Positions 1 through 64,000 of a stretch of DNA of 64,000 nt are shown here, piece after piece. Location of the stretch: the NCBI GenBank assembly GCA_964596875.1, contig CAZQVT010000002.1:5508-69507 (forward strand), read 5' to 3'. The translations under genes and the position numbers were made by a program. Source of the DNA: an uncultured Candidatus Saccharibacteria bacterium (GTDB lineage: Bacteria > Patescibacteriota > Minisyncoccia > Phycocordibacterales > DATDWN01). The notes beneath the pieces are model-generated. The model had not been told where the DNA came from and searched no databases. It saw only the letters and a list, made by a program, of their open reading frames with translations. Numbering within the stretch: position 1 is the first letter of the stretch; every line of letters begins with the position of its first letter.

Positions 1-183
1 CAAACTCTACCAACTCTTTTAGATAAAACCTTATCACTTCGGCAAAGCTGACCGATGTAATCTTTTGAGTAGCCTGTTAGTGCTGATGCATCTTTAACAG
101 AAATGTATTTTTTATTTTCAAAAAATATATCCGAAACCATTGATGTAATTATATCCACTAAAAAAATATAATTCACCAAAATA

Positions 184-192
184 TGTGGATAA
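184..192 (-). promoter_or_regulatory. Perfect DnaA-box consensus (TTATCCACA on the minus strand; TGTGGATAA as written)
   Basis: Exact 9-mer match to the DnaA box consensus. It sits directly upstream of the iteron-like repeats. Confidence 0.5.
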
Positions 193-211
193 ATAAGGCT
201 TTCTCGTTTAA

Positions 212-285
212 CCGAGATTTTTTGGAATCCGAGATTTTGGAAAATTAGTTATCCGAGATTTTGGCAAAAAATGTTCCAGATTTTG
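212..285. repeat. Three to four direct repeats of (A/T)TCCGAGATTTTGG spaced about 17 to 24 bp apart (iteron-like)
   Basis: CCGAGATTTTTTGG at 212, TCCGAGATTTTGG at 228 and 252, and a degenerate CCAGATTTTG at about 275. This is seen directly in the sequence. Confidence 0.6.
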
Positions 286-534
286 TTCAGAACAAATTAG
301 GCATAAGTAAGAAAAATTTTATGAAAAATAATCATAAAAAAATGCCGCTGTGGTGGCCTAAAATGCCTCATATTTTACAACTCACTTGATTCCCGTAATA
401 TTCTATCCTAATCCAGATTAAACAGAGTTAGCGATATAATACAAAACCAAAGTTAGTTAAACATTATTAAAAATAGTTAGATATTACTATAGTTTTAGTA
501 TAGGATTATCAAGGTTTATAAATGTTTTAAATTA

Positions 535-915
535 TTATTTAATTGTTTTCAAATACTTTCTAATACTCTTTGGACTAACGCTTAGAGTCTCCTTGTTCTT
601 TGACTTAAGTATTATCGATATCTTTTCTGGTGACATTCCTTGTAGTGAATACTTTGTAATAAGTGCTTGAAGTTTAGTACTTCTGCCCACCTTATTTTGA
701 TTCGCTTTTTTAGTCTGCTGACGCTCTATGGCGTTTATATGTGCGTGGCTAGAACTGTATTTATCCTTACCTCCATTCCTGCTTATTTCTTCGCTTATGC
801 TTGATACACCTCTATCGAGTAGTGTTGCTATCTCAGTTACAGTTTTATTTGCCTTAAGCATCTTCTCGATCAGGAAACGCTCTTCTTTTTTAATATGTGA
901 TTTTTTATTTTTCAT
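535..915 (-). pseudogene. IS30-family transposase N-terminal HTH domain only. No DDE catalytic domain follows, so this is a truncated relic or a domesticated DNA-binding protein.
   Basis: Residues 10 to 80 (EERFLIEKMLKANKTVTEIATLLDRGVSSISEEISRN...) run parallel to the E. coli IS30 InsI HTH region (LSEREEIRAGLSAKMSIRAIATALNRSPSTISREVQRN). The ORF stops after 126 aa. No downstream ORF encodes a DDE domain. Confidence 0.5.
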
Positions 916-1429
916 GGATTCAGTAATAATACAACCTTCGTATTTAAAGGTAAAGGTTAATTTTAAAATATATGTTGATAATTCCCAATATATCGTTCAA
1001 AAGATACATGAAAGCCTAAGTTGTGGAGACAGATTATATGGGAATTAATCACGGTACTTGCTGCCCCTTTTATACCTCGTCAATCAATCAGTATTGGAAA
1101 TAAATCCTAACTGACTGCACTTACCCACTTCCTTCACAAATAGGCCAAATATAAGCAAATATACAGCATTACAGTCCATTATAATAAAACAAATCAATAG
1201 TTATATCTACACCATCACGTACCACAGATATAGTTATCGTAAAAGTAACTGATTGTGTGATGTTGTATTGGCCTGATCAGGACTAGGTGGGACATTATAT
1301 TGTTATCGAAGGCAAAGTGTACAAAAGCAATGTCCACACATTTCGCTAGAGAACATTGCTATTAATACATAAACCTAATAAAATATGTATATAAGTTTAT
1401 CAATGTTTATATCACTTTAAATTAACAAT

Positions 1430-1672
1430 ATGGCCAATCTTTACATAACAATCAAACAAGCATCAAAGATTCTTGGGGTATCTCCATTAACCCTACGCAA
1501 CTGGGACAACAACGGTAAACTGAAGGCTCACCGTCACCCCATGAACAACTACCGGGTTTACAAGATTGAAGACCTGGAAAAAGTGATCCATGAAATCGAG
1601 GTCAATGCAGGAATTCGAAAGAGTACAAAAAAAGAGGTTCATAAACTAATTGTTAAGCATTTAAGAGACTAA
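1430..1672 (+). CDS. MerR/excisionase-family HTH DNA-binding protein (AlpA/Xis-like), 80 aa
   Basis: IKQASKILGVSPLTLRNWDNNGKLKAHRHPMNNYRVYKIEDLEKV is the typical MerR-like excisionase HTH signature. Confidence 0.6.
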   Translation: MANLYITIKQASKILGVSPLTLRNWDNNGKLKAHRHPMNNYRVYKIEDLEKVIHEIEVNAGIRKSTKKEVHKLIVKHLRD

Positions 1673-1683
1673 AGTTCAAATAT

Positions 1684-1717
1684 AAAAAAATACCTCCGTC
1701 AAGAGGTATTTTTTTAT
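1684..1717. terminator. Bidirectional rho-independent terminator. The hairpin ATACCTCcgtcaaGAGGTAT is flanked by an A-run and a T-run.
   Basis: Seen in the sequence between the convergent HTH gene and gatB. Confidence 0.7.
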
Positions 1718-1738
1718 ATTTTTCAGATTGTGTATTTT

Positions 1739-3169
1739 TTATTTATTTAATATTTCTAGAATTATTTTTTTGAATACTTCTGGATTTACTGAACCTTTAC
1801 TTTCTTTCATCCCCTGCCCCACAAAAAACTGAAGTAGTGATTCTTTTCCAGATTTATATTCTGCAACTGAATCAGGATTTTCTGAAATAATTTTTTCTGC
1901 CATTCTTTTTATTTCTTCGATATCGTTTTTTTGTATCAATCCTTTTTCGTTTGCGATTACTTCTGCATCACCACCTGTTTCAAAAAGTATTTTCAAAATA
2001 TCTTTTGCTCCACGTGATGATAAGTCGCCTCGACCAATCATCTTGATTAGTTTTACAAAACTATCTATTTCGATCTTACCAACCACAAAGTCTTGTTTTA
2101 GAGTCTTTGAAAAACCTACAATATCTGAGGTTATATAGTTTGAGGCGGTTTGAACCAACTGCCCCTCCCCCAAAAGTCCGGCCACCTTTTCGAAAAAGTC
2201 ACTAGCCTCCCTATTACCAATATATACCTCGATGTCAGAATCTTTCACGCCAAAGTCTTTTGAAAGTCTCTGTCTTTTTAGTTCTGGTATTTCTGGTAAG
2301 TCTTTTGAAAGAGTGTCGCTAGAAAATTCTGGGATCTCACTTATTATAAGTTTTGGTAAATCTGGATCTGGGAAGTACCTATAGTCGTTTGCTGACTCTT
2401 TTAGTCTTTGTGAAAATGTTGAACCTTTGTTTTCATCCCATCCCCTAGTTTCCTGAACCACCTGTTTTCCATCTTCTAGTAAAGCGACCTGTCGTTTGAA
2501 TTCATAGTCAATTGCTTTTCCTGCTGCCTTAAAAGAGTTTATATTTTTTACTTCTACTTTTGTTCCAAATTTTTCTGTATCTGAAACTGAGATATTTACC
2601 TCGACTCGCATTTCGCCCTTTTCCATATTTGCATCTGATACATTTAAATACTGGAGTAGGAGTTGTAGTTCTTTAGCAAAATTCATAGCCTGTTCACTAC
2701 TGTGTATGACTGGCTCAGTCACAAGTTCAAGAAGTGGCACTCCGGCACGGTTATAATCAACCAAACTAACACCCGGTGTTTCGTGGGATGAGCGGGCTGT
2801 GTCTTCTTCTAGGTGTATTCTTGTTAACTCTACACCTGAAATAGATCCTCCTTGTACCAGAGGATATTTGTACTGACTTATCTGATAACCCTTTGGTATA
2901 TCTGGATAAAAGTAGTTTTTACGGTCAAACTCAGTGAAATCGGCCAGTTTACTGCCTATAGAGTGACCCACAAGAAGCACTTTTCTAACAGCCTCCTTGT
3001 TTATAGTAGGTAATGTTCCCGGGTGACCCATGCAAACAGGGCAAATATTAGTATTTGGAGCAACTTCTGTTTTATCAAATGAGCTGTTTTTACAGCCACA
3101 AAACATCTTGCTCTTGGTATTGAGTTCGGCGTGTATCTCTAGCCCAATTGTCATCTTGTACTTATTCAT
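1739..3169 (-). CDS. gatB: Asp-tRNA(Asn)/Glu-tRNA(Gln) amidotransferase subunit B
   Basis: The N-terminus MTIGLEIHAELNTKSKMFCGC and the overall GatB layout are recognised. Confidence 0.93.
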   Translation of the reverse strand: MNKYKMTIGLEIHAELNTKSKMFCGCKNSSFDKTEVAPNTNICPVCMGHPGTLPTINKEAVRKVLLVGHSIGSKLADFTEFDRKNYFYPDIPKGYQISQYKYPLVQGGSISGVELTRIHLEEDTARSSHETPGVSLVDYNRAGVPLLELVTEPVIHSSEQAMNFAKELQLLLQYLNVSDANMEKGEMRVEVNISVSDTEKFGTKVEVKNINSFKAAGKAIDYEFKRQVALLEDGKQVVQETRGWDENKGSTFSQRLKESANDYRYFPDPDLPKLIISEIPEFSSDTLSKDLPEIPELKRQRLSKDFGVKDSDIEVYIGNREASDFFEKVAGLLGEGQLVQTASNYITSDIVGFSKTLKQDFVVGKIEIDSFVKLIKMIGRGDLSSRGAKDILKILFETGGDAEVIANEKGLIQKNDIEEIKRMAEKIISENPDSVAEYKSGKESLLQFFVGQGMKESKGSVNPEVFKKIILEILNK

Positions 3170-3191
3170 AACCTTAATTTACACTAAAATA

Positions 3192-4157
3192 CTACATTTT
3201 CCTAAGCATTTTTACCAACTCATCACTTAAGTTTTTTACTGATTGGTCATCCAAAATAGACACGTCGAGAACATTTTTATTCTTCTTTTTTAAGGTTGCA
3301 ATTAGTTTCTTTAGATCCTTTGGGTCGATAGTATCTGTTTTTGTTACCAAAATAGTCTCGGGTTTATCTAACAGTTCCTTATCATACTTACCCAACTCTT
3401 CTCTTATAAGAGTATAGTCTTCCAAAGGTTTTGGATTTTCAGCAGAAATACAATGAAGCAATGCTTTTGTTCTTGAGATATGTTTTAGAAAATTATGACC
3501 TAGTCCCTTCCCTGCCGAAGCACCCTCAATAAGTCCTGGAATGTCTGCCAAAACAAAACCGTACAAGTCGCCTAGGTTTGGTGCAATAGTTGTAAACTGA
3601 TAACTTCCCACTTTTGCTCGAGCCTTTGTAAGAGAGTTTAGTAAGCTTGATTTACCTGCATTAGGCAAACCAACCATACCAAGGTCTACTACAAGTTTAA
3701 GTTCTATCTGAAAAACTCCACCTTGCCCAACCTTACCAAGGGTTCTCTGTTTTGGGTTTATATTTCTCGGACCCTTAAAGTGTGTGTTGCCGTAACCTCT
3801 GTTTCCGCCCCGCAAAAAGAATATGGGCTCCTTATCCAAAACCTCTACAAACTTTGATGTTTCTACATCTTTTACAATACTACCGATAGGAAGTTCAATT
3901 ATTAGGTCTTCGCCAGCCTTTCCATTCATACAGTTTTTGCCACCCGGACTACCGTCCTCAGCCTTAAAAGATTTAACGAACTTGTATTTTGAAAGATAAC
4001 CTATATCAGAAACACCCTTAAGGTAGACATCTCCACCTCTTCCTCCATCACCACCTCCCGGACCAGCATGATCTATACCCTTAACATGCATCCAAGAAAC
4101 GATACCGTCACCACCCTTTCCGGCGTGGATCTCTACAGTTAGTTCATCTATAAACAT
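3192..4157 (-). CDS. obg: GTPase Obg
   Basis: The Obg fold N-terminus (glycine-rich GGDGGRGGDV) is followed by the G domain GLPNAGKSSLLN...DIPGLIEGAS. Confidence 0.9.
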   Translation of the reverse strand: MFIDELTVEIHAGKGGDGIVSWMHVKGIDHAGPGGGDGGRGGDVYLKGVSDIGYLSKYKFVKSFKAEDGSPGGKNCMNGKAGEDLIIELPIGSIVKDVETSKFVEVLDKEPIFFLRGGNRGYGNTHFKGPRNINPKQRTLGKVGQGGVFQIELKLVVDLGMVGLPNAGKSSLLNSLTKARAKVGSYQFTTIAPNLGDLYGFVLADIPGLIEGASAGKGLGHNFLKHISRTKALLHCISAENPKPLEDYTLIREELGKYDKELLDKPETILVTKTDTIDPKDLKKLIATLKKKNKNVLDVSILDDQSVKNLSDELVKMLRKM

Positions 4158-4339
4158 ATGGGTACTCTATCAGAAAAACCCTCTCAAACCAAATGCATCT
4201 CAAAAAACACTTGCATAGATTTTTAGTATTTGATATACACTACCAGTTATCCACAAAAAGTTGTAAAAATATTGTTTCCAAAATAAACAATATTTGATAC
4301 AAATTATTTAATTATTATTGAAAATAACACATTTAAAAC

Positions 4340-4561
4340 ATGAGTGATGACGAAAAAGAATTAGAGGAAGGTGAAGGTGGTGTGATAAATCCTGATCTAC
4401 TTGAAGAAGGACTTGGAGACGAAGAAGTGGATCTTGAGGAAAGAGATGATGGTTTTGGTGATGATGATGGAGATGGAGATGTTTCACTTTCGAAAGCCGC
4501 TGACGACGAGGATGCAGAAGGAGCCGAGTCCGATAAATATGACGACATAGATCTATTATAA
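4340..4561 (+). CDS. Hypothetical highly acidic small protein (73 aa, about 45% D/E)
   Basis: The ORF is followed at once by a strong terminator. The antisense ORFs are low-complexity Ser- or His-rich. There is no SD, and the coding strand is uncertain. Confidence 0.3.
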   Translation: MSDDEKELEEGEGGVINPDLLEEGLGDEEVDLEERDDGFGDDDGDGDVSLSKAADDEDAEGAESDKYDDIDLL

Positions 4562-4568
4562 ACAAAAA

Positions 4569-4592
4569 ACCCGGAGTACTCCGGGTTTTTTG
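4569..4592. terminator. Bidirectional terminator. The hairpin ACCCGGAGTACTCCGGGT is followed by a T-run.
   Basis: Perfect palindromic stem between the acidic ORF and the tyrS 3' end. Confidence 0.7.
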
Positions 4593-4593
4593 T

Positions 4594-5817
4594 TTATAAA
4601 ACTTTTATTTTAATAAATCTCCTCTTGCCTATCTTGTAGACTCCATTTGAAACAACGGCATCTGCATTACTTACTTTTTCTCCACTCTCTATATTTGTGA
4701 CTGCTCCTTCAGAAATAAGTCTTCTGAATTCTGTTTTTGAGATTATGATTTGATTTATCATTAAGATATCACAAAGTGATGCACCTTCGGCAACACTTAC
4801 TTCTACAACATCTTCTGGCACTCCACCCTTTGCAAAAGTATTTTCAAAAGCATCCTCTGCCTTCTTTGCAGACTTTTCATCAAAACAAATTTTCACCAAC
4901 TCTCTAGCCAAAAACATTTTGTACTCCTTTGGATTTTTACCTGAGTCGAGAGATTCTTTTACTGACTCTATGTCACTTACTGGAACATCAGTTATGATTT
5001 CTAATCCCGGAACAATCATTTCATCTCCCCAACTCATAACCTTTCCGTACATTTCCTCAGCAGACTGGTCTAAGGAAACCATATTGTTTTCAGTCTTGCC
5101 CATCTTTTTACCACTTGGGTCTACCAAAAGTTTTGTAGCAAATACAAATTTTTCTTTATTTTTTAGCGTTTTTAAAAGGTCTCTCCCTGCCAACATATTC
5201 CAAGTCTGGTCATTACCGCCTATTTCCCCGTCTACCCCCATTGCAACAGAGTCATATCCCTGCATTAGTGGATACATAAACTCTGAAAGATTTATGGGCT
5301 TACCTTCCTCCATTCTTTTTGCAAACATTTCTCTTTCTAACATTTGTTGAACTGTAAAATTTGTAGAAAGTTCCAAAACATCAGCAAAAGACATTTTTCC
5401 AAGCCACTCTGAGTTAAATTTGAATTCCGCAGGATTACTTCCAGAGAAATCTATAAACCTCGATGCTTGTTTTTTGTAGTTTTTTAAGTTGTTTAAAACC
5501 TCCTGACGTGTAAGTTTTTTACGTGTTGCCGTCTTATCTGTAGGGTCTCCAATCATTGCGGTAAAATCCCCCATTAGAAGTATTATTTTGTGACCGAGTT
5601 TTTGAAACTTAGACAATTTAATAAGTGGTATCAAGTGCCCCAAATGCAGCGTTGGACCAGTCGGGTCAATACCAAGATAGATAGTTAATTTTTCCCCCTT
5701 TAACATTCTGGATTTTAAAAAATCCTTGTTAGGAAAGACGTTTTCAACGCCACGAGTAATCAAAGATTCTATCTCCTTTTCATCAGTTAAAACTTTAGAT
5801 TTTCTGAAATTAAACAT
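4594..5817 (-). CDS. tyrS: Tyrosyl-tRNA synthetase with a C-terminal S4-like domain
   Basis: HIGH motif (HLGHLIPL) and KMSKS motif (KMGKT). Confidence 0.95.
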   Translation of the reverse strand: MFNFRKSKVLTDEKEIESLITRGVENVFPNKDFLKSRMLKGEKLTIYLGIDPTGPTLHLGHLIPLIKLSKFQKLGHKIILLMGDFTAMIGDPTDKTATRKKLTRQEVLNNLKNYKKQASRFIDFSGSNPAEFKFNSEWLGKMSFADVLELSTNFTVQQMLEREMFAKRMEEGKPINLSEFMYPLMQGYDSVAMGVDGEIGGNDQTWNMLAGRDLLKTLKNKEKFVFATKLLVDPSGKKMGKTENNMVSLDQSAEEMYGKVMSWGDEMIVPGLEIITDVPVSDIESVKESLDSGKNPKEYKMFLARELVKICFDEKSAKKAEDAFENTFAKGGVPEDVVEVSVAEGASLCDILMINQIIISKTEFRRLISEGAVTNIESGEKVSNADAVVSNGVYKIGKRRFIKIKVL

Positions 5818-5854
5818 GTTAATACTTTACCACAAATGTGCTAAAATACGAGTT

Positions 5855-8017
5855 ATGTCTAAAAATCTAATTAAAAAGCACGGGTTAAGAAATGTGTTTA
5901 TATTTTTGCTTAGTTCAGGAATTATCCTGCTTGGCATGATGCTAATTTGGGTCTCTACCTTTAAAGTTCCTTCTCTGGACACTATAGAGGCCAGAAAAGT
6001 AAGTCAGTCCACAAAAATATATGACAGCACTGGAAAGGTTTTACTTTATGACGTATATCAAAAAGCAAAAAGGACTCTAGTTCCTTTTGATGAGATCTCA
6101 AATAACATAAAAGTCGCTACAGTTTCAATTGAAGATAAAGACTTTTACACACACAAAGGTTTCAAACCTACTTCTTTTTTAAGAGCGATAGTTGTTAATG
6201 CTGTTTCTGCGGGGTACTCTCAGGGTGGGTCAACGATAACTCAACAGGTTGTAAAAAATTCTCTGCTTACAGGAGACAAAAGTTTTTTTGGTGGACCAAC
6301 TAGAAAACTAAAAGAAATCGCTCTGTCACTTAAACTAGAAAAAATTCTTACTAAAAACGAGATCCTTTCTATGTATCTAAATGAAAATCCTTACGGAGGC
6401 ACTATATATGGTGTCGAAGAAGCAAGTCAGGCTTTCTTTGGAAAGTCTTCTAGGGATGTAACTTTGGCTGAAGCCGCATATCTTGCCGCAATCCCCCAAG
6501 CACCTTCAAGACTCTCTCCTTACGGCCCAAATAAAAATAAGTTAGACGAAAGAAAAAATCTAGTCCTTAGAGAAATGGTGGAAGATGGCAAACTAACAGA
6601 AGAACAATATCAAGAAGCATCTAAAGAAATTGTGGAATTTTTGCCAAAATCAACATCGGGAATAAAGGCTCCACATTTTGTAATGTTTGTTAAAGATTAT
6701 CTCGAACAAAAATACGGTAAAGATGTTCTTGAACAAGGCGGATTAAAGGTCACAACGACTCTAAACTACGAACTCCAGGCAAAAGCTGAAGAAATAGCAC
6801 TTAAATACGCGACAATAAACGAGAAAAATTTTAATGGTAAAAATGATGCCTTTGTAGCAATCGATCCGAAAACAGGTGGAATACTAACCATGGTTGGTTC
6901 AAGAGACTATTTCGACAAAACTATGGATGGAAACTTTAATGTGACCACTGCTCACAGACAACCAGGATCTACTTTTAAACCATTCGTTTATGCAGAAGCT
7001 TTTATAAAAGGTTACACACCTGACACGGTTTTGTTCGACCTAAAAACACAATTTTCTACAAAATGTCCGAAGGAAGACATGACTAGTGAAAACGGTTGCT
7101 ACTCGCCAAGTAACTACGATGATAAATTCAGAGGACCAATGACTCTGAGAGACGCCTTGGCTCAGTCTATAAACGTACCAGCAGTAAAAACTTTGTACCT
7201 TGCTGGCATCAAGGATTCCATAGATCTCGCAGAAAACATGGGAATTACAGGTCTTGGTGATGCGAACCAATATGGACTAACTCTAGTTCTTGGAGGTGGT
7301 GAAGTTTCTTTGCTTGAAATGACATCTGCTTATGGCGTATTTGCAACCGAAGGAGTAAGAAACCCTTATATAAGTATATTAAAAGTGGAAGACAACACCG
7401 GAAAAGTCTTGGAGGAATTTAAACCTAGACCAACTACAGTACTAGATGCAGAAGTGGCAAGAAAAATATCTGACATCTTGTCAGACAATGTGGCACGAAC
7501 TCCTCTTTATGGGCCAAATTCCGCTGTTTACTTTGGAGACAGACAGGTTGCAGTAAAAACCGGTACAACAAACGATTACAAAGACGCCTGGACTATTGGA
7601 TACACTCCAAACGTCGTAGTTGGTACTTGGGCTGGCAACAACGACAACACTCCTATGGAGAAAAAAGTGTCTGGTCTTATTGTTGCGCCTATGTGGCGAG
7701 CATTTATGGATGAAGTTTTAAAAACTGTACCTCCTGAAAACTTTAACAAGCCTCAGACTGAAGATTCTTACGACCTAAAACCTGTACTTCGAGGCAAATG
7801 GCAAGGAGGAATCTCTAGTGTGGTCACAAACGGAACCTCAGATATCCCTTACAACTCTGTTCAAGAGACGCTTTCTGGTGGAGTTCACTCTATTCTTTAC
7901 TGGCTAGATAAAAATAACCCTAGAGGAACCAGTGAGATAATCCCAGAAAGTGATCCTCAATTTGAAAGATGGGAGTACCCTATTAGACTATGGGCAACTG
8001 CCCAGGGGTTACAGTAG
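5855..8017 (+). CDS. Class A penicillin-binding protein (bifunctional transglycosylase/transpeptidase, PBP1A-type)
   Basis: N-terminal TM, then glycosyltransferase motifs (EDKDFYTHKGF, GGSTITQQ), then a transpeptidase domain (SxxK STFKPF, KTGTT). The start is placed at the ATG at 5855 to avoid the 90-nt antisense overlap with tyrS. Confidence 0.9.
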   Translation: MSKNLIKKHGLRNVFIFLLSSGIILLGMMLIWVSTFKVPSLDTIEARKVSQSTKIYDSTGKVLLYDVYQKAKRTLVPFDEISNNIKVATVSIEDKDFYTHKGFKPTSFLRAIVVNAVSAGYSQGGSTITQQVVKNSLLTGDKSFFGGPTRKLKEIALSLKLEKILTKNEILSMYLNENPYGGTIYGVEEASQAFFGKSSRDVTLAEAAYLAAIPQAPSRLSPYGPNKNKLDERKNLVLREMVEDGKLTEEQYQEASKEIVEFLPKSTSGIKAPHFVMFVKDYLEQKYGKDVLEQGGLKVTTTLNYELQAKAEEIALKYATINEKNFNGKNDAFVAIDPKTGGILTMVGSRDYFDKTMDGNFNVTTAHRQPGSTFKPFVYAEAFIKGYTPDTVLFDLKTQFSTKCPKEDMTSENGCYSPSNYDDKFRGPMTLRDALAQSINVPAVKTLYLAGIKDSIDLAENMGITGLGDANQYGLTLVLGGGEVSLLEMTSAYGVFATEGVRNPYISILKVEDNTGKVLEEFKPRPTTVLDAEVARKISDILSDNVARTPLYGPNSAVYFGDRQVAVKTGTTNDYKDAWTIGYTPNVVVGTWAGNNDNTPMEKKVSGLIVAPMWRAFMDEVLKTVPPENFNKPQTEDSYDLKPVLRGKWQGGISSVVTNGTSDIPYNSVQETLSGGVHSILYWLDKNNPRGTSEIIPESDPQFERWEYPIRLWATAQGLQ

Positions 8018-8296
8018 CTATCTAATGTCTACATTTTTAATAGCAGTCTCCTTCTCTATTTCATTTTTAATTTTCTCTTTAAAAATAAATATTTTATTTT
8101 TAGCTAGTGGAGAAATTTTTAACAATATTTGATTATTTCGCAACTCGAAATCCCCTACTTTTATACCAAGTCCTGTGTTTCTGTTTATTATTTCTACAAT
8201 AGTACTGTTTATTACTTCTCCTGAATTTAAGTTTTTTTTAATTTTTTCTAAGTATTTAGAGATATTTAACATAAATTTGTATTTAAAGACTTTCAA
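8018..8296 (-). CDS. Small protein, possibly DciA/DUF721-like
   Basis: 92 aa, located immediately downstream of dnaN. It has a weak DUF721-like pattern. The call rests on synteny. Confidence 0.35.
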   Translation of the reverse strand: MKVFKYKFMLNISKYLEKIKKNLNSGEVINSTIVEIINRNTGLGIKVGDFELRNNQILLKISPLAKNKIFIFKEKIKNEIEKETAIKNVDIR

Positions 8297-8307
8297 AAAA
8301 TTAGTTA

Positions 8308-8414
8308 AATTGCTTTAGATACTAGGTAATGAAGGGTTTTATGAGGGAGCCTTACATATAGTAAGGTGAGTGAAATAAAACTCTTCAGCAACAAAGTAGA
8401 TGAAGTAATTTTAC
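8308..8414. repeat. Type-C hairpin repeat, copy 1 (AAATTGCTTTAGATAC...GAGCCTTACatataGTAAGGTGAGTGA...CAACAAAGTAGATGAAGTAATTTTA)
   Basis: About 85% identical to 34125..34229. Both copies lie just 3' of a minus-strand gene (dnaN, rpsO). Confidence 0.8.
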
Positions 8415-8420
8415 TAATTT

Positions 8421-9521
8421 TTACTTGTTCATTGGCATAACCAGGTAAAGGAAGGACTTATCCGAAACACCCTGTATCACCATAGGCCTGTTTGTGTCTG
8501 AAAAAACCAAAGTAATACTGTCTGAATCTATAGACTGAAAACAGTCGGTTATGTATTTATAATTAAAACTAATATTCAAATCCTCCCCTTTTAAAACCGC
8601 GTCTATACTACTTGTATTTTCTCCAACATCTATATTTTTAGTTAAAATCTTAAACATTTTGTTTTTAGGAGAAATTTTAAAGGTAACCTGACTAAATTTG
8701 TCAGCAAAAATATTTGAGATTTTTAGAGAACTTACTAGGTCTTGTTTTAATACCGTAACTTCTGTTTTTATATCCTTAGGTATAATCTGTTTATAGTCAG
8801 GAAAAACACCGTCTATTACTCTAGAAGTTATATATACTTCACTGTATGAAAAAGCTATTTGATTTTCATCCAAATAAACAAAAATATCGTCCTTAGTGTC
8901 TTCTATAACTCTTATAATCTCCCCTATATTTTTAACTGGTATCAAAATCTGATTAAATTCCTTATGCTTTTTAACACCTATCCTTTTTTCACTTAGTCTA
9001 AATGAGTCAGTAGCAACAAAAACAACATCATCGTCTTCTGATAGTAATAAAACACTAGATAGTGTCGGTCTGATAGTTGAGTTTGAGGCACTATACATTA
9101 CAGACTTAAATCCTTTTATAAGATTTGGAGCGTTGAAAGTAAAAGGATTTTGGTTTGTTACTTTTGGTATGTTTGGGAAATCATCTATTGAGTATGATTT
9201 TATTATAGACTCAGAGTGATTTGTAGAGATTTTTAGGTTTCCTTCAACCTCTTCTAGGGTTACATTCTTATCATTTATTATGTTTGATATAAAACTGTAT
9301 AAAACACTTCCAGATACAGCGATTTTACCCGGCTTGTTTACCTTTACTGGTATACTTATCTCTATACCCAAATCAAGGTTAGTTGCTTTTATAGTAAGAG
9401 TGGAGCCTTGTGCCTCTAATAATACACAACTCAATATAGGTAGAGTTATATTTTTACCAGTTATTTTCTCTACCTTTCCAATAGCGTATGAAAGTTTGTC
9501 TTTAATGCATTCAATATTCAT
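8421..9521 (-). CDS. dnaN: DNA polymerase III beta sliding clamp
   Basis: 366 aa with a three-domain clamp layout, immediately downstream of dnaA. Confidence 0.93.
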   Translation of the reverse strand: MNIECIKDKLSYAIGKVEKITGKNITLPILSCVLLEAQGSTLTIKATNLDLGIEISIPVKVNKPGKIAVSGSVLYSFISNIINDKNVTLEEVEGNLKISTNHSESIIKSYSIDDFPNIPKVTNQNPFTFNAPNLIKGFKSVMYSASNSTIRPTLSSVLLLSEDDDVVFVATDSFRLSEKRIGVKKHKEFNQILIPVKNIGEIIRVIEDTKDDIFVYLDENQIAFSYSEVYITSRVIDGVFPDYKQIIPKDIKTEVTVLKQDLVSSLKISNIFADKFSQVTFKISPKNKMFKILTKNIDVGENTSSIDAVLKGEDLNISFNYKYITDCFQSIDSDSITLVFSDTNRPMVIQGVSDKSFLYLVMPMNK

Positions 9522-9732
9522 AGTATTAGTTTATTTATTTTATTTAAAGAATTCTAATTATATAGACTGTGTATAACTGGATAACTCGATAAAACTCTTA
9601 TTTATAGCCCTAATTCTAGAGAGGTTATGTGGATAACCTTGTTAAAACGATTGATAACTCTTTATTGGGGATATCTAATGAACAGTTTTTAATGATTTAC
9701 CAATAACTTATATACACACTATACACAATCTT
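9522..9732. promoter_or_regulatory. Candidate oriC / DnaA-box cluster in the dnaA-dnaN spacer
   Basis: TGTGGATAA (rc TTATCCACA) at 9628..9636, TGGATAACT at 9578, TTGATAACT at 9651, and TTATATACACA / CTATACACA near 9700. Confidence 0.55.
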
Positions 9733-11073
9733 TTACACAAAGATAGACCTAAGTTGGTTTATCTCTTGTACCAAAACCTCATCACTTTTTATGTCATTTT
9801 TTATCTTTTCACATGAGTGCATAACTGTGGTGTGGTCTCTACCACCTAGTTTTTCCCCTATTGCAGGGAAAGATATATTAAAATCCTCTCTCAGGATATA
9901 CATTATTATCTGTCTAGGTTTTATAATTTCTTTTTTTCTGGTTTTGTCGTAGATAAGTTGCTCTTCTATGTTGTAAAAGTCGGAAACAGTCTTAACTACT
10001 TCTTTAATAGATATTATTTTCTTTGGTCTGGTGTTGTTTTTAACGAAACTTTTTACTTCTGCAAGTGTTAATTCCCTTCCTTTTAACTGAGACTGGCATG
10101 TTATCGAGTTTATAGTTCCTTCTAATTCTCTAATGTTTCCATTTATAGAGTAAGCTAGGTATTCCACAACATCTTTTCCTAATGGATACTCACTAGCGTT
10201 TAGTTTCGCCTTAATAATAGCGATTCTGGACTCATTATCAGGGGTTGGAATGTCTACCGTCATACCAGCACTGAACCTAGACTTCAGACGGTCTTCTAAG
10301 TCTTGGATAAGTGCAGGGTGTTTATCTGAAGAAAAGATAATTTGTTTGTTGTTTTCGTACAAATGGTTAAAAAGATGGAAAAGTTCCTCTTGAGTTTTCA
10401 TTTTTCCAGAGAAAAACTGCACATCATCCATTATCAATACATCGTATTTTCTGTACTTCTCTTTAAAGAAGTTAGGTTTGTTTGATTGGATGGCGTTTAT
10501 AAGTTCTTGAGAGAATTTTTCCGAAGTAGTGTAAAAAACTTTTCTACCACCAGATGATTTTAGGTAGTTCCCCATCGCTTGTATAAGGTGAGTCTTGCCG
10601 TGGCCAGTTCCTCCGTAAATAAATAGTGGGTTATAAACTATTCCAGGTTTTTTTATGACTGCCTGACTAGCGGCATAAGCAAATTCATTGAATGGTCCTA
10701 CGACAAAAGTATCAAAAGTGTATCTAGGGTTTAGATTATCCTCTTTGTTTATAAAAGTATCAGCGATAGGAAGTTCTCTAGTAACTGGTTGAGGTTTTTC
10801 TGCAAATGCTTTTTCTCGCATCTCCTCTTTTGAAATAATGTAGTGTAGTGACTGGACGTTACTAGATAGGTTTCGAAGAGATTTTAGTATAGTGTTATGA
10901 AACTTACTTGAAAGCCAGTCTTGAACAAAGGTATTTGGCACTCCCAGATATACAGTTCCGTTTTCTTGCTTAACAATAAAAGTATCTTTGAACCAGGTGT
11001 TGAAGTTAGGTTTAGACAAAGTTAACTCCATCTCGATCAGAACACCATCCCAAAGTTTTTTATTGTCCATCAT
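9733..11073 (-). CDS. dnaA: Chromosomal replication initiator DnaA
   Basis: AAA+ Walker A GGTGHGKTHL, and a C-terminal DNA-binding domain with a HTTVMHSCEKI-like signature. Confidence 0.97.
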   Translation of the reverse strand: MMDNKKLWDGVLIEMELTLSKPNFNTWFKDTFIVKQENGTVYLGVPNTFVQDWLSSKFHNTILKSLRNLSSNVQSLHYIISKEEMREKAFAEKPQPVTRELPIADTFINKEDNLNPRYTFDTFVVGPFNEFAYAASQAVIKKPGIVYNPLFIYGGTGHGKTHLIQAMGNYLKSSGGRKVFYTTSEKFSQELINAIQSNKPNFFKEKYRKYDVLIMDDVQFFSGKMKTQEELFHLFNHLYENNKQIIFSSDKHPALIQDLEDRLKSRFSAGMTVDIPTPDNESRIAIIKAKLNASEYPLGKDVVEYLAYSINGNIRELEGTINSITCQSQLKGRELTLAEVKSFVKNNTRPKKIISIKEVVKTVSDFYNIEEQLIYDKTRKKEIIKPRQIIMYILREDFNISFPAIGEKLGGRDHTTVMHSCEKIKNDIKSDEVLVQEINQLRSIFV

Positions 11074-11184
11074 AGTCTAGTTATTATATAGAAAAGAAAA
11101 AAAGATGGCACTTGTTAAAAACACTCATTTATGTTAATAATGTGTGTACAAGGTGTTAATAACGATAAAACATAATTTTACAAC

Positions 11185-11322
11185 ATGTCTCAAACATATC
11201 AACCAAAAAAAAGAAAGAGAGCTAGAGCACACGGATTTCTAACAAGAAGTAAGACTGCTTATGGCAAAAAAACACTTCTAAGAAGAAGAAGAAAAGGACG
11301 GGCTAAACTTTCTACAGTATAG
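11185..11322 (+). CDS. rpmH: 50S ribosomal protein L34 (45 aa). It is absent from the ORF track because it is under 60 aa.
   Basis: Translated by hand as [45 protein letters not shown]. Canonical rpmH-rnpA-yidC order. Confidence 0.9.
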
Positions 11323-11352
11323 TACAGTCTCCCTATTCACTCCTATTTAAAT

Positions 11353-11700
11353 ATGTTGCCTAAAACAAGAAGAATAGAGAGAAAATACTTTAAACAAATA
11401 CTAACCCAGGGTAAAAGGTATAATTCCCAGTCTTTTAGCCTTTATTTGTCCAAAAATGACGAAGGTTCTACAGAAACACCTAGTAAGGTGGCTTTCTCAG
11501 TATCTAAAAAAGTAGTAAAAACTGCCGTAGGGAGAAACAAACTAAGAAGGAGGGGTTACTCAGCCATTTCTAAAAATATAAAGTCAATAAAACCAGGATT
11601 TCTTCTGTTTTTTGTGTATAAAAAGGACTACGAAAAGGATTATGTAAAAATTGAGTCCGAGATACAAACATTACTTTCACCTGCTCTTGTGATAATATAG
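11353..11700 (+). CDS. rnpA: RNase P protein component
   Basis: Basic 115-aa protein that follows rpmH. Confidence 0.88.
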   Translation: MLPKTRRIERKYFKQILTQGKRYNSQSFSLYLSKNDEGSTETPSKVAFSVSKKVVKTAVGRNKLRRRGYSAISKNIKSIKPGFLLFFVYKKDYEKDYVKIESEIQTLLSPALVII

Positions 11701-11704
11701 TCAA

Positions 11705-12421
11705 ATGACTTCAATATTTCACACACTTGTTTCTGAACCTTTATACAGCGGACTAGTTTTTCTTATAAATTCCCTACCCTTCTTTGATGTTGGTGTTGTA
11801 ATAATCATATTTACTATTATTACCAAGATAGTCTTGCTACCCCTTTCTATAAAGGCTTCAAAGTCTCAACTTGAGATGAAGAATGCCGAAAAAGACCTTG
11901 CTGTTATAAAACAAAAATATACAGATAAATCAGAACAGAGTTTGAAGGTGATGGAATATTACAAAGAAAAAGGCATAAATCCTTTTTCTGGAATACTTAT
12001 CCTACTTATTCAACTTCCTATACTTATCGGCCTGTATAGAGTGTTTTTGGGCCTACCAAAGATAAATCTAGACCTTCTATATAGTTTTGTGCCTGCACCA
12101 GAAACAATAAACATGATGTTTCTAGGTTTTGTTGATATGTCACAAAAAAGTTTGGTTTTGGCGCTTCTTGTTGGCGTTACAACATATATACAAACAAGCA
12201 TTGTGAGTTCAGGACAGACTACTGGTGGACAAGATAGTCAAAATGAAATTGCAAAAGCGATGGCTTTTCAAATGAAATACTTCCTTCCGGTATTTATTAC
12301 TGTAGTTATCTACAATATCTCTTCCGCCGTAGCCCTATATTTGTTTGTGAGTAACGTATTTTCTATTGCTCAAGAACTATATATCAAAAACAGATACCAT
12401 AAAAACATAGTGGTTGTTTAA
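11705..12421 (+). CDS. yidC: Membrane protein insertase YidC (short Oxa1-like form)
   Basis: 238 aa with 5 TM segments, following rnpA. Confidence 0.85.
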   Translation: MTSIFHTLVSEPLYSGLVFLINSLPFFDVGVVIIIFTIITKIVLLPLSIKASKSQLEMKNAEKDLAVIKQKYTDKSEQSLKVMEYYKEKGINPFSGILILLIQLPILIGLYRVFLGLPKINLDLLYSFVPAPETINMMFLGFVDMSQKSLVLALLVGVTTYIQTSIVSSGQTTGGQDSQNEIAKAMAFQMKYFLPVFITVVIYNISSAVALYLFVSNVFSIAQELYIKNRYHKNIVVV

Positions 12422-12435
12422 TGTTACCAGTTTAA

Positions 12436-13680
12436 CTATTTAGTCAGGTCCAAACTCCAAAGAGAGTTGTCTTTTTTGTTTACAAACAACAAGTATTGGT
12501 CATTTTCAGAAATGATTGGTTTTATAAGATCAATCTCCTCCCCTGATTCTTTGTTTAGGTCTAAAATTATATTCGAAGTTTTGTTTTCCAGGTCGTATTT
12601 CCAAACGTCGTCATTAAATGATATTTGTCCTTTGTACCAAGCAGTCAAGTTTCCAACTGCTATAAAGTCTTTTGGAACGGCACAGTATATAACTTTTGTA
12701 TTTTTGTTCGCCCACACACATTTTTCAGGAAACGTTGCTGGAGAGATGGTTTCGATAGACATATCTTTTAAGGCATAAGTTTTCATTAGGGCTGATCCGT
12801 CTTGGTCAAGGTATAAAACATCACTACCTGTAGGATTTACTAAAGTAGTAAGACCTTTTATATCCCCCATTATTTTCCTAACCCCCGCGTTTGTTGTATC
12901 AACAAAATATAAATACCCTGGAGTGTTTTCCTCTGATTTTGTGGTTAGGGCAACAATTTTTGCATTTACATACTGAGAAACCAGCTCTCTTATTGGAGAA
13001 TTCCATATTTGTTTTTTGTTTTTTCCATCAAAACTAGATACAAAACCATAAGAAGCGTTACTAACTTGTTCAAGATAAAATACGCTAGATCCAAAAGCGC
13101 TAACACTAGAAATATTCTGTTCCATTGCGGTTCCAGATATTGTGTTTTCTGTTGTGGTGCTAATATTTTTAAGTGTAAGTGTGTATGTGTCTACAGTGAT
13201 GTCATCATCTTTAAGATATTGAGCAACTAGAGAATCGTTTTTGTTTCCCCAGAAGGCTTCATAAACCATTGGTATGGTTGTGTTAGAGATTCTACCTTGT
13301 CTAGGTGAAAACAATTCAACTTCATAAATGTGACCAGTTGCTTTTTCTATATATCTAACAACAGAGCCAGCCTTTACGTCTAGGATTCCTGCTCCAGCGA
13401 CAGGCTCAGAAGTTATTTTTCTTAGTTTTTGAGTAAAGTCATTGTTGGTCTCTACTGGCACTTCTTCTGGAGTTTCTTCAGGAGTGTTTGTGTTATCTGT
13501 TACAGTGTCGCCTCCAAACGGAAAGAAGTTTCTGAAAATATTTGTACTTGTTGGGCTTCCGTCTGGATTTTTATTCAGCATGTAAAATGCAAACAATACA
13601 AGTAGTACCAAAACTAGGATTACAGATATTAATATGTAGATATTTTTTTTAGACATCTTTTTTAAAATTGTATATGCCAA
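12436..13680 (-). CDS. Membrane-anchored (N-terminal TM) extracytoplasmic beta-rich protein. It is the last gene of the T4SS-like operon.
   Basis: Single N-terminal TM, then a 370-aa Thr/Ser-rich domain. An alternative start at M9 (13656) would remove the 19-nt overlap with the upstream gene. Confidence 0.55.
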   Translation of the reverse strand: MAYTILKKMSKKNIYILISVILVLVLLVLFAFYMLNKNPDGSPTSTNIFRNFFPFGGDTVTDNTNTPEETPEEVPVETNNDFTQKLRKITSEPVAGAGILDVKAGSVVRYIEKATGHIYEVELFSPRQGRISNTTIPMVYEAFWGNKNDSLVAQYLKDDDITVDTYTLTLKNISTTTENTISGTAMEQNISSVSAFGSSVFYLEQVSNASYGFVSSFDGKNKKQIWNSPIRELVSQYVNAKIVALTTKSEENTPGYLYFVDTTNAGVRKIMGDIKGLTTLVNPTGSDVLYLDQDGSALMKTYALKDMSIETISPATFPEKCVWANKNTKVIYCAVPKDFIAVGNLTAWYKGQISFNDDVWKYDLENKTSNIILDLNKESGEEIDLIKPIISENDQYLLFVNKKDNSLWSLDLTK

Positions 13681-14666
13681 TGATTACCTGTTGCTCTACC
13701 GTTATCGCCTGTTTCTTCATAAGTAGCGACTCCACCGCCAGGTATGTTTACCTGAGTTGCTGGTATATACCCTGGAGTTCCTCTTACACCAGAGGCACCA
13801 TGAGGAGTTTTTGCTTGAGGATTTGTTTTTGCAAAATAAGTTCGAAGAGAAGCTGAGTCGGAAACATCAACATTCGCTATGTTTGGGCCATGTGTCGCAT
13901 GACCACCTTCTGCACCTCCTGTAACCTGTATGTAACAATCTTTTACTACACTACTGCAAGCCCCTTTCATGGATTTAAGTCTTGTTATGGCAAGTTGAGG
14001 TAGGCCAACTATGTTTGTGCATCCTCTTGTTCCACCTGTCGTACAAGGTCCCGCATTAACCTCCACACTGTCTGGAGAACTACTCAATTGGTTCAGTAGC
14101 ACGGTGTTTTGTTGTTGTTGTGCAGGAGTAAGGGTGTAGCCATTTAAAATTCGTGTGCCATTTGCATTTGTTGTGTAGGTATATCCAGAAGTTGGAGCTA
14201 CTACTCCACCATTCCCACTTCCCGTGTTAGGATTGACGGTAAATTGTTGTATGTCTAAAGTAAAATCCAGCATTTTAGGGTTTATGGTTTGCAGAATTAC
14301 ATAAGAACCAATAACAAGTAATAGTCCCCAAAGTGCATTTTCTATCGCTTCTCTCCCCGCAGACTTGCCACTAAGGGCATCTGAAGTTGCATACATGACA
14401 CCACCGTAAACTATGACCACAAAAGCAAGTGCGACAGCGATTCCTATTGTTAGTTCAAACGCTCTCGGTAAATACATAGAAAGATCTGTGCATTGTTCAG
14501 CCTTACCATTAACTGTACAATTGACTGTTGTTCTGGGTAGTGGTGCTAGAACCACATAGTCTGTAGTTAGGGGTTGTTGCTGAGCTTTTACATATCCAGA
14601 TGTTAAAAATAAACCCAGTGATAAAAACGATGCAAGAAATATTTTTTTAACAGTCGCGGTTTTCAT
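13662..14666 (-). CDS. VirB2/TrbC-topology protein (signal peptide plus two TM helices) with a 190-aa Gly/Thr-rich C-terminal domain ending in HWH
   Basis: Signal peptide, then TM1 ELTIGIAVALAFVVIVYGGVMYA, a short loop, and TM2 LWGLLLVIGSYVILQTI. The C-terminus is ...GNHWHIQF. Confidence 0.5.
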   Translation of the reverse strand: MKTATVKKIFLASFLSLGLFLTSGYVKAQQQPLTTDYVVLAPLPRTTVNCTVNGKAEQCTDLSMYLPRAFELTIGIAVALAFVVIVYGGVMYATSDALSGKSAGREAIENALWGLLLVIGSYVILQTINPKMLDFTLDIQQFTVNPNTGSGNGGVVAPTSGYTYTTNANGTRILNGYTLTPAQQQQNTVLLNQLSSSPDSVEVNAGPCTTGGTRGCTNIVGLPQLAITRLKSMKGACSSVVKDCYIQVTGGAEGGHATHGPNIANVDVSDSASLRTYFAKTNPQAKTPHGASGVRGTPGYIPATQVNIPGGGVATYEETGDNGRATGNHWHIQF

Positions 14667-14667
14667 T

Positions 14668-15678
14668 TTAATTATTTTGGTTATTAAATACTAAGTTAAA
14701 AATGTGCGAGTCAGACTGTAGTATTTTGTCGGTGCTTTCTACTGTAAGTGATATATTCGATGAGCCAACACTTCCTTCCCCAGGTCTAAAAGTTTGTGCC
14801 CACTGACTTTTCTCATTGTTTAGTGGTTTACCATTTATAGACCATGTATTTACCAAACTTTTATTTTTTAGTTCATCACCGTCAAAAAAGAAAGGCATTC
14901 CTATTACAGTTATCTCGTTTGTGTTATTTAACGCCAAACTACTACCTATTGCGTTTTGAAACTGTATTCCATAAGTTGGATCTTTTTTGTAAATGATAAT
15001 AGTCGGTTCTACTGGGTTTAGAACTATACTTCCAAAGGCTTGTCCATTGTCAGAGGTAACTTCTACACTTACTGTGACCGCTCTGGATATAAGTGAACCT
15101 TCGAAGGTAAAGGTATTTTTCCCATAACCTGATAATGTTTCAACTACTGAACTGTTTCTTTTCCATTTATATGTTAAATTTTTAGGGTTTATGTCTACTC
15201 CGTTTGCATTTTTAATATGAGGAAAAGCAATAACAGTTACTTTGTCCTGGTGAGCAAATAGTGACTTGCCCTTGTAAAAAGGTGGTACGAAACCGTGACT
15301 CTCCCACATAAGGTCTACGCTAGCTGGTTTTAGGTCTATATTTTTCTCAATAGTACCAGAGTCTGTGGTTTTTACTGTTATTCCAAGTGTGGTGATTTGG
15401 TCATCTCTTCCCATGGTAAAGTTGAACACCTTTTCACCTGTGCCACTTTTTATTGTTTTGCCATTTACTCTCCATGTAATACTCGCAACGTTTATATCGG
15501 TTGCATAACTAGTTAGGTAAACATAAACATTGTCCCCCGCTTTGGGGATCTCGGGCACCATTTGTATATTTACCACTTCACTTACTCCAAAATTTTGTGC
15601 GTGAACTTTTGTATAAAAACCAAAGATAGAAAAAACTAAAATAGTTATAAATGTTGGAATAAAAATAGAGCGTTTCAT
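14668..15678 (-). CDS. Secreted protein with three tandem beta-sandwich repeats of about 110 aa
   Basis: Signal peptide. Repeats are marked by ITWRVNGKTIKSGTGEKVFNFT, LTYKWKRNSSVVETLSGYGKNTFTFEG and WSINGKPLNNEKSQ. Confidence 0.55.
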   Translation of the reverse strand: MKRSIFIPTFITILVFSIFGFYTKVHAQNFGVSEVVNIQMVPEIPKAGDNVYVYLTSYATDINVASITWRVNGKTIKSGTGEKVFNFTMGRDDQITTLGITVKTTDSGTIEKNIDLKPASVDLMWESHGFVPPFYKGKSLFAHQDKVTVIAFPHIKNANGVDINPKNLTYKWKRNSSVVETLSGYGKNTFTFEGSLISRAVTVSVEVTSDNGQAFGSIVLNPVEPTIIIYKKDPTYGIQFQNAIGSSLALNNTNEITVIGMPFFFDGDELKNKSLVNTWSINGKPLNNEKSQWAQTFRPGEGSVGSSNISLTVESTDKILQSDSHIFNLVFNNQNN

Positions 15679-15731
15679 CTTTATAATTGTAGCATCAGCA
15701 TCAAAATATTTATATTACTTTATACACAATA

Positions 15732-16223
15732 TTATGCTGCTTTCCCTAAATCATTATTGCTTATTCTTGTACTAGTTTTGCTTGCCTTCTGAGCAAACTT
15801 CAATACTTTTCCACCCATGTTTACTGCTTTATTTGCCACAGGAGCGAGTTTTGTTGCGACATTTACAACTTTTACTGCTGTGTTAACAAGGTTTAGGATG
15901 GTGTCACTTTTATAAATGATGTAATAGTAAATACCATCAAGTGTCCATAAGGGTAGTTCAGATATACCAGGCCACATTTCTAGACCAAAAGTTCCCAGTA
16001 ATCCAAAAAGCCTTTTAGGATTCCCCATACTCTGTCCTCGCATTTGTAAGTATAGTGCTAAACTCATAGCCACCCATAAATCTATAAGAAAGTTTATAAC
16101 AATACTTATGCCGGCGAACCAAACAAATATCCATTCTATAAAAATTTGAATCGCATCAACAATAAATAGTGCGGCAATAACAAGTCCCCACTCCAAGTTG
16201 CTGATTTTAGGTTTATCTTCCAT
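15732..16223 (-). CDS. Small polytopic membrane protein of the T4SS-like operon
   Basis: 163 aa with 3 predicted TM segments and a basic C-terminus. Confidence 0.5.
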   Translation of the reverse strand: MEDKPKISNLEWGLVIAALFIVDAIQIFIEWIFVWFAGISIVINFLIDLWVAMSLALYLQMRGQSMGNPKRLFGLLGTFGLEMWPGISELPLWTLDGIYYYIIYKSDTILNLVNTAVKVVNVATKLAPVANKAVNMGGKVLKFAQKASKTSTRISNNDLGKAA

Positions 16224-16237
16224 TTCCTAATTATACA

Positions 16238-18049
16238 CTACTTACTGTTTTCTAATTCACTTCTAGCTTTTTTGATAGATAATATTTGAGATGGGTCAGA
16301 GGTAATAATCTGGTCCTCTGTGTATGAGGCGATTATTTTTATAGCTACATGCTTTAGGCCAGCAAAGAAGATACCCTCCCCCACATCTGACTCAAGTAGT
16401 AGATATTTCTCTTCATCTGTAAGGCTAAATGCTTGTTGCAGTTTATCTATCGCAGTTGGAGACTGTTTTAGAAGTATCTGTATAGAAGAGTTAGTAATAA
16501 TCGGTAGGCCGTACGGAGATTTTAGGAAGTCATCCACGTCTTGGGTGATTGTTGCAAGTCCCAGGTAGTATTTTCTGCCTCTTTTTGCAAGAGAAAGAAG
16601 GAATGAAGCGGTGTCTTCAGATTTCATCATCCACCACGCCTCATCGATAACTAGAAGTCGCTTTTTAAGTTTCTTTCGAATCATATTCCAGATATAGTGC
16701 ATGATGATATACATGGCGATAGGTTTTAACTCGTCCTCCATGTCTCGGAGTGAGAACACGATAAACCTTTTGTTTATATCCACGTTACTTGGTTTGTTTA
16801 TGAAGCCAGCCCAAGTTCCTCTAGTGTATTTTGTAAGTCTTTGTGCTAGAGAGTCCCCTCCTTCCATTCCAGAAAGCACAAGCTCAAAGTCTGAAAGTAG
16901 AGGTGGTTCAATGTTTTCAAAGTTTGAGTCAGCAGTGATGTCTTTAAGTGCATATGTTTCTGTTATGGCTCTATCGATAATAGCGTCTTCTTCTGGTGTA
17001 AGTCCTCCCATCATGATTCTAAAAAGCCCCACCAGGTTTATAATGTTTGAACGCAAAACACTTGCAAACGACTCGTCTTCTCCTGGAACGGGTAGTTCAA
17101 ATGGGTTTATGTGGTGCTCAGAGTTAAGAGAGATGTTGAAAAACCTACCCCCTACTGCTTCTGCTAGGTACTCGTATTCTTTTTCTGGGTCGAGCACAAT
17201 AACGTCTGTATCAAACATCAAAGTTCTCAATATTTCTATCTTTGTTGCGTATGACTTTCCGGAACCTGACTTTGCAAATGTTATAGAGTTGTAGTTTTCA
17301 AGTGAAAATCTATCAAAAAGCACCAGAGATGAATTGTGTCTGTTTATTCCATACAAAATTCCCTTGTCTGAAGTAAGGTCAAAAGAAACAAACGGGAAAA
17401 GAGAAGAAAGTGGGGATGAATTTAGTTTGCTATACACCTCTAGACCGTCTGTGGCAATAGGTATTGCCGCCTTAAAAGCTTGTTCTTGTTGGAATAGAGC
17501 AGGTTTTAGATAAACTAATTTTGCTTCTAGGATAGACTTTATTTCTGACTCCACCTTGTCTAGTTCTTCACTAGAGTCTGCATACATTGTTATATACAAA
17601 CCAACATCAAAAAGTCTCTCCTGAGCCTGTTGCAGGTTGTCCCGCAGACTTTCTAGGTCTTGGTATGCAGTGTCTAGCATTGGGTCACGAACAAGACCCT
17701 TCGCTTCCCTGGCGTTTATCTGACTTTGTACCTCGGCCACCTTCTTTTGGAAGTTTCTTAGAACGGCCGATGTTTCGATAGGTTTAACGAAAATAGATAC
17801 ATCAAATATTTTGTCCAGGTTAATGATTGGAGAAAACCAGTTATCTCCTAGGAAACGTGGGTAAGAGATAACAAAGAAGCTTCTCAAAACTTTTTCACCA
17901 AGGTTTATTTCCTTCGGCGCTACTTTTAGAGCACTAGGAGCGATAACATCTTTTAGTTCTAGACTACTTGAGTCGTATATTTCTTGAGGAAGTATTGTAG
18001 ATATTTCCTTTTCTTCTTTTTTTGGTTTTAGAAAATCAAATAGTGACAT
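16238..18049 (-). CDS. VirB4/ConE/TrbE-family conjugation-type ATPase, C-terminal ATPase part
   Basis: Walker A FAKSGSGKSY, Walker B LLVIDEAWWMM. At 603 aa it is shorter than the roughly 800 aa typical of this family. Confidence 0.85.
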   Translation of the reverse strand: MSLFDFLKPKKEEKEISTILPQEIYDSSSLELKDVIAPSALKVAPKEINLGEKVLRSFFVISYPRFLGDNWFSPIINLDKIFDVSIFVKPIETSAVLRNFQKKVAEVQSQINAREAKGLVRDPMLDTAYQDLESLRDNLQQAQERLFDVGLYITMYADSSEELDKVESEIKSILEAKLVYLKPALFQQEQAFKAAIPIATDGLEVYSKLNSSPLSSLFPFVSFDLTSDKGILYGINRHNSSLVLFDRFSLENYNSITFAKSGSGKSYATKIEILRTLMFDTDVIVLDPEKEYEYLAEAVGGRFFNISLNSEHHINPFELPVPGEDESFASVLRSNIINLVGLFRIMMGGLTPEEDAIIDRAITETYALKDITADSNFENIEPPLLSDFELVLSGMEGGDSLAQRLTKYTRGTWAGFINKPSNVDINKRFIVFSLRDMEDELKPIAMYIIMHYIWNMIRKKLKKRLLVIDEAWWMMKSEDTASFLLSLAKRGRKYYLGLATITQDVDDFLKSPYGLPIITNSSIQILLKQSPTAIDKLQQAFSLTDEEKYLLLESDVGEGIFFAGLKHVAIKIIASYTEDQIITSDPSQILSIKKARSELENSK

Positions 18050-18060
18050 AAAAGTTTATA

Positions 18061-18696
18061 TTACGAAGTTTTAATAGGTTTCTCTGTGTCCCCCGGATTA
18101 AATATTTTGTAAAACAACTCAACAATCTCTTCTGTTCCAAGTTTTACTACACGGATTCCACATCGAGACAGTCCCTGTTCTACTACTGAAACTCTTTGCT
18201 CTAGTTGTGTGCGGTTTTCCTCAAAACTAGTCTCTTTTCTCGCTAGTTCTTCTTCAGAGTTTGTTTTTTTAAAGAAACCAACCCCACCGCTTTTGATGTT
18301 TATAAGTGCGGGGTCGTAGGGAACAACAATAAAGAAACTTTTTGTCATTATGTTAGTAGACTCTGTGAATTTTTTTATAAACTCAATATATTCCCTAGTC
18401 TGGATTTTCATTAGATCATTCATCTGTTCCTTGTACCTGTCCTCTAGCAGGGCTATATACGGCCGTATGTCTAGTCTTCTGGACTGAATGGAAACTTGCA
18501 CTGTGAAGTCCAGAGAGTTTAGGAAATCTTGAAACTGCAAGATGATTGCTCTTCTTTCATCTTCTGACTTTAGACTAAAGTTAAGAGAAGAAGTCATAAT
18601 GAGGCTTCTAAGAGAACCATCTTTTAAAATAATAGTTCCTCCCCTGACCTCTTTTATTGGCACAAATTCTTGAGTTGCTTTTGAGTTTATTGCCAT
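18061..18696 (-). CDS. VirB4/ConE-family N-terminal domain encoded as a separate 211-aa ORF
   Basis: PIKEVRGGTIILKDGSLRSLIMTSSLNFSLKSEDERRAIILQFQDFLNSLDFTVQVSIQSRRLDIRPYI matches the N-terminal signature of Gram-positive VirB4-like ATPases (Tn916 Orf16 / ICEBs1 ConE type). The stop codon lies 11 nt before the ATG of the ATPase ORF, in a different frame. Confidence 0.6.
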   Translation of the reverse strand: MAINSKATQEFVPIKEVRGGTIILKDGSLRSLIMTSSLNFSLKSEDERRAIILQFQDFLNSLDFTVQVSIQSRRLDIRPYIALLEDRYKEQMNDLMKIQTREYIEFIKKFTESTNIMTKSFFIVVPYDPALINIKSGGVGFFKKTNSEEELARKETSFEENRTQLEQRVSVVEQGLSRCGIRVVKLGTEEIVELFYKIFNPGDTEKPIKTS

Positions 18697-18723
18697 AAAA
18701 ATATTATATCAGAAAAAAATAAA

Positions 18724-19161
18724 TTATTTTGTTGTTTGTCCATCTTTTCCTGTGAGTGGATTAAGATTTTCATTTATGTCCAAAGTCCAAGTCAAATCTT
18801 TTAGTTTACTGTCAGAAATTCTAGGCATGTAAACCTGTCTTGTTGGGTCCTTGTAAACTGTTTCAGTCTTAACTATTTTTTTGTCCTCTTTTTTCCATAT
18901 GTATAGGTTTTGTTTTGTGTAAAAAAGAAAGGCTGACTCCATAAAGTCTATAAATGGTTTGTTGTTTACTTTGTAGAACGCCAAAGCCACAGAAAGTGGT
19001 CCAACTACAGCAATGAGGAGTATTGATACATATATAGGTAGGTATTTGAAGATCACAAAACACATGCCTGCCCCACCAGCAAGGTATATGAATTGTTTTA
19101 CAGTCAAAGGTCCTATAACCTTATCCTCTACATCAATAAATTGTGGTACTTGGTATCGCAT
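18724..19161 (-). CDS. PrgI/TcpE/VirB3-like small membrane protein
   Basis: N-terminus RYQVPQFIDVEDKVIGPLTVKQFIYL followed by two TM segments. It lies immediately upstream of VirB4, as in Gram-positive T4SS. Confidence 0.6.
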   Translation of the reverse strand: MRYQVPQFIDVEDKVIGPLTVKQFIYLAGGAGMCFVIFKYLPIYVSILLIAVVGPLSVALAFYKVNNKPFIDFMESAFLFYTKQNLYIWKKEDKKIVKTETVYKDPTRQVYMPRISDSKLKDLTWTLDINENLNPLTGKDGQTTK

Positions 19162-19195
19162 AGCAAAATTATATTACAAATTTAAAAAACAAAAT

Positions 19196-20071
19196 TTATT
19201 CAAGCGGTTCTCTGTACGGATCTTTCTGGTATTTTGTTTCTATTGGTTTAATACTCGGAGTAACACTATTTAGTTTACTTCCCACTATAGGGTTGCTGCT
19301 AGGTGCTGGAGTTTTGTATATTTCTTCTGTCGCGTATCTAGGAACGCCAATGCCCATGTTTGTATTCTGCTTCTGGTTGTCCAGAGCATCATTTTGGAAG
19401 GCAGGTTTTATCATTTCCTTCGGAATATTTAGTGTGGTGCTACCAAAGCTCATTGGTTCGTTTTTTACAACTGGTGCCATTTCTTGAGGAGTATCTACCA
19501 CCTTTTTTGTAGCAGGCATAACTGTACCCCTTTCAAATACTCTGTTTTCTAGTTCGTAAACAATTTGGTCAGCTAGTATGTTTGAGATGTTCAGGAGGTT
19601 TACCAAATCTGTTCCTGTAATTTTCTCCCCCAGGTTTCTGTCTATTACACTCATGACTTCATTTTCTAGAACAGTTGCCTGACTAGTGCTTAGTCCGTAT
19701 TTATTTACTATATCCCCAACACGTTTCTTAGAAGTAACAGGATCGATTTTTGTCTCAGTTTTGTTTTTATTTATAAGTTCTAAAATTGGATTTAAAATCC
19801 TTTCACCAACCTCTAAAGATATTTTTTCTGCATCTTCATGACTTAGGTGTGCTTCAGTTTCAAGATTGCCTATGTATTTTTCAGATGAGACTATTCCAAA
19901 AACCAATAAAACTGTTTCGTAAATAAAAGAATCTTCATCTTGGATAGTCTTATTTTCTTCGATTATTTTTCTAATACTTTCAAGCCACGGCGTGCTTTTG
20001 ATCGCAAAAACCATATCTTTCGGCAAAATTTTTATTCTTTCACTTAAAATTTTTTTAATTTCTTGTTCCAT
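19196..20071 (-). CDS. Hypothetical soluble protein of the T4SS-like operon (291 aa)
   Basis: No TM segment and no recognisable motif. Tightly packed in the operon. Confidence 0.5.
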   Translation of the reverse strand: MEQEIKKILSERIKILPKDMVFAIKSTPWLESIRKIIEENKTIQDEDSFIYETVLLVFGIVSSEKYIGNLETEAHLSHEDAEKISLEVGERILNPILELINKNKTETKIDPVTSKKRVGDIVNKYGLSTSQATVLENEVMSVIDRNLGEKITGTDLVNLLNISNILADQIVYELENRVFERGTVMPATKKVVDTPQEMAPVVKNEPMSFGSTTLNIPKEMIKPAFQNDALDNQKQNTNMGIGVPRYATEEIYKTPAPSSNPIVGSKLNSVTPSIKPIETKYQKDPYREPLE

Positions 20072-20075
20072 GTTT

Positions 20076-21986
20076 TTATGGTGTTGGTGTGGCCTGTGCT
20101 GGTGCGGGCGCAGCTGGTGCTGGTGCTGCAGGTTCTTCTTCTTTTAATACTTCAGCTAGATCAGCCAGTATCTTGTCTTTTCCACCCTTCTTTGATTTTT
20201 TGCCCTCTCTCATTCTTCTTGCGGCTTCAGCATCTTCTGAAACTCCAGTATAAAGGTTTGGTGTGTACCATTGAGTCTGGCTGATATTGTGTATATATCT
20301 CTGGCGTCTTTCTGCGGTATTACGTTCCGCTCCTTGTATTAGTAATCTTTGATATCTCTCTCTTTCCCTTTCTGCCTCTCGAGCAACCATAGCAGTTGCA
20401 TCAGCTCTTGACCTTCCTGCTACAACATAAGCATTTACTCTTCCTTCATTTGAAACCTTGTCCCAGCCTCTTCTTTCCATTTCTGCTTCTACGTCTGCAC
20501 CAGTTACTGTGTCACCTAGATTATTTTCAGCAAATTTCATTCTGTCGTTTATTCGAGCCTCTCTTTCTGCTTGGTATCCACCTTTTCCACCAGCCTTGCC
20601 CATTCCAGTCATTTTCCCTATTGCTGTTGATCGTACATCAAAACTTGCTGAGCCGGTCTTGTTTCCTGCTGTTAATGCGAGACGAGCGAGCCTGCTGTCA
20701 GGAGCTCTTTCTCTTAGCCATTGACTGTTTGCAACAGATTGTCCGGCAAGGCCAACACTGTTTCTTAGGCCAAGTGCTCCGACATTCATGATCTTACCGC
20801 CAGCGTATGAAGTTAAGTTTTTTGTTGCTTGTCCCACAAATTTTGAACCTCTTGATGCTGAACTTTTTGAAACTGTAAGTGAGGCAATAATTAAACCAAT
20901 TAGAATAACAAAGTTAAAAATTAAACTTATTGAACTTTGTGAGTATGTGGCACTCAACTGACCGGCATCTCCGGATGCAAGTCGTCCGATTGCGTCTGGA
21001 TCTATTAAAAATCTAGAGGTACTCATGAGTTGTAGTACTACCCAAGTCATGATCATGTAGATTGGGCCAAATGTTAACTGTCCAGTAAGTGTTTCCCACC
21101 ACTCACCTGCCGCTTTTCCTAGGCCTGGTATAGCGGTACCCATATATGCCACAGGAGAAAGTATTAGCAAAATAATTAGTGTTACATATCTGATTATAAA
21201 AATAATTGAAATAGAAAAGAAAACAAAAGCCGTAACCATAAAAAGCACGGCACCTAGTATGGGCACCAGAAGCATATTTGCATCACCGCCAGTCCTAACA
21301 TTGGTAAAGTTTGCTTTTGACCAGAAAGATGATAGACCCAGATTTTTCATAAAAGGAATAGATATACCCGAAAGTGGTATTATAGTTTGTCCGCTCTGGT
21401 CTACGATGGGTTTTCCTTGGCCAGCACTTTGAATAATAGATTTATAAAATCCAAGGGTGACGATATTTGAAGCGTCTATGAGTATTTTTGTGAAAAATAA
21501 ACTAAAGTTTACTAAAAGTGCTGCCAGAATAAGTGTGGAGATAAATTTTTTTATTGACTCCTTACTTCCCACACCAATAATTAGTTCTATTCCCTTGTAG
21601 ACCAAGATAAATATAAAGGCTATGTTCATTAGGTCCTTTATCACCTTCCAGGTTATATTTATTCCCGTAAGGTCGTCCAGGTTAACTTTGAGGTCAATAA
21701 TGGTGTACCGAAGCACATAGTCTAAAAGTGTTCCTGATAGGTACAGAACCCATGAAGCAATTCTCAGAACAATGTTATAGAGTAGCCATGTGAATATGTC
21801 TGTAAGGGCATTGATCACACAAGTTCCCCATCCAGAAAGCCATCCACACTCAGTATCGTTTGATCTATCTATCTGGCCTACTGTAGGGTTTACTGTACCG
21901 CCAGTACCTTGTGCAGTTACAAATACAGGAGCAAATACTCCCAAAAGTATCGTTAGTATTAGTAAATGTGAAAGGATTTTTTTCAT
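20076..21986 (-). CDS. VirB6/TrbL-like polytopic membrane protein with a charged C-terminal extension (PAAPAPAAPAPA tail)
   Basis: Signal peptide, at least 6 TM segments, and a long Arg/Glu-rich C-terminal region. The start is taken at M13 (21986), which avoids the overlap that the 22022 start would create. Confidence 0.65.
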   Translation of the reverse strand: MKKILSHLLILTILLGVFAPVFVTAQGTGGTVNPTVGQIDRSNDTECGWLSGWGTCVINALTDIFTWLLYNIVLRIASWVLYLSGTLLDYVLRYTIIDLKVNLDDLTGINITWKVIKDLMNIAFIFILVYKGIELIIGVGSKESIKKFISTLILAALLVNFSLFFTKILIDASNIVTLGFYKSIIQSAGQGKPIVDQSGQTIIPLSGISIPFMKNLGLSSFWSKANFTNVRTGGDANMLLVPILGAVLFMVTAFVFFSISIIFIIRYVTLIILLILSPVAYMGTAIPGLGKAAGEWWETLTGQLTFGPIYMIMTWVVLQLMSTSRFLIDPDAIGRLASGDAGQLSATYSQSSISLIFNFVILIGLIIASLTVSKSSASRGSKFVGQATKNLTSYAGGKIMNVGALGLRNSVGLAGQSVANSQWLRERAPDSRLARLALTAGNKTGSASFDVRSTAIGKMTGMGKAGGKGGYQAEREARINDRMKFAENNLGDTVTGADVEAEMERRGWDKVSNEGRVNAYVVAGRSRADATAMVAREAERERERYQRLLIQGAERNTAERRQRYIHNISQTQWYTPNLYTGVSEDAEAARRMREGKKSKKGGKDKILADLAEVLKEEEPAAPAPAAPAPAQATPTP

Positions 21987-21993
21987 TTTTAAA

Positions 21994-23691
21994 TTACCTA
22001 AAGATTGCGCCAACTTGTCCATTTCCAGTTATGTTTCCTCTGCAAGTGTTGCTTGGGTTAAATACCGCACACGGACCTGTCCAGCCAACAAAGTTTCTAC
22101 CGATTGCTGGTGTCGCTGTTATGGATACTAAAGAGTCGACCGGATAAGGTTTGCTACATGTAGTTGTCGCTGGATTGGTTAGGTTTGAACACGTATCTAC
22201 TCCATCAGTTACAGAGCCTCCAGGAGAAACATCGATTGTAAGTGTGTATGTTGAGCCTGTTCCAGGTAGAGGTATTGGTGGGTTTGTTGCTGCACTTCCA
22301 GCTGGGTTTCTGTTACATGCGCATTCAACATTCCAAGTCCATCCACTACCTGCACCTGTGCCACCAACTGCACCTACCATAACGTCTACAACCATTCCAT
22401 TTCCAAAATCAAACTTATCCAGTCTTCTGTGAGGAATTACAAAAGCCCATGGGTATTGACCCTTTACTTCGCTTTCTGCAGAAGTCATGCCGGCATTTGT
22501 TAGAGGGTATTTGTTCAGTATTCCTAAAACAGTACCGCTATCTACTCTTGTACAGTCTACACTTGGGTTTGGAGTATACGCAGGACATGAACTTCCTCCA
22601 CTTCCCCCACTTCCAAGTGGCCACGGAGGTATTCCACCTATGTCAGCTGGAGTTGTCTCACAACTTACAGAACCTCCGGTTCCTCCAGTGTATGAGTCAA
22701 TTATTCCGTCACCGTCGGTATCAACACCCGTACCACTGTTTCCTCCATTTGAAGTACAAGTTAGTGTTGGTTGAGAAGCAGATGGTTGATAGTTTTGATA
22801 TGGTTGTGATTCTGCAGCAATCTGGTCAACAAGTGATGGTGAAGTGTTGTTTGCACCTGTTTTTTCACTTGCACCCATTAGACCACCTGCATTTCCAGCA
22901 ACCTGTTCAATAAGTTGAGAAACAAGCGCTGTAATAATCTCGTTAAACTCATCAGCAGAAACCAATTCTCCCCATTTTGTTCCCAGAGTATCTTTTATTT
23001 GGTCACTAATAACTCCACCAGGTGTAACAGTTTCTTCTTCTACAGAACAGATTGTCGCCTGTGATACTGGATCAACAAAGGTTTGTGCTCCTCTCGGGCA
23101 TCGTTTTAAACTCAAAAAACCTGCACCAAGGTCAATTTCTTTTTTCTTATTAGCTGCGTCACTGCCCACTATTATTGAAAGTTGATTTTTTGCTGCCAAA
23201 TAGGAGCCATAAGGGTTGTTTTCTGAATTTTGAGTAATTTCAAACCAACCCTGCCATCCTCCCTCTGTAAAATCCTGCGTAAACGCATCGTAGTTATTCT
23301 GTAGAATGCTTAAGGTACAAGAATAATTGTTATTGTCATCATTTATATAGTTTTTTGCTAGTGCAAGTCTAACTTCTGCCTTGAAAGGACTACAAAGTTT
23401 GTTTACTCCTGCTTGTGATAGAAACTGTGAGGCGATATTGTCCCCTGCATCTAGGAAAAATTTACCAGGGTCACTTATATAACCAGGATTTCCCTTAAAA
23501 CCGTTGTTTATCCAGTTTACGGTTTTTTGAGTAAGTTTTCTTGTAACTGTTTTGGCTGCGACATAGGCTATGGTATCCAAACCGTATTCCTTTAAAGCGT
23601 TTGAAATATCTACATATTGAGCATTAGTTTTTTCTGGGAAGGAAACAAGTAAAACTGAAAAGATTAAAAAGGATGCAAGTATTTTTTTCAT
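21994..23691 (-). CDS. Secreted 565-aa protein. It has a DTDGDGIID calcium-binding-like motif, Gly/Ser-rich linkers and a C-terminal beta-repeat domain (NFVGWTGPC).
   Basis: Signal peptide MKKILASFLIFSVLLVSFPEKTNA. The C-terminal GW-containing motif resembles Listeria-Bacteroides-type repeats. Confidence 0.55.
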   Translation of the reverse strand: MKKILASFLIFSVLLVSFPEKTNAQYVDISNALKEYGLDTIAYVAAKTVTRKLTQKTVNWINNGFKGNPGYISDPGKFFLDAGDNIASQFLSQAGVNKLCSPFKAEVRLALAKNYINDDNNNYSCTLSILQNNYDAFTQDFTEGGWQGWFEITQNSENNPYGSYLAAKNQLSIIVGSDAANKKKEIDLGAGFLSLKRCPRGAQTFVDPVSQATICSVEEETVTPGGVISDQIKDTLGTKWGELVSADEFNEIITALVSQLIEQVAGNAGGLMGASEKTGANNTSPSLVDQIAAESQPYQNYQPSASQPTLTCTSNGGNSGTGVDTDGDGIIDSYTGGTGGSVSCETTPADIGGIPPWPLGSGGSGGSSCPAYTPNPSVDCTRVDSGTVLGILNKYPLTNAGMTSAESEVKGQYPWAFVIPHRRLDKFDFGNGMVVDVMVGAVGGTGAGSGWTWNVECACNRNPAGSAATNPPIPLPGTGSTYTLTIDVSPGGSVTDGVDTCSNLTNPATTTCSKPYPVDSLVSITATPAIGRNFVGWTGPCAVFNPSNTCRGNITGNGQVGAIFR

Positions 23692-23775
23692 ATAGAAAAT
23701 AATTTATATATTACAAACAAATTATATCCTATTATGAAAAGTAAATCTCAATAATAAACTCAAATATGTTGAAAA

Positions 23776-24612
23776 CTAACGAAATTCGGTAACTGTTTTT
23801 TTGCTCAAGAATGCATTTAGGGTAGTAACTGCTTTTCCAAAGTTTTGCATGTTTGTAGTATAGTCCCCCACAACAGAGAAAACTTTTACCGGATCAGAAA
23901 CTGCAGAACGTATTGCCTCCAGGTTGCTTAGTATTTTTGATGAGGCGTTCAAAAGGTTTAGGTGCATGGGTATTGCGGCTTCAGGAACCTCCATTTCAAG
24001 TAGCGTTTTAATTGTGCTCTTGTTTATGACTATGAGAGGGTCTAGTTTTTTGAGTTCCTTTTCGTTATCAGACTGTAGGCCGTTTACTAGTATGGCCATA
24101 GGGTCAACTTTTACATCATAATATACAGAAATAAGCGCTTGGTTTATTTTTTGAGAGTAAGCATCGAAAGTTAACGGGTCATCTTTTTTAATGATTTTTA
24201 AGTTTTCTTTGATGTATACAACTGAATTTTGCTTGTAGTCAGGCAGTGAAAGTGTGTTGTCTACTATTTTTGAGGCCATTTGAGGAGTAAGTCCTTGTCC
24301 GTTTTTAGCTATTATTAGATACTGCGACAAAATATCTCGAGACATTTGGTCTGTTAGAGTGTTGTCCCCTTCTGAAATATTTACTGTTTTTGTCAGGTCG
24401 ATAACTTTTGAGTTTGCTTTGTTGCTGTCAGTTAGAATTTTTTTCCAGTCGTAGTCCGTGTTTTTTATAGCTATGGGATCTTCAGCAACCACCCCATCTT
24501 TTTTAGTGGGTGTTGTTTTTGAGAGACTTTTTTGTTTGTTATTTATAAACCAAACCGAAACAACCACACCAAAACATAGTATAAAAATAGTAAGAGTTTT
24601 GTTACTAGGCAT
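23776..24612 (-). CDS. N-terminally anchored extracytoplasmic protein (278 aa). It is the first gene of the operon and a possible VirB8-like component.
   Basis: Single N-terminal TM plus a 240-aa domain. The size and topology fit VirB8-like proteins, but there is no sequence motif. Confidence 0.45.
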   Translation of the reverse strand: MPSNKTLTIFILCFGVVVSVWFINNKQKSLSKTTPTKKDGVVAEDPIAIKNTDYDWKKILTDSNKANSKVIDLTKTVNISEGDNTLTDQMSRDILSQYLIIAKNGQGLTPQMASKIVDNTLSLPDYKQNSVVYIKENLKIIKKDDPLTFDAYSQKINQALISVYYDVKVDPMAILVNGLQSDNEKELKKLDPLIVINKSTIKTLLEMEVPEAAIPMHLNLLNASSKILSNLEAIRSAVSDPVKVFSVVGDYTTNMQNFGKAVTTLNAFLSKKTVTEFR

Positions 24613-24632
24613 CCATAAATAATATCACAACT

Positions 24633-26285
24633 TTAAACTAAGTTATAAACACCACTTGCCCATAATACAAAAAGATATGCGACTCCTATACCAAATAAAA
24701 AGAAAAATCTTAATATAAATATGTATTTCTCTGCGTAAGGTTTTCTAGTTATAAGTTTGTATCCTACTAAGGAACATGGTATGGCGAGTATATACAAAAG
24801 GTAAAAACTAAGGAAAAATGGCACAAGCAAAATACTAATCGAGAAAAGTGTTGCTACGATTTGTACTCCATATTTTGGAAACAGGTTTGGTATGGTTAGG
24901 ATTCCATTTCTTTTATCCCCCTCTACATCTTTTATATCTTTAAAGTTTATTGCCAAAGTTACCATTATAACTATCCCAATACTTAAAAATGTTGGAAAAC
25001 TTTGGACTTCTTTGTTTGTGGATACAAAAAAGTATCCTGCAAGTATGGTTGAAAGACAGGCAACTCCAATAAGAAATGAAGGAACCAAAGGCAGTCTGCG
25101 AAGTCTTAGAGGTGGTACTGAATACACATATGAACATGCTACATAAACCATAGCCATAAAAAATGGATAAAAACCTGCACACCAACTACCTAAAAGACCC
25201 ATTGCCAGCCACAGTTTTCCAATATCTCGCATTTCACTAACGGAAACAGAGTTTTTCACTAAAGGTCTGTCTGTATTTGAGATTTTGTCTATATCTAGGT
25301 CGTAAATATCATTTAAGTGAACTGCGTGCATCCAAAGTGCTGACCATGCAACAAAAAGACAAATCAAACCAAATACATCGATTAAAACTGGCATGTTCCC
25401 TACCTTGTTTATATATGCAAAGGCGATTCCACAAAAAAGTGATGCCGTGTAGAAGTTTATTCTTTCGGGTCGAGCGTTTTTAAAAATTGCCACAAATTTT
25501 TCTTTTTCTATTTTCCTAAACAAAGATAGTCCCAATAATATAGAAATGATAAACAAAATTTGAGACATGAGTTTGTCAAAACCAAGTTCAAAAAACCTTG
25601 TAGTCGATACTGACAAGAAACCTTCCCTCAAAGTGTTGTGAGAAATGGTAGAACGTAAGATATTTTTTTCAAAAAAGTTTAAAACTTGCACATTTTCTAC
25701 GATCATACTTTGTGGATTTGAAATCGTATACAAAATCCCTGGCAGAGTGGCCAAAATAAAAACAAATATATATATTAAAAACACCCCCATAAACGACTTG
25801 CTTACTTTTTTTGTTTCAAAAAAGATTAGATAAAATATCCCAAGAAATGACAGGGCAATTCCTAGACGTATCCCGAAAGTGGCACCGTAGTTTAGATTGT
25901 TTCCAAAAAATGTAAAAAAATCATAAATTAATCTATAACCATTGTCGAAAACATAACTCATCCTGTATCCGTTTCCCTTACTTAAAAGTAAATCCGCAAT
26001 AGGAGCAAGCCATATAAGTGGTAGTCCAAACAAGATAATTTTCGCTGAAGAAACATAGTCCTTGATATATTTCCCAAATATCAAAATAGTCCCTAAGGTT
26101 ACTGTTAGAAAGTACAAGGAGTAGTGCACAAGGGTGTATGGGTCTGACGGTATTATACCTGTGCTAGATGGACTAGATATTGATTCTAAAACAAACCTAA
26201 CAAAGAGTATTCCAACAAAACCTAAAATCCAACTGGATATATTTATTTCTTGATTCTTTATTATGGTCAATATTTTATTTACCAT
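24633..26285 (-). CDS. Fusion membrane protein: an N-terminal polytopic domain of about 270 aa plus a C-terminal UbiA-family prenyltransferase domain
   Basis: First Asp-rich motif LNDIYDLDIDKISNTDRPL (NDxxDxxxD) and second motif DIKDVEGDKRNG. 14 or more TM segments in total. Confidence 0.65.
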   Translation of the reverse strand: MVNKILTIIKNQEINISSWILGFVGILFVRFVLESISSPSSTGIIPSDPYTLVHYSLYFLTVTLGTILIFGKYIKDYVSSAKIILFGLPLIWLAPIADLLLSKGNGYRMSYVFDNGYRLIYDFFTFFGNNLNYGATFGIRLGIALSFLGIFYLIFFETKKVSKSFMGVFLIYIFVFILATLPGILYTISNPQSMIVENVQVLNFFEKNILRSTISHNTLREGFLSVSTTRFFELGFDKLMSQILFIISILLGLSLFRKIEKEKFVAIFKNARPERINFYTASLFCGIAFAYINKVGNMPVLIDVFGLICLFVAWSALWMHAVHLNDIYDLDIDKISNTDRPLVKNSVSVSEMRDIGKLWLAMGLLGSWCAGFYPFFMAMVYVACSYVYSVPPLRLRRLPLVPSFLIGVACLSTILAGYFFVSTNKEVQSFPTFLSIGIVIMVTLAINFKDIKDVEGDKRNGILTIPNLFPKYGVQIVATLFSISILLVPFFLSFYLLYILAIPCSLVGYKLITRKPYAEKYIFILRFFFLFGIGVAYLFVLWASGVYNLV

Positions 26286-27072
26286 TGTGTTTTGTTAGTT
26301 CATTTGAAATTTTTACCCATGTTTTAAGATCTAAATCTTCTGCTCTAACTTTCGGATCTAGATGTAATTTTTCAAAGACATTTTGCACATTTTCTTTTTC
26401 AAAATCGTTTGAAAGGTTTGGTAAGAGTTGCTTTCGTTTATGCGCAAAGCCCGAATGTAAAACTTTGAAATAATCTTCAATGTTTAGTCCGTGAAGTTTA
26501 ATGTCCGAAATATTTTCTATGTTTATTACTGCAGAGTCTACGTTCGGAGACGGTGTAAATGCCCCCCTACCTACAGTTCGGATTATTTTTGGCTCGCCAA
26601 AAACTTTCACTGAAAGTGAAAGAAGGCTTTCTTTTTTGTCTCGAGCTACGATTCTTTCTGCTACTTCTTTTTGAACAAGTAGTGTCATGGAAACGGGTTT
26701 ATTTTTAGCCTCTAAAAATTTGCGGATGATTTGTCCAGTGATGTAGTAAGGAATGTTGGCGATAACCTTGTAATTGTTTCCCAAAGGTAGTTTTTCAGTT
26801 TCGATTTCCAAAATATCAGATTCAATAAGCACTAATTTGTTTTCGTTTATTTCATTTATAAACTTTTCATGAAGGAGAGGAATGAGTCTGTGATCTTTTT
26901 CTACAACAATAACCTTCCCCGCTTTCTTTAGAAGATTTTCGGTCATTACTCCTTCACCCGGGCCAATCTCTAAAACAATATCTTTATCCAAAACTTTTCC
27001 CGCAGAAACAATATCACTGACTATTTGAGGTGATTTTAAAAAGTTTTGTCCTAGGGATTTCTTTTTAAGCAT
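26275..27072 (-). CDS. rsmA: 16S rRNA (adenine1518/1519-N6)-dimethyltransferase
   Basis: SLGQNFLKSPQIVSDIV...LEIGPGEGVMT SAM motif. Confidence 0.9.
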   Translation of the reverse strand: MLKKKSLGQNFLKSPQIVSDIVSAGKVLDKDIVLEIGPGEGVMTENLLKKAGKVIVVEKDHRLIPLLHEKFINEINENKLVLIESDILEIETEKLPLGNNYKVIANIPYYITGQIIRKFLEAKNKPVSMTLLVQKEVAERIVARDKKESLLSLSVKVFGEPKIIRTVGRGAFTPSPNVDSAVINIENISDIKLHGLNIEDYFKVLHSGFAHKRKQLLPNLSNDFEKENVQNVFEKLHLDPKVRAEDLDLKTWVKISNELTKHNGK

Positions 27073-27073
27073 T

Positions 27074-29014
27074 TTAAAAGTCTATACTAAATAATGGTTT
27101 TCTGGGAGCGTCTTCCTCTCCGTAGTGCTCTTTTTCTGTGTATGTGTCGGGGATATCTTCTAGGAATTCAGAGGGAGAGTTTATTTCCCTGTTTCCAAAT
27201 ATAGTACGGGTAACTGCCCAAGTCAAAAACAATTTTTTGCCTGCACGAGTAATAGCTACATAGAAAAGTCTCCTCTCCTCTTCGTTGTCTTCTCCAGATT
27301 TTCTTTCCCCCATTTTTCTATGAGGAAAAAGGTCGGCTTCTAGACCTGAAACAAAAACATATTGAAACTCCAACCCCTTAGATGAGTGAACTGTCATAAG
27401 TTTTACTCCAGTTTTTTTACCATCCAAAGAGTCTTGGTCCGAAGCCAAAGAACTGTCAGTTAAAAACTTTTCTATCCCCTCTTCTGGTGATAGTTCATCG
27501 TATAGCGACGCGAGTGAAACAAGTTCCATAATGTTCTCTAGCCTTTCCGTGTCTTCTTCTTGACCAGTGTTGTACATATCTTCCATGCCTGTGCTCTTGA
27601 TAACAAATTTTATAGAGTCACTTGTTTTTTGCGTCAAAAGCACTTCTTTTATTTTTATAAGCAAATTTTTAAAATCCCCTAATTTTTCTTTTGTTTTCTC
27701 TGGCAAATCTCCCTCTTTACCCTCCATTATCTTTTGAATAGTAGTTCTACCTATGCCTCTAGGCGGAATATTTATGATTCTAAGCAAATCTGTGGTTGAG
27801 TCGGTGTTTAGTGAGGCTTTTATGAAACTTATTACATCTTTTACTTCTTTCCTTTCAAAAAACTTTGTCCCAAGCATCTGGTAGTCTACTCCAAAAGCCA
27901 AAAATGCATCTTCCAAAACTCTGGATTGAAAGTTTGCTCTATACAAAACAGAAATTTCTTCTGGGTTTACACCGCTTTCTACCAGACTTTTTGCTTTCAT
28001 TGCTATAAACTGAGCCTCGTCTATCTCGCTTCTACCTTGGAAAATAGAGATTTTTTCGCCTTCGTGGTTTTCTGTATAGAGTTTTTTAGGTATTCTATAG
28101 TCATTTTTCTCTATGATGAGGTTTGCAACAGCCAAAATATTTTTTGTTGAACGATAATTTTGCTCTAGGAAGAAAGTTTGAGCCCTTGGATAGGTTTTTT
28201 CAAAATGAAGCATGTTTTTTATCTCTGCACCCCGCCAACTATATATGTTTTGGTCTGTATCCCCCACGACGCATATGTTTTGGTGTTTGTTCGCCAACAT
28301 CTCTACTATGTCGTTTTGTACCTTGTTTGTATCCTGGTACTCGTCTACATGTATATATTTAAACCTGTCCTGGTATTTTTCCAGTACGTCTGGGTATTTT
28401 TTCAATAACTTAAGAGTTTTGAGTAATAAATCATCAAAATCTAGAGCACTTTCCTTTTTTAGCATGTCTTCGTACTTTGCCCATACTTTTTTAGTAAGTT
28501 CCGAAGAAAAGTCATAAGAGCCTTTTTCGTTATATTCGTTTATATCTACCCCTCTACCTTTTTCAGCGGATATGATGTGCCGCACTTTATCCAAGTGGTC
28601 TTTTGGATCCAAACCAACCGAGATTACGGACTCTTTTATAGCTTTTTTGGAATCTGAGGTGTCAAAAATAGTAAAATGTCTAGGAAGTTTTAGAAGCTCA
28701 GAGTTCTCTTTTATTATTTGTACCCCAAGTGAGTGAAACGTGCTCATAAAAGGAGTGCCTCCCCTTGTGTGAATTAGTTCAGGACTATTTCTCATTAAAT
28801 CTATAATTCTTTCACGCATTTCCTTTGCTGCTTTGTTAGTAAAGGTAATGGCCAGTATGTTTTCTGGCCTCACACCTGTGTTTATAAGGTGGAGAATGCG
28901 GTGAGTAATCGTTTTTGTTTTACCAGCTCCTGCTCCTGCGACAATAAGTACCGGTCCGTCTGTGGCCAAAACTGCCTTTTTTTGTTCAGAATTAAGGGTT
29001 TTTAAGTAATCCAT
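27074..29014 (-). CDS. UvrD/PcrA-family ATP-dependent DNA helicase
   Basis: LNSEQKKAVLATDGPVLIVAGAGAGKTKT Walker A and a full set of SF1 motifs. Confidence 0.9.
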   Translation of the reverse strand: MDYLKTLNSEQKKAVLATDGPVLIVAGAGAGKTKTITHRILHLINTGVRPENILAITFTNKAAKEMRERIIDLMRNSPELIHTRGGTPFMSTFHSLGVQIIKENSELLKLPRHFTIFDTSDSKKAIKESVISVGLDPKDHLDKVRHIISAEKGRGVDINEYNEKGSYDFSSELTKKVWAKYEDMLKKESALDFDDLLLKTLKLLKKYPDVLEKYQDRFKYIHVDEYQDTNKVQNDIVEMLANKHQNICVVGDTDQNIYSWRGAEIKNMLHFEKTYPRAQTFFLEQNYRSTKNILAVANLIIEKNDYRIPKKLYTENHEGEKISIFQGRSEIDEAQFIAMKAKSLVESGVNPEEISVLYRANFQSRVLEDAFLAFGVDYQMLGTKFFERKEVKDVISFIKASLNTDSTTDLLRIINIPPRGIGRTTIQKIMEGKEGDLPEKTKEKLGDFKNLLIKIKEVLLTQKTSDSIKFVIKSTGMEDMYNTGQEEDTERLENIMELVSLASLYDELSPEEGIEKFLTDSSLASDQDSLDGKKTGVKLMTVHSSKGLEFQYVFVSGLEADLFPHRKMGERKSGEDNEEERRLFYVAITRAGKKLFLTWAVTRTIFGNREINSPSEFLEDIPDTYTEKEHYGEEDAPRKPLFSIDF

Positions 29015-29192
29015 TAGGGTTTGATTATAACATTTGTTAAAAGTTAGTATTTGTGACCTGTTTATAACTTCTATTGACCCCTATTTTCCAGTGTATATAA
29101 TGGTTAAGTACAGAAAAGTCTGTTAAAAATATGGCTCTGTTAAGCCATATTTTATACGGGAATCCAGAATTTGAATTAAATTTTCGCTTATT

Positions 29193-30293
29193 TTGAGGCA
29201 CTCACAAGATCCTCATTTTAGGTCAGGTCTTAAAATCACTAGCACTTGGTTTCGAAAGAGCCTAAGTCAGGTGGGATCTACCAAAAATGTGGTGAAAATA
29301 CTCACTTTTTTAACCGTTAACCCGGCTCTGCTTTTGTCTTTGGTTTTTCCAATACAGGCGTCGGCTTGCGGTATTTTTGATATAAAGTCTTGCTTTACAA
29401 GTAGTTCGAAAGTAGAGGCTGAAGAGGTGGTAACTTCAAATTCACAAAACATAGCACTTCTTCAAGCTCCCCTTTCACCGTTTTCAAAAGCATCATCTAC
29501 AGATGATGATGGTTCAATAATAGATGACACATACATTACCTCAGAAGTTCAAACCGCGGATGAAACAAGAACTATAGATAACGAACAGATTAGTGTATAT
29601 GTGGTACACAGCGGGGATACTCTACCTGCTATTGCAAAAATGTTTGGTGTTACTACAAACACTATCAGATGGGGTAACGACTTGAAGACTGACAAACTAA
29701 CTCCTGGTCAAACTTTGGTTATCTTGCCTATTTCGGGAGTTCAACATAAAGTTAAGTCAGGTGAAACTATTCAAGGTATTACAAAAATGCATAAAGGTGA
29801 CCTGGACGAAGTTTTGCAGTACAACAACCTAACTAAATCATCAAAACTGGCTATTGGAGATATTATTGTTATCCCAGACGGAGAAATGGTTGCCGTTTCT
29901 GCTGGTACAAAGAAAACTACAAGTTCAACAAACTATTCTGGACCTGCATACAGCGGATACTATATGAGACCAATCGTGGGTGGTATAAAGACTCAGGGTG
30001 TTCATGGTCACAACGGTGTAGATCTGGCTTCTAGTTACGGTGCAAACATTTTAGCATCTGCGTCTGGTGAAGTTATTATTGCAAGAACAGGTTGGAATGG
30101 TGGATACGGTACATATGTGGTAATAAAACATGCAAATGGTACTCAGACTCTGTATGGACACCTAAGCGCTCTGTCAGTTTCTCCTGGAGATAGTGTTTAT
30201 CAGGGTCAGATAATAGGAAAAATGGGAAGTACTGGAAAGAGTACGGGTACTCATTTACATTTCGAGATTCGAGGCGCCCGCAATCCATTTTAA
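29193..30293 (+). CDS. Secreted peptidoglycan hydrolase with two LysM domains and a C-terminal M23 peptidase
   Basis: LysM domains YVVHSGDTLPAIAKMFGVT and HKVKSGETIQGITKMH. M23 motifs HGHNGVDLAS (HxxxD) and GTHLHFEI (HxH). The true start may be the GTG near 29290. Confidence 0.85.
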   Translation: MRHSQDPHFRSGLKITSTWFRKSLSQVGSTKNVVKILTFLTVNPALLLSLVFPIQASACGIFDIKSCFTSSSKVEAEEVVTSNSQNIALLQAPLSPFSKASSTDDDGSIIDDTYITSEVQTADETRTIDNEQISVYVVHSGDTLPAIAKMFGVTTNTIRWGNDLKTDKLTPGQTLVILPISGVQHKVKSGETIQGITKMHKGDLDEVLQYNNLTKSSKLAIGDIIVIPDGEMVAVSAGTKKTTSSTNYSGPAYSGYYMRPIVGGIKTQGVHGHNGVDLASSYGANILASASGEVIIARTGWNGGYGTYVVIKHANGTQTLYGHLSALSVSPGDSVYQGQIIGKMGSTGKSTGTHLHFEIRGARNPF

Positions 30294-30422
30294 AACTTCC
30301 TAATTTGGCGAACTCCTCGTTCTCGTGTTTAAAAATGTTCGTCACCTTACGACTTGTAAGGCTCTTCTCATTTCTAAACTCTCAACATCGGATTTCATCC
30401 AAATTTCGAAAGTTTAATATTT
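30294..30422. repeat. Type-A hairpin repeat, copy 1
   Basis: AACTTCCTAATTTGGCGAACTCC...CTCGTCACCTTACgacttGTAAGGCTC...CTCTCAACATCGGATTTCATCCAAATTTCGAAAGTTTAAT. It starts immediately after the stop codon of the M23 gene. Confidence 0.8.
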
Positions 30423-31958
30423 CTTAGGCCTGTACTGTAGAGCTTCTAGGATGTGTCTTTCTTCGATCTCCTTACTTTCGTCTAAGTCTGCTATAGTTCT
30501 AGCAAGTTTTATGATACGGTGGTAAGAACGTGCGGATAGATCTAGTTTTTTGGCAGATTCGTTCAGAAGATTTTTGAGGTTCTCTGATATTTTTACAGTA
30601 TTTACCAAATCCTTTGAAGAAAGTTCGGCGTTTGTTTTTATTTTTAGGTCCTTGAATCTGTTTTCTTGTATTTGTCTTGCAGTTTCTACTCTCGGTTTTA
30701 TTTTTTCTGTACCTTCATGTTTGTCCCTTCCCTCAGTTAGTTTTTCGTACTCTACTTTTGAAACTTCCACCCACATGTCGATCCTGTCCATTATCGGTCC
30801 AGAAAGTTTTCGTTTGTATTTTTCTATTGCGATAGCAGAACAAACGCATTCCTTACCTTTTGTTCCCAGGTTACCGCATGGACAAGGGTTCATAGTGGCA
30901 ATTAGTATAAAATGTGCCGGATACCTAACACTTCCTTTTGCTCGAGATATTGTAACTACTCTGTCTTCTAGAGGTTGTCTCAAGCTTTCCAAAACTTTTT
31001 TATCAAACTCTGGAAACTCATCCATAAAAAGTACACCTTTGTGCGCCAAAGTCACTTCTCCAGGTTTTAAATTGCTTCCTCCACCAACAAGAGAAACATA
31101 CGATGCGGTATGATGCGGAGATCTAAACGGAGGTTCGCTGATAAGGTCGTCCAAAAGCATTCCGCCTATAGAATATATAGAAGTAACTTCTAGTTTTTCA
31201 TCAAAAGAAAGACTTGGAAGCAAATGTGAAAATGCTTTAGCAAGCATCGTTTTACCAGTGCCTGGTGGTCCGTACATTATTATGTTGTGCCCACCAGCGG
31301 CAGCAATCTCTAGTCCCCTTTTCGCTGACTCCTGACCCTTGATATCAGAAAAATCCACCTCTACTTCTTTTGTTATATTTTCTTTTTCCTTTCGAACATG
31401 AAGTTCGATTTTTTCAGAAGTAAAATTTTCATCAGGAATTACTTTAGTGTTTATGTGTTTTACAACTTCTAGCAAACTACCAGCGCCGTAAATTTCTAAG
31501 CCCTCTATGTTGCTTGCCTCATCTGCGTTTTCTTTTGGTAAAAATATTTCTTTGAAACCTTCCTTTTTTGCTTTTTGAACTATTGGGAGAACACCTTTTA
31601 CTGAACGAAGTTTTCCATCCAATGATAGTTCACCAATAAAAAGTCTGTTTTCTGTTTCTGCCTGTATTTCTTCACTAGCAATAAGGTATGCAAGTGCAAT
31701 AGGTAGGTCAAAAATAGGACCCTCCTTTTTTATGTCAGCAGGAGCGAGAGACACCACTATCTTTTGGTTTTTGTTTTTAGGAGACTTCCATCCAGAGTTT
31801 TTTATTGCAGAAGAAACTCTATCTTTTGCTTCATCTACCGACTTATCTCCCAGTCCTACTATAGAAAAAGAGTGGAGCCCTCGAGAGAGATCCACCTCCA
31901 ATTCTATTATTTGGGCTGAAAGTAGTGTTGCTTGAGCTGAAAAGATTTTAGCTACCAT
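30414..31958 (-). CDS. comM: YifB/ComM-family Mg-chelatase-like AAA+ ATPase
   Basis: N-terminal Lon-like domain plus AAA+ Walker A GPPGTGKTMLA. Confidence 0.88.
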   Translation of the reverse strand: MVAKIFSAQATLLSAQIIELEVDLSRGLHSFSIVGLGDKSVDEAKDRVSSAIKNSGWKSPKNKNQKIVVSLAPADIKKEGPIFDLPIALAYLIASEEIQAETENRLFIGELSLDGKLRSVKGVLPIVQKAKKEGFKEIFLPKENADEASNIEGLEIYGAGSLLEVVKHINTKVIPDENFTSEKIELHVRKEKENITKEVEVDFSDIKGQESAKRGLEIAAAGGHNIIMYGPPGTGKTMLAKAFSHLLPSLSFDEKLEVTSIYSIGGMLLDDLISEPPFRSPHHTASYVSLVGGGSNLKPGEVTLAHKGVLFMDEFPEFDKKVLESLRQPLEDRVVTISRAKGSVRYPAHFILIATMNPCPCGNLGTKGKECVCSAIAIEKYKRKLSGPIMDRIDMWVEVSKVEYEKLTEGRDKHEGTEKIKPRVETARQIQENRFKDLKIKTNAELSSKDLVNTVKISENLKNLLNESAKKLDLSARSYHRIIKLARTIADLDESKEIEERHILEALQYRPKKY

Positions 31959-32037
31959 AGCCGGTAGTCTATGCCTATTTATCCAAAAGACAACTTCCCA
32001 AACACCTAATTCTGTGATTTTTTGTTTTTTACACCTA

Positions 32038-32397
32038 TTAGTTCATGTGCTCAACGCAAGTTGTAGCAGATGGGTTGGCATTTAGTCTGTCCTCTTCGAT
32101 TTCCTTGCCACATACAGTACATTTACCGTAGTTCCCTTCTTCTATTCTACTTAGGGCATTATTTACATTTCTCAGTTGGATTTCAAGTTGAGATAGTTGG
32201 GCGTCTTTGTTTTCATACTCCTCTATGGCATCTGCAACATCTAGTTCGTCTGCCTCGTCTACTGTGTCTTCTTTGCGGATAGTTTCCCAATCCCCTTTTT
32301 CATCAGGATTTTTTCTTCCCAAAATCTCTAGCTGTCCTACTAGATTTTTTGCTTCAGATTCCAAAAGGCTTTTAAAGTGATTTATGTCTATTGTCAT
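32038..32397 (-). CDS. DksA/TraR-family C4 zinc-finger protein
   Basis: Coiled coil followed by CTVCGKEI...CVEHMN. Confidence 0.7.
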   Translation of the reverse strand: MTIDINHFKSLLESEAKNLVGQLEILGRKNPDEKGDWETIRKEDTVDEADELDVADAIEEYENKDAQLSQLEIQLRNVNNALSRIEEGNYGKCTVCGKEIEEDRLNANPSATTCVEHMN

Positions 32398-32437
32398 ATG
32401 GGCTTATTGTAGCAAACCTCACTTTGTATGCAATCGC

Positions 32438-33310
32438 CTATTTTACCTGCTTACTTATGATAAGTTTGCCCACTATCGCAGATAAAATGTTTTCATTTTT
32501 AGTAATAACTAGAGTCTTTTTGTCTATAAAACTATATAACAATACAGAGTTTCCAGAAGTATCTTTCAAAACCCGGATATCTCTATTTTTTATAGTTTCG
32601 TCAGTAAATAATTCTGAAGTTGTGCTTGCCTTGTCCGCATCAAATATTTCACCAAGGTCACTTACTATATTTTCCTCCCACTTAAGCATTCCTGGATACG
32701 AAAGAGTATAGTCATCTACAGAAAGAATAATAAAAGGTTCGTTTGTGTCATATGAATATATGCCCAGCATGTATTCCCCCTTGAAAGATCTTTGTAATGA
32801 TGGAGGCATTTGAGGAGAAATAGTCTCAAGGAGTTCAGTCACAGATATAACGGAGTCATTTTTTGTAGTATTTAGATATAGAACAGAATTTACTGGAAGG
32901 TTGTTTTTCTTTCCATCAATAATTTTTTCAATCAGGTTTTTTCTGTTCTGGTTTTCAAAATCAATTTTTCTCTCTTCTGTGAAAGCAATCATTGCTTTTG
33001 TTTGTTTTTCGACTACAACTTTCTCTGTAGACTTCATGTAGTACAGTGTTGCCACTGAAACCAAACCAAGCACTATAAAAGTCACGCCAAACAAAATAAA
33101 AGTTTTGTTTCTGGCGTTTGAACTGCCTATTATCTCTGCGGACTCTTTTGCTAATACAGGGTTTTCAAGTTTTCTTTCCTGTTCTTTTACTAAAATAGTC
33201 GTTGAAGAATAGTTATTTTTAGAAATTGCCTCTTGTACGTCCCCTTGAAATGTTCGGAGCGATTTTATTGGAGTTCTTTCTTCTTTCTTTTTATTTTCTT
33301 CAGGATTCAT
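32438..33310 (-). CDS. Hypothetical membrane-anchored protein (290 aa)
   Basis: Basic N-terminus, one TM segment (FILFGVTFIVLGLVSVATLYYM) and an extracytoplasmic domain. Confidence 0.5.
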   Translation of the reverse strand: MNPEENKKKEERTPIKSLRTFQGDVQEAISKNNYSSTTILVKEQERKLENPVLAKESAEIIGSSNARNKTFILFGVTFIVLGLVSVATLYYMKSTEKVVVEKQTKAMIAFTEERKIDFENQNRKNLIEKIIDGKKNNLPVNSVLYLNTTKNDSVISVTELLETISPQMPPSLQRSFKGEYMLGIYSYDTNEPFIILSVDDYTLSYPGMLKWEENIVSDLGEIFDADKASTTSELFTDETIKNRDIRVLKDTSGNSVLLYSFIDKKTLVITKNENILSAIVGKLIISKQVK

Positions 33311-33471
33311 CCCGTTTGAGATAGGAAACCTATGGTTTCCGTATTTAAATTATGTCTAGTAAATTTTATTATCACTTGTTTAAGTTTTAATATACTTTTT
33401 AAACATAAACCACGTAATCTCTTACGGGATTCATTTTGTATAATTGTAACAAAATCCTAACGAATTAAAAA

Positions 33472-34023
33472 CTATTTTTGTATGTTTCTGGGAACTCGTC
33501 TTCTTTTGTTTGAGTTGAAAACCATAAGATATTTTTCTGGAGTTTCGTCTAGATCGATGAACTCATCACAAGTTTCTATAAGTTTACTCGAAGAAGATTT
33601 ACCGAAGGACATAACTTCTACCTGACATCCTTCGTGAACCTGTAGGTATTCTACAAGAGGTACAAAATCTCCATCCCCTGTTACCAAAATAACCGCATCA
33701 AGTTTTGGTGCGAGTTTTATTGCATCAACAGCGAGCCCCACATCCCAGTCGGCCTTTTTACTCCCTCCCGCAAATATTTGTAGGTTTTTTGTTTTGGTTT
33801 CAATTCCCATTTTACCAAGGGCCTCGAAAAAGTTTTTCTCGTCCCCTGCTTCTGTGGTTATCACATATGCTACTGCACGAATAAGTTGCCTTCCAGCCAA
33901 ACCATCTTTCACTACTTCCCCAAAGTTTACTCTGGTGTTGTAAATGTTTTTTGCTGAATGATAAAGATTTTGTGTATCTATAAAAATACCAACTCTCTGG
34001 TCTTTGTGTTTTATTACTGACAT
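33472..34023 (-). CDS. NYN-domain (LabA-like, PIN-related) protein
   Basis: VGIFIDTQNLY...ILVTGDGDF is the NYN signature. Confidence 0.7.
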   Translation of the reverse strand: MSVIKHKDQRVGIFIDTQNLYHSAKNIYNTRVNFGEVVKDGLAGRQLIRAVAYVITTEAGDEKNFFEALGKMGIETKTKNLQIFAGGSKKADWDVGLAVDAIKLAPKLDAVILVTGDGDFVPLVEYLQVHEGCQVEVMSFGKSSSSKLIETCDEFIDLDETPEKYLMVFNSNKRRRVPRNIQK

Positions 34024-34124
34024 TTAAATATAAAAATTAACTAATAAAATAAAATATTAAAATAAAGTAAACCCATAAATAAGTATACACTATTAAAAAT
34101 AACAATACTTACAATAAGTAAATT

Positions 34125-34229
34125 AAATTGCTTTAGATACGAGGCGTATGAGTTTTTGAGAACGAGCCTTACATGTAGTAAGGTGAGTGAGCAAAAATGA
34201 AATACAACAAAGTAGATGAAGTAATTTTA
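34125..34229. repeat. Type-C hairpin repeat, copy 2
   Basis: About 85% identical to 8308..8414. Hairpin CCTTACatgtaGTAAGG. Lies directly 3' of rpsO. Confidence 0.8.
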
Positions 34230-34230
34230 T

Positions 34231-34497
34231 TTACTTCTTAAGACCAAGTTTCTTAGTAAGAGAGTTGTATCTCTTAGGATTTTTCTTCTCCAAATACTTC
34301 ATGTGAGTCTTTCTAGTAGCAACCATTTGTAGTAGACCACGTCTTGAATGGTTATCCTTAGCGTTTTTCTTAAGGTGGCTTGCCAACTCGTCAATTCTTT
34401 TACTCAAAATAGCGATCTGTACCTCTGGAGAACCAGTGTCAGTTGCATGAACTTGTACTTCTTTGACGATTTTTGTTTTCTTTGTCTTTGTAAGCAT
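34231..34497 (-). CDS. rpsO: 30S ribosomal protein S15
   Basis: 88 aa containing HSRRGLLQMV. Confidence 0.95.
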   Translation of the reverse strand: MLTKTKKTKIVKEVQVHATDTGSPEVQIAILSKRIDELASHLKKNAKDNHSRRGLLQMVATRKTHMKYLEKKNPKRYNSLTKKLGLKK

Positions 34498-34682
34498 TGT
34501 TCCAATAAGATATCACATAATATAGCCATTTGCAAGTCCTAAAACACCCCCTTTTCACTACCCCAATTTGTACCCTAAAAAATATTTTGCGACCACATTT
34601 AGTGTCGTAAAATATTTTTAGGTTATGCGACAAGTAATCTTGTTGTATAACCTATATTGTGCGACATGGTATAATCTTAAAT

Positions 34683-35630
34683 ATGGCTTCGCTAAAACAA
34701 CTTAAACAGCAATTTTTAGAATATATTGAAATAGAAAGAGGCAGATCTTTAAAAACTGTTGAAAATTATGATCACTACATAGGTCGTTTTCTGGAGTTTA
34801 CTAAGAATGACAACCCTGGGAATATAACTGACCAGTCTGTAAGGGAGTTTAGACTGTGGTTGAACAGACAAACTACAGGAGATAAGAGAAAACCAAACGA
34901 AACTTTGTCTAAAAAAACTCAGAATTATTACCTTATTGCCCTAAGGGCGTTCCTAAAATACCTTGCTCGTCAGGAAGTAAAGTCATTGCCTGCAGAAAGG
35001 ATAGAGTTGGCCAAAGTCGGCGAAAGGTCACTAGATCTAATAACTGAAACTGAACTTGGAAGACTTTTAGACTCACCACAAGGTAGCGACATAAAAGATT
35101 TGCGTGACAGAGCAATACTAGAACTGCTTTTTTCAACTGGTCTGCGTGTTTCTGAACTTTGTGCACTTACGGCAGATATAGATCTAAACTCTGATGAACT
35201 TTCTGTTAGAGGAAAAGGAGGTAAGGTTAGAGTGGTTTTTCTATCTGATACAGCAAAAAAGGCAGTTAGGGACTATTTAACAAAGCGAAAAGACTTCAAC
35301 GAGGCACTTTTTGTTCAGTCTGGTGTAGAAGTTAGAAAAAAGAAGGAAGATAAAGACAAAAAAAATAAAAATACTCTTGAAACCGGTGCATTAACGAAAA
35401 GATCCATAGAGAGAATAGTAAAGCAACATGCTATAAAGGCGGGTATCTCAAAAAAAGTTACTCCCCACACCATTCGTCACCTATTTGCTACAGGGCTTCT
35501 TTCAAACGGAGCAGATATTCGTTCTGTACAGGCTATGCTGGGTCACTCTAGTATTATCACTACACAGATTTATACACACGTTACTGACAAACATTTACGC
35601 GATACCCACAAAAAATTTCATAAAAGATAG
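34683..35630 (+). CDS. Tyrosine recombinase XerC/XerD family
   Basis: C-terminal HTIRHLFATGLLSNGADIRSVQAMLGHSSIITTQIYTHV with the RHRY catalytic tetrad. The start is at MASLKQ. An extended -10 (TGgTATAAT) lies at about 34668. Confidence 0.88.
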   Translation: MASLKQLKQQFLEYIEIERGRSLKTVENYDHYIGRFLEFTKNDNPGNITDQSVREFRLWLNRQTTGDKRKPNETLSKKTQNYYLIALRAFLKYLARQEVKSLPAERIELAKVGERSLDLITETELGRLLDSPQGSDIKDLRDRAILELLFSTGLRVSELCALTADIDLNSDELSVRGKGGKVRVVFLSDTAKKAVRDYLTKRKDFNEALFVQSGVEVRKKKEDKDKKNKNTLETGALTKRSIERIVKQHAIKAGISKKVTPHTIRHLFATGLLSNGADIRSVQAMLGHSSIITTQIYTHVTDKHLRDTHKKFHKR

Positions 35631-35780
35631 CAAAACTAACTCATCTGCGTTGTTGGACTTCGATAAAATATTTCTCACCTTATTTTAATAAGGCTCGAAT
35701 TATTTTACTCGTCCGCCTAGCATCTAAGTCAGTTTTGCTATCTTTTATTTGAAATTTTGGTTTTATGTTATATTTTATTT

Positions 35781-36575
35781 ATGAAAATTATCTCTTGGAA
35801 TGTAAATGGCATAAGAGCAGTGCACAAAAAAGGTTTACTTGTTCCCTTTCTGGCTGAATACAAACCAGATATGTTCTGTATTCAAGAAACAAAAGCACAA
35901 CAAGACCAAAGTGAAGTGGACTTGAAAGAATATGAGGAGTATTGGAATTCTGCAGTAAAAAAAGGCTACAGCGGTACTGCAATTTTTACAAAAGAGAAGC
36001 CTATTTGTGTAAGTTTAAATTTTCCAGAGAAAATCGCTAAAAAATACAAATTTTCTGATAAATACGGGGATACAAATACAGAAGGGAGAATAGTATGTGC
36101 TGAATACAAAAAGTTCTACCTTGTTACGGTCTATACTCCAAACGCTAAAGACGATTTAACTCGCGTCCCAATGAGACACAAGTCATGGGACCCTGCTTTT
36201 CTAGAGTACATGAAGGATTTGGAGAAAAATAAACCAGTAATATTTTGTGGAGACCTAAATGTTGCACATACAGCAGATGATCTGGCAAGACCAAAGGAAA
36301 ATGTGGGTAAAAAAGGTTTTACAGACGAGGAAAGAGAGGGTATTGAAAAATATATACAAGCAGGATTTGTAGATACACTTAGACTATTTAAAAAAGGAAA
36401 CGGTTTTTATACATGGTGGAGTCACTTTGGTGGAGCAAGAGCAAGAAACGTGGGTTGGAGAATAGATTATATTTTTATAAGTGAGAAAATTGTGAGTAAG
36501 GTAAAAAAAGCAGAAATACATCCTGACATTTTAGGTTCAGATCACTGCCCTGTTTCAATTGAAATAGATTTATAA
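35781..36575 (+). CDS. xth: Exodeoxyribonuclease III (AP endonuclease)
   Basis: MKIISWNVNGIRA...WDPAFLEY...SDHCPV. Confidence 0.9.
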   Translation: MKIISWNVNGIRAVHKKGLLVPFLAEYKPDMFCIQETKAQQDQSEVDLKEYEEYWNSAVKKGYSGTAIFTKEKPICVSLNFPEKIAKKYKFSDKYGDTNTEGRIVCAEYKKFYLVTVYTPNAKDDLTRVPMRHKSWDPAFLEYMKDLEKNKPVIFCGDLNVAHTADDLARPKENVGKKGFTDEEREGIEKYIQAGFVDTLRLFKKGNGFYTWWSHFGGARARNVGWRIDYIFISEKIVSKVKKAEIHPDILGSDHCPVSIEIDL

Positions 36576-36947
36576 AAATAGTTTTCCACAGTTTTGGTAG
36601 GTGTGTCCTTTACACATTTTTCTAAAAGACTTAAACTAATTAAGGAAACGCAATTAGAGTGTCCGATATGATAAACCCCGTACCGTGCACGACATTTGTA
36701 ATTTTGTTCTTTGTCGCGCGCCCATTTTGGGAGTCGGCCGACTCCCCTCTTAGAAGACCACTTGGTTTCCAATCAAGACGTAGGTGTAAACGAACCCTCA
36801 CTATCTACTTATTTTTTGGAGTTCAGTTACAACATCTAACTTCACGGATGCTGCGTGGGTCTTCTCCACAAACCGCTCAATGAATAGTGCCCGTAATTCC
36901 AACCTACGGACCCTGCTTATTGGGCGGTTTTTTAATTGTTCAAACCA

Positions 36948-37052
36948 TAGATTTTGCCAATCTCATCTTCTAAATTTTAAAAATGCTCGTCACCTTACTA
37001 AGTGTAAGGCTTCTCTCATTTTAAAAATTTATAAGCGACCTTGTCTAAAATC
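36948..37052. repeat. Type-B hairpin repeat, copy 1
   Basis: TTTTGCCAATCTCATCTTCTAAATTTTAAAAATGCTCGTCACCTTACtaagtGTAAGGCTTCTCTCATTTTAAAAATTT...AGCGACCTTGTCTAAAATC. It has an outer AT-rich stem and an inner hairpin. Confidence 0.75.
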
Positions 37053-37064
37053 TTCGGTTTGAAT

Positions 37065-38534
37065 TTATTTTACTTTGTGAGATGAGCGGATTTTCTTTAT
37101 TTCCTCTTCATCTGCTTCCTCCTTAGACATTTTTCCTGCCTCTCCTAGTTGTTTTAACTCATTTTCGGGAAGTTTTATTAGTTCAATAGCTTTATTTTCC
37201 AAATATTCCTCAGTATTTTTAGTTGGGTCCTCCAAAACTTCCTCTAAAAGTGTATGCAAAACAAAACCAATTTTTGGTCCTGGAGTAATTTTTGTAATTC
37301 CCATAATTTTTTTACCATCAATCTTAAGCATTGAGACAGAAATTGGGTCACGAAGTGCTTCTTCAATCATTGAATGATATTTTCGGAGACGGTATGGGTC
37401 TTCTTTGGGTCTACCAGCCCCTATACGGTCGCATATGCGTAGATTCATCAAATCCCAGATATTCTCCCGTCCAACATTTACGATCATTCTACGGACCGCT
37501 GAGAGGCTAATTTGCTCTGTGTCAGAAAAAAACATATGCCAGCGAATCATAGACACAACTTTTTCAATAATTTTCGTTGGATATTTTAATTTTTCAAGAA
37601 TTTTTTTAGTTTTTCTTGCTCCAAGCACTTCGTGACCAAAAAAAGTCCATTGTTTATTCTTTCCCCCACCCCTTCTTGTTTCCGGTTTTGAAATATCATG
37701 AAAAAGTGCTGAAAGCCTTATCTCTAGAGGGTATTCTTTATCAGCAGAGTGCTGTAGTGACCTAAGTAAATGCTCCCAAACGTCATAAGCGTGTATTCCT
37801 CCTTGCTCTACCCCAATAGTTTCTTCAAGTTCAGGAACAACATGTTTCAAAATCCCCAACTTTCTCATAGTAACTAAGCCATACATTGGTTTTTTTGACA
37901 TTACTATCTTTGAAAATTCATCTCTTATTCTCTCCTTGGATATTTTTTCGAGTAAATTAACGTTTTCTACTATCGCCTTCTCTGTTTCGGGGGCAATTTC
38001 AAAATCCAACTCAGTACTAAGTCGCACTGCTCTCATTATTCTCAAGCCATCCTCCCGAAATCTTAGTTCAGCCTCCCCCACTGTTCTGATCACCTTGTCT
38101 TTTATATCTTGTTCTCCGTTGTAAAGGTCAATAATCCTCTTTTCAGAGACATTATATGCTAGTGAGTTAACCGTTAAGTCCCTTCTTTTAAGATCATCCT
38201 CTATTTTTTGGCTAAAAATAACAGTATCTGGGTGACGATTATCAGAATACTCCCCTTCTAGTCTATATGGAGTCACTTCTACAACTCTTAATGACTCATT
38301 TTCTGTCTCAACCTTAACACCAACTGTTCCAAACGTGTTTTCATAGAATGATTCAGGGAAAATTTTAATAATTTCCTCTGGGGTGGCATTTGTAGTGATA
38401 TCCCAGTCCTTTGGTTCCCTACCTATAACCATGTCTCGTACACATCCACCAACCAAAAAAGCCTCAAAACCTGCATTTTCGAGGGATTGAGTTAATTCTA
38501 CTACTTCTTTTGGTATAGAGAATTCTTTATTCAT
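37065..38534 (-). CDS. cca: CCA-adding tRNA nucleotidyltransferase with an HD domain
   Basis: PolB-type NTase motif LVGGCVRDMVIGREPKDWDITT, plus an HD domain. Confidence 0.88.
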   Translation of the reverse strand: MNKEFSIPKEVVELTQSLENAGFEAFLVGGCVRDMVIGREPKDWDITTNATPEEIIKIFPESFYENTFGTVGVKVETENESLRVVEVTPYRLEGEYSDNRHPDTVIFSQKIEDDLKRRDLTVNSLAYNVSEKRIIDLYNGEQDIKDKVIRTVGEAELRFREDGLRIMRAVRLSTELDFEIAPETEKAIVENVNLLEKISKERIRDEFSKIVMSKKPMYGLVTMRKLGILKHVVPELEETIGVEQGGIHAYDVWEHLLRSLQHSADKEYPLEIRLSALFHDISKPETRRGGGKNKQWTFFGHEVLGARKTKKILEKLKYPTKIIEKVVSMIRWHMFFSDTEQISLSAVRRMIVNVGRENIWDLMNLRICDRIGAGRPKEDPYRLRKYHSMIEEALRDPISVSMLKIDGKKIMGITKITPGPKIGFVLHTLLEEVLEDPTKNTEEYLENKAIELIKLPENELKQLGEAGKMSKEEADEEEIKKIRSSHKVK

Positions 38535-38650
38535 TTATTTTGTGGTCAGGAGTCTTTTTCTGGTGAAAAAGCTCACGACCCTGACTCGCGCCGACGCGTT
38601 CCGTCTAGCACAAGTCTCTAAAAATTAATAATATTAATTTTTCTCGCTAG

Positions 38651-38722
38651 TGCTCCCGGCAGGAATCGAACCCACATCCACGGTTCCGAAGACCGGTACT
38701 CTATCCGTTGAGCTACGGGAGC
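38651..38722 (-). tRNA. tRNA-Arg (anticodon TCG). CCA is not encoded.
   Basis: Folded by hand: GCTCCCG/CGGGAGC acceptor stem, anticodon loop CTTCGGA, T-loop TTCGATT. Confidence 0.8.
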
Positions 38723-38914
38723 AATACTTAATGTTAACACGAACGTTCTACTTGTGGAATCTCCCTCGACTCATGGTTTTATCGTCAAAAACCATGGTCT
38801 GGGCACCGGCTCAGCTTCGTGCCTTGCTAGGCACTCATTGCTTCCGCCGTTCGATTCCCTATGCAAAAGCACGCTTTTGCATTACCCGCACAAATTTTGC
38901 GGAGCCAAATTCTG

Positions 38915-38985
38915 TGCGGGTACCGGGAATCGAACCCGAATCTCGTCCTTGGCAAGGACGTGTTCTACCATTAAACCATACCCGC
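38915..38985 (-). tRNA. tRNA-Gly (anticodon GCC)
   Basis: Folded by hand: GCGGGTA/TACCCGC acceptor stem, anticodon loop TTGCCAA, T-loop TTCGATT. Confidence 0.85.
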
Positions 38986-39337
38986 AATAATTTAATAATC
39001 TACATCATATAACAAAGTCATTAAAATTAAAAGAGCCTAGGTTATTAGACGTCTTATTCATAAAATGTGGATAACTATGGGGACATGTGAATTAAGGACA
39101 AGTCTTTAAAATAAGGCCATTTTGCGTATCATTTTGTCTGCATGGATTAAATATGGCTTAAAATAAGGATATTTTTAATTCGACATGGCCTATAAGTGTC
39201 TGTTTTTTATGCCTTTTAGTAAATGTTTCACGTGAAATGTAAGTTTTGTTATACATGAAACACCTCTTATCCTGACTATGGGAGGGTTGCACGTGTAACC
39301 TTATTTACTAAATATCAAAGAGGTGTATATTTTGTCT

Positions 39338-39760
39338 ATGTATAACAAGAACTTCACCAAAGAGCCGACAGATAAGCAGAAGATTGGACAGATAGGGGAA
39401 GACCTTGCTTCTGAGCATCTTAAGGATAGTGGGTTTCAGGTAGTGGATAGAAACTATTTGAAGAAGTGGGGAGAGATAGATATTGTCGCTAAAAAAGGCC
39501 ACGTTTTGCATTTTGTTGAGGTTAAAACCGTTACAGAATACAGTAATTCTGTTACACATGTAACAGAAACAGGGGAGTTTAGGCCTGAAGACAATATGCA
39601 CCCTTGGAAATTGCAGAGACTTGGTAGGGCAGTACAGTCATATTTGTTAGAAAAAAATGTTTTAGATGAAACAGAATGGCAGTTTGATTTAGTTACGGTG
39701 TATCTAGATAAGGATAAAAGACTCAATAAAATTGAGTTGCTAGCAGATATTGTCCTATAA
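39338..39760 (+). CDS. yraN: UPF0102/YraN-family endonuclease-like protein
   Basis: GEDLASEHLKDSGFQVVDRNYLKKWGEIDIVAKKGHVLHFVEVK. An AAAGAGG SD lies upstream. Confidence 0.75.
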   Translation: MYNKNFTKEPTDKQKIGQIGEDLASEHLKDSGFQVVDRNYLKKWGEIDIVAKKGHVLHFVEVKTVTEYSNSVTHVTETGEFRPEDNMHPWKLQRLGRAVQSYLLEKNVLDETEWQFDLVTVYLDKDKRLNKIELLADIVL

Positions 39761-39812
39761 GGGTAGGGGTTTGTTAAACCGTAACTTTGTGATAGAGTTT
39801 AGATTGTGTTTT

Positions 39813-39885
39813 CGGAGTGTAGTGTAACGGCTAACATTCCTGTTTTGGGAACAGGCGACTCCGGGTTCGAATCCCGGCACTCCGA
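39813..39885 (+). tRNA. tRNA-Pro (anticodon TGG)
   Basis: Folded by hand: CGGAGTG/CACTCCG acceptor stem, anticodon loop TTTGGGA, T-loop TTCGAAT. Confidence 0.85.
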
Positions 39886-39891
39886 CAATTT

Positions 39892-40311
39892 ATGGATGAA
39901 TATGTGAAAGAAGGCTTGTTTTATGTGGTTCAAAAAGCATTTATTAAAAATGGTAATGACATTTTGGTATTAAATGATCCGAAAGAAGGGCTAGATTATC
40001 CTGGTGGGAAAATTCAAAAAAATGAAGATAGTATAGTGGATGCCTTGAAAAGGGAGGTTTTAGAGGAAACTGGAATTAGTATAGACATAAAGAAACCATT
40101 TTTTACTGCAATAGATAAATACCCAGAAGACCATAAACACGCTGGAAAACTATTTTATATTGTGTTTTATGAATGTGAATTTGTTTCTGGGGAAGTAAGT
40201 TTGAGTTCGGAACACAACAATTTTTCTTGGGTAAACAAGGATAATTATAAAAAAGTTGATGATGGAACGTGGTATTTTGATGTATTAAAAAGCTATTTAT
40301 CTAATAAATAA
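39892..40311 (+). CDS. NUDIX hydrolase
   Basis: Nudix box GGKIQKNEDSIVDALKREVLEETGI. Confidence 0.85.
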   Translation: MDEYVKEGLFYVVQKAFIKNGNDILVLNDPKEGLDYPGGKIQKNEDSIVDALKREVLEETGISIDIKKPFFTAIDKYPEDHKHAGKLFYIVFYECEFVSGEVSLSSEHNNFSWVNKDNYKKVDDGTWYFDVLKSYLSNK

Positions 40312-40398
40312 CAATTATAAAAAATGATGCGCCGGTCCTCGTGCGAGGAACCAGCGCATGCCCCAGTAGGGGACTTCAGGTCGAATCGGTTGAACGGG

Positions 40399-40617
40399 TC
40401 ACTCGATGCTGTCGTTCGGGTCGGGGAGCTTGCCCCTGCCCCCACGACTCACCTTGCCGCCCTTCGAGCCAGCGATGCCCGCGGACTCGGAGTTCCACTC
40501 GTGGGCCGTGCCCTTTGCGTGGGCAGCCCTGCCACCCTTGCTTGCGATTTCTCGCTGACGCTCCGTGCTCATGGCAGCGAAGCCTCTTTTCTTCCCGTTC
40601 CGAACGTGATCCGTCAT
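40399..40617 (-). CDS. KGG-repeat general stress protein (YciG/GsiB-like). It is encoded on a 65% GC cassette of about 340 bp.
   Basis: RGFAAMSTERQREIASKGGRAAH...SESAGIAGSKGGKVS are KGG motifs. The cassette has its own GGAGGA SD and a GC-rich terminator followed by TTTTTT at 40324..40345. Confidence 0.65.
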   Translation of the reverse strand: MTDHVRNGKKRGFAAMSTERQREIASKGGRAAHAKGTAHEWNSESAGIAGSKGGKVSRGGRGKLPDPNDSIE

Positions 40618-40697
40618 GGGTCCTCCAGGGTTTTCTGGCCAAGTCAGACTATATCAGAATAATAGAAACAGTCTAGTTTTTGTGGTAGTGTTTTTGT

Positions 40698-41009
40698 ATG
40701 GTTTTTATAAAAAATAAAGAAAATTTTGTATGTGAAAAATGCGGCTTTGAGGTAGAAGGGGATGGTTTTACAAACCATTGTCCAGAGTGTTTGTGGTCAA
40801 AGCATGTAGATATTTCTCCTGGCGACAGACTAAATATCTGTGGGGGACTAATGGAACCAATACAAATACTGAAAAAGGGAAGAGAGTATTCTATTTTACA
40901 CAAATGTACAAAGTGTGGGTTTGAAAAACCTAATAAGGCAAGTATGAATGATAATTTCCAAATTATTGTCCAAGTTTCTGCATCTGGCCAATCTCATCGT
41001 CTAAAATAA
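40698..41009 (+). CDS. RNHCP-domain zinc-ribbon protein
   Basis: CEKCG...TNHCPECLWSKHVD...CTKCG. The last 8 codons and the stop codon lie inside the type-B repeat. Confidence 0.6.
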   Translation: MVFIKNKENFVCEKCGFEVEGDGFTNHCPECLWSKHVDISPGDRLNICGGLMEPIQILKKGREYSILHKCTKCGFEKPNKASMNDNFQIIVQVSASGQSHRLK

Positions 41010-41086
41010 TAAATAAAATTCTCAATGTACTAATTTGTACACCTCCAATTTTATTTATTATTTCATACGCGACCTTGTCTCAGATC
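40986..41086. repeat. Type-B hairpin repeat, copy 2
   Basis: GGCCAATCTCATCGTCTAAAATAA, then a perfect 18-bp AT-rich outer inverted repeat (AAAATAATAAATAAAATT / AATTTTATTTATTATTTT) enclosing TGTACtaatttGTACA, then ACGCGACCTTGTCTCAGAT. Confidence 0.8.
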
Positions 41087-41106
41087 CAGAAACTTTGTTA
41101 AAGGTT

Positions 41107-42222
41107 TTAGTTTGATCTTAGCAACTCTTCGGTAATAAGTTTTGTTAGTTCTGGTGCAGTTGAGGTGGCAAAACTTTCCGCAAAGTTTTTATGGTTTAAA
41201 TCAAGAAATTGTCTCAGATTTATCTTTAGATCTCTTTGAACTTCTCTGTTTATATGTGAAACAGTAATGGCGTTTAGACCTCTGCTACTAGTCGTGTCCC
41301 CGTCAGAGCTGGTAGATATTATTCCTATGAGTGAAGTGTTGGAGTCTACTACTAAGCCTCCCGAAGATCCTTTCTGGGAAACTATGGTTCCTCCTACAGA
41401 GACTATGTCTATGGTTCCATTTTTGAAAGTAAAAACATCTTGAATTTGCGTAATACTACTTGCAACATTTAGATTTTGAATAATAGAAAGTCCACCTAGA
41501 AAACCAGCAGGGTAGGAGACTAGTAGTACTGGCTCACCAACAGCAATGTACTCTCTGGTATTTGGTGTTATATAGGTGTAACCATTTTTATTTTGTTCCC
41601 CATCTATTTCACCTGTAATACGAAGAAAGGCGAAATCGCTTTCACCAGTGCCTTTCGGGTCTTGATCTTTTAATAAAGTTTTATTTGCTTTTACCCAGTC
41701 TGGGGAAATGTAAACAAGTTCTATATTATATTTTGGATAAGCCGGACTGCCTGTTCTACCAACACATTTTAGATAATCTTTTTCTCTAAAATTTCTAAGT
41801 AGCATGTACTGGCCAATATGTGCATTTGTAAGTATTAGTCCATCACCATTTACAACAACACCCGTTCCTGAAATAGGCGAAAGTTCATTATATTTTGTGG
41901 TGCAAAAAATATTTACTATAGTTTTTCTGGATTCAGTGTTTATCTTTTCGAAATCCGGAGGAATGTAGGATGTGGTTGTCGCAATAATTTCTTTTGTTTC
42001 TTGAGGTTTAGAATCTTTCTGTATTTTTTTAGGGGTTGAAGTTGCTTTCGGTACAACTTTTATTTTTTCTGTTCCTGTGCTTGCGGCAGTTGTTTTTTGA
42101 GTAGTTGTGGCTTTGGGGCTGTCTTTCGGCGCGATGTATATTTCGGGTTTGGACGAATGAAAAAAACTAGTTATAGCGATAAGTGGAGTAAAAACTATTG
42201 TAGCGATAGCTTTTAGTAGCAT
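41107..42222 (-). CDS. Membrane-anchored trypsin-like (S1/HtrA-type) serine protease without a PDZ domain
   Basis: Catalytic triad context TNAHI...DFAFLRI...GSSGG. N-terminal TM and a Thr/Lys-rich linker. Confidence 0.8.
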   Translation of the reverse strand: MLLKAIATIVFTPLIAITSFFHSSKPEIYIAPKDSPKATTTQKTTAASTGTEKIKVVPKATSTPKKIQKDSKPQETKEIIATTTSYIPPDFEKINTESRKTIVNIFCTTKYNELSPISGTGVVVNGDGLILTNAHIGQYMLLRNFREKDYLKCVGRTGSPAYPKYNIELVYISPDWVKANKTLLKDQDPKGTGESDFAFLRITGEIDGEQNKNGYTYITPNTREYIAVGEPVLLVSYPAGFLGGLSIIQNLNVASSITQIQDVFTFKNGTIDIVSVGGTIVSQKGSSGGLVVDSNTSLIGIISTSSDGDTTSSRGLNAITVSHINREVQRDLKINLRQFLDLNHKNFAESFATSTAPELTKLITEELLRSN

Positions 42223-42301
42223 GGCATAATTATACCACTTAGAAATAACTTAAAAATTGCGAGGTGTTCGTTTTTCTGTTACCATAGTCTTGTTAAGTAT
42301 T

Positions 42302-42372
42302 GCGGGATTAGTTTATCGGTAAAACAACAGTTTTCCAAACTGTGGAGAGCGGTTCGACTCCGCTATCCCGCA
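42302..42372 (+). tRNA. tRNA-Gly (anticodon TCC)
   Basis: Folded by hand: GCGGGAT/ATCCCGC acceptor stem, anticodon loop TTTCCAA, T-loop TTCGACT. Confidence 0.85.
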
Positions 42373-42539
42373 CACACGACGAAAATAACCTCCTAAACGG
42401 AGGTTTTTTCGTACGTGTGTGAACCGGAGCGCGACGGCGCGAGGTCGGGTCGGGAAAGTTTTTAACAAAAAACTATTCCTGACCAAGAGAAAGGCCATTG
42501 TGTCCAAGGAGTGAGACATCCGCTATTTAAATACAAAAA

Positions 42540-42560
42540 ACACCCCACCGGGTGTTTTTT
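42540..42560. terminator. Bidirectional terminator. The hairpin ACACCCcaccGGGTGT lies between an A-run and a T-run.
   Basis: Lies 3' of hup on the minus strand and 3' of the tRNA-Gly region on the plus strand. Confidence 0.7.
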
Positions 42561-42580
42561 GTTTTCCTCTAGAGAAAATC

Positions 42581-42853
42581 TTATTTCACTGCATCCTTCA
42601 GAGCCTTAGCCGCTCTAAACTTCGGAACTCTCATAGCTGGAACGGAGATAGTTTCTCCAGTTCTAGGGTTTCTAGCTTGTCTAGCTGCTCTAGTTTTAGT
42701 AGAGAAGATTCCTAGGCCTGCTATAGAGACCTCACCTCCTTTTTTAAGTGTGTTCACAACAGAGTCAATCATAAGATCTACGATTTCTTCTGCTTGGACT
42801 TTAGTACCACCTAACTTTTCATGTACTGCATCAACAATACCTGCTTTGTTCAT
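42581..42853 (-). CDS. hup: DNA-binding protein HU
   Basis: MNKAGIVDAVHEKL...GLGIFSTKTRAARQARNPRTGE. The start is taken at M12 of the ORF. Confidence 0.9.
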   Translation of the reverse strand: MNKAGIVDAVHEKLGGTKVQAEEIVDLMIDSVVNTLKKGGEVSIAGLGIFSTKTRAARQARNPRTGETISVPAMRVPKFRAAKALKDAVK

Positions 42854-42957
42854 ATTTGTGATGATTAAGCCACTAATAAAACTCACTATCTACTAACCTG
42901 TAGTATACAGTAAGCCTTTTTTAGGGCAATATCTTGACAAAGTTTGGTTTTATTGTT

Positions 42958-44487
42958 TTATCTTGCAAATTCTATAGTGCGGTTCTCTCTGATTACAGTA
43001 ACTTTTATCTCTCCAGGGTATTTCAACTCAGATTCTATTCTTGTTGCAATATCTCTTGCCATTTTTTTCGCTTCTAGGTCAGTAACTTCTGCTGGTGTTA
43101 CAAAAACCCTTATCTCTCTACCTGCTTGTAGGGCATATGATTTTTCGACTCCCTTAAATGAAGTTGCTACTGCTTCCAAATCTTTCAGTCTTTTTAGATA
43201 GTTTTCTACACTGTCTCTTCTTGCACCTGGTCTTCCTCCAGAAATAGCGTCCGCAGACTGAACTATCATAGACTCTATAGTTTCATAAGGGTATTCCTCA
43301 TGATGCGCCTGCATTGCTTTTATAATATTTTCATCAGTACCAAACTTTTGTAGTATTCTTCTTCCTATTTCTACGTGAGTACCTACTACTTCATGGTCTA
43401 GTGCCTTTCCTATGTCATGAACCAGTGCCCCTGCTTTGGCTACCTGTACATTTGCACCGATTTCTTCTGCTAGCATTCCAGCAATATGTGCCATTTCAAC
43501 AGAGTGAGCCAAAACATTTTGACCATAACTTGTTCTAAAGTGTAGTCTTCCCAAAATAGAAACAACTTTTGGATCAAGTCCCAAAACGCCTGTTTCGTAT
43601 ACCGCTTCCTCCCCTTTTTCACGAATAATTTTGTTTATCTCGTCTTCAGCTGCTTTTACCATGTCCTCAATCTTTGCAGGCTGGATTCTTCCGTCAGCAA
43701 TAAGTTTTTCTAGGGCTACTTTGGCAATCTGTCTCCTAACAGGGTCAAAAGAGGAGATAGTGATAGAGCCTGGTGTGTCGTCTACGATAACCTCAACACC
43801 CGTGCATCTTTCAAATGCTTTTATGTTTCTACCTTCTTTTCCAATGATTTTTCCTTTTAGTTCATCGCTCGGAATACTTACGTTTGTTGTAAGCATGTCG
43901 GATGTAACAGAGTTTGAAAGTCTCTGTATAGAAGTTGCAAGTATTGCTTTCGCTTTTTCCTCTATTTTTTCACCTCCAGTAGTTTCAAGTTTACGCATTC
44001 TAACAAGAATATCTTCCTCAGACTCCTTCTCTACTCTTTTTAGAATTTCCTCCCTTGCTTCCTCTGGAGTAAGTCTGGCGATTTTCTGAAGTTCCTCTTT
44101 TTTCTGTTGCTCTATTTTTTCGGCGTTCTCACGGATCTGCTTTATTTCCTGTATTTTTAGCTTTACTTCTTCAACTTCTTTATCCAAATCTCCTTGACGT
44201 TTCAAAAGCAACTCATCTTTTTTGATAAGGCGTTCTTCGTTTTTTCTAGCATCTTCCTCTTTTTGTTTTATTTCAGAGCGTGCTTCTGTTACGATTTCTT
44301 CTGCTTTTCTTTCTGCTTCCTCTATTATTCTTTGCTCTCTGTCTTTGGCAACCAGCATCATTTGCTGGATGTCTAGTTCCATTGAGCCTTTTTTACTTTT
44401 CGCTACTAGGATACGCAAATAGTACCCTATAACTAGGGATACTAGAGACGCTCCTCCTAGGAGCAAGCCTATTTTTTCTAATGTCAT
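42958..44487 (-). CDS. rny: Ribonuclease Y
   Basis: N-terminal TM, coiled coil, KH domain (GKIIGKEGRNIKAFE) and HD domain (HSVEMAHIAG...HDIGKA). Confidence 0.9.
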   Translation of the reverse strand: MTLEKIGLLLGGASLVSLVIGYYLRILVAKSKKGSMELDIQQMMLVAKDREQRIIEEAERKAEEIVTEARSEIKQKEEDARKNEERLIKKDELLLKRQGDLDKEVEEVKLKIQEIKQIRENAEKIEQQKKEELQKIARLTPEEAREEILKRVEKESEEDILVRMRKLETTGGEKIEEKAKAILATSIQRLSNSVTSDMLTTNVSIPSDELKGKIIGKEGRNIKAFERCTGVEVIVDDTPGSITISSFDPVRRQIAKVALEKLIADGRIQPAKIEDMVKAAEDEINKIIREKGEEAVYETGVLGLDPKVVSILGRLHFRTSYGQNVLAHSVEMAHIAGMLAEEIGANVQVAKAGALVHDIGKALDHEVVGTHVEIGRRILQKFGTDENIIKAMQAHHEEYPYETIESMIVQSADAISGGRPGARRDSVENYLKRLKDLEAVATSFKGVEKSYALQAGREIRVFVTPAEVTDLEAKKMARDIATRIESELKYPGEIKVTVIRENRTIEFAR

Positions 44488-44695
44488 TTTTTCGGAAACT
44501 TTCGCTTTCTACTTCTCGAGACTTTAAGGTAAAACTGTGGTTTTATATGGGAAATACTTTAAAATTTTCAATTTGATTACGGAATTTCGGTAAATTTCAG
44601 GACAAATCAAGAAAAGACAAAAACTAACGGTTTATTATTAATTAAATAATATCCGTACTATATAAGAAAGGGGGATACAAGTCAATTTTCAAGTT

Positions 44696-45268
44696 TTATA
44701 GAACTTTGTCTACGATTCCGTACTTCTTTGCTTCTTCAGCAGTCATGTAGAAGTCTCTGTCCATATCCTTTTCAACTTTAGCCATAGATTGGCCTGTATT
44801 TTTAGCAAACATTTTAGCCAAACTCTCCTTATTTCTAAGCATTTGTTTCGCAGTTATTTCAATATCTGACACCTTTCCTTCGAGACCTCCTCCCCATGGT
44901 TGGTGAATCATTACTTCAGCGTTAGGTAGTATGAATCTTTTTCCTTTAGTTCCGGCTGCCAAAATATGTGCGCCCATAGATGCTGCAAGTCCGACTGCAA
45001 CAGTAGATATGTCGTTTTTTATATGATTCATCGTGTCTACTATTGCAAGTCCTGCTGTAACACTGCCTCCTGGTGAGTTTATGTAAAAAGAAATGTCCTT
45101 CTTAGGGTCTTCTGATTGCAAAAATAGCATTTGAGCAATAATAAGGTTGGCTACATGGTCGTCTATTGGGCCATCTAGGAAAATAATATTATCGCGAAGT
45201 AGGCGAGAGAATATGTCGTATGCTCTTTCGCCGAACTGGGATTTTTCTATTACTGTTGGTATTAACAT
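44696..45268 (-). CDS. clpP: ATP-dependent Clp protease proteolytic subunit
   Basis: [23 protein letters not shown]...[14 protein letters not shown]. The start is taken at M21 (MLIPTVIE). Confidence 0.9.
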
Positions 45269-45333
45269 AAGGCTGAGTATACCAGAAAGTGCGTTTTTGT
45301 AAAATTGTGGTATAGTTTCATAAAACAAATTTT

Positions 45334-46035
45334 ATGAGAATCCATAGGTTTTATATAGCCACTCCAATAAAAGATAAGCGTTTTGATGTCACCGACCGAG
45401 ACATGATCCACCAGTGGAAAAGCGTTTTTCGTTACAATGTTGGGTCACAAGTGATTCTCTTTGATGGTTCTGGTGTTGACTACCTATGCATGATCACTTC
45501 ACTTAGAAGTATGGGCGCTACTTTGGAAGTAATAGAGAATAAAGAAATCAAAATGAAACGAAATAATGTGTATTTATGCATGGCTCTTATAAAAAAAGAT
45601 AACTTTGAACTAGTTTCACAAAAAGTTACAGAAATCGGTGTTACACACATTGTTCCCATACTTTGTGAGCACAGCGAAAAAAAGAATCTGAATATGGAGC
45701 GCCTTAACAAGATTGTTCTAGAAGCATCAGAACAGTCTGGAAGGGGAGATATCCCAACAGTTCATGAGGTTATGACTTTAGAAGAAGTTTTTCAGAAAGG
45801 AATATTGCCACAAGAAAAAATCGTCCTTCATCCAGAAGGTAAAACATTGAAGAAATACTTTGAAGGACTTAGCCAGGCTAAATCTTTTGCGGTATTTGTA
45901 GGACCAGAAGGTGGTTTTAGTCAGAACGAGTTAGATTTTTTCAAAAACTATAATGTTTCCCAGGTTACACTGGGTGAACAAATACTTCGAGCCGAAACAG
46001 CAGCTATCGCTATATCTAGTTTGCTTATTTTATAA
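45334..46035 (+). CDS. rsmE: 16S rRNA (uracil1498-N3)-methyltransferase
   Basis: MRIHRFY N-terminus and an FVGPEGGFS SPOUT motif. Confidence 0.85.
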   Translation: MRIHRFYIATPIKDKRFDVTDRDMIHQWKSVFRYNVGSQVILFDGSGVDYLCMITSLRSMGATLEVIENKEIKMKRNNVYLCMALIKKDNFELVSQKVTEIGVTHIVPILCEHSEKKNLNMERLNKIVLEASEQSGRGDIPTVHEVMTLEEVFQKGILPQEKIVLHPEGKTLKKYFEGLSQAKSFAVFVGPEGGFSQNELDFFKNYNVSQVTLGEQILRAETAAIAISSLLIL

Positions 46036-46044
46036 GGAGAGAGA

Positions 46045-47130
46045 TTATTTTTGCTCTTCCAAAAAATTAAACACTAATTCGTTAGTCAGAAAAGTCTCTA
46101 CATACATTCTTACTCGGAAACGGTCTGCTTCTTTAAAGTTTGCAAGAATGTTTTCCATCTCTCTTTTTATATCCTCCTCCTTTGCAGTGATATTTTCATC
46201 TTTAGCAATTGTATTTAGGATTACTTGTGATTTTGCTCGTTTTACTGAGGCATCTTTCCATTCTGCTCTCAGGTCGTCCTCTGTTTTTTTAATATGTTTT
46301 AGATAATCCTCGTATGCAATACCGCTTCGAGCGATATCATCTTTAAACTGAGCCAGCATTTTATCCGTTTCGCCTTCAACGACGATTTTCGGAAGGTCTA
46401 TAGTTGAGTCTTCGATTATTTTTTCTAGGATTGCAGTTCGTTTTTTATCTTTTTCCTTTACTTCTTTTTCTTTCGCAAGGTTTTCCTTTATCTTTGTTTT
46501 CATTTCTTCAAGACTCTCAAAGTTTCCAAGCATCTTTGCAAACTCATCGTTTACTTCGGGTAGGTCAGAGTCTTCTATTTTTCTATGATTGTGTTCCTTT
46601 CCTCCACCTGCTTCTGCATGAACTTTTTCATGAGCAATATTTTCTCTAATGTTTTGTATAACATCTTCTACATCTTTGTCAGTAACAGAAATATCCTCAG
46701 TTTTTTTAGAAAGAACACCCTTCGCTGCTTTTTTGTAGTCAGAAAGCAAAACCATCGGCATAAGAGAAGTTTTGATTTTAAACTCCATAGGACTTCCAAC
46801 GCCTATTTTTGTAATAGTTATTTCTGGTCTACCGATAGCATCTATATTGTGCTCTTCTAGAATGTTTGGGTATTCTTCGTTTAGTGCAATCTCCGCCGCT
46901 TCTTCTAGAAGTGTTCCTTCTCCTATCTTTTGTGCAACCAAAGAGTCTGGTGCTGTACCTTTTCTGAAACCAGGAAGTTCTACATTTTCCTTAAGCTTTT
47001 TAAGAGCCTTCTCTCTCATTAAACTCATTTTCTCAGCTGTAATAGAGCCGATAATTTCCAACTCTCGTTCAGGAAGAGGGGATAGTTTTATATCATTATA
47101 ATTTTTTTCATCTTTAGATTTTTTTGTCAT
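46045..47130 (-). CDS. tig: Trigger factor. It is short at 361 aa, and the PPIase domain is reduced or absent.
   Basis: N-terminal ribosome-binding signature PGFRKGTAP. Lies adjacent to clpP. Confidence 0.8.
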   Translation of the reverse strand: MTKKSKDEKNYNDIKLSPLPERELEIIGSITAEKMSLMREKALKKLKENVELPGFRKGTAPDSLVAQKIGEGTLLEEAAEIALNEEYPNILEEHNIDAIGRPEITITKIGVGSPMEFKIKTSLMPMVLLSDYKKAAKGVLSKKTEDISVTDKDVEDVIQNIRENIAHEKVHAEAGGGKEHNHRKIEDSDLPEVNDEFAKMLGNFESLEEMKTKIKENLAKEKEVKEKDKKRTAILEKIIEDSTIDLPKIVVEGETDKMLAQFKDDIARSGIAYEDYLKHIKKTEDDLRAEWKDASVKRAKSQVILNTIAKDENITAKEEDIKREMENILANFKEADRFRVRMYVETFLTNELVFNFLEEQK

Positions 47131-47305
47131 ATGAAAATGAGTCTATATTATTCGCCTTATTTTAGCAAATAATTTTTTAGAAAGCTTAAATTTGAGACAA
47201 GATTGCGGATAAAACAAAAACTGAACCCGGAGGTGTACATTTAGTACATTGAGGATTCAGTTTTTATTTTTAGCCGATAAGGTTGGCCAAATTTGAGCTT
47301 TTTAA

Positions 47306-47689
47306 CTATTCTAGTTCAGCAGTGGTATTTAGTTCTGCCCCCAAGTTGTCCAAGTTCGTTGCTTTCAAGTCTGCTTCTATAGAGTTTAGGTCATCTGAAC
47401 CTGTAACGCTCATTATAGCGTTTGCTTCCATGTTGTCGTCTACAACTGGAGAAGTTTCTTCTGTGTCATTTGAAACTAGACCTTCTTTCATTCTCGCCTC
47501 GTCTATTCTTTTACCCCAGAAGTATAGTCCACCAAGGATAATGATAGCGATTATTATTATTGTGCCTATAATAGATCCTATTGATGACTTGTTTTCATGT
47601 GGTTGCACTGGTGCACTGTTTACTGGCTGGTTATTTGTAGGCATATTTGTCATAGGAGGGATATTTTGTTGTGTATTTTGTGGTTCCAT
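47306..47689 (-). CDS. Small single-TM protein (127 aa), hypothetical
   Basis: N/P/Q-rich N-terminus, TM segment IIGTIIIIAIIILGGLYFWG, acidic C-terminus. The strand choice over the overlapping + ORF is uncertain. Confidence 0.4.
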   Translation of the reverse strand: MEPQNTQQNIPPMTNMPTNNQPVNSAPVQPHENKSSIGSIIGTIIIIAIIILGGLYFWGKRIDEARMKEGLVSNDTEETSPVVDDNMEANAIMSVTGSDDLNSIEADLKATNLDNLGAELNTTAELE

Positions 47690-47708
47690 ATTTTTAAATA
47701 TTATTTAA

Positions 47709-48464
47709 TTAATTTGTACCTGTTGTTGTTGCTGTAGGAGTAGTTGTTGCCTTACCGTTGTTTAATTGTGACATACCCTTTAGGCTTCCAAGCGCCTTTT
47801 CAAGCATTTTGTGAGCTTCTTTTAGATGTTTCTCTATACCTTTCTCTATGCCCTTCATTTTTTCTAGGTTTTCTTTTTTAACAGTATCAGTAGTAGTAGA
47901 TAGGTTTTGTGCGGTTGTACTTGCGGTAAGTTTTAGGTTTGCTAAGTCAGTTTTAGCACTTTCTATATGAGTTTTTGCTTCTGCTGTTAGTTTTTCTGCC
48001 TCCGTAGTGTTTCCACCTCCAGTTTTAACTTTTTCAATTCTAGTATTCAACTTTGACATTATTGACTCTTCTCTTTGTATCGTAGCCTCTATTCTTCTTA
48101 GCATTTTATCAAACTGTCGCTTTACTTCTTTCATTATTCTTTCTCTTCTATCCTCCATTCTTTCTTTCATTTTTTCTGTACCACTAGCGATTCTGTCCTT
48201 AATATCCTCTCTTTTTTCTTTTAGTCTTTCTGTTGTACTAGCTAGTTTGTCTTTTCTGGCCTCAGCAGTACTAGCCATTTTATTCTTTAGTTCCATCTCT
48301 CTTTTGTCATCCATCATGGCCTTTACAGGTCTTGGTGGTTTTACTCCAGATGTACTAGCATTTTGTGGGGGAGGTAATGTGCCTGTATCTTGTGCCAAAG
48401 CCACTGTTGCACCTCCTAGAGCAATAATAGTTATGAGTGAATTTAATATAAGTTTTTTCATCAT
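47709..48464 (-). CDS. Secreted Lys/Glu-rich coiled-coil protein
   Basis: Signal peptide MMKKLILNSLITIIALGGATVALAQ, then about 200 aa of charged heptad-like sequence. Confidence 0.55.
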   Translation of the reverse strand: MMKKLILNSLITIIALGGATVALAQDTGTLPPPQNASTSGVKPPRPVKAMMDDKREMELKNKMASTAEARKDKLASTTERLKEKREDIKDRIASGTEKMKERMEDRRERIMKEVKRQFDKMLRRIEATIQREESIMSKLNTRIEKVKTGGGNTTEAEKLTAEAKTHIESAKTDLANLKLTASTTAQNLSTTTDTVKKENLEKMKGIEKGIEKHLKEAHKMLEKALGSLKGMSQLNNGKATTTPTATTTGTN

Positions 48465-48547
48465 TTCAAAAATTACTTTTAATATTGTAATGAAATAATT
48501 ATACACCATAGATCTGGTTTTTGTTTTCAGTTGTTAACATCAAAAAA

Positions 48548-48570
48548 CCGCACATACTGTGCGGCTTTTT
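48548..48570 (-). terminator. Terminator of ppa. The hairpin CCGCACAgtatGTGCGG plus a T-run is read on the minus strand.
   Basis: Seen in the sequence. Confidence 0.7.
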
Positions 48571-48669
48571 GAGAAATATTATTTTCCTGAGTTTTTATCA
48601 CCGACGTAGAGCGAGAGAAATGAAAGCGTACTCACTTTCATTTCCGAGCCGAGGAGGGTGATATAAGGT

Positions 48670-49185
48670 TTAAGACCTTTTATAGTTTTCTCTAGCTCTT
48701 TCAAATGCTTCCATAGCCTTATCCTTTCCATCAATACCATTGATTTCTACAACTTTGTCTTGAAGATTCTTGTATGTTTTGTAGAAGTGCTCGATTTCCT
48801 TTAGAGTGTGTTTGTTTACATCTTTTAGGTCTTTAACATCATCCCATCTAGGGTCTTTTACTGGAACAGCGATGATTTTCGCATCAGACTCACCGTCATC
48901 TACCATGTTTACAACCGCTACGGGTCTAACTTTTACAAGTATTCCAGGGGCTAGGGGATTTGTTGTAAGAACTAGCACATCTAGTGGGTCGCCATCATCC
49001 CAAAGAGTTTGAGGAACGAAACCGTAGTCAAAAGGGTAGTCCTGAGTAGTGTACATCGCTCGATCTAGCATGATAAGACCAGTTTCTTTGTCTATCTCGT
49101 ATTTGTTTTTACTACCTTTGTTTATCTCAATAATAACATTCATTTTCTCAGCAGATCCGGCGTCGATTTCCTTTATTAGATTCAT
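48670..49185 (-). CDS. ppa: Inorganic pyrophosphatase
   Basis: DGDPLDVLVL motif. Confidence 0.95.
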   Translation of the reverse strand: MNLIKEIDAGSAEKMNVIIEINKGSKNKYEIDKETGLIMLDRAMYTTQDYPFDYGFVPQTLWDDGDPLDVLVLTTNPLAPGILVKVRPVAVVNMVDDGESDAKIIAVPVKDPRWDDVKDLKDVNKHTLKEIEHFYKTYKNLQDKVVEINGIDGKDKAMEAFERARENYKRS

Positions 49186-49228
49186 TTTATTAGTTTTTTA
49201 AATGATTAATAATTTTATTCTAGCACAA

Positions 49229-50377
49229 TTATTTTTCTTCAGATGTAGTTTCTGCCTCCGCACTATCTTTTTGTACAGACTGTATGTCTATTTTCCATCC
49301 AGTTAGCTTCGCGGCTAGGCGAACATTTTGTCCTCCTTTACCGATAGCTAGTGACTGTTGATCCTCTGAAACAGTAACAGTTGCTTGTTTTTCTGTTTCG
49401 TTTATTTTTACTTCTAGGATTTTTGCTGGAGATAGAGCATCCTCGATAAACTTTTTAGGGTCTTCATTCCACTCTATAATATCTATTTTCTCTCCTCCTA
49501 GTTCTGACATAACTGTTGAAACACGTACTCCTCGCTGACCAACCATAGAACCAACTGGGTCAATGTGTGAGTCTGCAGAAGAAACTGCGATTTTTGTTCG
49601 AGAACCAGCTTCTCTTGCTACAGATTTTACAACCACTGTGCCGTTTGCGATTTCTGGCGCCTCTGCTTCAAATAGTTTCTCTAGAAACTTTGGGTGACTT
49701 CTTGAAAGTCTTAGAAACACACCTTTTCCAGATTCTTCTACTCTATATAGGTATGCTCGTACTCTTTCTCCTTGTCCAAATCTTTCTCCTGGGATTTGTT
49801 CCTCGTATGGAAGTAGTCCTGTTGCTCGGCCCATGTCTATAAAGATATTGCCTCGCTCGATTCTTTGTACAGTTCCTGTAACTATTTCTCCTTCACGTGC
49901 ACCGAACTGACTAATAATAGAAACTTTTTCAGCCTCTCGTATTTTTTGCATGATAACTTGCTTTGCTGTTTGTGCAGCGATTCTAGAATAGTCGTCTTGT
50001 GACTCAAGAGGGAAGATCATTTCCTCTCCTAGAGCAACATTTTTCTTTATTCTTCGAGCATCATCTATCATTATATGATGTTCAGGGTTGTATAAGTCTA
50101 TTTGTGTAGAAGGGTCTGCTGTAGGGTCAAACTCTGGTAGATCGTCTTCGTCCATAACAACAGTAGTATCATCCACTACCTTTTTAACCTGGAACATTTC
50201 TGTTTTTCCAGAGTTCATATCGAACTTTGCCTTAACTATTTGTCCTTTCTTTCCGTACTCTTTTTTGTATGCAGTTGCTAGGGCAAGTTCAATAGCCTCA
50301 AGGATTTTTTCTCGAGGGATACCTCTTTCTTCTTCTAGTTGTGTTAGTACACTACTTACTACTTTTAAATCAATCAT
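49229..50377 (-). CDS. nusA: Transcription termination/antitermination factor NusA
   Basis: MIDLKVVSSVLTQLEEERGIPREKILEAIELAL, plus S1 and KH domains. The start is taken at M52 of the ORF. Confidence 0.9.
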   Translation of the reverse strand: MIDLKVVSSVLTQLEEERGIPREKILEAIELALATAYKKEYGKKGQIVKAKFDMNSGKTEMFQVKKVVDDTTVVMDEDDLPEFDPTADPSTQIDLYNPEHHIMIDDARRIKKNVALGEEMIFPLESQDDYSRIAAQTAKQVIMQKIREAEKVSIISQFGAREGEIVTGTVQRIERGNIFIDMGRATGLLPYEEQIPGERFGQGERVRAYLYRVEESGKGVFLRLSRSHPKFLEKLFEAEAPEIANGTVVVKSVAREAGSRTKIAVSSADSHIDPVGSMVGQRGVRVSTVMSELGGEKIDIIEWNEDPKKFIEDALSPAKILEVKINETEKQATVTVSEDQQSLAIGKGGQNVRLAAKLTGWKIDIQSVQKDSAEAETTSEEK

Positions 50378-50610
50378 TTTAATTTTAATTATTTTGGTAA
50401 AGCTGTTTAATTGTTTTTTTACCCCTGGTAAAAAAACGAGCCCGCCCGGGTGGGCGAACTTCAATATCAGTATAATACACCCTATATTATTTCTTGTCAA
50501 ATCCATAAATTCATCTGTTGTAAGAAACAAATCAATAAAATTTTACAAATTTGTGTAAATCTTTAAGCATTACAAAAAAATATCTGTTACAATATTAGTA
50601 ATAAATTTCT

Positions 50611-52365
50611 ATGCACATTGAAGAAAAACAATTAAAAGATTTTATTTTGGATTCCGGTCTTGTTTCAAAGACAGATATTGAGGCTGTAGAAAAAGAAACA
50701 AAAGAAAAAGGTGGCAACTTGGGTAAAGCTTTGGTAAATAAGGGCAAACTTACCGAGGATGACTTGCGTCGAATGCAGGCATACATACTAGGTATTCCTT
50801 TTGTTGATTTGAAAAAAGAAAAACTTCCTTTCGAGGTCCTTTCACTTATTCCAGAGCCAATCGCAAGAAACCACAACATTGTGGCTTTTAAAAAAACTGA
50901 CAACAGTCTTGAGGTGGCCATGTTAGATACAGAAGACCTTACTGCTATAGATTTCGTTAAAAAGAAAACCGGTCTAAAGATTTTGCCTCGACTTACAGAT
51001 GATGAGTCAATAAAAAGTGCAATACTTCAGTATCAAAAAAGTCTAAAGGCAGAGTTCGGCGACCTTATTGCGGAGGATGTAAGTAATATTAAAAGTATTC
51101 CTTCAAATGTAGATGGTGCAGAACTAAACGAGCAGGATCTAAAAAAGATGGCCGATGATATCCCGATGATCCGTATCGTAGATACTCTTTTGAAACATGC
51201 CATACTTCAAAACGCTTCAGATATTCATATAGAGCCACAAGAAGCAGAACTTTTGGTGAGATACCGTATAGACGGATTACTGCATGATGCCATGATTTTA
51301 CCTAGAAACATGGCCCCAAGTATCGCTGCACGTATAAAAGTTCTGTCTTCTCTAAAACTAGATGAAAAAAGACTTCCACAGGACGGAAGATTTAAAATCG
51401 ACTCTGATGGAGAAAAAGTTTCTTTCCGTGTTTCATCACTTCCTACATATTACGGAGAAAAGATCGTGATGCGTTTGCTTCGTGAAAATGTTTCCGGTTT
51501 TACACTAGAAGCGCTTGCATTTCACGGGGAAGGGTTGGATAGAATCCATAAGGCGGTAAAAAGTACAACAGGAATGATCCTAACTACAGGTCCTACTGGT
51601 TCTGGTAAAACAACTACACTATATACTGTGCTAGATATCCTAAATACTCCAGATGTAAACATCTCTACTATTGAAGACCCTATCGAATACCAGATGAAAA
51701 GAGTAAACCAAACCCAGGTTCGTCCCGAAATCGGTTTTACTTTTGCTTCAGGACTCCGAACACTGGTTCGTCAGGATCCGGATATTATCATGGTAGGAGA
51801 GATTCGAGACGGTGAGACGGCGTCTCTGGCTATTAACGCGTCCCTTACAGGTCATGTTGTGCTTTCAACACTTCACACAAACTCTGCGGCGGGTGCCGTG
51901 CCTAGACTTATAGATATGAAAGTTGAACCTTTTCTTATTGTTTCTACTATAAATATTATTATTGGTCAGCGACTTGTACGAAAACTTACCGACCAAAAAG
52001 AGAAATACTTTTTAACAAAAGCCGAGATAGACACTTTGGGTAAGTCTATAAATCTAGATAAAGTACTAAACGCTCTTAAAGACGAAAAAGTTATTGGCAA
52101 AAGCGACAAATGGGAAGACGTTCCGTTTTGGCGACCTAAAAAAGACGCAAATCCAGAAGACTGTTTTGCAGGAAGAAGTGGTATTCACGAAATTCTAAAA
52201 GTTTCTCCGGCGATAAAAGAAATTATTTTGAAATCTGGTACAACAGATGATATTCAAAAAGTTGCAGAGGCTGAAGGTATGCTAACTATGATGGAAGATG
52301 GAATTTTCCAAGCAGTACAGGGTTATACAACTATTGAGGAGGTGCTTCGAGTTATTTCTGAATAG
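50611..52365 (+). CDS. pilB: Type IV pilus assembly ATPase PilB (GspE family)
   Basis: Walker A GPTGSGKTTTLY, Asp box, His box, and an N-terminal GspII-like domain. Confidence 0.92.
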   Translation: MHIEEKQLKDFILDSGLVSKTDIEAVEKETKEKGGNLGKALVNKGKLTEDDLRRMQAYILGIPFVDLKKEKLPFEVLSLIPEPIARNHNIVAFKKTDNSLEVAMLDTEDLTAIDFVKKKTGLKILPRLTDDESIKSAILQYQKSLKAEFGDLIAEDVSNIKSIPSNVDGAELNEQDLKKMADDIPMIRIVDTLLKHAILQNASDIHIEPQEAELLVRYRIDGLLHDAMILPRNMAPSIAARIKVLSSLKLDEKRLPQDGRFKIDSDGEKVSFRVSSLPTYYGEKIVMRLLRENVSGFTLEALAFHGEGLDRIHKAVKSTTGMILTTGPTGSGKTTTLYTVLDILNTPDVNISTIEDPIEYQMKRVNQTQVRPEIGFTFASGLRTLVRQDPDIIMVGEIRDGETASLAINASLTGHVVLSTLHTNSAAGAVPRLIDMKVEPFLIVSTINIIIGQRLVRKLTDQKEKYFLTKAEIDTLGKSINLDKVLNALKDEKVIGKSDKWEDVPFWRPKKDANPEDCFAGRSGIHEILKVSPAIKEIILKSGTTDDIQKVAEAEGMLTMMEDGIFQAVQGYTTIEEVLRVISE

Positions 52366-52495
52366 TATAGAACTTCCAAAACTGGCGAATTTCTTGTTTC
52401 GTTTTTGAAAATTCTCGTCAGTGTACTAAATGTACACCTCCTCATATTTCCAAACTCTCAACGTCGGATTTCATCCAGTTTGTGAAAGTTTAATG
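52366..52495. repeat. Type-A hairpin repeat, copy 2
   Basis: AACTTCCAAAACTGGCGAATTTCTTGTTTCG...CTCGTCAGTGTACtaaatGTACACCTCCTCA...CTCTCAACGTCGGATTTCATCCAGTTTGTGAAAGTTTAATG. It starts right after the pilB stop codon. Confidence 0.8.
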
Positions 52496-52620
52496 TTGTC
52501 TTGAGATTATTTGACAAAGTATATAAATGATGTATTGTTTGGTGTAGAAAGCTCCAGATGAGGCGAAGAACGTCTCCTTTCTAGAGAAGAGCTCTAGGAT
52601 GATCGGAGTTGAGGCTTATC

Positions 52621-53106
52621 ATGGTTGAAAGAATCGATGGGAAAGTGTCTGCGGGTGTGTGTTTTGCCGCAGCATTACTGCTCTCCCTTCTTACCTTCTT
52701 GATGTCTGAGAAGACAAGCACTGCCTTTTGTGCGTCGGCAGTGGTGTTCGCTGTCATGGGGTGGATTTCAGTCGCGTGTCTTTGTGACGACATTCGCCTT
52801 CAATGGCAGCGTGGCGAGAATGCCTGCAAAGAGAGAGAGGACAGAATCAATCTCGTAGTGTCCACATTCCTCACACAAGAGGCCGTGGATGCAAAGTTAC
52901 AACAACTGGCTACAAAAGCAGAGAACATGTTTCGTGACCAGGCCCAGTACCACGAGGGCAAGGAACGAAACATCGACGACGTCACTGCTCTGCTGATTGC
53001 TCGAGCCGTGGCAAATGCAAAGAGTGAATTCTGGTCGGCACACGAGTTGGCCAAGAGTCTCGGCTTCAAGGTCCGTCCCAAGATCAGAAGCTACACCAAG
53101 AAGTAG
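52621..53106 (+). CDS. Hypothetical 2-TM membrane protein encoded on a GC-rich (about 52%) insert between pilB and pilC
   Basis: ORF of 161 aa ending in a GC-rich palindromic terminator. Confidence 0.45.
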   Translation: MVERIDGKVSAGVCFAAALLLSLLTFLMSEKTSTAFCASAVVFAVMGWISVACLCDDIRLQWQRGENACKEREDRINLVVSTFLTQEAVDAKLQQLATKAENMFRDQAQYHEGKERNIDDVTALLIARAVANAKSEFWSAHELAKSLGFKVRPKIRSYTKK

Positions 53107-53114
53107 CACCATCG

Positions 53115-53143
53115 CGCCCGCGGGTCACACAGACCCGCGGGCG
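53115..53143 (+). terminator. GC-rich perfect palindrome CGCCCGCGGGTcacacagACCCGCGGGCG
   Basis: Seen in the sequence directly after the stop codon of the 52621 ORF. Confidence 0.6.
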
Positions 53144-53428
53144 TTTCGCATATAAAAACGAGTCTTAATTTTTTAAAACATTGCACAGTCAATTAGAAAA
53201 CAACGACTGGAAGCGTCAGTCTGGAGAAACTGTTTGAGACACGTAACCGTGGCGAGTTTTTCGAGAAGACGAGCGAGAAGGAGGTTGTTTTCTTGATTGA
53301 CGAGCATAGTAAAAGTTCAACAGAACTTTATACGTGTTTTAAAAAATAAGATGAGTCTATTTTTATTCACAATATTTAAATACAAATAATTTTTGTTTTG
53401 ATACAATTATAGAAGCGAAAAAACTTTT

Positions 53429-54640
53429 ATGTTGTTTCATTACAAAATTTTAAATAAAGAGGGAAAGGTGGTGGAGGGGAATATGGAAGCAAAAGATAAA
53501 TTTGCTCTATATCATACTATTAAACAAGACGGTGCCACTGTAGTTTCTGCTGAAGAAGTAAAAGATAAAAAAGAATATAACATTCCTATACTTTCAGCGA
53601 TGTTTGAAGGTGTAAAAACTCGTGACAAAATCACTTTTGCAAAAAACTTGGCAAAAATGACAGAGGCTGGTCTACCAATAACACGTGCACTTTCTATTTT
53701 GGAAAGACAGGCAAAGGGCCAGTTCAAAAAAATACTAGTTGGTCTTCAGGATTCACTAAACAAAGGAGATACTCTAAGTGATGCGATGAAAGTGTATCCA
53801 AAAGTTTTTTCTACACTTTTTATATCTATGGTAAAAGCAGGTGAAGAGTCTGGAAACCTAGCACAATCTCTACAGAACGTTGGTATGCAAATGGAAAAGT
53901 CATATCTTCTCACTAAAAAAATCCGGGGAGCGATGATGTATCCTGCAGTTATTTTCTCACTCATGATAGTTATTGGAGTTTTGATGATGGTTTACATGGT
54001 GCCAACACTTACAGCAACATTTATTGGTCTTGGTATAAAACTTCCTCTGTCTACGCGTATTATTATTTGGATAAGTAACTTCCTAAAATCAAACTTTATA
54101 TACGTTATATTGGGAACTATTGGTTCAATATTTCTTTTCATTACAGGTTACAGAACACAAAAAGGCCAACGTATTGCGGACTATGTCTTCTTGCATCTGC
54201 CAGTAATAAAGGAGATTGTAAAACAAATAAACTCTGCTCGTACCGCCAGAACTTTATCCTCACTCATTTCTTCTGGAGTTGATATCGTTTTGGCGATAGG
54301 AATTACAAAAGAAGTTATACAAAACTCATATTATAAAACTGTATTGCAAGAAATACAGGAGGTGATTCAAAAAGGAGAGCCAATATCTGCTGTATTTACT
54401 GCAAATCCAAAACTTTATCCTCTTTTTGTGGGAGAAATGGTTTCTGTGGGTGAAGAGACGGGTAAAATCGGTGAAATGCTTATGGGTGTAGCGACATACT
54501 ATGAAGAAGAAGTGGATCAGAAGACAAAAGATATGTCTTCAATCATTGAGCCGATTCTGATGATATTTATTGGTGCAGCGGTGGGATTTTTCGCACTGAG
54601 TATGCTAGGTCCGACTTATTCACTCGCCGACGCACTGTAG
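53429..54640 (+). CDS. pilC: Type IV pilus inner-membrane platform protein PilC (GspF family)
   Basis: Two GspF repeats and 3 TM segments. Confidence 0.9.
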   Translation: MLFHYKILNKEGKVVEGNMEAKDKFALYHTIKQDGATVVSAEEVKDKKEYNIPILSAMFEGVKTRDKITFAKNLAKMTEAGLPITRALSILERQAKGQFKKILVGLQDSLNKGDTLSDAMKVYPKVFSTLFISMVKAGEESGNLAQSLQNVGMQMEKSYLLTKKIRGAMMYPAVIFSLMIVIGVLMMVYMVPTLTATFIGLGIKLPLSTRIIIWISNFLKSNFIYVILGTIGSIFLFITGYRTQKGQRIADYVFLHLPVIKEIVKQINSARTARTLSSLISSGVDIVLAIGITKEVIQNSYYKTVLQEIQEVIQKGEPISAVFTANPKLYPLFVGEMVSVGEETGKIGEMLMGVATYYEEEVDQKTKDMSSIIEPILMIFIGAAVGFFALSMLGPTYSLADAL

Positions 54641-54760
54641 AAATTCCAAATTTGGCGAATTCCTTGTTTCGGTTTTGAAAATTCTCGGCGATGTACTATT
54701 TGTACACCTTCTCGGATTTTCAAAACCTCAACTACGGACTTCACTCAAATTTTAAATTTC
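54641..54760. repeat. Type-A hairpin repeat, copy 3
   Basis: AAATTCCAAATTTGGCGAATTCCTTGTTTCGG...CTCGGCGATGTACtatttGTACACCTTCTC. It lies between the pilC stop codon and the pilin gene start. Confidence 0.8.
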
Positions 54761-54765
54761 TAAGA

Positions 54766-56577
54766 ATGCTAATGAAAATAAAAAATTTAAAACAAAATAC
54801 TAAAAAGGGTTTCTCGCTAGTCGAGTTACTTGTTGGTGTAACAGTTTTTACTGTTATCTGTGTGGTAGTATACGGTGCATATACAAGTATTTTTGATGTT
54901 GTGAAAACAAGTAGAGCAAAACTAGATGCCGTCGACCTTTCAAATGAACAGTTTGAAATCATCCGCAACTTACCATACGCAGATGTTGGTATATACGGAA
55001 GTATTCCTTCGGGACTTTTGACTCATTCGCAGACTCTTGTGCGTGGTCAAAATTCTTTTGATGTGACAACTACAGTGAGAAATGTTGATGATCCTTTTGA
55101 CGGAACACTTGGAGGTGCTCCAAACGATCTTTCACCGGCAGACTTTAAACTAGTAGAGTTAGAAATAAACTGTACACTTTGTAAAAACTTTGTTCCGATC
55201 GTATTTACCACAAGAGTTGCGCCAAAAAATCTTGAAACAGCAAGTACAAACGGAGCACTCTTCGTAAAAGTTTTTGATGCTAATGGAAATCCTGTTGCGG
55301 ATGCAAATGTTCATATTGTAAACAGTACAAACAACCCACCGATAACAATAGACGACGTAACAAATGCAAACGGTATGCTCCAGGTGGTAGATGCTCCACC
55401 AGGAGTAAACGCGTATGATATTACAGTAAGTAAAAGCGGTTACTCTACAGACAAGACATATGCACCGACAGGGGGAAATCCAAATCCAGTAAAGCCACTT
55501 GCTACTGTGGCGCTTCAGCAAGTTACTCAACTTTCTTTCACTATAGACAGAACGAGTACTTTTAATGTGAGTTCGGTAACTTCAAGCTGTACACCTGTTG
55601 GAAATATAGACTTCAATATTAAAGGAGCAAAACTTTTGGGAACAACTCCTGATGTTTTGAAATATGATCAGGACAAGTTTACAAACGGGGGAGGGTTACT
55701 ATCTATAAGTGGTCTAGAGTGGGATTCTTACACTTTAACTTTGGAAGACTCAGTTTACGATCTTGTTGGTTGGAACCCTATTTCTCCTATAAGTTTACTG
55801 CCGAACAGTACACAGGATATACAACTCGTAGTTGCAACAAAAAATCCTAGAACTCTAGTAGTCACTGTTTTGGATGGTTCAACCAACCTTCCACTTTCTG
55901 GTGTAGATGTAACAATTTCAAAATCTGGATTTACTTCAGTTACAAACTCAACTGGTCAGGGTTTTATAAATCAAACAGACTGGTCAGGAGGATCGGGACA
56001 AGCAACTAGTACAGACCCGTCACAGTATTTTACTTCAGATGGAAATATTGCAAACAACAACCCAGCAGGTGAACTTACACTCGCACAAGTTTTTGGGGAG
56101 TATGTGAGTAGCGGAGTTTTGACTTCATCAACATTTAATATTGGCTCACCTGCAAACTTTCAAAAAATTGGTTGGAACCCAACAAGTCAGCCTCCACAGT
56201 CCGGTTCTCCTACTGTAAGGTTTCAAATCGCTACAAACAACGATGGTGGTGCTTGGAACTATACTGGTCCAGACGGCACAGCGGGAACATTTTATACTGT
56301 AGGGGATCAAAATATTCATAGTTCAAACAACTCCAAACAATATTTGAGATATAAATTATTTCTAGATTCTGCTTCTACGGCTACATCTCCAAATATTTCT
56401 GATGTATCATTTACTTACACATCACAGTGTACTCCTCCGGGACAAGTATCTTTCTCCGGACTACCTGCTGGAACTTATGATGTTCATTTGGAAAAAACAG
56501 GTTACGTTGACCAGGATATATCTGTGAGTGTAAGTACTGACTGGCAGAACCAAAGTGTTATTTTGTTGCCAAACTAA
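54766..56577 (+). CDS. Giant type IV pilin-like protein (about 600 aa) with an N-terminal prepilin cleavage/methylation motif
   Basis: N-terminus MLMKIKNLKQNTKKGFSLVELLVGVTVF is a class III signal. It is followed by a large Thr/Asn/Gly-rich beta domain. Confidence 0.7.
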   Translation: MLMKIKNLKQNTKKGFSLVELLVGVTVFTVICVVVYGAYTSIFDVVKTSRAKLDAVDLSNEQFEIIRNLPYADVGIYGSIPSGLLTHSQTLVRGQNSFDVTTTVRNVDDPFDGTLGGAPNDLSPADFKLVELEINCTLCKNFVPIVFTTRVAPKNLETASTNGALFVKVFDANGNPVADANVHIVNSTNNPPITIDDVTNANGMLQVVDAPPGVNAYDITVSKSGYSTDKTYAPTGGNPNPVKPLATVALQQVTQLSFTIDRTSTFNVSSVTSSCTPVGNIDFNIKGAKLLGTTPDVLKYDQDKFTNGGGLLSISGLEWDSYTLTLEDSVYDLVGWNPISPISLLPNSTQDIQLVVATKNPRTLVVTVLDGSTNLPLSGVDVTISKSGFTSVTNSTGQGFINQTDWSGGSGQATSTDPSQYFTSDGNIANNNPAGELTLAQVFGEYVSSGVLTSSTFNIGSPANFQKIGWNPTSQPPQSGSPTVRFQIATNNDGGAWNYTGPDGTAGTFYTVGDQNIHSSNNSKQYLRYKLFLDSASTATSPNISDVSFTYTSQCTPPGQVSFSGLPAGTYDVHLEKTGYVDQDISVSVSTDWQNQSVILLPN

Positions 56578-56578
56578 A

Positions 56579-57196
56579 ATGAAAAATATAACTCAATTCA
56601 AAAGAGGCTTTTCACTAGCAGAAATACTTATAAGTGTCGCGATACTTTCTGTTATTGCATATACAGTATCTATTTTTCAGAGAGATGTATTTTCGCTAAA
56701 TACAAACCTGCAAAGTAGTCTTAATGCCCAGTTGGAAGCAAGACATCTTATAAAAACAATTATTTCTGAACTTAGAAAAACTAGCACATCTGCAACGGGA
56801 ACGTATCCTATAGAACTGGCGTCATCTACAGGTATAACTTTTTATTCTGATGTTGGTAACAATGGGACAATAGATAAAGTTCGGTACTACTTAAGTGGTA
56901 AAACTATTAAAAAAGGAGTGATCACTCCTACTGGAAACCCGCCAGTATACAACTCTGGAAGTGAAGTTACTACTACACTTTTAAACTATGTGGTGGCTAG
57001 TTCTACTAAACCGATATTTCAATACTACACTTCAAATTATTCAGGAACTACTTCACCATTAACTATCCCGCCAGACATATCCACAATAAGACTAGTGAAA
57101 ATAACTGTTATAATTGATACTGACCCGAACAGATCTCCAACCCCGATAGTTGCGACTTCGCAAGTGAACCTACGAAATCTTAAAGACAACCTTTAA
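56579..57196 (+). CDS. Type IV pilin / pseudopilin-like protein
   Basis: MKNITQFKRGFSLAEILISVAIL is a class III signal. Confidence 0.7.
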   Translation: MKNITQFKRGFSLAEILISVAILSVIAYTVSIFQRDVFSLNTNLQSSLNAQLEARHLIKTIISELRKTSTSATGTYPIELASSTGITFYSDVGNNGTIDKVRYYLSGKTIKKGVITPTGNPPVYNSGSEVTTTLLNYVVASSTKPIFQYYTSNYSGTTSPLTIPPDISTIRLVKITVIIDTDPNRSPTPIVATSQVNLRNLKDNL

Positions 57197-58653
57197 TGAA
57201 AAACAAAAAAATATCACAACGAGGCAGTTTGATGATACAGGCACTAGTTTTCGGTTCCATTTCTGTTGTTCTTATAGGTGCACTTATTAGTTGGGCTGCT
57301 GTAAACATTAAGTCCGGTAAACTTTCAATAAAAAGAGAACAAGCATTACAAATAGCAGAGGCGGGAATAGATTACTATAGATGGCATTTGGCACATGCTG
57401 CTACAGATTATCAGGATGGTACAGGTGTAGCGGGCCCATATGTGCACGACTTTTTCGATAAAGACGGAGTAAAAATCGGAGAATATTCTCTAGAGATTAC
57501 ACCACCACCTACAGGTTTTACTTTGGTAAAAATAAAATCAACAGGAAAACTTTTGTCAGACCCAACAGTAACTAGAACAATACAGACAGGTCTAGCGATA
57601 CCTTCACTTGCAAAATATGCTATTGCCTCAAACAGTGACATTCGTTTTGGAGAGGGAACAGAAGTTTTTGGTCCTATACATTCAAACGGTGGTATACGTT
57701 TTGATGGTCTAGCACACAACTTGGTTACAAGTTCAAGAACATCCTACGATGATCCTGACCACACAGGAGGTTCAGAATATGGTGTTCATACACACTTGAA
57801 CATTCCTCCAACTAGCACAAATGATACCTTTCGTGCTGCAGAGGCACCGAATGCTACTTTAGCAAACAGAGCCGACGTATTTATGGCGGGTAGACAGTTT
57901 CCAGTTCCGGCTATCGACTTTCTAGGATTTACAACTGACCTTGCGACTATAAAAACAAACGCTCAGGCAAGTGGAAGATATTTTGGAGCATCTGGTGCTT
58001 TGGGTTATAGAGTCTTATTTAAAACAGATGACACTTTTGATTTGTACAGAGTAAACAATATTACTGCAACACCAAACAACTGTAGTGAAACTACAACCGG
58101 TTGGGGAACATGGAGTATTAGAACAACAAACGGTTCTCAAACTTTTATAGCAAACTACGCTATACCTGCAAACGGACTTATCTTTGTGGAGGACAATGTT
58201 TGGGCAGAGGGGCAAATAAATAGTGCCAGAGTAACTTTGGCTGCAGGAAAGTTTCCAGACAATGCTGCAACTAGACCTAATATAATGATAAATAATAATC
58301 TTTTGTATACAAACTATGATGGTCAGGATGTTATTTCGCTTATTTCACAGGGAAATATAAACGCAGGGCTTTCGAGTGCAAGTACTATGCGTGTGGACGC
58401 TGCTTTGGTTGCACAAAATGGTCGCGTAGGTAGATATCACTATTCTTCAAACTGTGGAACTGGCTATCAGAGAACAAAAATTACACTATATGGAATGATC
58501 GCAAGTAACCAAAGATACGGTTTTGCCTATACAGACGATACTGGCTATGCAGAAAGAGACATTATATATGATGCAAACTTGTTGTATGGTCCGCCGCCTA
58601 GTTTCCCGCTGACCGGCGATCAGTATCAGATAGTCTTCTGGCAAGAACTGTAA
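57196..58653 (+). CDS. PilX-N-like pilus assembly / minor pilin-like protein
   Basis: QRGSLMIQALVFGSISVVLIGAL is a PilX_N-type hydrophobic N-terminus with Q at +5. It is followed by a 450-aa extracellular domain. Confidence 0.55.
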   Translation: MKNKKISQRGSLMIQALVFGSISVVLIGALISWAAVNIKSGKLSIKREQALQIAEAGIDYYRWHLAHAATDYQDGTGVAGPYVHDFFDKDGVKIGEYSLEITPPPTGFTLVKIKSTGKLLSDPTVTRTIQTGLAIPSLAKYAIASNSDIRFGEGTEVFGPIHSNGGIRFDGLAHNLVTSSRTSYDDPDHTGGSEYGVHTHLNIPPTSTNDTFRAAEAPNATLANRADVFMAGRQFPVPAIDFLGFTTDLATIKTNAQASGRYFGASGALGYRVLFKTDDTFDLYRVNNITATPNNCSETTTGWGTWSIRTTNGSQTFIANYAIPANGLIFVEDNVWAEGQINSARVTLAAGKFPDNAATRPNIMINNNLLYTNYDGQDVISLISQGNINAGLSSASTMRVDAALVAQNGRVGRYHYSSNCGTGYQRTKITLYGMIASNQRYGFAYTDDTGYAERDIIYDANLLYGPPPSFPLTGDQYQIVFWQEL

Positions 58654-58763
58654 AACTTCCAAATTTGGCCAATCTCATCGTCTAAAATAAAACCCGGCTC
58701 GTCAATGTACCGTAAGTACACCTCCGATCCGGTTTTTATTTTATACGCGATCTTGTCTCAAAT
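58654..58763. repeat. Type-B hairpin repeat, copy 3
   Basis: AACTTCCAAATTTGGCCAATCTCATCGTCTAAAATAAAACCCGGCTCGTCAATGTACcgtaaGTACACCTCCGATCCGGTTTTTATTTTATACGCGATCTTGTCTCAAAT. Confidence 0.8.
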
Positions 58764-58836
58764 TATAAAAGTTCTACCACATCGGCGTATATTGGATTTT
58801 CGTATACAAAACAATAATTTGGTACAATATTGCCAT

Positions 58837-59595
58837 ATGAAAAAACAGAAAAAACTGATTGTGGGGAACTGGAAGATGAATCCGGTTGAAGTAGAAGATG
58901 CCAAAGACATTGTAAGTGCAGTCAAAAGAAGCGCGGCGAAATTAAAGAAAGCCCAAGTGGTTGTTTGTCCTCCATTTGTATACACATCATTATTTACAAA
59001 ATCTAAGGGCACAAACTTTTTCCTTGGTGCACAAAATGCAAACTCTGAAACTTCTGGTTCATATACTGGTGAAGTAAGTTTCTCAATGCTGTATCAGCTT
59101 GGTGTGCGTTTTGTTATCGTTGGACACTCTGAGAGGCGAAAGATGGGGGAAACAGACGAAGTTGTAAACAACAAAGTAAAATCTGTTGTAAACGGAGGTA
59201 TGACAGCGATTGTTTGTATTGGAGAGTCTAATAGAGATCATAACGGAGATTATCTTGAGTTAATCAGAAAACAAATTCACATTGCTTTAACTGATGTTCC
59301 TAAAAAACTCTTACCTCAAGTAGTTATTGCGTATGAACCTGTCTGGGCTATTGGAGCAACGAGTGCTATGTCGCCAAGAGATTTACATGAAATGTATATT
59401 TATATTAAAAAAGTTTTAAACGATATGTTTAGTATCGCAAGTGATGATGTGAGGATCCTTTATGGTGGTTCAGTAGACAGTGTAAATGCAGAAGAACTTA
59501 TGAAAGAGGGAAATGTTTCAGGATTTTTGATTGGAAGGCAGAGTCTGGCACCAAAAGATTTTATAGAAATTATGAAACTAGTAGACCAAAACTAA
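58837..59595 (+). CDS. tpiA: Triosephosphate isomerase
   Basis: LIVGNWKMN...VGHSERR...AYEPVWAIG. The start is taken at M45 of the ORF. Confidence 0.9.
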   Translation: MKKQKKLIVGNWKMNPVEVEDAKDIVSAVKRSAAKLKKAQVVVCPPFVYTSLFTKSKGTNFFLGAQNANSETSGSYTGEVSFSMLYQLGVRFVIVGHSERRKMGETDEVVNNKVKSVVNGGMTAIVCIGESNRDHNGDYLELIRKQIHIALTDVPKKLLPQVVIAYEPVWAIGATSAMSPRDLHEMYIYIKKVLNDMFSIASDDVRILYGGSVDSVNAEELMKEGNVSGFLIGRQSLAPKDFIEIMKLVDQN

Positions 59596-59596
59596 A

Positions 59597-60730
59597 ATGA
59601 AATATCTAAATGACTTAGCAGAAGGGGATTTGAAAGGTAAATACGTGTTACTAAGACTTGATCTAAACGTGCCTATTATAAATGGTGAGGTAAATGACAC
59701 TTTTAGACTAGATAGAGTTATAGATACAGTAGATTTATTGCGAGAGAAAGGCGCGAGAACTATTATTATTTCTCATATAGAAAGTGGCGACAAAACATTA
59801 GTCCCTGTTTGGCATTATCTAAACGGCTTTTTTCCTCTAGAGTTTTCTCCTACATACTTTACTGCTGAATCTATAGAAAAAGTTTCAAAACTAGAAGACA
59901 GAGGGGTGATACTTTTCGAAAACCTTCGAGTAAACCCGGGCGAGAAAGAAAACGATGAAGAGTTTGCAAAAAAACTTTCACAAATGGCGGAGATTTATGT
60001 AAATGATGCTTTCGCAGTTTCACACAGAAAACACGCTTCTATTGTCGGTGTGCCAAAGTTTCTACCATCTTATGCAGGACTTCTTATGCGACAGGAGGTA
60101 GAACACTTGGGAAAAGCCTTTAACCCAGAGCGACCATTTATTTTTATACTTGGCGGAGCAAAGTTTGAAACAAAAATGCCACTCATCACAAAGTTTATCG
60201 GAAAGGCAGATAAAATTTTCCTTGCAGGTGCACTCGCAAACAATATTTTCAAAGAAAGAGGTTTGGAACTTGGGACATCACTTGTTTCAGAAGTTACTGC
60301 GGACTTGCGAGGTATATCTAACAGTGAAAAAGTCGTAACACCAACGGATGTTACTGTAACAAACGGAAACAAAGAAGTAATAAACAGAAGAGATTGTGAA
60401 CTGTTGAAAGACGAGTGCATTGTAGATGTTGGTCAGGAGACTATTCATCAGTTACAAAATTTAGTTAAGGGAAGTAGAACTATTTTGTGGAATGGTCCTT
60501 TGGGAAACTATGAGTTAGGTTTTCAAGATAAGACAGAAGTGCTAGCAAAAATGGTGGCAGATCTTACAAAAAATGAAGGCGTTACTTCTATAGTTGGTGG
60601 GGGAGATACTATTGCTTCGATAAACAAACTTGGCTTAAACGATGATTTCACTTTTATTTCTACTGGAGGCGGTGCGATGTTGGACTACCTGGTGAACGAA
60701 ACCCTCCCCGGTCTGGACGCACTTAAATAA
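59597..60730 (+). CDS. pgk: Phosphoglycerate kinase
   Basis: VLLRLDLNVP N-terminus and a full-length PGK. Confidence 0.95.
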   Translation: MKYLNDLAEGDLKGKYVLLRLDLNVPIINGEVNDTFRLDRVIDTVDLLREKGARTIIISHIESGDKTLVPVWHYLNGFFPLEFSPTYFTAESIEKVSKLEDRGVILFENLRVNPGEKENDEEFAKKLSQMAEIYVNDAFAVSHRKHASIVGVPKFLPSYAGLLMRQEVEHLGKAFNPERPFIFILGGAKFETKMPLITKFIGKADKIFLAGALANNIFKERGLELGTSLVSEVTADLRGISNSEKVVTPTDVTVTNGNKEVINRRDCELLKDECIVDVGQETIHQLQNLVKGSRTILWNGPLGNYELGFQDKTEVLAKMVADLTKNEGVTSIVGGGDTIASINKLGLNDDFTFISTGGGAMLDYLVNETLPGLDALK

Positions 60731-60743
60731 TTCACTAGAAAAA

Positions 60744-60771
60744 CCGCACACTTGGAGGAGTGTGCGGTTTT
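60744..60771. terminator. pgk terminator hairpin CCGCACACTtggaggAGTGTGCGG plus TTTT. It is also the left direct repeat flanking the GC-rich cassette.
   Basis: The identical 28-mer occurs again at 61501..61528. Confidence 0.75.
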
Positions 60772-60927
60772 ACTATGCTTGACTTTAATGCATATATTGT
60801 GGCATAATTTAGGAGTAGAAGTTCTTTTATTAAGATTAGTGTAGTCATAGCCAAAAGAGGTTTAAGTACAGACACTTTTTGGCTATGACTACATCGTGTG
60901 GTCCGCTAGCACAACCATGGAGGTTGT

Positions 60928-61467
60928 ATGAAGATCAGTGATGTCTCGAAACTCAGGGGACCGCTCGGAGAACTCATGAACCAGCTTCTCGGCCAGAACG
61001 GTGAGGAGCGACTTGCAGAACTCAACCTCTGGCTCAAGCGAGTCGGTGTTGGGATTCTCCTCACCATCGACCGAACTCTGACTGCCGAACAGGCAGTGGA
61101 GAAGACCGGTCGAGTCTGGTGGCACAAGAACCAGGTGGAGCTCGACAACGCTCCAATCTCTGGATCGTTTCAAGTCTCGCTGGAGATCTTCGAGCTCGAC
61201 TACGAGCCGACGCTGGTGGAACTCGACAGAGAGTACGCCTCTCGGGGTCTCAAGCCTGATCTCTCGGCTCTCTCACAGTACATATGCGAGAAGCCGGAAG
61301 CAGCAGACGACAGACCCATCGCTTGCCAGTGGGGTTTCAAGCCCGAAGGTACTGCAGCGTGCGCCGTCTTTAACCGGGGCACCTCGGAGCGCGGTGTGTT
61401 CGTGGACCGCTTCGGCACTCGCTGGGGTCGTCTGTATCGTTTCGCCGGCGTTCGTGAAGTCAAGTAA
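60928..61467 (+). CDS. Hypothetical 179-aa protein on a 58% GC cassette
   Basis: A GGAGGT SD lies 7 nt upstream. The codon usage is unlike the AT-rich neighbours. No recognisable domain. Confidence 0.5.
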   Translation: MKISDVSKLRGPLGELMNQLLGQNGEERLAELNLWLKRVGVGILLTIDRTLTAEQAVEKTGRVWWHKNQVELDNAPISGSFQVSLEIFELDYEPTLVELDREYASRGLKPDLSALSQYICEKPEAADDRPIACQWGFKPEGTAACAVFNRGTSERGVFVDRFGTRWGRLYRFAGVREVK

Positions 61468-61500
61468 CACAAGCCCTCAACTATGAGGCAAAATATATGA

Positions 61501-61528
61501 CCGCACACTTGGAGGAGTGTGCGGTTTT
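61501..61528. terminator. Second copy of the CCGCACACTTGGAGGAGTGTGCGGTTTT hairpin. It terminates both the cassette gene (+) and the HIT gene (-).
   Basis: Direct repeat of 60744..60771. Confidence 0.75.
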
Positions 61529-61532
61529 TCGT

Positions 61533-61874
61533 TTATATTTCGTTCAAGTCCTTGTTTTCTGTTGTTTGAAGCTTAAGCGGTATTAGGTGAACATGAACAT
61601 GTGGAACATCTGTGCCAACGATTCCTAATCTAACATAGTCAGCGTCGTAATCATTTTTAAGTTGTAATCCAAGTTTTTTTGCCACCTTAAATAATTCAGT
61701 ATATGTTTCGTCCGGTACATCCAGAAACCATCTATGATGATCTTTGGTTATAAGGAGTGTGTGACCGGGTGCTTTCGGGTGGATATCGAGGAAAGCTATA
61801 GTTTTATCATCCTCATAAGTTTTTTTAGCTGGTATTTCTCCACTTACTATTTTGCAAAATATACAGTCATTCAT
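61533..61874 (-). CDS. HIT-family (histidine triad) hydrolase
   Basis: MNDCIFCKI...HVHVHLIP. Confidence 0.85.
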   Translation of the reverse strand: MNDCIFCKIVSGEIPAKKTYEDDKTIAFLDIHPKAPGHTLLITKDHHRWFLDVPDETYTELFKVAKKLGLQLKNDYDADYVRLGIVGTDVPHVHVHLIPLKLQTTENKDLNEI

Positions 61875-62108
61875 AAACTTTATATTACCACAAAAACCTC
61901 GTTGAACTCATGACTTTTGTGGAACATCGCGGAACCCGTGAAGAGGTGAGTGAGAAAGTCTGGGAGACTTTCGCAAGACCTTGAGCACAAAGTGGCGAAA
62001 GGTGTACAGTTCCTGTAAGGAACGAAGAAATTTGCCAGCAGGCGAATATTCTGTTTCCAGAAAAGTTATGAGGAAAAAGAGGTTGTTTATGTGTGCTAAA
62101 CTATTGGG

Positions 62109-63845
62109 ATGACTAAATACGCTGTACGAAAGCTTATTCCGAAAAAGGCAGACAAAAATCTAGAGGGCTACTCTCCACTTGTGAAATCCCTACTTCACAC
62201 TAGAGGGATAGAAGACTCAGATACAGCAGAGAAGTTTCTAAACCCAAAGTATGAAGACTTGCACGACCCCTTTTTGCTTAAAAATATAGACAAGGCAGTA
62301 GAGAGAATATTGTCGGCGATAAAGACGGATGAAAAGATTGGGATTTTCTCTGACTATGATGCAGATGGTATTCCTGGTGCAGTAGCACTACACGACTTTT
62401 TCAAAAAGATTGGTTTTGATAATTTTATAAACTATATTCCACTTCGAAACGAGGAGGGCTTTGGTCTAAACGACACAGCGATAGAAAATCTTAGAGACCA
62501 GGGAGTAAAACTTGTTATCACGATAGACTGCGGTATTACAGATGTTTCCCAGGTAGAACTTGCAAATAAGTTTGGTATGGATGTGATTATCACCGACCAC
62601 CACTTGCCACATGCAGAAGTTCCAAAAGCATTTGCAATAATAAACCCAAAACAAGAAGGGTGTGAGTATCCAGACAAAATGCTTTGTGGTAGTGGAGTGA
62701 TTTTCAAACTGATCCAAGCACTTATAAAACGTGGAAATGAAACTGGAGTTTTTGAGCTGAAGGATGGTCAGGAAAAGTGGTTTCTAGATATGGTGGGACT
62801 AGCGACACTATCGGATATGGTGCCACTTACAAATGAAAACAGAATTATCTCGTACTACGGAATGAAAGTTTTACAAAGAAGTCCTCGTCCAGGGCTTCAG
62901 AAACTACTTGCACTACTTAAGATAAACCAAAACAAACTTACCGAAGACGATATTGGCTTTATGATAACTCCTCGCATAAACGCAGCGTCTCGTATGGGGG
63001 TGCCACTCGATGCCTTTAAACTACTTTCTACAAAAGACGAGGTGGAGGCTGGGGTTTTGGCAAAACATTTGGATGAAAAAAACAGTGAGAGAAAAGGTGT
63101 GGTGGGAAGTATGATACGAGAGATAAAAAAGAAAATAGAGGACAGGGGGGAGGGTGTTAGAAACGTTTTGGTTTTCGGAAATCCAGAATGGAAACCGTCA
63201 CTATTAGGCCTTGTTGCAAATAGTTTTTCAGATGAACACGCGAGACCATCATTTTTCTGGGGAAGAAACGGCGAAACAGAAAGTGACGGTGGAGTAATAA
63301 AGGGCTCATGTCGAAGTGGTAGCAATATAAATATCGTAAAACTAATGGAGAAAACTAAAGAGTCTTTTGTAGACTATGGAGGGCACCAAGGTGCTGGTGG
63401 GTTCTCAGTCCTTCCGGAAAAAATACACACCTTGGAGGAGGATCTAAACAATGCCTTTCTAGAGCTAGAAAAAACAGGAGAACTATTGGATGAGGAAGAG
63501 GTTTGGGTAGATAAGGTTTTGAGTTTGGATGATGTGAGTTGGAATACTTGGAGAGACTTGGAAAAGTTTGCACCTTTTGGACTAGATAATCCTAAACCAC
63601 TTTTTCTTTTTGAAAATGTAGAGATAGTAAACTCTAAACTTTTTGGTAAAGAAAAAAACCATCTTGAGTTAACTTTTAGAAAAAATGACGGTAAAGAAGT
63701 AAAAGCTATAGCATTTTTTGAAAACGGAGATGGTTACAACGGCAAAGCAAAAACAGGGGAGAAGATAAACCTAGTGGGTCACATAGAAAAGTCCGACTTT
63801 AGAAATTTCCCAGAATTGAGACTGCGAATAGTCGATGTTTACTAA
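62109..63845 (+). CDS. recJ: Single-stranded-DNA-specific exonuclease RecJ
   Basis: DHH motifs (DYDADGI, ITDHH), a DHHA1 GGGH motif and a C-terminal OB fold. Confidence 0.9.
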   Translation: MTKYAVRKLIPKKADKNLEGYSPLVKSLLHTRGIEDSDTAEKFLNPKYEDLHDPFLLKNIDKAVERILSAIKTDEKIGIFSDYDADGIPGAVALHDFFKKIGFDNFINYIPLRNEEGFGLNDTAIENLRDQGVKLVITIDCGITDVSQVELANKFGMDVIITDHHLPHAEVPKAFAIINPKQEGCEYPDKMLCGSGVIFKLIQALIKRGNETGVFELKDGQEKWFLDMVGLATLSDMVPLTNENRIISYYGMKVLQRSPRPGLQKLLALLKINQNKLTEDDIGFMITPRINAASRMGVPLDAFKLLSTKDEVEAGVLAKHLDEKNSERKGVVGSMIREIKKKIEDRGEGVRNVLVFGNPEWKPSLLGLVANSFSDEHARPSFFWGRNGETESDGGVIKGSCRSGSNINIVKLMEKTKESFVDYGGHQGAGGFSVLPEKIHTLEEDLNNAFLELEKTGELLDEEEVWVDKVLSLDDVSWNTWRDLEKFAPFGLDNPKPLFLFENVEIVNSKLFGKEKNHLELTFRKNDGKEVKAIAFFENGDGYNGKAKTGEKINLVGHIEKSDFRNFPELRLRIVDVY

Positions 63846-63894
63846 TTTGACAAGTATTTAAAAAAGTTTTAATTTATCGGTAAGGGGAGTGACA

Positions 63895-64000
63895 TGGCAT
63901 TGTTTCGTTACGCCGTACTTCTGGTGGTCAAGGCAATATTGATCACCTTGGTCTTTCGAGTCCTGGTGGTGGTACTCGGGTATTCGGAGCAGTTCCCGTC
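63895..64000 (+). CDS. Partial ORF (runs off the window) for a hydrophobic protein. It is GC-rich with a GGGGAG SD.
   Basis: MALFRYAVLLVVKAILITLVFRVLVVVLGYSEQFP... The local GC is about 52%. Confidence 0.3.

Follow-up and report, generated by a model that had tools for sequence, protein, structure and literature searches.

A probable conserved regulatory locus between gatB and a giant surface-protein gene in a CPR (Parcubacteria/Minisyncoccia-type) bacterium

The retention of transposase DNA-binding domains is well documented in eukaryotes. We know of few documented bacterial cases in which such a domain was retained together with a terminal repeat, and a text search of the literature for domesticated transposase DNA-binding domains yielded eukaryotic cases only. 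Regulation in CPR bacteria is, to our knowledge, almost unexplored, and a literature search on leaderless translation in Parcubacteria and giant genes in CPR returned nothing specific to the locus described here (1–1730). BldC of Streptomyces is a 68-aa MerR-like protein that has neither a coiled coil nor an effector domain and binds direct repeats, in variable number, in a head-to-tail arrangement (PMC5859096).

In the current study, positions 1–1730 of the window (the whole stretch of 64,000 nucleotides that was analysed) were investigated. A first-pass annotation had proposed that this segment is the relic of a mobile replicon, with a plasmid or phage origin and two HTH genes. Taken as a whole, the segment is probably a conserved chromosomal locus with a regulatory role in a CPR (Parcubacteria/Minisyncoccia-type) bacterium. 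No single part of the locus is a new kind of thing.

Organization of the locus and its proteins

The features of the locus are given in table 1. Synteny comparison recovered the gene order obg-gatB-MerR80-HTH_38-giant gene in about 10 independent MAG lineages. In four relatives (L056, L058, L060 and L061), gatB-MerR80 is directly divergent from the giant gene and HTH_38 is absent (empty site). The box and repeat array, which had been taken for part of an inserted replicon, was found in all four of these empty-site relatives and is thus not part of an insertion; only the HTH_38 segment is. The ancestral layout was gatB, followed by MerR80 divergent from the giant gene, with an intergenic region of 255–520 bp.

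Table 1. Features of the locus and its flank, in window coordinates.
Feature	Position	Strand	Remarks
Giant gene, 5' end	1–140	-	ATG at 140–138
-10 box TATAAT	148–153	-	7 nt before ATG; no Shine-Dalgarno sequence
Near-invariant block GAGAAAGCCTTATTTATCCACATATTTT	178–205	-	contains TTATCCACA at 184–192, -44 to -52 from ATG
Promoter-proximal palindrome TCTCG-N6-CGAGA	202–217	.	-62 to -77
Three direct half-site copies, (CC)AAAATCTCGGAT	211–225, 227–240, 251–264	-	"iterons" of the first-pass annotation
Degenerate fourth copy ACAAAATCTGGAA	274–286	-	3 mismatches; not conserved in relatives
Motif B block TAATTTAAAACATTTATAAACCTTGATAATCCTATA	499–534	-	10-bp tandem repeat of ATTGATAAAC type, directly after HTH_38 stop codon
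HTH_38 gene, 126 aa	915–535	-	Pfam
Non-coding stretch, 514 bp	916–1429		
Relic left terminal inverted repeat (IRL)	926–958	-	core TACCTTTAAATACGAA at 937–952
Module AACGATATATTGGGAATTATCAACATAT	970–997	-	CGA half-site and box variant TTATCAACA, just outside IRL
Fast-evolving spacer	998–1325	.	length roughly conserved; sequence unalignable between relatives
Conserved region upstream of MerR80 gene	1331–1424	+	box-like TGTCCACA at 1331–1338; motif B copy 2 at 1390–1424
MerR80 gene (MerR/HTH_17), 80 aa	1430–1672	+	Pfam
Bidirectional intrinsic terminator	1678–1721	.	arms 1678–1696 and 1703–1721, between convergent MerR80 gene and gatB
gatB	1739–3169	-	housekeeping flank
obg	3192–4157		beyond gatB; followed by tyrS, PBP gene, dnaN, dnaA

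The giant gene continues upstream past window position 1, as seen in L002, which is the same contig with a further 479 nt. Its protein has at least 6,465 aa in one relative, and that of another has 4,336 aa with Peptidase_S74 and Bact_surface_Ig-like domains. The N-terminus (MVSDIFFENKKYISVKDAS.LTGYSKDYIGQLCRS here) is a Xis/MerR-type winged-helix domain, which in the full protein is followed by a hydrophobic segment and then thousands of residues. The first 60 residues are nearly invariant among relatives, and the HTH_17 match (E 3.8e-4) does not reach the Pfam cut-off. Residues 11–50 of the AF2 model had pLDDT values of 86–90 and the fold was strand-helix-helix-strand-strand, the same topology as modelled for MerR80. 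In the fold search with this N-terminal model, every E-value was 0.15 or higher and hence not significant, owing to the low confidence of most of the model; the low-rmsd local matches were Xis (1.5 Å over 45 columns) and TraN. BLASTP detected no similarity between MerR80 and the giant N-terminus, and on the models the two appear to be related only at the level of fold and topology. When HTH_38, MerR80 and the giant N-terminus were used as tblastn queries across the 64-kb window, no paralogues were found.

MerR80 had been described as a MerR/Xis-like HTH gene, and this description was borne out by its matches (PF00376, E 4.4e-11; HTH_17, E 3.9e-8; Pfam) and its Xis-like predicted fold. It is, however, a near-invariant core protein and not the excisionase of a mobile element. 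The protein is 87–99% identical in the eight relatives with the full ORF displayed; homologues form 1,518 clusters, and the best 120 of 1,518 have 79–104 aa and are at least 84% identical. Its gene adjoins gatB in 13/13 lineages whose context was examined. Judged by this sequence distribution, MerR80 is a core Parcubacteria protein. No partner integrase was present in any syntenic locus, and therefore it is not an excisionase. The AF2 model (pLDDT 83) has two short helices after the wing. The best low-rmsd fold matches were Pukovnik Xis 4j2n (2.1 Å over 49 columns), which was the top Foldseek match, and BldC 6amk (rmsd 1.7–1.8 Å, target TM-score 0.77–0.81), and MtaN, CueR and SoxR, which have MerR-type winged HTH domains, were also among the matches. 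MerR80 has no long coiled-coil dimerisation helix or C-terminal effector-binding domain, and its rmsd to full-length MerR proteins was 7–10 Å.

The promoter array and its candidate binders

The elements that had been read as a DnaA box followed by iterons lie 44–124 nt upstream of the giant-gene start codon (window position 140, minus strand). Both elements are present: the perfect box TTATCCACA occupies 184–192 on the minus strand, and the direct repeats have start-to-start spacings of 17, 24 and 22 nt, the fourth copy being weak. In an alignment of 14 promoters (A2), only TTATCCACA and the -10 box were invariant blocks, and TTATCCACA was the sole fully invariant one. The box lies at -52 to -56 in all 16 loci scanned. 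Beyond the 14 aligned loci it varies to TTATCCCCA in L056 and L058 and to TTGTCCACA in L061, and in L060 it is found about 5 nt further upstream.

The palindrome was present in 13/14 aligned promoters, with perfect copies (TCTCGGATAACCGAGA) in L015 and L016 and tandem copies in L012 and L016, and was also found in the empty-site relatives L056, L060 and L061. The half-site TCCGAGATTTTGG is exact at 228–240 and 252–264, and the copy at 211–225 has one extra T. Its core AAATCTCGG occurs three times in the 64-kb window, all at this array, compared with 0.43 expected. Across relatives the half-sites keep a register of -78/-79, -95/-98 and -119/-120, and their number varies from 0 to 3, with none in L052. 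For the elements of the promoter taken together, the fixed positions are -52/-56, -68/-79, -96/-98 and -119/-120. Given its mismatches and its lack of conservation, the fourth copy (274–286) is probably non-functional.

TATAAT was located 7–8 nt from the ATG in 14/14 relatives. The layout TATAAT-N6-9-ATG is common among the genes of the window, with a Shine-Dalgarno-like match in only 3/58. Judging from spacing only, the giant-gene transcript is probably leaderless, so that the array would not be transcribed and would be an operator/activator array at the DNA level. The giant-gene promoter thus comprises TATAAT 7 nt before the ATG, TTATCCACA at about -50, the palindrome at about -70, and up to two further ATCTCGG half-sites upstream, all in fixed register.

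The likeliest binder of the half-sites would be MerR80, which may oligomerise on the repeats in the manner of BldC/Xis, and for the box the binder would be either DnaA or a factor specific to the lineage. Adjacency, fold analogy and matched conservation suggest MerR80 as the protein at the ATCTCGG sites. Full palindromes fit a symmetric dimer better than head-to-tail binding of the BldC type, and this counts against MerR80. Furthermore, the palindrome is retained in L054, where the place of MerR80 is taken by an IS200/IS605 transposase gene, and in L013, whose MerR80 copy has an in-frame stop; the upstream region of the MerR80 gene itself carries motif B, not ATCTCGG. The HTH_38 protein was rejected as primary binder of the ATCTCGG repeats since empty-site relatives carry the repeats without HTH_38. 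The inverted repeats of the IS elements had no convincing similarity to the ATCTCGG repeats.

It is possible, though only tentatively so, that TTATCCACA is a genuine DnaA site, which would either couple the giant gene and origin-proximal neighbours to replication or titrate DnaA near oriC. This reading is compatible with the best explanation of the repeats. The 9-mer is the exact DnaA consensus and did not vary among the 14 aligned promoters. The four perfect boxes of the 64 kb all fall between genes (intergenic fraction 0.115, f^4 = 1.8e-4), each pointing to a downstream gene that begins 52–133 nt away, and the dnaA-dnaN spacer holds one of them. The boxes at 184 and 4247 keep their position in relatives, and sequences resembling the box are also found ahead of the HTH_38 gene (TTATCAACA) and the MerR80 gene (TGTCCACA). 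On the other hand, the box at the giant gene is a single one without a cluster, and in L056 and L058 its variant TTATCCCCA alters a core position, whereas the obg-side box stays canonical. The L056 box facing MerR80 carries the same change as the giant-gene box, which hints at a different, co-evolving factor. Moreover, conservation extends past the 9-mer (ATTTATCCACATATTTT), while DnaA binding does not need sequence beyond it. When up to one mismatch was allowed, 25 boxes were counted in the window compared with 18.9 expected.

A further reading, which is regarded as doubtful, is autoregulation by the giant protein. Its cytoplasmic N-terminal Xis-like winged helix, tethered to the membrane by the hydrophobic segment, would bind the ATCTCGG palindrome and half-sites of its own promoter. 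Consistent with this, L054 (and in part L052) has the motif in front of the giant gene even though neither MerR80 nor HTH_38 is adjacent there, the first 60 residues of the giant protein are nearly invariant, and the N-terminal domain is confidently modelled as a winged helix with low-rmsd local matches to Xis and TraN. In L058, where the first ORF lacks the N-terminal HTH, the halves of the palindrome are about 22 nt apart, compared with the usual 4–6 nt, but this is a single case. The sub-threshold HTH_17 match and the non-significant fold-search E-values (at least 0.15) also argue against autoregulation, the membrane topology of the giant protein is only presumed, and it would be unusual for a tethered protein this large (>4,000 aa) to act on DNA.

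These elements can also be combined. A Parcubacteria giant surface protein (>4,000 aa) would then bind the ATCTCGG array in its own leaderless promoter through a cytoplasmic Xis/BldC-type N-terminal winged helix, so that a tethered product both senses and controls, in cis, the expression of the largest gene of the cell; the DnaA-type box would add replication coupling, and MerR80 and the IS30 domain would compete or cooperate at the array. As a whole, this composite is unlikely.

The IS30-derived gene and the surrounding intergenic DNA

The 126-aa ORF had been matched to the N-terminal DNA-binding region of IS30 transposases only, and Pfam confirmed this (HTH_38, E 5.7e-8). The ORF ends at residue 126 without a DDE (rve-type) catalytic domain, and no rve-like coding remnant was present downstream among the called ORFs. 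Over residues 1–121 the protein is 43% and 39% identical to the full-length HTH_38 transposases of L026 and L028, aligning end to end (E 1e-27 and 5e-21). Among the transposases, rve was detected in those of L026 and L029 only, below the Pfam cut-off. A search against PDB sequences gave only spurious matches to designed repeat proteins. All 30 HTH_38 homologues have 123–166 aa, and all but one have 123–138 aa, the 166-aa homologue P0002 carrying an upstream ORF extension. The 64 kb contain one copy of the gene, its neighbours do not change across about 10 lineages, and its dN/dS values are 0.09–0.21, with dS saturated.

The IRL core TACCTTTAAATACGAA lies 21 nt upstream of the HTH_38 ATG (19 nt in L028). 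The intact element of L028 has this same sequence as its IRL core, and L026 matches it at 15/16 nt; both of these elements have a matching right inverted repeat. About 10 independent relatives have the 16-mer without a mismatch. The window contains it once only, and no second copy with up to 3 mismatches was found near the locus. In the promoter scan, the IRL overlapped a promoter-like TTTACC-17-TATTAT. The IRL is probably an autoregulatory site of the HTH_38 protein, by analogy with the IS30 transposase as reportedly described by Nagy et al. (2004).

The first-pass annotation had offered a domesticated transposase-derived regulator as its alternative, and this one was upheld: the HTH_38 gene is kept with its left terminal inverted repeat, is under purifying selection, and is absent from the empty site of more distant relatives. 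On the sequence evidence, the HTH_38 protein is a domesticated DNA-binding domain of an IS30-family transposase and not a decaying fragment. In the sub-lineage of the window, the intergenic region received an IS30-family element, of which the catalytic domain and right end have since been lost; the gene of its DNA-binding domain and one terminal repeat remain, and both are under selection. The HTH_38 protein would still bind the IRL, which overlaps its own promoter, resulting in autoregulation, and may have been co-opted as an extra local regulator.

Instead of serving the host as a regulator, the ORF could be nothing more than an IS fragment in decay, or it could encode a truncated transposase that inhibits active IS30 copies elsewhere in the genome, but both readings are improbable. 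Inhibition of transposition by shortened transposases has precedents, e.g. InsA of IS1 and OrfA of IS911, and the ORF does consist only of the transposase DNA-binding domain beside one inverted repeat. However, its length and chromosomal position are the same in lineages with saturated synonymous sites and the low dN/dS values given above, the 64-kb window contains no other copy or full-length IS30, and the IRL core is conserved next to a spacer whose sequence is not alignable.

The non-coding stretch, described before as about 500 bp, was found at the coordinates given in table 1. Just outside the IRL, the module at 970–997 is identical to window 181–208 at 19/28 nt without gaps and is conserved in relatives. 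The box-like TGTCCACA is TATCCACA in relatives (alignment of 10), and the block upstream of the MerR80 gene also adjoins that gene in empty-site relatives. Motif B at 499–534 duplicates the block before the MerR80 gene and is kept after the HTH_38 stop codon in relatives. In 6/7 lineages the top-scoring local alignment of one intergenic region with the other fell on this block, with scores above shuffles in three of those (z 2.7–4.4). L054, which has no HTH_38, also has motif B, at a distance of about 360 nt upstream from the giant gene. The IS-derived piece would be flanked on either side by a partial copy of the ancestral intergenic region, a duplication suggested by two short blocks with z 2.7–4.4 in some lineages only.

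A bidirectional terminator abutting gatB had also been noted, and it has perfect 19-nt arms and folds stably on both strands (dG -20.1 and -22.4 kcal/mol, z -6.9 and -6.7). Its sequence is conserved in relatives, as seen by read-through translation.

It is very unlikely that the repeats and hairpin act as RNA, i.e. as a 5' UTR element, attenuator, plus-strand small RNA or terminator. The plus strand at 202–217 forms a short hairpin followed by a T-run, and the minus-strand hairpin has z -3.2. However, the position of TATAAT, 7 nt from the ATG (7–8 in relatives), puts the array upstream of the transcript, the region has no Rfam match, and the plus-strand hairpin is no more stable than shuffles (z -0.8). 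The stem has just 5 pairs, and the palindrome was rejected as an RNA stem on its variable, mismatched closing (sixth) pair, which had no covariation in the 14-locus alignment. Non-coding RNAs in the spacers were likewise rejected (fold z -0.3 and +0.6 for the two strands of 1000–1340, and -0.8 for the minus strand of 290–500). The Rfam scan of the whole window at gathering thresholds returned 4 tRNAs only, and a permissive scan of 1–1800 returned only sub-threshold noise.

The proposal that the box and iterons once served as the origin of an integrated plasmid or phage, now decayed, with both HTH genes as its remnants (Rep-binding or excisionase), is extremely improbable: a perfect DnaA box does stand beside 3–4 direct repeats with a 17–24 bp period, and an IS-derived and a Xis-fold gene are close by, but the array keeps fixed distances from the chromosomal giant-gene start codon in 18 loci, including lineages without the IS-derived gene, the Xis-like gene is the widespread, gatB-linked core gene described above, the region is without a rep, integrase, att or tRNA gene, the DnaA-box count of the window is not above chance, and the dnaA-dnaN region is at a distance of about 9 kb. 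Upstream lies an ordinary chromosomal gene, and box and repeats are kept as a promoter-upstream array in relatives, four of which have no IS30-like gene; the first-pass annotation had itself named this outcome as one that would refute the replicon, and the replicon reading is thereby refuted. The search for rep, integrase and att was negative in the window and in the flanks of the syntenic loci (3–10 kb per side), and the four tRNA genes of the window are 37–42 kb away. Beside the array there is no Rep initiator gene, the neighbours being the giant surface-protein gene, HTH_38, MerR80 and gatB. Nor is the array a chromosomal oriC, as it has a single box and no box cluster beside dnaA/dnaN. The genes dnaN, dnaA, rnpA and yidC are found at 8.4–12.4 kb of the window (dnaA and dnaN at 8421–11073), and therefore the real origin region is elsewhere than the array. 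The dnaA-dnaN spacer contains one perfect DnaA box and near boxes, forming a box cluster.

Comparison with described systems

These results remove a false lead, as the locus is not a cryptic replicon. They also show, in a clean bacterial case, how the DNA-binding domain of a transposase was kept along with its cognate terminal repeat once the catalytic half had been lost; empty-site relatives confirm the insertion. The locus further points towards a compact, testable regulatory module in uncultivated Parcubacteria, comprising an extremely conserved 80-aa BldC/Xis-like protein, fixed-register repeats, a DnaA-type box and a giant gene with a related winged helix. Every component is small enough for in vitro work.

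Like the iteron-type origins of plasmids and phages (pSC101, P1, lambda ori) and oriC, the array has direct repeats of about 20-bp period beside a DnaA box in AT-rich DNA. Unlike them, it has no Rep gene and a single box, is in fixed register with a promoter and start codon, and is conserved with the downstream gene.

The likeness to IS30-family insertion sequences extends over the whole 126-aa protein, which aligns with the N-terminal 120 residues of CPR transposases (39–43% identity), and includes a 16-nt IRL core at a similar distance upstream of the start codon. The HTH_38 locus differs in having no catalytic domain and no right inverted repeat, and in being single-copy, at a fixed chromosomal position across lineages and under purifying selection. 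It is therefore an IS30 derivative and not an IS.

MerR80 resembles BldC and the Xis-type RDFs in being a small MerR/HTH_17 winged helix without an effector domain, and the promoter beside it resembles BldC targets in carrying a variable number (0–3) of direct half-site repeats. MerR80 shares only about 24% sequence identity with BldC, which the sequence search did not recover, and differs from it in an additional helix pair at the C-terminus; some of the sites here are symmetric palindromes. The Xis-type winged-helix fold is shared with Xis, but there is no integrase partner and there are no att sites.

Two further types of system are comparable. As in divergent regulator-target pairs of the MerR-merT type, a small HTH gene and its probable target were ancestrally transcribed away from each other, and palindromic and repeated sites lie in the intergenic region that they share; the operator is located at -62 to -124, whereas MerR operators lie inside the 19-bp -35/-10 spacer. 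As in membrane-tethered one-component regulators of the ToxR/CadC type, the giant protein starts with an HTH followed by a hydrophobic segment, but its HTH is of the Xis/HTH_17 type and not of the OmpR type.

The promoter region of the giant gene

All sequence features listed for window 1-1730 in the first-pass annotation were present on re-reading (see table). DnaA-like boxes were not enriched by count over the window (25 against 18.9 expected); the repeat core AAATCTCGG was enriched, with all three copies in the 64 kb located at the array site against 0.43 expected. An identical public contig, on which the upstream reading rests, adds 479 nt to the window and identifies window 1-140 as the 5' portion of a gene on the minus strand, with its ATG at position 140. 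Because the gene starts there, the "DnaA box plus iterons" lie within the 394 bp immediately 5' of it. Their interpretation as the relic of a mobile replicon is refuted: the array is the conserved promoter region of this gene in relatives, the outcome that the annotation had itself named as contradicting its proposal.

The giant gene encodes a surface protein. It has 4,336 aa in one relative, where it carries both Peptidase_S74 and bacterial surface Ig-like domains, and at least 6,465 aa in another before the contig ends. Among relatives L003, L004 and L006-L016, nearly all contigs stop inside the gene, a few kb past its start. Repetitive sequence in the gene is presumably what interrupts the assemblies.

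The locus was gathered from about 10 independent CPR MAG lineages, labelled as Parcubacteria, as Minisyncoccia or, inconsistently, as Saccharibacteria, plus more distant giant-gene relatives. When 14 loci were aligned from the giant-gene ATG, the last 110 nt were conserved and the central intergenic part was unalignable. The box TTATCCACA was unchanged in all 14 promoters, the palindrome TCTCG-N6-CGAGA was kept in 13 of them, and TATAAT lay 7-8 nt 5' of the ATG. Up to two ATCTCGG half-sites occur further upstream, beyond the palindrome. Spacing from the ATG is constant: -52 to -56 for the box, -79 and -68 for the two halves of the palindrome, and -96/-98 and -119/-120 for the half-sites beyond it.

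Shine-Dalgarno sequences are almost lacking in the window (3 of 58 genes), and many genes carry TATAAT 6-9 nt before the ATG, as an extended -10 box resembling TGTGGTATAAT. This suggests that the organism relies on mostly leaderless mRNAs. With transcripts that are probably leaderless, the array would lie upstream of the transcription start, which argues for an operator or activator array acting at the DNA level and not for an RNA element. The absence of covariation in the palindrome (14-locus alignment) and of Rfam matches at the array agrees with this. Window 1-1730 as a whole is a conserved promoter-operator region next to which three HTH proteins are encoded.

Features of the array locus and of other parts of the window
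Feature	Position	Strand	Remarks
Perfect DnaA-type 9-mer TTATCCACA	184-192	minus	sequence reading
Palindrome	202-217
TCCGAGATTTTGG, third copy	211-225		one additional T; sequence reading
TCCGAGATTTTGG, exact copies	228-240 and 252-264		sequence reading
TCCGAGATTTTGG, fourth copy	274-286		weak; sequence reading
Motif B, second copy	499-534		about 35 nt
HTH_38 gene	915..535	minus	126 aa
Left inverted repeat	926-958
16-mer TACCTTTAAATACGAA	937-952		21 nt 5' of HTH_38 ATG
Half-site-plus-box module	970-997		19/28 nt identical to 181-208, ungapped
Gap between HTH_38 and MerR80 genes			514 bp
Motif B, copy before MerR80	1390-1424		about 35 nt
MerR80 gene (MerR/HTH_17)	1430-1672	plus	80 aa
Perfect inverted repeat adjoining gatB	1678-1721		19 nt; fold -20 / -22 kcal/mol per strand, z about -6.8
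Acidic small ORF	4340-4561	plus	73 aa
dnaN	8421-9521
dnaA-dnaN spacer	9522-9732		211 bp
Perfect box in spacer	9628-9636
dnaA	9733-11073
Examples with extended -10 box near ATG	18061-18696, 18724-19161, 41107-42222, 9733-11073
tRNA gene cluster	38650-42373		Arg-TCG, Gly-GCC, Pro-TGG, Gly-TCC

An IS30-derived gene between MerR80 and the giant gene

The HTH_38 gene encodes an IS30-transposase-type DNA-binding domain. All 30 of its homologues span the whole protein, measure 123-166 aa (29 of them 123-138 aa) and sit in the same place, between the giant gene and the gene for MerR80, a small winged-helix protein. Pairwise dN/dS is 0.09-0.21, with synonymous sites saturated. The uniform length, constant position and low dN/dS rule out a random fragment.

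A metagenome scan recovered full-length IS30-family transposases (316-358 aa) with HTH_38, two of three having an rve domain that scored below Pfam's cut-off. The 126-aa protein aligned end-to-end with two of the full-length transposases (43% and 39% identity, E 1e-27 and 5e-21). The full-length elements recovered bear terminal inverted repeats, the left one reading TCTCCCTACCTTTAAATACGAATCAATAATAT in L028 and ..GACCTTTAAATACGAACACCC in L026. The 16-mer TACCTTTAAATACGAA upstream of the HTH_38 gene is shared with the IS left repeat, occurs once in the window, is exact in every close relative and overlaps a promoter-like TTTACC-17-TATTAT. The transposase alignment and the shared 16-mer identify the gene and its upstream repeat as the left end of an IS30-family element that has lost its catalytic half and its right end. 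Nagy et al. reportedly found in 2004 that the IS30 transposase binds its inverted repeats via its N-terminal region. Most simply, the retained pair would serve autoregulation, and it might also regulate more widely in the neighbourhood.

The HTH_38 gene is absent at the locus in four more distantly related genomes (L056, L058, L060, L061), where MerR80 is directly divergent from the giant gene with 255-520 bp between them. The gene order is tyrS-obg-gatB-MerR80 in three of these; in L060 a DsbB-domain gene replaces tyrS. The palindrome persists in all four (in L058 its halves are separated by about 22 nt), as does the box. The repeats and box are thus an original part of the giant-gene promoter, and the insertion of the HTH_38 segment is lineage-specific; the primary binder of the repeats is accordingly not HTH_38. 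The solo left repeat, the gene reduced to a DNA-binding domain and the empty-site relatives support and sharpen the first-pass suggestion of a domesticated regulator derived from a transposase. The locus is a clear example, in a bacterium, of a transposase domain being domesticated.

Two blocks occur twice, once on each flank of the IS-derived piece, with order and orientation preserved: motif B, whose second copy lies exactly at the HTH_38 stop codon, and a half-site-plus-box module just outside the left repeat. These copies suggest, with modest statistical support, a partial duplication of the ancestral intergenic region around the insertion.

Perfect boxes and the probable replication origin

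The dnaN and dnaA genes, with rnpA and yidC beside them, form a group 8-12 kb into the window (8421-12421). The dnaA-dnaN spacer contains a perfect box and the near-boxes TTATACACA (9568) and TTATCCAGT, and is the probable chromosomal oriC. Cumulative GC skew gave no mark at this spacer and had its minimum near 50 kb.

The window has four perfect boxes (184, 4247, 9628 and 39066). All are intergenic (intergenic fraction 0.115, f^4 = 1.8e-4), and each is directed at a downstream gene, namely the giant gene, the gene for a 73-aa acidic protein, dnaN and a tRNA-Gly gene. Relatives keep the boxes at 184 and 4247, the latter even where the giant-gene box is altered. Judged by the distribution, direction and conservation of the boxes, TTATCCACA behaves like an origin-proximal element associated with promoters, and it may be a genuine DnaA site. 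Recognition by a lineage-specific factor is also possible, because the giant-gene box reads TTATCCCCA in L056 and L058 and TTGTCCACA in L061; in L056 and L058 the obg-side box is still canonical, and in L056 the MerR80-facing box bears the same change.

The very acidic ORF (MSDDEKELEEGEGG...) lies between obg and tyrS and had no Pfam match; relatives have a gene of 62-91 aa called there. The four-tRNA-gene cluster is unrelated to the array locus, and no integrase was found near it.

Candidate binders of the repeats

Residues 1-60 of the giant protein are nearly unchanging among relatives, with an HTH_17 match below threshold. Its AlphaFold model has a confident winged helix (residues 11-50), followed by disorder and a hydrophobic helix, so that the giant gene opens with a DNA-binding fold. 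In a Zambryskibacteria relative (P0032 / L052 5001-6078) this domain is in tandem duplicate, and in L053, L054 and L058 the HTH-plus-hydrophobic part (165-236 aa) forms its own ORF before the large one.

In L054 an IS200/IS605-type Y1 transposase gene (3584-4246) stands in place of MerR80 and HTH_38, and in L013 the MerR80 copy (about 3337-3545) is 45% identical with an in-frame stop; both loci retain the giant-gene palindrome and box.

MerR80 is tentatively preferred as the binder of the repeats, based on its ancestral divergent arrangement, the near-invariance of both protein and half-site, the variable repeat number and its resemblance in fold to BldC and Xis. The main rival, a less likely one, is the predicted N-terminal winged helix of the giant protein itself; in its favor, the motif goes with the giant gene where MerR80 is non-adjacent or disrupted (L054, L013). 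Some array sites are symmetric palindromes.

Homologues of MerR80 fall into 1,518 clusters, of which the top 120 are 79-104 aa and at least 84% identical. The protein is 87-99% identical in the eight relatives compared over the full ORF; it represents a core BldC/Xis-like protein of Parcubacteria. Each component of the locus falls within a known kind. The best low-rmsd superpositions of the MerR80 AlphaFold model (pLDDT 83) were with mycobacteriophage Pukovnik Xis (2.1 A over 49 columns) and Streptomyces BldC (1.7-1.8 A), whereas the match to classical MerR proteins was confined to the winged helix. BldC, a small MerR-like protein, has neither a dimerisation nor an effector domain and occupies variable numbers of direct repeats head-to-tail (PMC5859096). 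MerR80 matches it in fold, and the number of repeats in the array likewise varies.

Follow-up and report, generated by a model that had tools for sequence, protein, structure and literature searches.

The eleven genes that lie between ksgA and yidC/dnaA in the 64-kb stretch of DNA analyzed here (the window) very probably encode a non-conjugative type IV secretion system (T4SS), arranged in one conserved block without mobility genes. Judged from its sequences, the block consists of a two-gene VirB4 motor, a PrgI/VirB3-like protein, a putative extended VirB6-like protein, a VirB2-type pilin and six accessory envelope or soluble proteins. That it represents the T4SS of the Patescibacteria is close to certain, and a role in host contact or translocation appears somewhat more plausible than one in conjugation. 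Relaxase-less, MPF-FATA-derived and origin-proximal Patescibacteria T4SSs with TrsD, PrgI, VirB6 and VirB2-like pilins have already been published (Wang 2023; Quinonero-Coronel 2025; a 2025 review), and papers from 2023 to 2025 report a relaxase-free chromosomal T4SS cluster beside dnaA in nearly all ultrasmall Patescibacteria. The preliminary description of this DNA had called such modules poorly characterized, which no longer holds at the genomic level: their composition, their lack of a relaxase and their neighborhood are published (Quinonero-Coronel et al., 2025, Microb Genom, PMC12102498), and their essentiality in a Saccharibacterium has been shown (Wang et al., 2023, Cell, PMC10633639). 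The window therefore presents no new kind of system, but a clean and complete Paceibacteria example.

Table 1. Genes of the T4SS block and their chromosomal neighbors, with positions in the window
Feature	Position	Strand	Basis or remark
dnaN	8421-9521	minus	Pfam
dnaA	9733-11073	minus	Pfam
rpmH	11185-11322	plus	ORF
rnpA	11353-11700	plus	Pfam
yidC	11705-12421	plus	Pfam
g11, 414-aa N-anchored protein, probably beta-propeller	12436-13680	minus	last gene, convergent with yidC
g10, 334-aa VirB2/TrbC-type T4SS pilin with C-terminal Cys/His domain	13662-14666	minus	family and fold matches
g9, 336-aa exported protein, three tandem Ig-like repeats	14668-15678	minus	repeat test
g8, 163-aa small membrane protein, 2-3 TM	15732-16223	minus	hydrophobic segments
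g7, 603-aa VirB4-type ATPase (motor domain)	16238-18049	minus	NCBIfam, Pfam
g6, 211-aa TrsD-like protein, putative detached VirB4 N-terminal domain	18061-18696	minus	NCBIfam
g5, PrgI/VirB3-like membrane protein	18724-19161	minus	Pfam PrgI
g4, 291-aa soluble protein	19196-20071	minus	position kept, sequence fast-evolving
g3, 648-aa polytopic protein, putative extended-VirB6-like channel subunit	20076-22022	minus	long hydrophilic C-terminal tail
g2, 565-aa secreted protein	21994-23691	minus	conserved N-terminal domain of ~300 aa, then variable adhesin-type C-terminal domains
g1, 278-aa N-anchored protein	23776-24612	minus	first gene of T4SS block
uvrD-ksgA-ubiA	24633-29014	minus	housekeeping, not T4SS; Pfam UvrD, RrnaAD, UbiA

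The eleven tightly packed ORFs that had been described on the minus strand are all present. By their coordinates, they are separated by gaps of 84, 4, 34, 27, 11, 14, 53 and 1 nt, while g2/g3 and g10/g11 seem to overlap by 29 and 19 nt, respectively. Both overlaps vanish if conserved internal ATGs at 21986 (g3) and 13656 (g11) are the true starts, which is probable; in the alignment of g11 orthologs, M9 is nearly invariant. The co-directional string extends beyond these eleven genes, as uvrD, ksgA and ubiA run into the operon with gaps of at most 20 nt and may share its transcript.

The motor subunit g7 matches the NCBIfam model NF045971 (conju_CD1110) over profile positions 179-733 of 752 (1.9e-112; 377 bits, cutoff 325), as well as Pfam P-loop_TraG (9.2e-29) and AAA_10. 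Its nearest solved structure is the VirB4 of Thermoanaerobacter (4AG5, 2e-39), and both its Walker A (AKSGSGKS) and its Walker B motif (LLVIDEAW) are intact. For comparison, we used the 80 loci from Paceibacteria/Parcubacteria MAGs that rank highest by VirB4 similarity, out of at least 527 related species; VirB4 identity to these 80 ranges from 78 to 93%. The preceding gene, g6, forms an ORF of its own, read in a different frame and ending 11 nt before VirB4 begins. It aligns to positions 3-117 of the CD1110 VirB4 profile, to positions 101-233 of VirB4_plasma (NCBIfam, 2.7e-12) and to positions 16-200 of 201 of TrsD (2.6e-7, under the NCBIfam cutoff of 200 bits); by these matches, it is a TrsD-like protein predicted to supply the N-terminus that g7 lacks.

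The earlier statement that VirB4 comes in two pieces is thus accurate with regard to the two ORFs, but not if taken to mean a disrupted gene, since a conserved pair of separate TrsD-like and VirB4 genes is found in 77 of the 80 loci. Two ORFs in different frames, together with six of eleven products without a family assignment in Pfam or NCBIfam, might otherwise be read as the decaying remnant of a pseudogenized system. The conservation data refute this reading, to which we assign practically no probability: both parts of the split are well conserved (median identity across species 66% for g6 and 81% for VirB4), all eleven ORFs are intact, as are the Walker motifs, and every slot of the operon is filled across species. 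What the present analysis adds is that the split is a conserved two-gene design and not decay.

Next to the motor genes, g5 passes the Pfam PrgI model (E=1.5e-9; 38.7 bits, cutoff 27) and also matches TcpE (1.1e-4), and a PrgI gene is found in 77/80 loci. The profile searches that had been suggested as a check therefore place both VirB4 and PrgI over threshold, and the assignment of g5 as PrgI/VirB3-like stands. The 648-aa protein g3 had been described as polytopic, in agreement with its five or more hydrophobic segments. It has no Pfam match and no relative in the PDB; among 35 orthologs, three match TrbL/VirB6 (up to 6e-5) and one matches TrbL_4. As in published Patescibacteria clusters, it adjoins the g4-PrgI-TrsD-VirB4 genes on their upstream side, and we regard it as a putative extended-VirB6-like channel subunit, which owes its VirB6 name to those three of 35 orthologs.

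The remaining small or soluble partners also correspond to what had been noted. For g4, previously listed without assignable function, no TM segment is predicted and no family match is found in Pfam or NCBIfam. Of 59 loci, 58 have an ORF on the plus strand in the corresponding slot between the VirB6-like and PrgI genes; the longest such ORF measures 175-599 aa and in 53 cases has no predicted TM segment. Sequence similarity to g4 is detectable in only nine loci. The 163-aa protein g8, described with three TM segments, is predicted to have two to three (residues 7-25 and 39-57, plus a weaker third), and in 58/72 loci an ORF with one to five predicted TM segments likewise occupies the place between VirB4 and g9. 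Finally, g1 was rightly called N-anchored: it has a single N-terminal TM segment (residues 6-24). It has no relative in Pfam, NCBIfam or the PDB, and an ortholog with 21-46% identity can be detected in 26-30 of the 80 loci, in each of which it lies between ksgA/ubiA and g2.

Four products may be exposed on the surface. In g10, a pilin module (approximately residues 1-135) is followed by a C-terminal Cys/His domain of ~170 aa, which bears out the VirB2 topology and large C-terminal domain proposed earlier. The pilin family is matched by all 43 g10 homologs, the fold matches that of a conjugation pilin, and the C-termini vary among relatives. A similar pattern is seen in g2, which had been described as a secreted protein with a DTDGDGIID motif and GW-repeats. 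A hydrophobic N-terminus and the DTDGDGIID motif are present, but the GW-repeats are not borne out: there is no GW-domain match, only scattered GW dipeptides. DUF4141 is matched by 12 of 54 g2 homologs (up to 4.4e-6), while the window protein itself has no such match at E<=0.1; adhesin-type folds are found, and again the C-termini vary. Our analysis adds that both the pilin and g2 are modular, each with a conserved N-terminus (DUF4141-like in relatives of g2) that carries variable surface domains.

For the Cys/His domain of g10, the residues of the motifs H-x-x-G-x-x-x-D and E-x-x-H are (nearly) invariant in pilin-fused and stand-alone homologs; the stand-alone homologs, which have no Pfam match, display exact HxxGxxxD...ExxH. 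In LAS/peptidase M15 zinc hydrolases, which share the Hedgehog/DD-peptidase fold, both motifs are metal-binding or catalytic. Two of 43 g10 homologs match Peptidase_M15_4 weakly (0.013), whereas the domain itself has no Foldseek match in the PDB at E<0.001, no PDB profile match and no PHROG match. It is an uncharacterized domain whose motifs look putatively M15-peptidase-like.

The three tandem repeats noted in g9 are recovered with z = 7.1, 4.0 and 4.7 against shuffles, and its orthologs, found in 77/80 loci, weakly match Ig_3, BiPBP_C, PKD_3 and Big_2. The description of g11 as N-anchored and beta-rich is likewise supported, by a TM segment at residues 14-32 and by weak matches of its orthologs to TolB (0.24), DPPIV_N, PD40 and DUF5050, which suggest that it is probably a beta-propeller; it is found in 65/80 loci and is always the last gene. 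Neither a VirB8-like (NTF2) nor a VirB1-like sequence match was obtained for g1, g9 or g11, and no substrate, effector, VirB8-like or VirB1-like component was recognized within the operon. The sole recognizable wall hydrolase nearby is a LysM-M23 protein at 29193-30293, outside the operon.

The position of the block beside the rpmH-rnpA-yidC/dnaA-dnaN core, noted at the outset, is confirmed by Pfam, ORFs and synteny. The dnaN, dnaA, rpmH, rnpA and yidC neighbors are kept in 56-61 of the 80 loci, with dnaA at most 10 kb from the cluster in 58, and on the other side ksgA flanks the cluster in 49 and uvrD in 36. The proposed search for the same gene order in related genomes found it in all 18 Paceibacteria loci that were mapped in full, each time at the same site between ksgA and yidC-rnpA-rpmH|dnaA-dnaN. 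VirB4 identity exceeds DnaA identity in 58/58 loci, although the VirB4 figure is inflated because the loci were picked by VirB4 similarity. A fixed site and order, combined with slow VirB4 evolution, indicate vertical inheritance rather than mobility.

These observations bear on the possibility that the operon is an ordinary integrative conjugative element (ICE), or the transfer module of one, moving DNA between cells. Its best VirB4 family was indeed defined on a Clostridioides conjugative transposon, PrgI and TrsD are families of conjugation plasmids, and a tyrosine recombinase is encoded at 34659-35630. However, this recombinase, the nearest one, is Xer-like, and 10 kb of housekeeping genes stand between it and the operon. 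No integrase, tRNA or att-like direct repeats flank the operon (the nearest tRNA is at 38650), and its GC content equals that of its surroundings. Consistent with the original observation, family scans revealed no relaxase among 51 products, which cover the real-looking genes of the window (other ORFs that reach 100 aa are either small or lie opposite a scanned gene with which they overlap), and no coupling protein (VirD4/TcpA) within the 64 kb. VirD4-like genes are common in Patescibacteria, usually far from virB4 (PMC12102498), and a coupling protein may be encoded elsewhere in this genome. With site and order kept in related species and VirB4 evolving more slowly than DnaA, we consider an ICE highly improbable, and the earlier proposal of a chromosomally fixed system for host interaction is upheld.

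Among known systems, the Paceibacteria arrangement (PMC12102498) is the closest. It shares the MPF-FATA VirB4 with adjacent TrsD, the PrgI/VirB3 protein, a VirB2-like pilin near virB4, the absence of a relaxase and the neighborhood of dnaA, dnaN, rnpA, rpmH and ksgA; g3 would correspond to its VirB6-like protein. Nothing essential differs; the accessory genes are not described individually there, whereas here we find a ~330-aa pilin with a C-terminal domain and g2, g9 and g11 as conserved partners. The T4SS of Southlakia epibionticum ML1 (SEML1_0006-0019; PMC10633639) similarly has a large membrane protein, PrgI, 0009 and VirB4 on one strand, where 0009 is the TrsD homolog reported for ML1 (PMC12102498). 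Further shared features are PF18895 pilins and a cluster that lacks a recognizable relaxase or coupling protein, and low locus-tag numbers suggest a location near the chromosome start. Yet the Southlakia pilins, six in number and small, are encoded in a divergent array of their own, and a separate lysozyme/glucosaminidase protein follows virB4 on its downstream side, while the window has a single pilin gene inside the operon, with a fused Cys/His domain, and additional Ig-repeat and propeller proteins.

More distant are the Gram-positive MPF-FATA systems (C. difficile CTn2 with the CD1110-type VirB4, pGO1 TrsD, pCF10 PrgI). They have in common with the window the CD1110 equivalog model, TrsD-like and PrgI-like partners and a monoderm-type set without outer-membrane core proteins. 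By contrast, no relaxase, T4CP, VirB8-like or VirB1-like gene was recognized in the operon, which instead has a VirB2-type pilin absent from those systems and is fixed in the chromosome rather than carried by a mobile element. Compared with archaeal conjugation/Ced-type pili (Aeropyrum pernix pilin, PDB 8dfu), the pilin here has an extra globular domain. In Bacteroides CTns, DUF4141 genes adjoin traJ and traG (PMC10434189); the Patescibacteria proteins are much longer than their Bacteroides counterparts and have adhesin-type C-termini.

Taken as a non-conjugative T4SS, the block could work as follows. The VirB4/TrsD ATPase would dock on PrgI and the VirB6-like protein in a single membrane and, as VirB4 does in other systems, pull pilin from the membrane to form a short fiber or conduit through the wall. 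The DUF4141-like secreted protein, the Ig-repeat protein, the propeller protein and the C-terminal domain of the pilin would display surface modules, which in the pilin and the DUF4141-like protein differ between species, and these modules may touch the envelope of the host cell and perhaps cut into it. Since no relaxase or coupling protein lies nearby, proteins or host-derived material would be likelier cargo than conjugative DNA.

Such a machine might also run inward. The archaeal Ced system imports DNA and is not known to have a relaxase or T4CP, and a VirB4 motor with a pilin could likewise serve the uptake of DNA or host material into a nucleotide-auxotrophic cell; Patescibacteria lack de novo nucleotide synthesis. 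The partial matches of g7 to CedB (2e-8; 33 bits, cutoff 700) and CedD (2e-5; 23.5 bits, cutoff 600) are short and far under cutoff, though, so that a Ced-type identity was rejected for this ATPase, which passes the bacterial MPF-FATA VirB4 model. Moreover, DNA uptake during transformation of Southlakia needs ComEC, whose loss is not lethal, while the T4SS is essential. We judge import unlikely. Equally doubtful is a mere attachment organelle, in which the ATPase builds a pilin/adhesin fiber for holding the host and nothing is translocated. The pilin, the adhesin-fold proteins with variable C-termini and the missing coupling protein would suit it, and a separate type IV pilus cluster in the window makes surface fibers a theme of this genome; but PrgI/VirB3 has been kept and conserved, along with a putative VirB6-like channel protein, and adhesion of Saccharibacteria is already ascribed to type IV pili, with the T4SS nevertheless independently essential.

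The Patescibacteria T4SS is of interest as one of a small number of machines known to be indispensable to ultrasmall bacteria living as epibionts, essentiality for epibiotic growth having been demonstrated for the homologous cluster of Southlakia only (PMC10633639). Three points may help to guide experiments. The motor is a conserved two-gene VirB4 whose evolution is slower than that of DnaA. The constant N-modules and swapped C-terminal surface domains of the pilin and the DUF4141-like protein form the pattern expected of host-recognition parts, and in one swapped domain the residue pattern resembles that of a metallopeptidase. If confirmed, these points would tell which parts touch the host and which could serve to predict its range. 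More speculatively, and with odds that we rate as rather low, the Paceibacteria T4SS could be a modular carrier instead of a plain VirB2 pilin system: the pilin hairpin and the N-module of g2 would be fused to interchangeable, species-specific extracellular domains, one of them a zinc-peptidase-like domain that has not been described before and also occurs free-standing in Streptomyces, the fiber would present modules that cut the wall or bind the host, and the swapping of domains on the pilin would set the host range. T4SS pilins are among the most-expressed unknown genes in Paceibacterales enrichments (PMC10936435).

The eleven ORFs of the T4SS block (g1–g11 in transcription order) encode proteins 145 to 648 aa long; they are separated by gaps of 84, 4, 34, 27, 11, 14, 53 and 1 nt and show two apparent overlaps of 29 nt and 19 nt. 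Both overlaps disappear if translation begins at internal start codons: for the VirB6-like protein g3, the longest ORF starts at ATG 22022, and an ATG 12 codons downstream, at 21986, removes the overlap with the upstream gene; for the last gene, g11, the longest ORF starts at TTG 13680, and an ATG 8 codons downstream, at 13656, does the same and encodes a methionine that is nearly invariant in the orthologue alignment. The block is convergent with yidC, at a stop-to-stop distance of 14 nt, and is continued upstream on the same strand by ubiA, ksgA and uvrD with gaps of at most 20 nt; it thus represents the last eleven genes of a co-directional string of 14 genes (29014 to 12436). Promoter and terminator scans returned sites that were fewer or no commoner than in shuffled sequence, so that transcript boundaries are not placeable by scan. 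The descriptive items given for the eleven genes in the preliminary description were all reproduced, except for the ‘GW-repeat motifs’ reported in the 565-aa secreted protein g2, for which domain-level support is absent.

The motor of the system is encoded by two adjacent genes. With the curated NCBIfam equivalog of CD1110-type VirB4 conjugal ATPases, the 603-aa VirB4 ATPase (g7) scores 377 bits (1.9e-112), above the cutoff of 325, and aligns to positions 179–733 of 752. It also matches Pfam P-loop_TraG (9.2e-29) and AAA_10, has intact Walker A (AKSGSGKS) and Walker B (LLVIDEAW) motifs, and finds its nearest solved structure in the C-terminal domain of Thermoanaerobacter VirB4 (4AG5; 2e-39), with R388 TrwK behind (4e-8). 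The VirB4 N-terminal positions absent from g7 are covered by the 211-aa TrsD-like protein (g6), which lies directly upstream in another frame, separated from g7 by a stop codon, 11 nt and an ATG. It matches positions 3–117 of the CD1110 model, positions 101–233 of VirB4_plasma (2.7e-12) and positions 16–200 of the 201 in TrsD/TraD (2.6e-7). Since the same two-gene split is found in 77 of 80 related loci, we regard it as a design feature rather than as decay, and a reading of the two pieces as a VirB4 pseudogene is thereby ruled out.

Among the putative channel and pilin subunits, the 145-aa PrgI/VirB3-like protein (g5) passes Pfam PrgI with 38.7 bits against 27. The 648-aa VirB6-like protein has at least five hydrophobic segments followed by a hydrophilic tail of ~250 aa; it has no family match itself, and a PDB profile search with it gave chance-level matches only, but among 35 orthologues, three match TrbL/VirB6 (6e-5) and one TrbL_4. 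Likewise, the 334-aa pilin (g10) alone obtains a weak T4SS_pilin score (0.0058), while all 43 of its homologues searched match this family (best 4.7e-9) and three match TrbC/VirB2.

A VirB4 scan of the genome collection found relatives in at least 527 species, of which the best 80 are Paceibacteria/Parcubacteria-type MAGs with a VirB4 identity of 78–93%. The recurring order, ksgA-(ubiA)-g1-g2-g3-g4-PrgI-TrsD-VirB4-g8-g9-g10-g11, beyond which lie yidC-rnpA (opposite strand) and then dnaA-dnaN, is kept in all 18 loci that were mapped in full, with one rearrangement (locus L033). Within the 80 loci, we detected VirB4 in 80, the TrsD-like protein, PrgI and the Ig-repeat protein g9 in 77 each, g11 in 65, the pilin in 62, the VirB6-like protein in 60, dnaA in 58 and g2 in 56. 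Family searches gave no assignment for g1, for the soluble 291-aa protein g4 or for the small membrane protein g8. In 58 of 59 loci, a plus-strand ORF fills the slot of g4, in most cases with no predicted TM segment, and in 58 of 72 loci the g8 slot contains an ORF for which 1–5 TM segments are predicted; these two genes are fast-evolving and conserved by position. Median identities are 81% for VirB4, 66% for the TrsD-like protein, 62% for DnaA and 52% for DnaN. In all 58 loci holding both proteins, VirB4 is more similar than DnaA, by a mean excess of 17.5 points that is biased upward, as similarity of VirB4 was the criterion for choosing the loci. Judged from these identities, and with the figure inflated by this choice of loci, VirB4 appears to be under a strong constraint that is unusual for a secretion ATPase. 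Many TPA-assembled MAGs that bear the label ‘uncultured Candidatus Saccharibacteria bacterium’ (L001, L009, L015 and others) carry the Paceibacteria-type operon and synteny, and their VirB4 is ~80% identical to Parcubacteria/Zambryskibacteria records; the labels on these MAGs look generic rather than accurate.

The products scanned across the 64 kb include housekeeping and envelope functions (gatB, obg, tyrS, a class A PBP, dnaN, dnaA, rpmH, rnpA, yidC, ubiA, ksgA, uvrD, CCA enzyme, RNase Y, clpP, tig, ppa, nusA, tpiA, pgk, recJ, exonuclease III) as well as a LysM-M23 protein, a ComM-like ATPase, a DksA/TraR-type zinc finger, a NYN protein, a Xer-like recombinase and a type IV pilus cluster, and there is no relaxase or coupling protein among them. 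The recombinase does not flank the T4SS block, from which it is separated by 10 kb of core genes, and has housekeeping neighbours. No att-like direct repeats were found around the block, the tRNA nearest to the operon lies at 38650, and GC content is equal inside and outside the block. We reject an integrative conjugative element on account of the lack of a relaxase and coupling protein in 64 kb, of a flanking tRNA or att repeats and of a GC shift, together with the fixed synteny; the product scan and this synteny bear out the earlier claim that the module is chromosomally fixed and that the window holds no relaxase or coupling protein.

Coordinates of the T4SS block, of sites within its products and of other features in the window
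Feature	Coordinates	Strand	Remarks
T4SS block	12436-24612	-	g1–g11
Pilin C-terminal Cys/His domain	13662-14190	-	predicted globular domain
TSP3-type motif of g2	22700-22730	-	DTDGDGIID
LysM + Peptidase_M23 wall hydrolase	29193-30293	+	divergent from uvrD, 4.6 kb upstream of T4SS block
ComM-like Mg-chelatase/AAA protein (514 aa) + DksA/TraR-type C4 zinc-finger protein (119 aa)	30414-32397	-	upstream of uvrD-led string
Tyrosine recombinase, XerC/D-type	34659-35630	+	Phage_integrase + N-terminal SAM-like domain; sole recombinase found
Type IV pilus cluster	50611-58653	+	PilB-type ATPase (T2SSE, 1.9e-116), PilC (T2SSF), at least two N-methyl-motif pseudopilins

In the type IV pilus cluster, one pseudopilin of 628 aa carries CarboxypepD_reg and SpaA-like domains, and a 485-aa protein has no family match.

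The putative proximity of the block to the replication origin is judged from its linkage to dnaA, dnaN and rpmH only. The rpmH-dnaA spacer measures 111 bp and the dnaA-dnaN spacer 211 bp, the latter with two DnaA-box-like sites. The window contains 25 DnaA boxes where 18.9 are expected, which is no enrichment, and four-fold degenerate sites show too weak a skew (+0.02 to +0.06) to locate the origin; bulk GC skew tracks the coding strand. Between 11.3 and 50.5 kb, 26 of 36 genes lie on the minus strand, including the whole T4SS block. If oriC is located between rpmH and dnaA, the T4SS operon and these minus-strand genes would accordingly be transcribed head-on to replication.

These observations agree with published work. 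A survey of 3,035 Patescibacteria genomes found VirB4 in 2,417 assemblies, most of it falling into a single clade within MPF-FATA, with TrsD as the commonest partner, with PrgI/VirB3, VirB6 and VirB2-like pilins near virB4, and with relaxases almost absent; in Paceibacteria, the surroundings of virB4 are rich in dnaA, dnaN, rnpA, ksgA and rpmH, which was read as origin proximity (Quinonero-Coronel et al., 2025; PMC12102498). The Gram-positive-like Southlakia cluster SEML1_0006-0019, which has essential pilins and no recognisable coupling or relaxase proteins, is essential for epibiotic growth (Wang et al., 2023; PMC10633639), and in Paceibacterales enrichments, T4SS pilins are among the most expressed unknown genes (Kuroda et al., 2024; PMC10936435). 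A 2025 FEMS review restates the main points of the Patescibacteria T4SS papers. The operon is therefore one more example of an already known kind: the preliminary observation is confirmed and its interpretation supported, and both coincide with this published work. The survey also associated VirB1 homologues with virB4 in Paceibacteria and described VirB1-like matches with M23/LysM domains (PMC12102498). Given this association, and since 7 of the 80 related loci have an M23 homologue no more than 10 kb from virB4, the LysM + M23 protein is a candidate and could be the hydrolase of this T4SS.

The components, their order, how well they are conserved and the lack of mobility genes in the window are direct observations; we infer the steps of a mechanism by analogy with the roles of VirB4, VirB3, VirB6 and VirB2 in studied systems. 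PrgI and the VirB6-like protein would carry a motor made of the TrsD-like protein and VirB4, this motor would pull the pilin out of the membrane to build a fibre or conduit across the wall, and g2, g9, g11 and the pilin C-terminus would be exposed and make contact with the host. Sequence cannot separate three uses of such an apparatus: the export of proteins, to which we give roughly an even chance, a Ced-like import of host material, which seems improbable, and a purely adhesive role, which we likewise consider unlikely.

The residual interest of the operon lies in the modular architecture of its pilin and of g2, and in a Cys/His domain not previously characterised. The latter spans pilin residues ~176–334 and is predicted with good confidence as a globular domain (pLDDT ~90). 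Two Cys, GG-E, H256, D267 and H329-W-H331 are invariant in it, and H259 and E317 nearly so. According to profile searches, it also occurs as a free-standing, secreted protein of 150–200 aa in Actinobacteria (e.g. Allokutzneria) and on Streptomyces and Deinococcus replicons; the stand-alone group shares the motifs VTGGTE-GH...SHWNGYKxD...ExxHWD. Where the free-standing proteins are annotated, they are named hypothetical, and plasmid matches all fall either on a ‘hypothetical protein’ or on a stretch that lacks an annotated feature. Pfam searches with the stand-alone homologues, and PHROGs and tblastn searches against phages, found nothing, nor did PDB profile searches with the whole pilin and the cropped domain, and Foldseek found no significant match in the PDB; the domain belongs to a family without annotation. 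VanX/VanY-type M15 zinc peptidases carry H-x-x-G-x-x-x-D together with E-x-x-H, which the motifs of this family resemble, and two of 43 pilin homologues match Peptidase_M15_4 weakly (0.013). As a tentative hypothesis from these motifs, against which the empty searches above weigh and to which we give somewhat less than an even chance, the domain may be metallopeptidase-like, of the M15/LAS type.

Of the 66 pilin orthologues in the related loci, no more than 16 have the Cys/His motif. Most others resemble the pilin described here only as far as the end of the N-terminal hairpin (at residues 133–161) and continue into unrelated C-terminal extensions, with overall sizes of 130 to 474 aa. This pattern suggests a pilin that carries interchangeable surface domains. 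Similarly, g2 has a conserved N-terminal region of ~300 aa, in which 12 of 54 homologues match DUF4141 (best 4.4e-6), and C-termini that vary by species (InlB B-repeat-like, Bact_surface_Ig-like, TIG, Big_3, InlK_D3), with homologue lengths from 323 to >1000 aa. With a constant N-terminal module and variable C-termini, both proteins thus point to a common architecture in which the variable end is exposed. In Bacteroides conjugative transposons, DUF4141 genes adjoin traJ and traG (PMC10434189). The N-terminal helical part of g2 is predicted with low confidence in the AF2 model (pLDDT 40–60), so a VirB5-type comparison is not justified.

PDB profile searches with g1, g9 and g11 gave chance-level matches only. 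The three internal repeats of g9 are Ig-like, and its orthologues match Ig_3, BiPBP_C, PKD_3 and Big_2 weakly; the N-anchored g11 gives weak beta-propeller signals (TolB, 0.24; DPPIV_N, PD40, DUF5050). Residues ~324–332 of g2 form a calcium-binding TSP3-type motif, and bacterial TSP3 repeats are matched by 8 of 96 pooled orthologues of accessory proteins (g1, g9 and g11), with values of up to 7.6e-9.

Follow-up and report, generated by a model that had tools for sequence, protein, structure and literature searches.

A VirB4 ATPase encoded by two adjacent cistrons in a chromosomal type IV secretion locus of a Parcubacteria/Paceibacteria-type bacterium is probably genuine and conserved

Introduction

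VirB4-family ATPases are typically single polypeptides of ~750–900 residues. In the window, the 64,000-nucleotide stretch of DNA analysed here, the corresponding sequence is instead divided between two open reading frames (ORFs) of 211 and 603 aa, and the question is whether these encode a working ATPase in two parts or are the product of an error or of gene decay. A first-pass annotation of this DNA listed three alternatives without choosing among them, namely a genuine two-polypeptide VirB4, a frameshift introduced by sequencing, and a pseudogenising indel; it saw neither the exact position of the break nor the published arrangement involving TrsD that is considered below.

Layout of the locus

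The two ORFs lie on the minus strand with a frame offset of 2. The TAA stop of the 211-aa ORF (18063..18061) and the ATG of the 603-aa ORF (18049..18047) are separated by 11 nt, and these coordinates, codons and spacer agree with the initial description. The features of the locus are as follows.

20076..22022, minus strand: 648-aa polytopic membrane protein, candidate VirB6-like subunit (~6 TM-like segments, hydropathy scan only)
18724..19161, minus strand: PrgI-family (VirB3-like) small membrane protein (Pfam PrgI, E 1.5e-9, above cutoff; one strong TM-like segment)
18703..18711, minus strand: extended -10-like element, TGaTATAAT (consensus match only), ending 6 nt before the TrsD-like ATG
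18061..18696, minus strand: TrsD-like protein, 211 aa, with homology to the first half of the N-terminal domain (NTD) of VirB4; soluble, without a TM segment
18050..18060, minus strand: inter-cistron spacer, tataaactttt, 11 nt, holding a TAA stop (18058..18056) in the frame of the ATPase ORF
16238..18049, minus strand: VirB4 ATPase shortened at its N-terminus, 603 aa (residues 1–227, second half of the NTD; residues 228–584, P-loop ATPase domain)
17252..17266, minus strand: Walker A, GSGKS, residues 262–266 of the 603-aa ORF
16634..16657, minus strand: Walker B, LLVIDEAW, residues 465–472 of the 603-aa ORF
15732..16223, minus strand: membrane protein of 163 aa, next downstream of the ATPase

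The VirB4 ORFs thus stand beside a VirB3-like gene, the PrgI-like gene directly upstream of the TrsD-like ORF, a position that is also filled in the staphylococcal plasmid pSK41 and in the fused-gene locus L083. The 163-aa ORF, which has no Pfam or NCBIfam match, has a counterpart of equal size after the fused gene in L083. The 648-aa ORF, which has no Pfam match, is a candidate VirB6-like translocon subunit. The genes dnaA, dnaN and ksgA are close to the cluster, and the window ORFs scanned contained neither a relaxase nor a T4CP domain.

A hexamer such as that in the -10-like element occurs at -17 to -11 of 10 of the 42 window genes, against a background of 4.3% (P = 9e-6). No such hexamer precedes the ATPase ORF, and the spacer contains no Shine-Dalgarno motif. 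The element suggests a leaderless transcript starting at the TrsD-like ORF, which probably carries the ATPase cistron as well.

The two ORFs together correspond to one VirB4

The 603-aa ORF matches the full-length CD1110 profile from position 179 to 733 of 752 (E 1.9e-112; 377 bits against a cutoff of 325), VirB4_plasma from 277 to 893, and TIGR00929 from 279 to 725. Its Pfam matches are P-loop_TraG, AAA_10, DUF87 and TraC_F_IV (C-terminal end). Residues 228–584 correspond to the C-terminal ATPase domain of VirB4 (PDB 4ag5, E 2e-39; TrwK residues 446–735), and the Walker A and Walker B motifs are both intact. Members of the VirB4 family act as hexameric ATPases that energise secretion, and the protein may do the same. 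The 211-aa ORF matches the same three profiles further upstream, at positions 101–233 of 894 in VirB4_plasma (E 2.7e-12), 3–117 of 752 in CD1110 and 4–179 of 792 in TIGR00929. On all three the two ORFs are collinear and do not overlap, and an NTD of the VirB4 type is obtained only when both are taken together. Judged by these alignments, the homology to VirB4 is far beyond chance. The first-pass annotation had made its argument depend on similarity between the small ORF and VirB4 N-terminal domains and had proposed that the pair adds up to one VirB4; both points are borne out.

The position of the break differs from that first proposed. In TrwK the NTD spans residues 15–400 (PMC9259494). Because the ATPase domain of the 603-aa ORF begins only at residue 228, residues 1 to ~227 are still NTD sequence. 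By these alignments the break falls in the middle of the NTD, at about position 180–200 of a canonical VirB4, and not between the NTD and the ATPase domain. The initial division into an N-terminal-domain ORF and an ATPase ORF is therefore right in recognising two parts of one VirB4, but the boundary between them lies inside the NTD. The ATPase ORF opens with a conserved motif, FDFLKxKK, which is also present at the start of pSK41 TrsE.

The 211-aa ORF is a remote relative of TrsD

The small protein has the hallmarks of a TrsD-type protein: it stands alone, falls in the ~200–230-aa size range, lacks TM segments and is encoded directly upstream of an N-terminally shortened VirB4. It aligns with positions 16–200 of 201 of the NCBIfam TrsD/TraD profile NF041427 (E 2.6e-7), but at 30.7 bits it falls far below the curated cutoff of 200 bits, whereas pSK41 TrsD scores 227.6 bits. 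With pSK41 TrsD, pairwise BLAST gives no significant match (E 0.23). Homology to the staphylococcal protein is thus drawn from the profile match and the gene position, and on this sequence evidence the 211-aa protein is a remote TrsD relative outside the narrow NCBIfam family. A precomputed match to PF26593 (TraC-like) is recorded for exactly this protein; a Pfam scan of the ORF with a copy of the database that did not include PF26593 gave no match.

The relationship to TrwK is visible only at the level of the modelled fold. When solved structures were searched by sequence, with the ORF alone or with a 40-sequence profile, no VirB4 match was returned, only noise (apolipoprotein, Ta0956). By fold comparison, the 211-aa protein is nearest to TrwK/VirB4. 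An AF2 model of the two window proteins concatenated, built with unpaired rows, has a pLDDT of 51.8 and a pTM of 0.29, with the ATPase part mostly below 50 and the N-terminal part improved to ~75–87, a quality at which an interface between the two cannot be read.

Conservation of the split and alternative explanations

The best 120 homologues of the 603-aa ORF are all 600–625 aa long, and the best 120 homologues of the 211-aa ORF are all 210–254 aa. Among the best 150 representatives of the latter at 50% identity, 149 stand alone (121–443 aa). Comparison with orthologous loci, which the first-pass annotation had proposed as a check, shows that, of 80 independently assembled species-level relatives, 79 have a stop at the same place and a restart, with the ~600-aa ORF starting at an ATG aligned to residue 1. 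The spacers in these 79 relatives range from -4 to +496 nt (below 0 nt, n=3; 0–5 nt, n=44; 6–20 nt, n=13; 21–130 nt, n=11; above 400 nt, n=8), and all three frame phases are represented (phases 0/1/2: 15/39/25). In the eight species with the longest spacers (411–496 nt), a whole extra gene lies between the two ORFs; seven of these inserts encode a recognisable protein of the 23S_rRNA_IVP type, and that in locus L072 is partial. Purifying selection on both ORFs is strong, with pN of 0.09–0.15 for the TrsD-like ORF and 0.04–0.10 for the ATPase ORF, against saturated pS of 0.70–0.87.

These data bear directly on the idea that a single-base indel, introduced by sequencing or assembly, has split one 814-aa VirB4 gene. 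Such an error has only the shortness of the spacer and the shift of frame in its favour, and it is extremely improbable given that the split recurs across independent assemblies with many spacer lengths and in three phases. Moreover, the frames of the two ORFs each contain their own TAA within the junction, so that fusing them would take two indels or more; the junction is reproduced exactly in an independent Logan assembly of SRR12712864; and the ATPase ORF opens with FDFLKxKK, as TrsE does. A pseudogenising mutation, by which a recently broken VirB4 would have left the apparatus dead, has nothing in its favour beyond the split itself and deserves hardly any credence. A pseudogene would be disrupted relative to intact orthologues and under relaxed selection; here the orthologues share the split, which is universal in the clade, and pN is much lower than pS. 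Neither ORF is truncated, the Walker motifs are intact, and the TrsD homologue and VirB4 are both essential in the cultured relative Ca. S. epibionticum ML1 (PMC12102498). Two of the three original alternatives, the sequencing frameshift and the pseudogenising indel, are thereby refuted, and the genuine two-polypeptide VirB4 is supported. Nor is it credible that programmed frameshifting or stop read-through yields a single fused VirB4. Although the 0–5-nt spacers in 44 of the 79 relatives would suit such a mechanism, neither spacer length nor phase is conserved, the junction carries stops in two frames, eight species have inserts of 411–496 nt between the ORFs, and the junction sequences inspected show no evident conserved slippery motif.

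A more substantial alternative, albeit still an unlikely one, is that the TrsD-like protein, instead of completing the NTD, acts independently as an accessory or regulatory factor derived from a duplicated VirB4 N-terminus, one that might chaperone assembly, serve as a substrate adaptor or compete for the PrgI/VirB3 site. [quoted passage not shown] Against this, the small ORF supplies exactly those profile positions that the ATPase ORF lacks, which argues for complementation and not duplication. The order PrgI, TrsD-like, ATPase is that of VirB3 and VirB4, and natural fusions of the two parts align end to end with canonical VirB4.

One such fusion is the 797-aa TrsD-VirB4 protein P0196 (MBI3088895.1) of Candidatus Colwellbacteria, present in three Colwellbacteria MAGs. 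It shares 51% identity with the window pair and aligns with TIGR00929 in one continuous stretch (positions 18–725 of 792), and thus the TrsD-like and ATPase parts can work as one chain. Its locus has the same synteny as the window, with PrgI, the fused gene, a 163-aa ORF and then dnaA. Unlike the window, it encodes a single chain, in which a short linker replaces the last residues of the TrsD-like part together with the initial ~25 residues of the ATPase, FDFLKxKK included.

Comparison with known systems

A two-polypeptide VirB4 is an arrangement that has already been published, as TrsD/TraD with TrsE in pGO1/pSK41 and as TrsD with VirB4 in Patescibacteria. In pSK41 and pGO1 (MPF_FATA, pGO1 subclass), the order of the genes, including TrsD/TraD and TrsE/TraE, is the same as in the window; pSK41 has a PrgI-like gene, TrsD of 227 aa, a 14-nt spacer and TrsE of 672 aa. 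TrsE and the window ATPase align over their full lengths, from residue 5 of the former and residue 6 of the latter (E 2e-34), and share the break point, starting at positions 183 and 179 of CD1110 and at 265 and 277 of VirB4_plasma, respectively. The TrsD proteins are only remotely related, as the low NF041427 score of the window protein indicates. In addition, the pSK41 system serves plasmid conjugation and includes both a relaxase and a coupling protein, whereas the window system is chromosomal, lies beside dnaA/dnaN and shows no relaxase or T4CP among the ORFs scanned.

The arrangement also matches that of the type IV secretion systems (T4SSs) described in Patescibacteria (Quinonero-Coronel et al. 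2025, PMC12102498). These share with the window a TrsD homologue adjoining a VirB4 of the FATA-related clade, PrgI/VirB3, dnaA/dnaN/ksgA nearby and, as far as the window ORFs scanned go, the absence of a relaxase. The closest homologues of the window VirB4, from Parcubacteria, Zambryskibacteria and Paceibacterota, would likewise place it in the FATA-related clade. Nothing substantive distinguishes the window from these systems, and it represents one more instance of them. In that study TrsD is the commonest T4SS component in Patescibacteria, with 1,664 of 2,272 copies adjoining virB4, and N-terminal homology between TrsD and VirB4 is stated; the mid-NTD break, the rare TrsD-VirB4 fusions, the insertions of IVP genes and P-loop inteins are not mentioned (PMC12102498). 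TrsD is not named in the main text of Guglielmini et al. 2014 (PMC4027160).

Canonical single-chain VirB4 proteins, such as TrwK of R388 and the CD1110 and TcpF families, have an ATPase domain homologous to that of the window, an NTD homologous to the two window ORFs taken together, and, as in the window, a VirB3-like gene upstream. The CD1110 and TcpF families are each represented by a single full-length NCBIfam profile, whereas the window has two polypeptides with a break in the middle of the NTD.

A model for the two-cistron VirB4

The locus is very likely a genuine, conserved two-cistron VirB4 of a chromosomal T4SS in a Parcubacteria/Paceibacteria-type bacterium, whose two halves would associate to rebuild the NTD of a functional apparatus. 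The first cistron encodes a soluble TrsD-like protein equivalent to approximately the first 180–200 residues of a canonical VirB4 NTD, and the second encodes the remainder, comprising the second half of the NTD and the P-loop ATPase domain. Both polypeptides would be made from one transcript, probably leaderless from the TrsD-like ATG, and would associate non-covalently into a complete NTD. In R388 the VirB4 NTD is wrapped by VirB3 (PMC9259494), and it docks the ATPase hexamer onto VirB3 and mediates VirB4 dimer contacts at the membrane; in the window the PrgI-like protein would take the place of VirB3 in this docking. Because the two polypeptides would rebuild a complete NTD, the apparatus should be functional.

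A broader and more tentative proposal, which we consider possible though somewhat less than an even prospect, is that the mid-NTD split is a shared derived character linking the pGO1/pSK41 subclass, among the conjugation systems of Gram-positive bacteria, with the T4SS clade of Patescibacteria, arising from one ancient fission and followed by secondary re-fusion in Colwellbacteria. The TrsD-like half would then be a dissociable docking module, whose binding to PrgI/VirB3 regulates engagement of the ATPase with the translocon.

For the annotation of this DNA, the T4SS ATPase should be regarded as an intact, functional protein and neither as a pseudogene nor as an assembly artefact, and the 211-aa ORF is to be labelled a TrsD-like protein or VirB4 N-terminal subunit in place of "hypothetical protein". 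The result refines published knowledge and is not a discovery. For the family, TrsD supplies exactly the part of the NTD that is missing from its partner ATPase, and fusions of the two exist, which together provide a simple testable hypothesis for TrsD; if true, the docking-module proposal would give it a concrete role that can be tested.

A two-polypeptide VirB4

The T4SS cluster of this genome encodes a genuine two-polypeptide VirB4. Re-reading the sequence confirmed the junction as described in the first-pass annotation: the small ORF stops, an 11-nt gap follows, and an ATG opens the large ORF in another frame. The features are:

16238..18049, minus strand, ATPase ORF, 603 aa, ATG at 18049, frame offset 2 relative to the small ORF; Walker A GSGKS at residues 262-266, Walker B LLVIDEAW at residues 465-472
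18060..18050, minus strand, 11-nt spacer 'tataaactttt'
18061..18696, minus strand, TrsD-like ORF, 211 aa, TAA stop
18724..19161, PrgI/VirB3-like gene, directly upstream of the TrsD-like gene

The junction contains one TAA in the small-ORF frame and a second in the ATPase frame, two codons ahead of the ATPase ATG. Because each frame has its own TAA there, no single indel could fuse the two ORFs.

Searches of both ORFs against the full-length VirB4 profiles of NCBIfam reveal collinear, non-overlapping matches on three of them.

Profile positions matched by each ORF (profile length in brackets)
VirB4_plasma (894): small ORF 101-233; large ORF 277-893
CD1110 family (752): small ORF 3-117; large ORF 179-733 (377 bits, cutoff 325)
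TIGR00929 (792): small ORF 4-179; large ORF 279-725

The proposed similarity of the 211-aa ORF to the VirB4 N-terminus is thus borne out. The TrsD/TraD model also matches it (positions 16-200 of 201, E 2.6e-7), at 30.7 bits, far under the 200-bit cutoff. The VirB4 C-terminal ATPase domain occupies residues 228-584 of the large ORF (PDB 4ag5, E 2e-39; residues 446-735 of TrwK, the VirB4 of R388), and the N-terminal domain of TrwK spans residues 15-400 (PMC9259494); the ATPase ORF thus opens with ~227 residues that still belong to the N-terminal domain. The earlier division into an N-terminal-domain ORF and an ATPase ORF holds in that both are VirB4 parts, but not in where it put the break, which on these alignments sits mid N-terminal domain, away from the domain boundary.

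The same order occurs in the conjugative plasmid pSK41 of Staphylococcus aureus: a PrgI-like gene comes first, then trsD, encoding 227 aa, and, after a gap of 14 nt, trsE, encoding a VirB4-type ATPase of 672 aa. TrsE and the window ATPase align from their first residues (FLKKKKQE and FLKPKKEE, E 2e-34), and their profile matches begin at 183 and 179 on CD1110 and at 265 and 277 on VirB4_plasma; by this comparison the break point is identical in the two systems. The FDFLKPKKEE opening of the shortened ATPase (window 18017-18040; 26596-26620 in the related locus L082), which resembles the TrsE start, is kept across Patescibacteria relatives and is possibly a short N-terminal signature unique to the split form.

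Conservation of the split

For the small ORF, the best 120 homologues (77-100% identity) measure 210-217 aa, apart from one of 254 aa; for the large ORF, the best 120 (86-100% identity) measure 600-625 aa. Of the 150 best-matching representatives of clusters at 50% identity (35-84% identity), 149 have a length of 121-443 aa and the last has 797 aa. Some homologues of the small ORF (P0185, P0215 and P0225) reach 400-440 aa through long, low-complexity P/Q/A/T-rich C-terminal tails on a ~210-aa core.

Comparison of 80 species-level genomic loci reveals that in 79 the small ORF ends at the homologous position and is followed by a ~600-aa ORF whose ATG aligns to residue 1; a contig end cuts the remaining locus. 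Spacer length runs between -4 and +496 nt: the ORFs overlap in 3 loci, while 44 loci have 0-5 nt, 13 have 6-20 nt, 11 have 21-130 nt and 8 exceed 400 nt. The second ORF is in phase 0, 1 or 2 in 15, 39 and 25 loci, respectively. Such variability is typical of a pair of separate genes; neither a frameshift error common to the loci nor a conserved mechanism of programmed frameshifting is compatible with it. In comparisons with 13 relatives, the small ORF shows 0.09-0.15 non-synonymous differences per site and the large ORF 0.04-0.10, with synonymous sites saturated at 0.70-0.87.

The first-pass annotation had left three readings side by side; the conserved split upholds one of them and refutes the other two. 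A sequencing frameshift is further contradicted by the two junction stops and by an independent Logan assembly of run SRR12712864, in which the junction is identical; a pseudogenising indel, by non-synonymous differences far below the saturated synonymous ones. The genuine two-polypeptide VirB4 is supported as well by homologue lengths and by selection on both ORFs. In two relatives the ATPase match itself is broken across frames (L024, 6640-8445, frames 1, 2, 1; L067, 7122-9094, frames 3, 2), reflecting either real pseudogenes or assembly indel errors.

Insertions in related loci

In 8 of the 79 species, an insert of 411-496 nt occupies the very junction of the TrsD-like gene with virB4. Seven encode a ~115-140-aa '23S rRNA-intervening sequence protein' of a four-helix-bundle family (L028 copy: Pfam PF05635, E 1e-35), and the eighth, in L072, is partial. 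The insert is missing from most of the closest relatives of loci that have it; L074 and L080, for example, have 98% identical TrsD-like proteins and spacers of 411 vs 97 nt. A 23S_rRNA_IVP-type gene thus seems to have been gained or lost repeatedly at the same junction. Three species also carry a ~660-aa intein in the VirB4 Walker A P-loop (GAGK|S...VHN|S). It combines an Intein_splicing with a LAGLIDADG_3 domain (in the L016 copy, Pfam E 1e-21 and 9e-23, respectively).

Inserts: L005 6640-7060; L028 6637-7100; L035 1498-1978; L044 4315-4756; L067 6664-7121; L074 6637-7047; L077 6613-7062; L072 partial
Inteins: L016 7441-9428; L023 7503-9490; L026 ~7446-9430

Assembly and expression

In the R388 system, the N-terminal domains of VirB4 have VirB3 wrapped around them; they also link the protomers to one another and tether the hexamer to the membrane (PMC9259494; PMC12857230). 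The profile positions missing from the ATPase ORF are exactly those covered by the TrsD-like protein. In three Candidatus Colwellbacteria MAGs (L083 544-2937, GCA_964615945.1; MBI3088895.1; MBI2506916.1), TrsD and VirB4 are joined in one chain of 797 aa, a rare natural fusion with the synteny of the window (PrgI, gene, 163-aa ORF, ... dnaA). The fused protein aligns continuously to TIGR00929 (positions 18-725), and its junction lacks the conserved N-terminal FDFLKxKK motif of the ATPase. From the R388 role, the adjacent PrgI gene, the complementary coverage and the fusion, we infer that the TrsD-like protein and the ATPase would bind each other non-covalently and so restore the N-terminal domain of VirB4, which would dock the ATPase on PrgI. 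Modelled as a concatenated chain, the pair gave a pTM of 0.29, too low to reveal an interface.

The main rival reading, that TrsD-like proteins are instead independent accessory factors, is improbable, since complementary coverage and natural fusions point to a domain half. In its favour, Gracilibacteria have TrsD unlinked from virB4 (PMC12102498), the insert-bearing species have a further gene between the two ORFs, and some homologues have long disordered tails.

Shine-Dalgarno motifs are nearly absent (3 of 42 genes). A TATAAT-like hexamer, often with TG upstream, lies 6-9 nt ahead of the start codon in 10 of 42 genes against a 4.3% background (P = 9e-6; e.g. 18703-18711, 19168-19180, 16230-16237, 24619-24630, 29021-29035), which suggests that leaderless mRNAs are widespread in this genome. 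A consensus match, TGaTATAAT at 18711..18703, precedes the TrsD-like ORF and no such hexamer precedes the ATPase ORF, a pattern suggestive of a leaderless bicistronic transcript.

Relation to known Patescibacteria systems

A 2025 survey describes TrsD as remotely homologous to the N-terminal part of VirB4 and ranks it first in abundance among the T4SS components of Patescibacteria, with 2,272 homologues, 1,664 of them adjoining virB4. It also reports that Ca. Southlakia epibionticum ML1 cannot do without TrsD, and that the clusters often lie near dnaA and have no relaxase (PMC12102498). The window cluster is likewise origin-proximal, ~5 kb from dnaA/dnaN (8421-11073) and close to ksgA, and the window ORFs scanned yielded neither a relaxase nor a coupling protein. 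Flanking genes are:

8421..9521, dnaN
9733..11073, dnaA
26275..27072, ksgA

Housekeeping and type IV pilus genes make up the remainder. The pilus module (50611-56577, strand opposite to the T4SS cluster) includes:

50611-52365, PilB-type T2SSE ATPase
54691-56577, protein of 628 aa; N-terminal methylation (pilin-like) motif, CarboxypepD_reg and SpaA-like domains

Since the window fits the published description, its two-polypeptide VirB4 is a known arrangement. The present comparison makes small additions to the literature consulted: the mid-N-terminal-domain break, its occurrence at the identical point in pSK41, the re-fusion in Colwellbacteria, the repeated 23S_rRNA_IVP-type insertion, and the P-loop inteins of three species.
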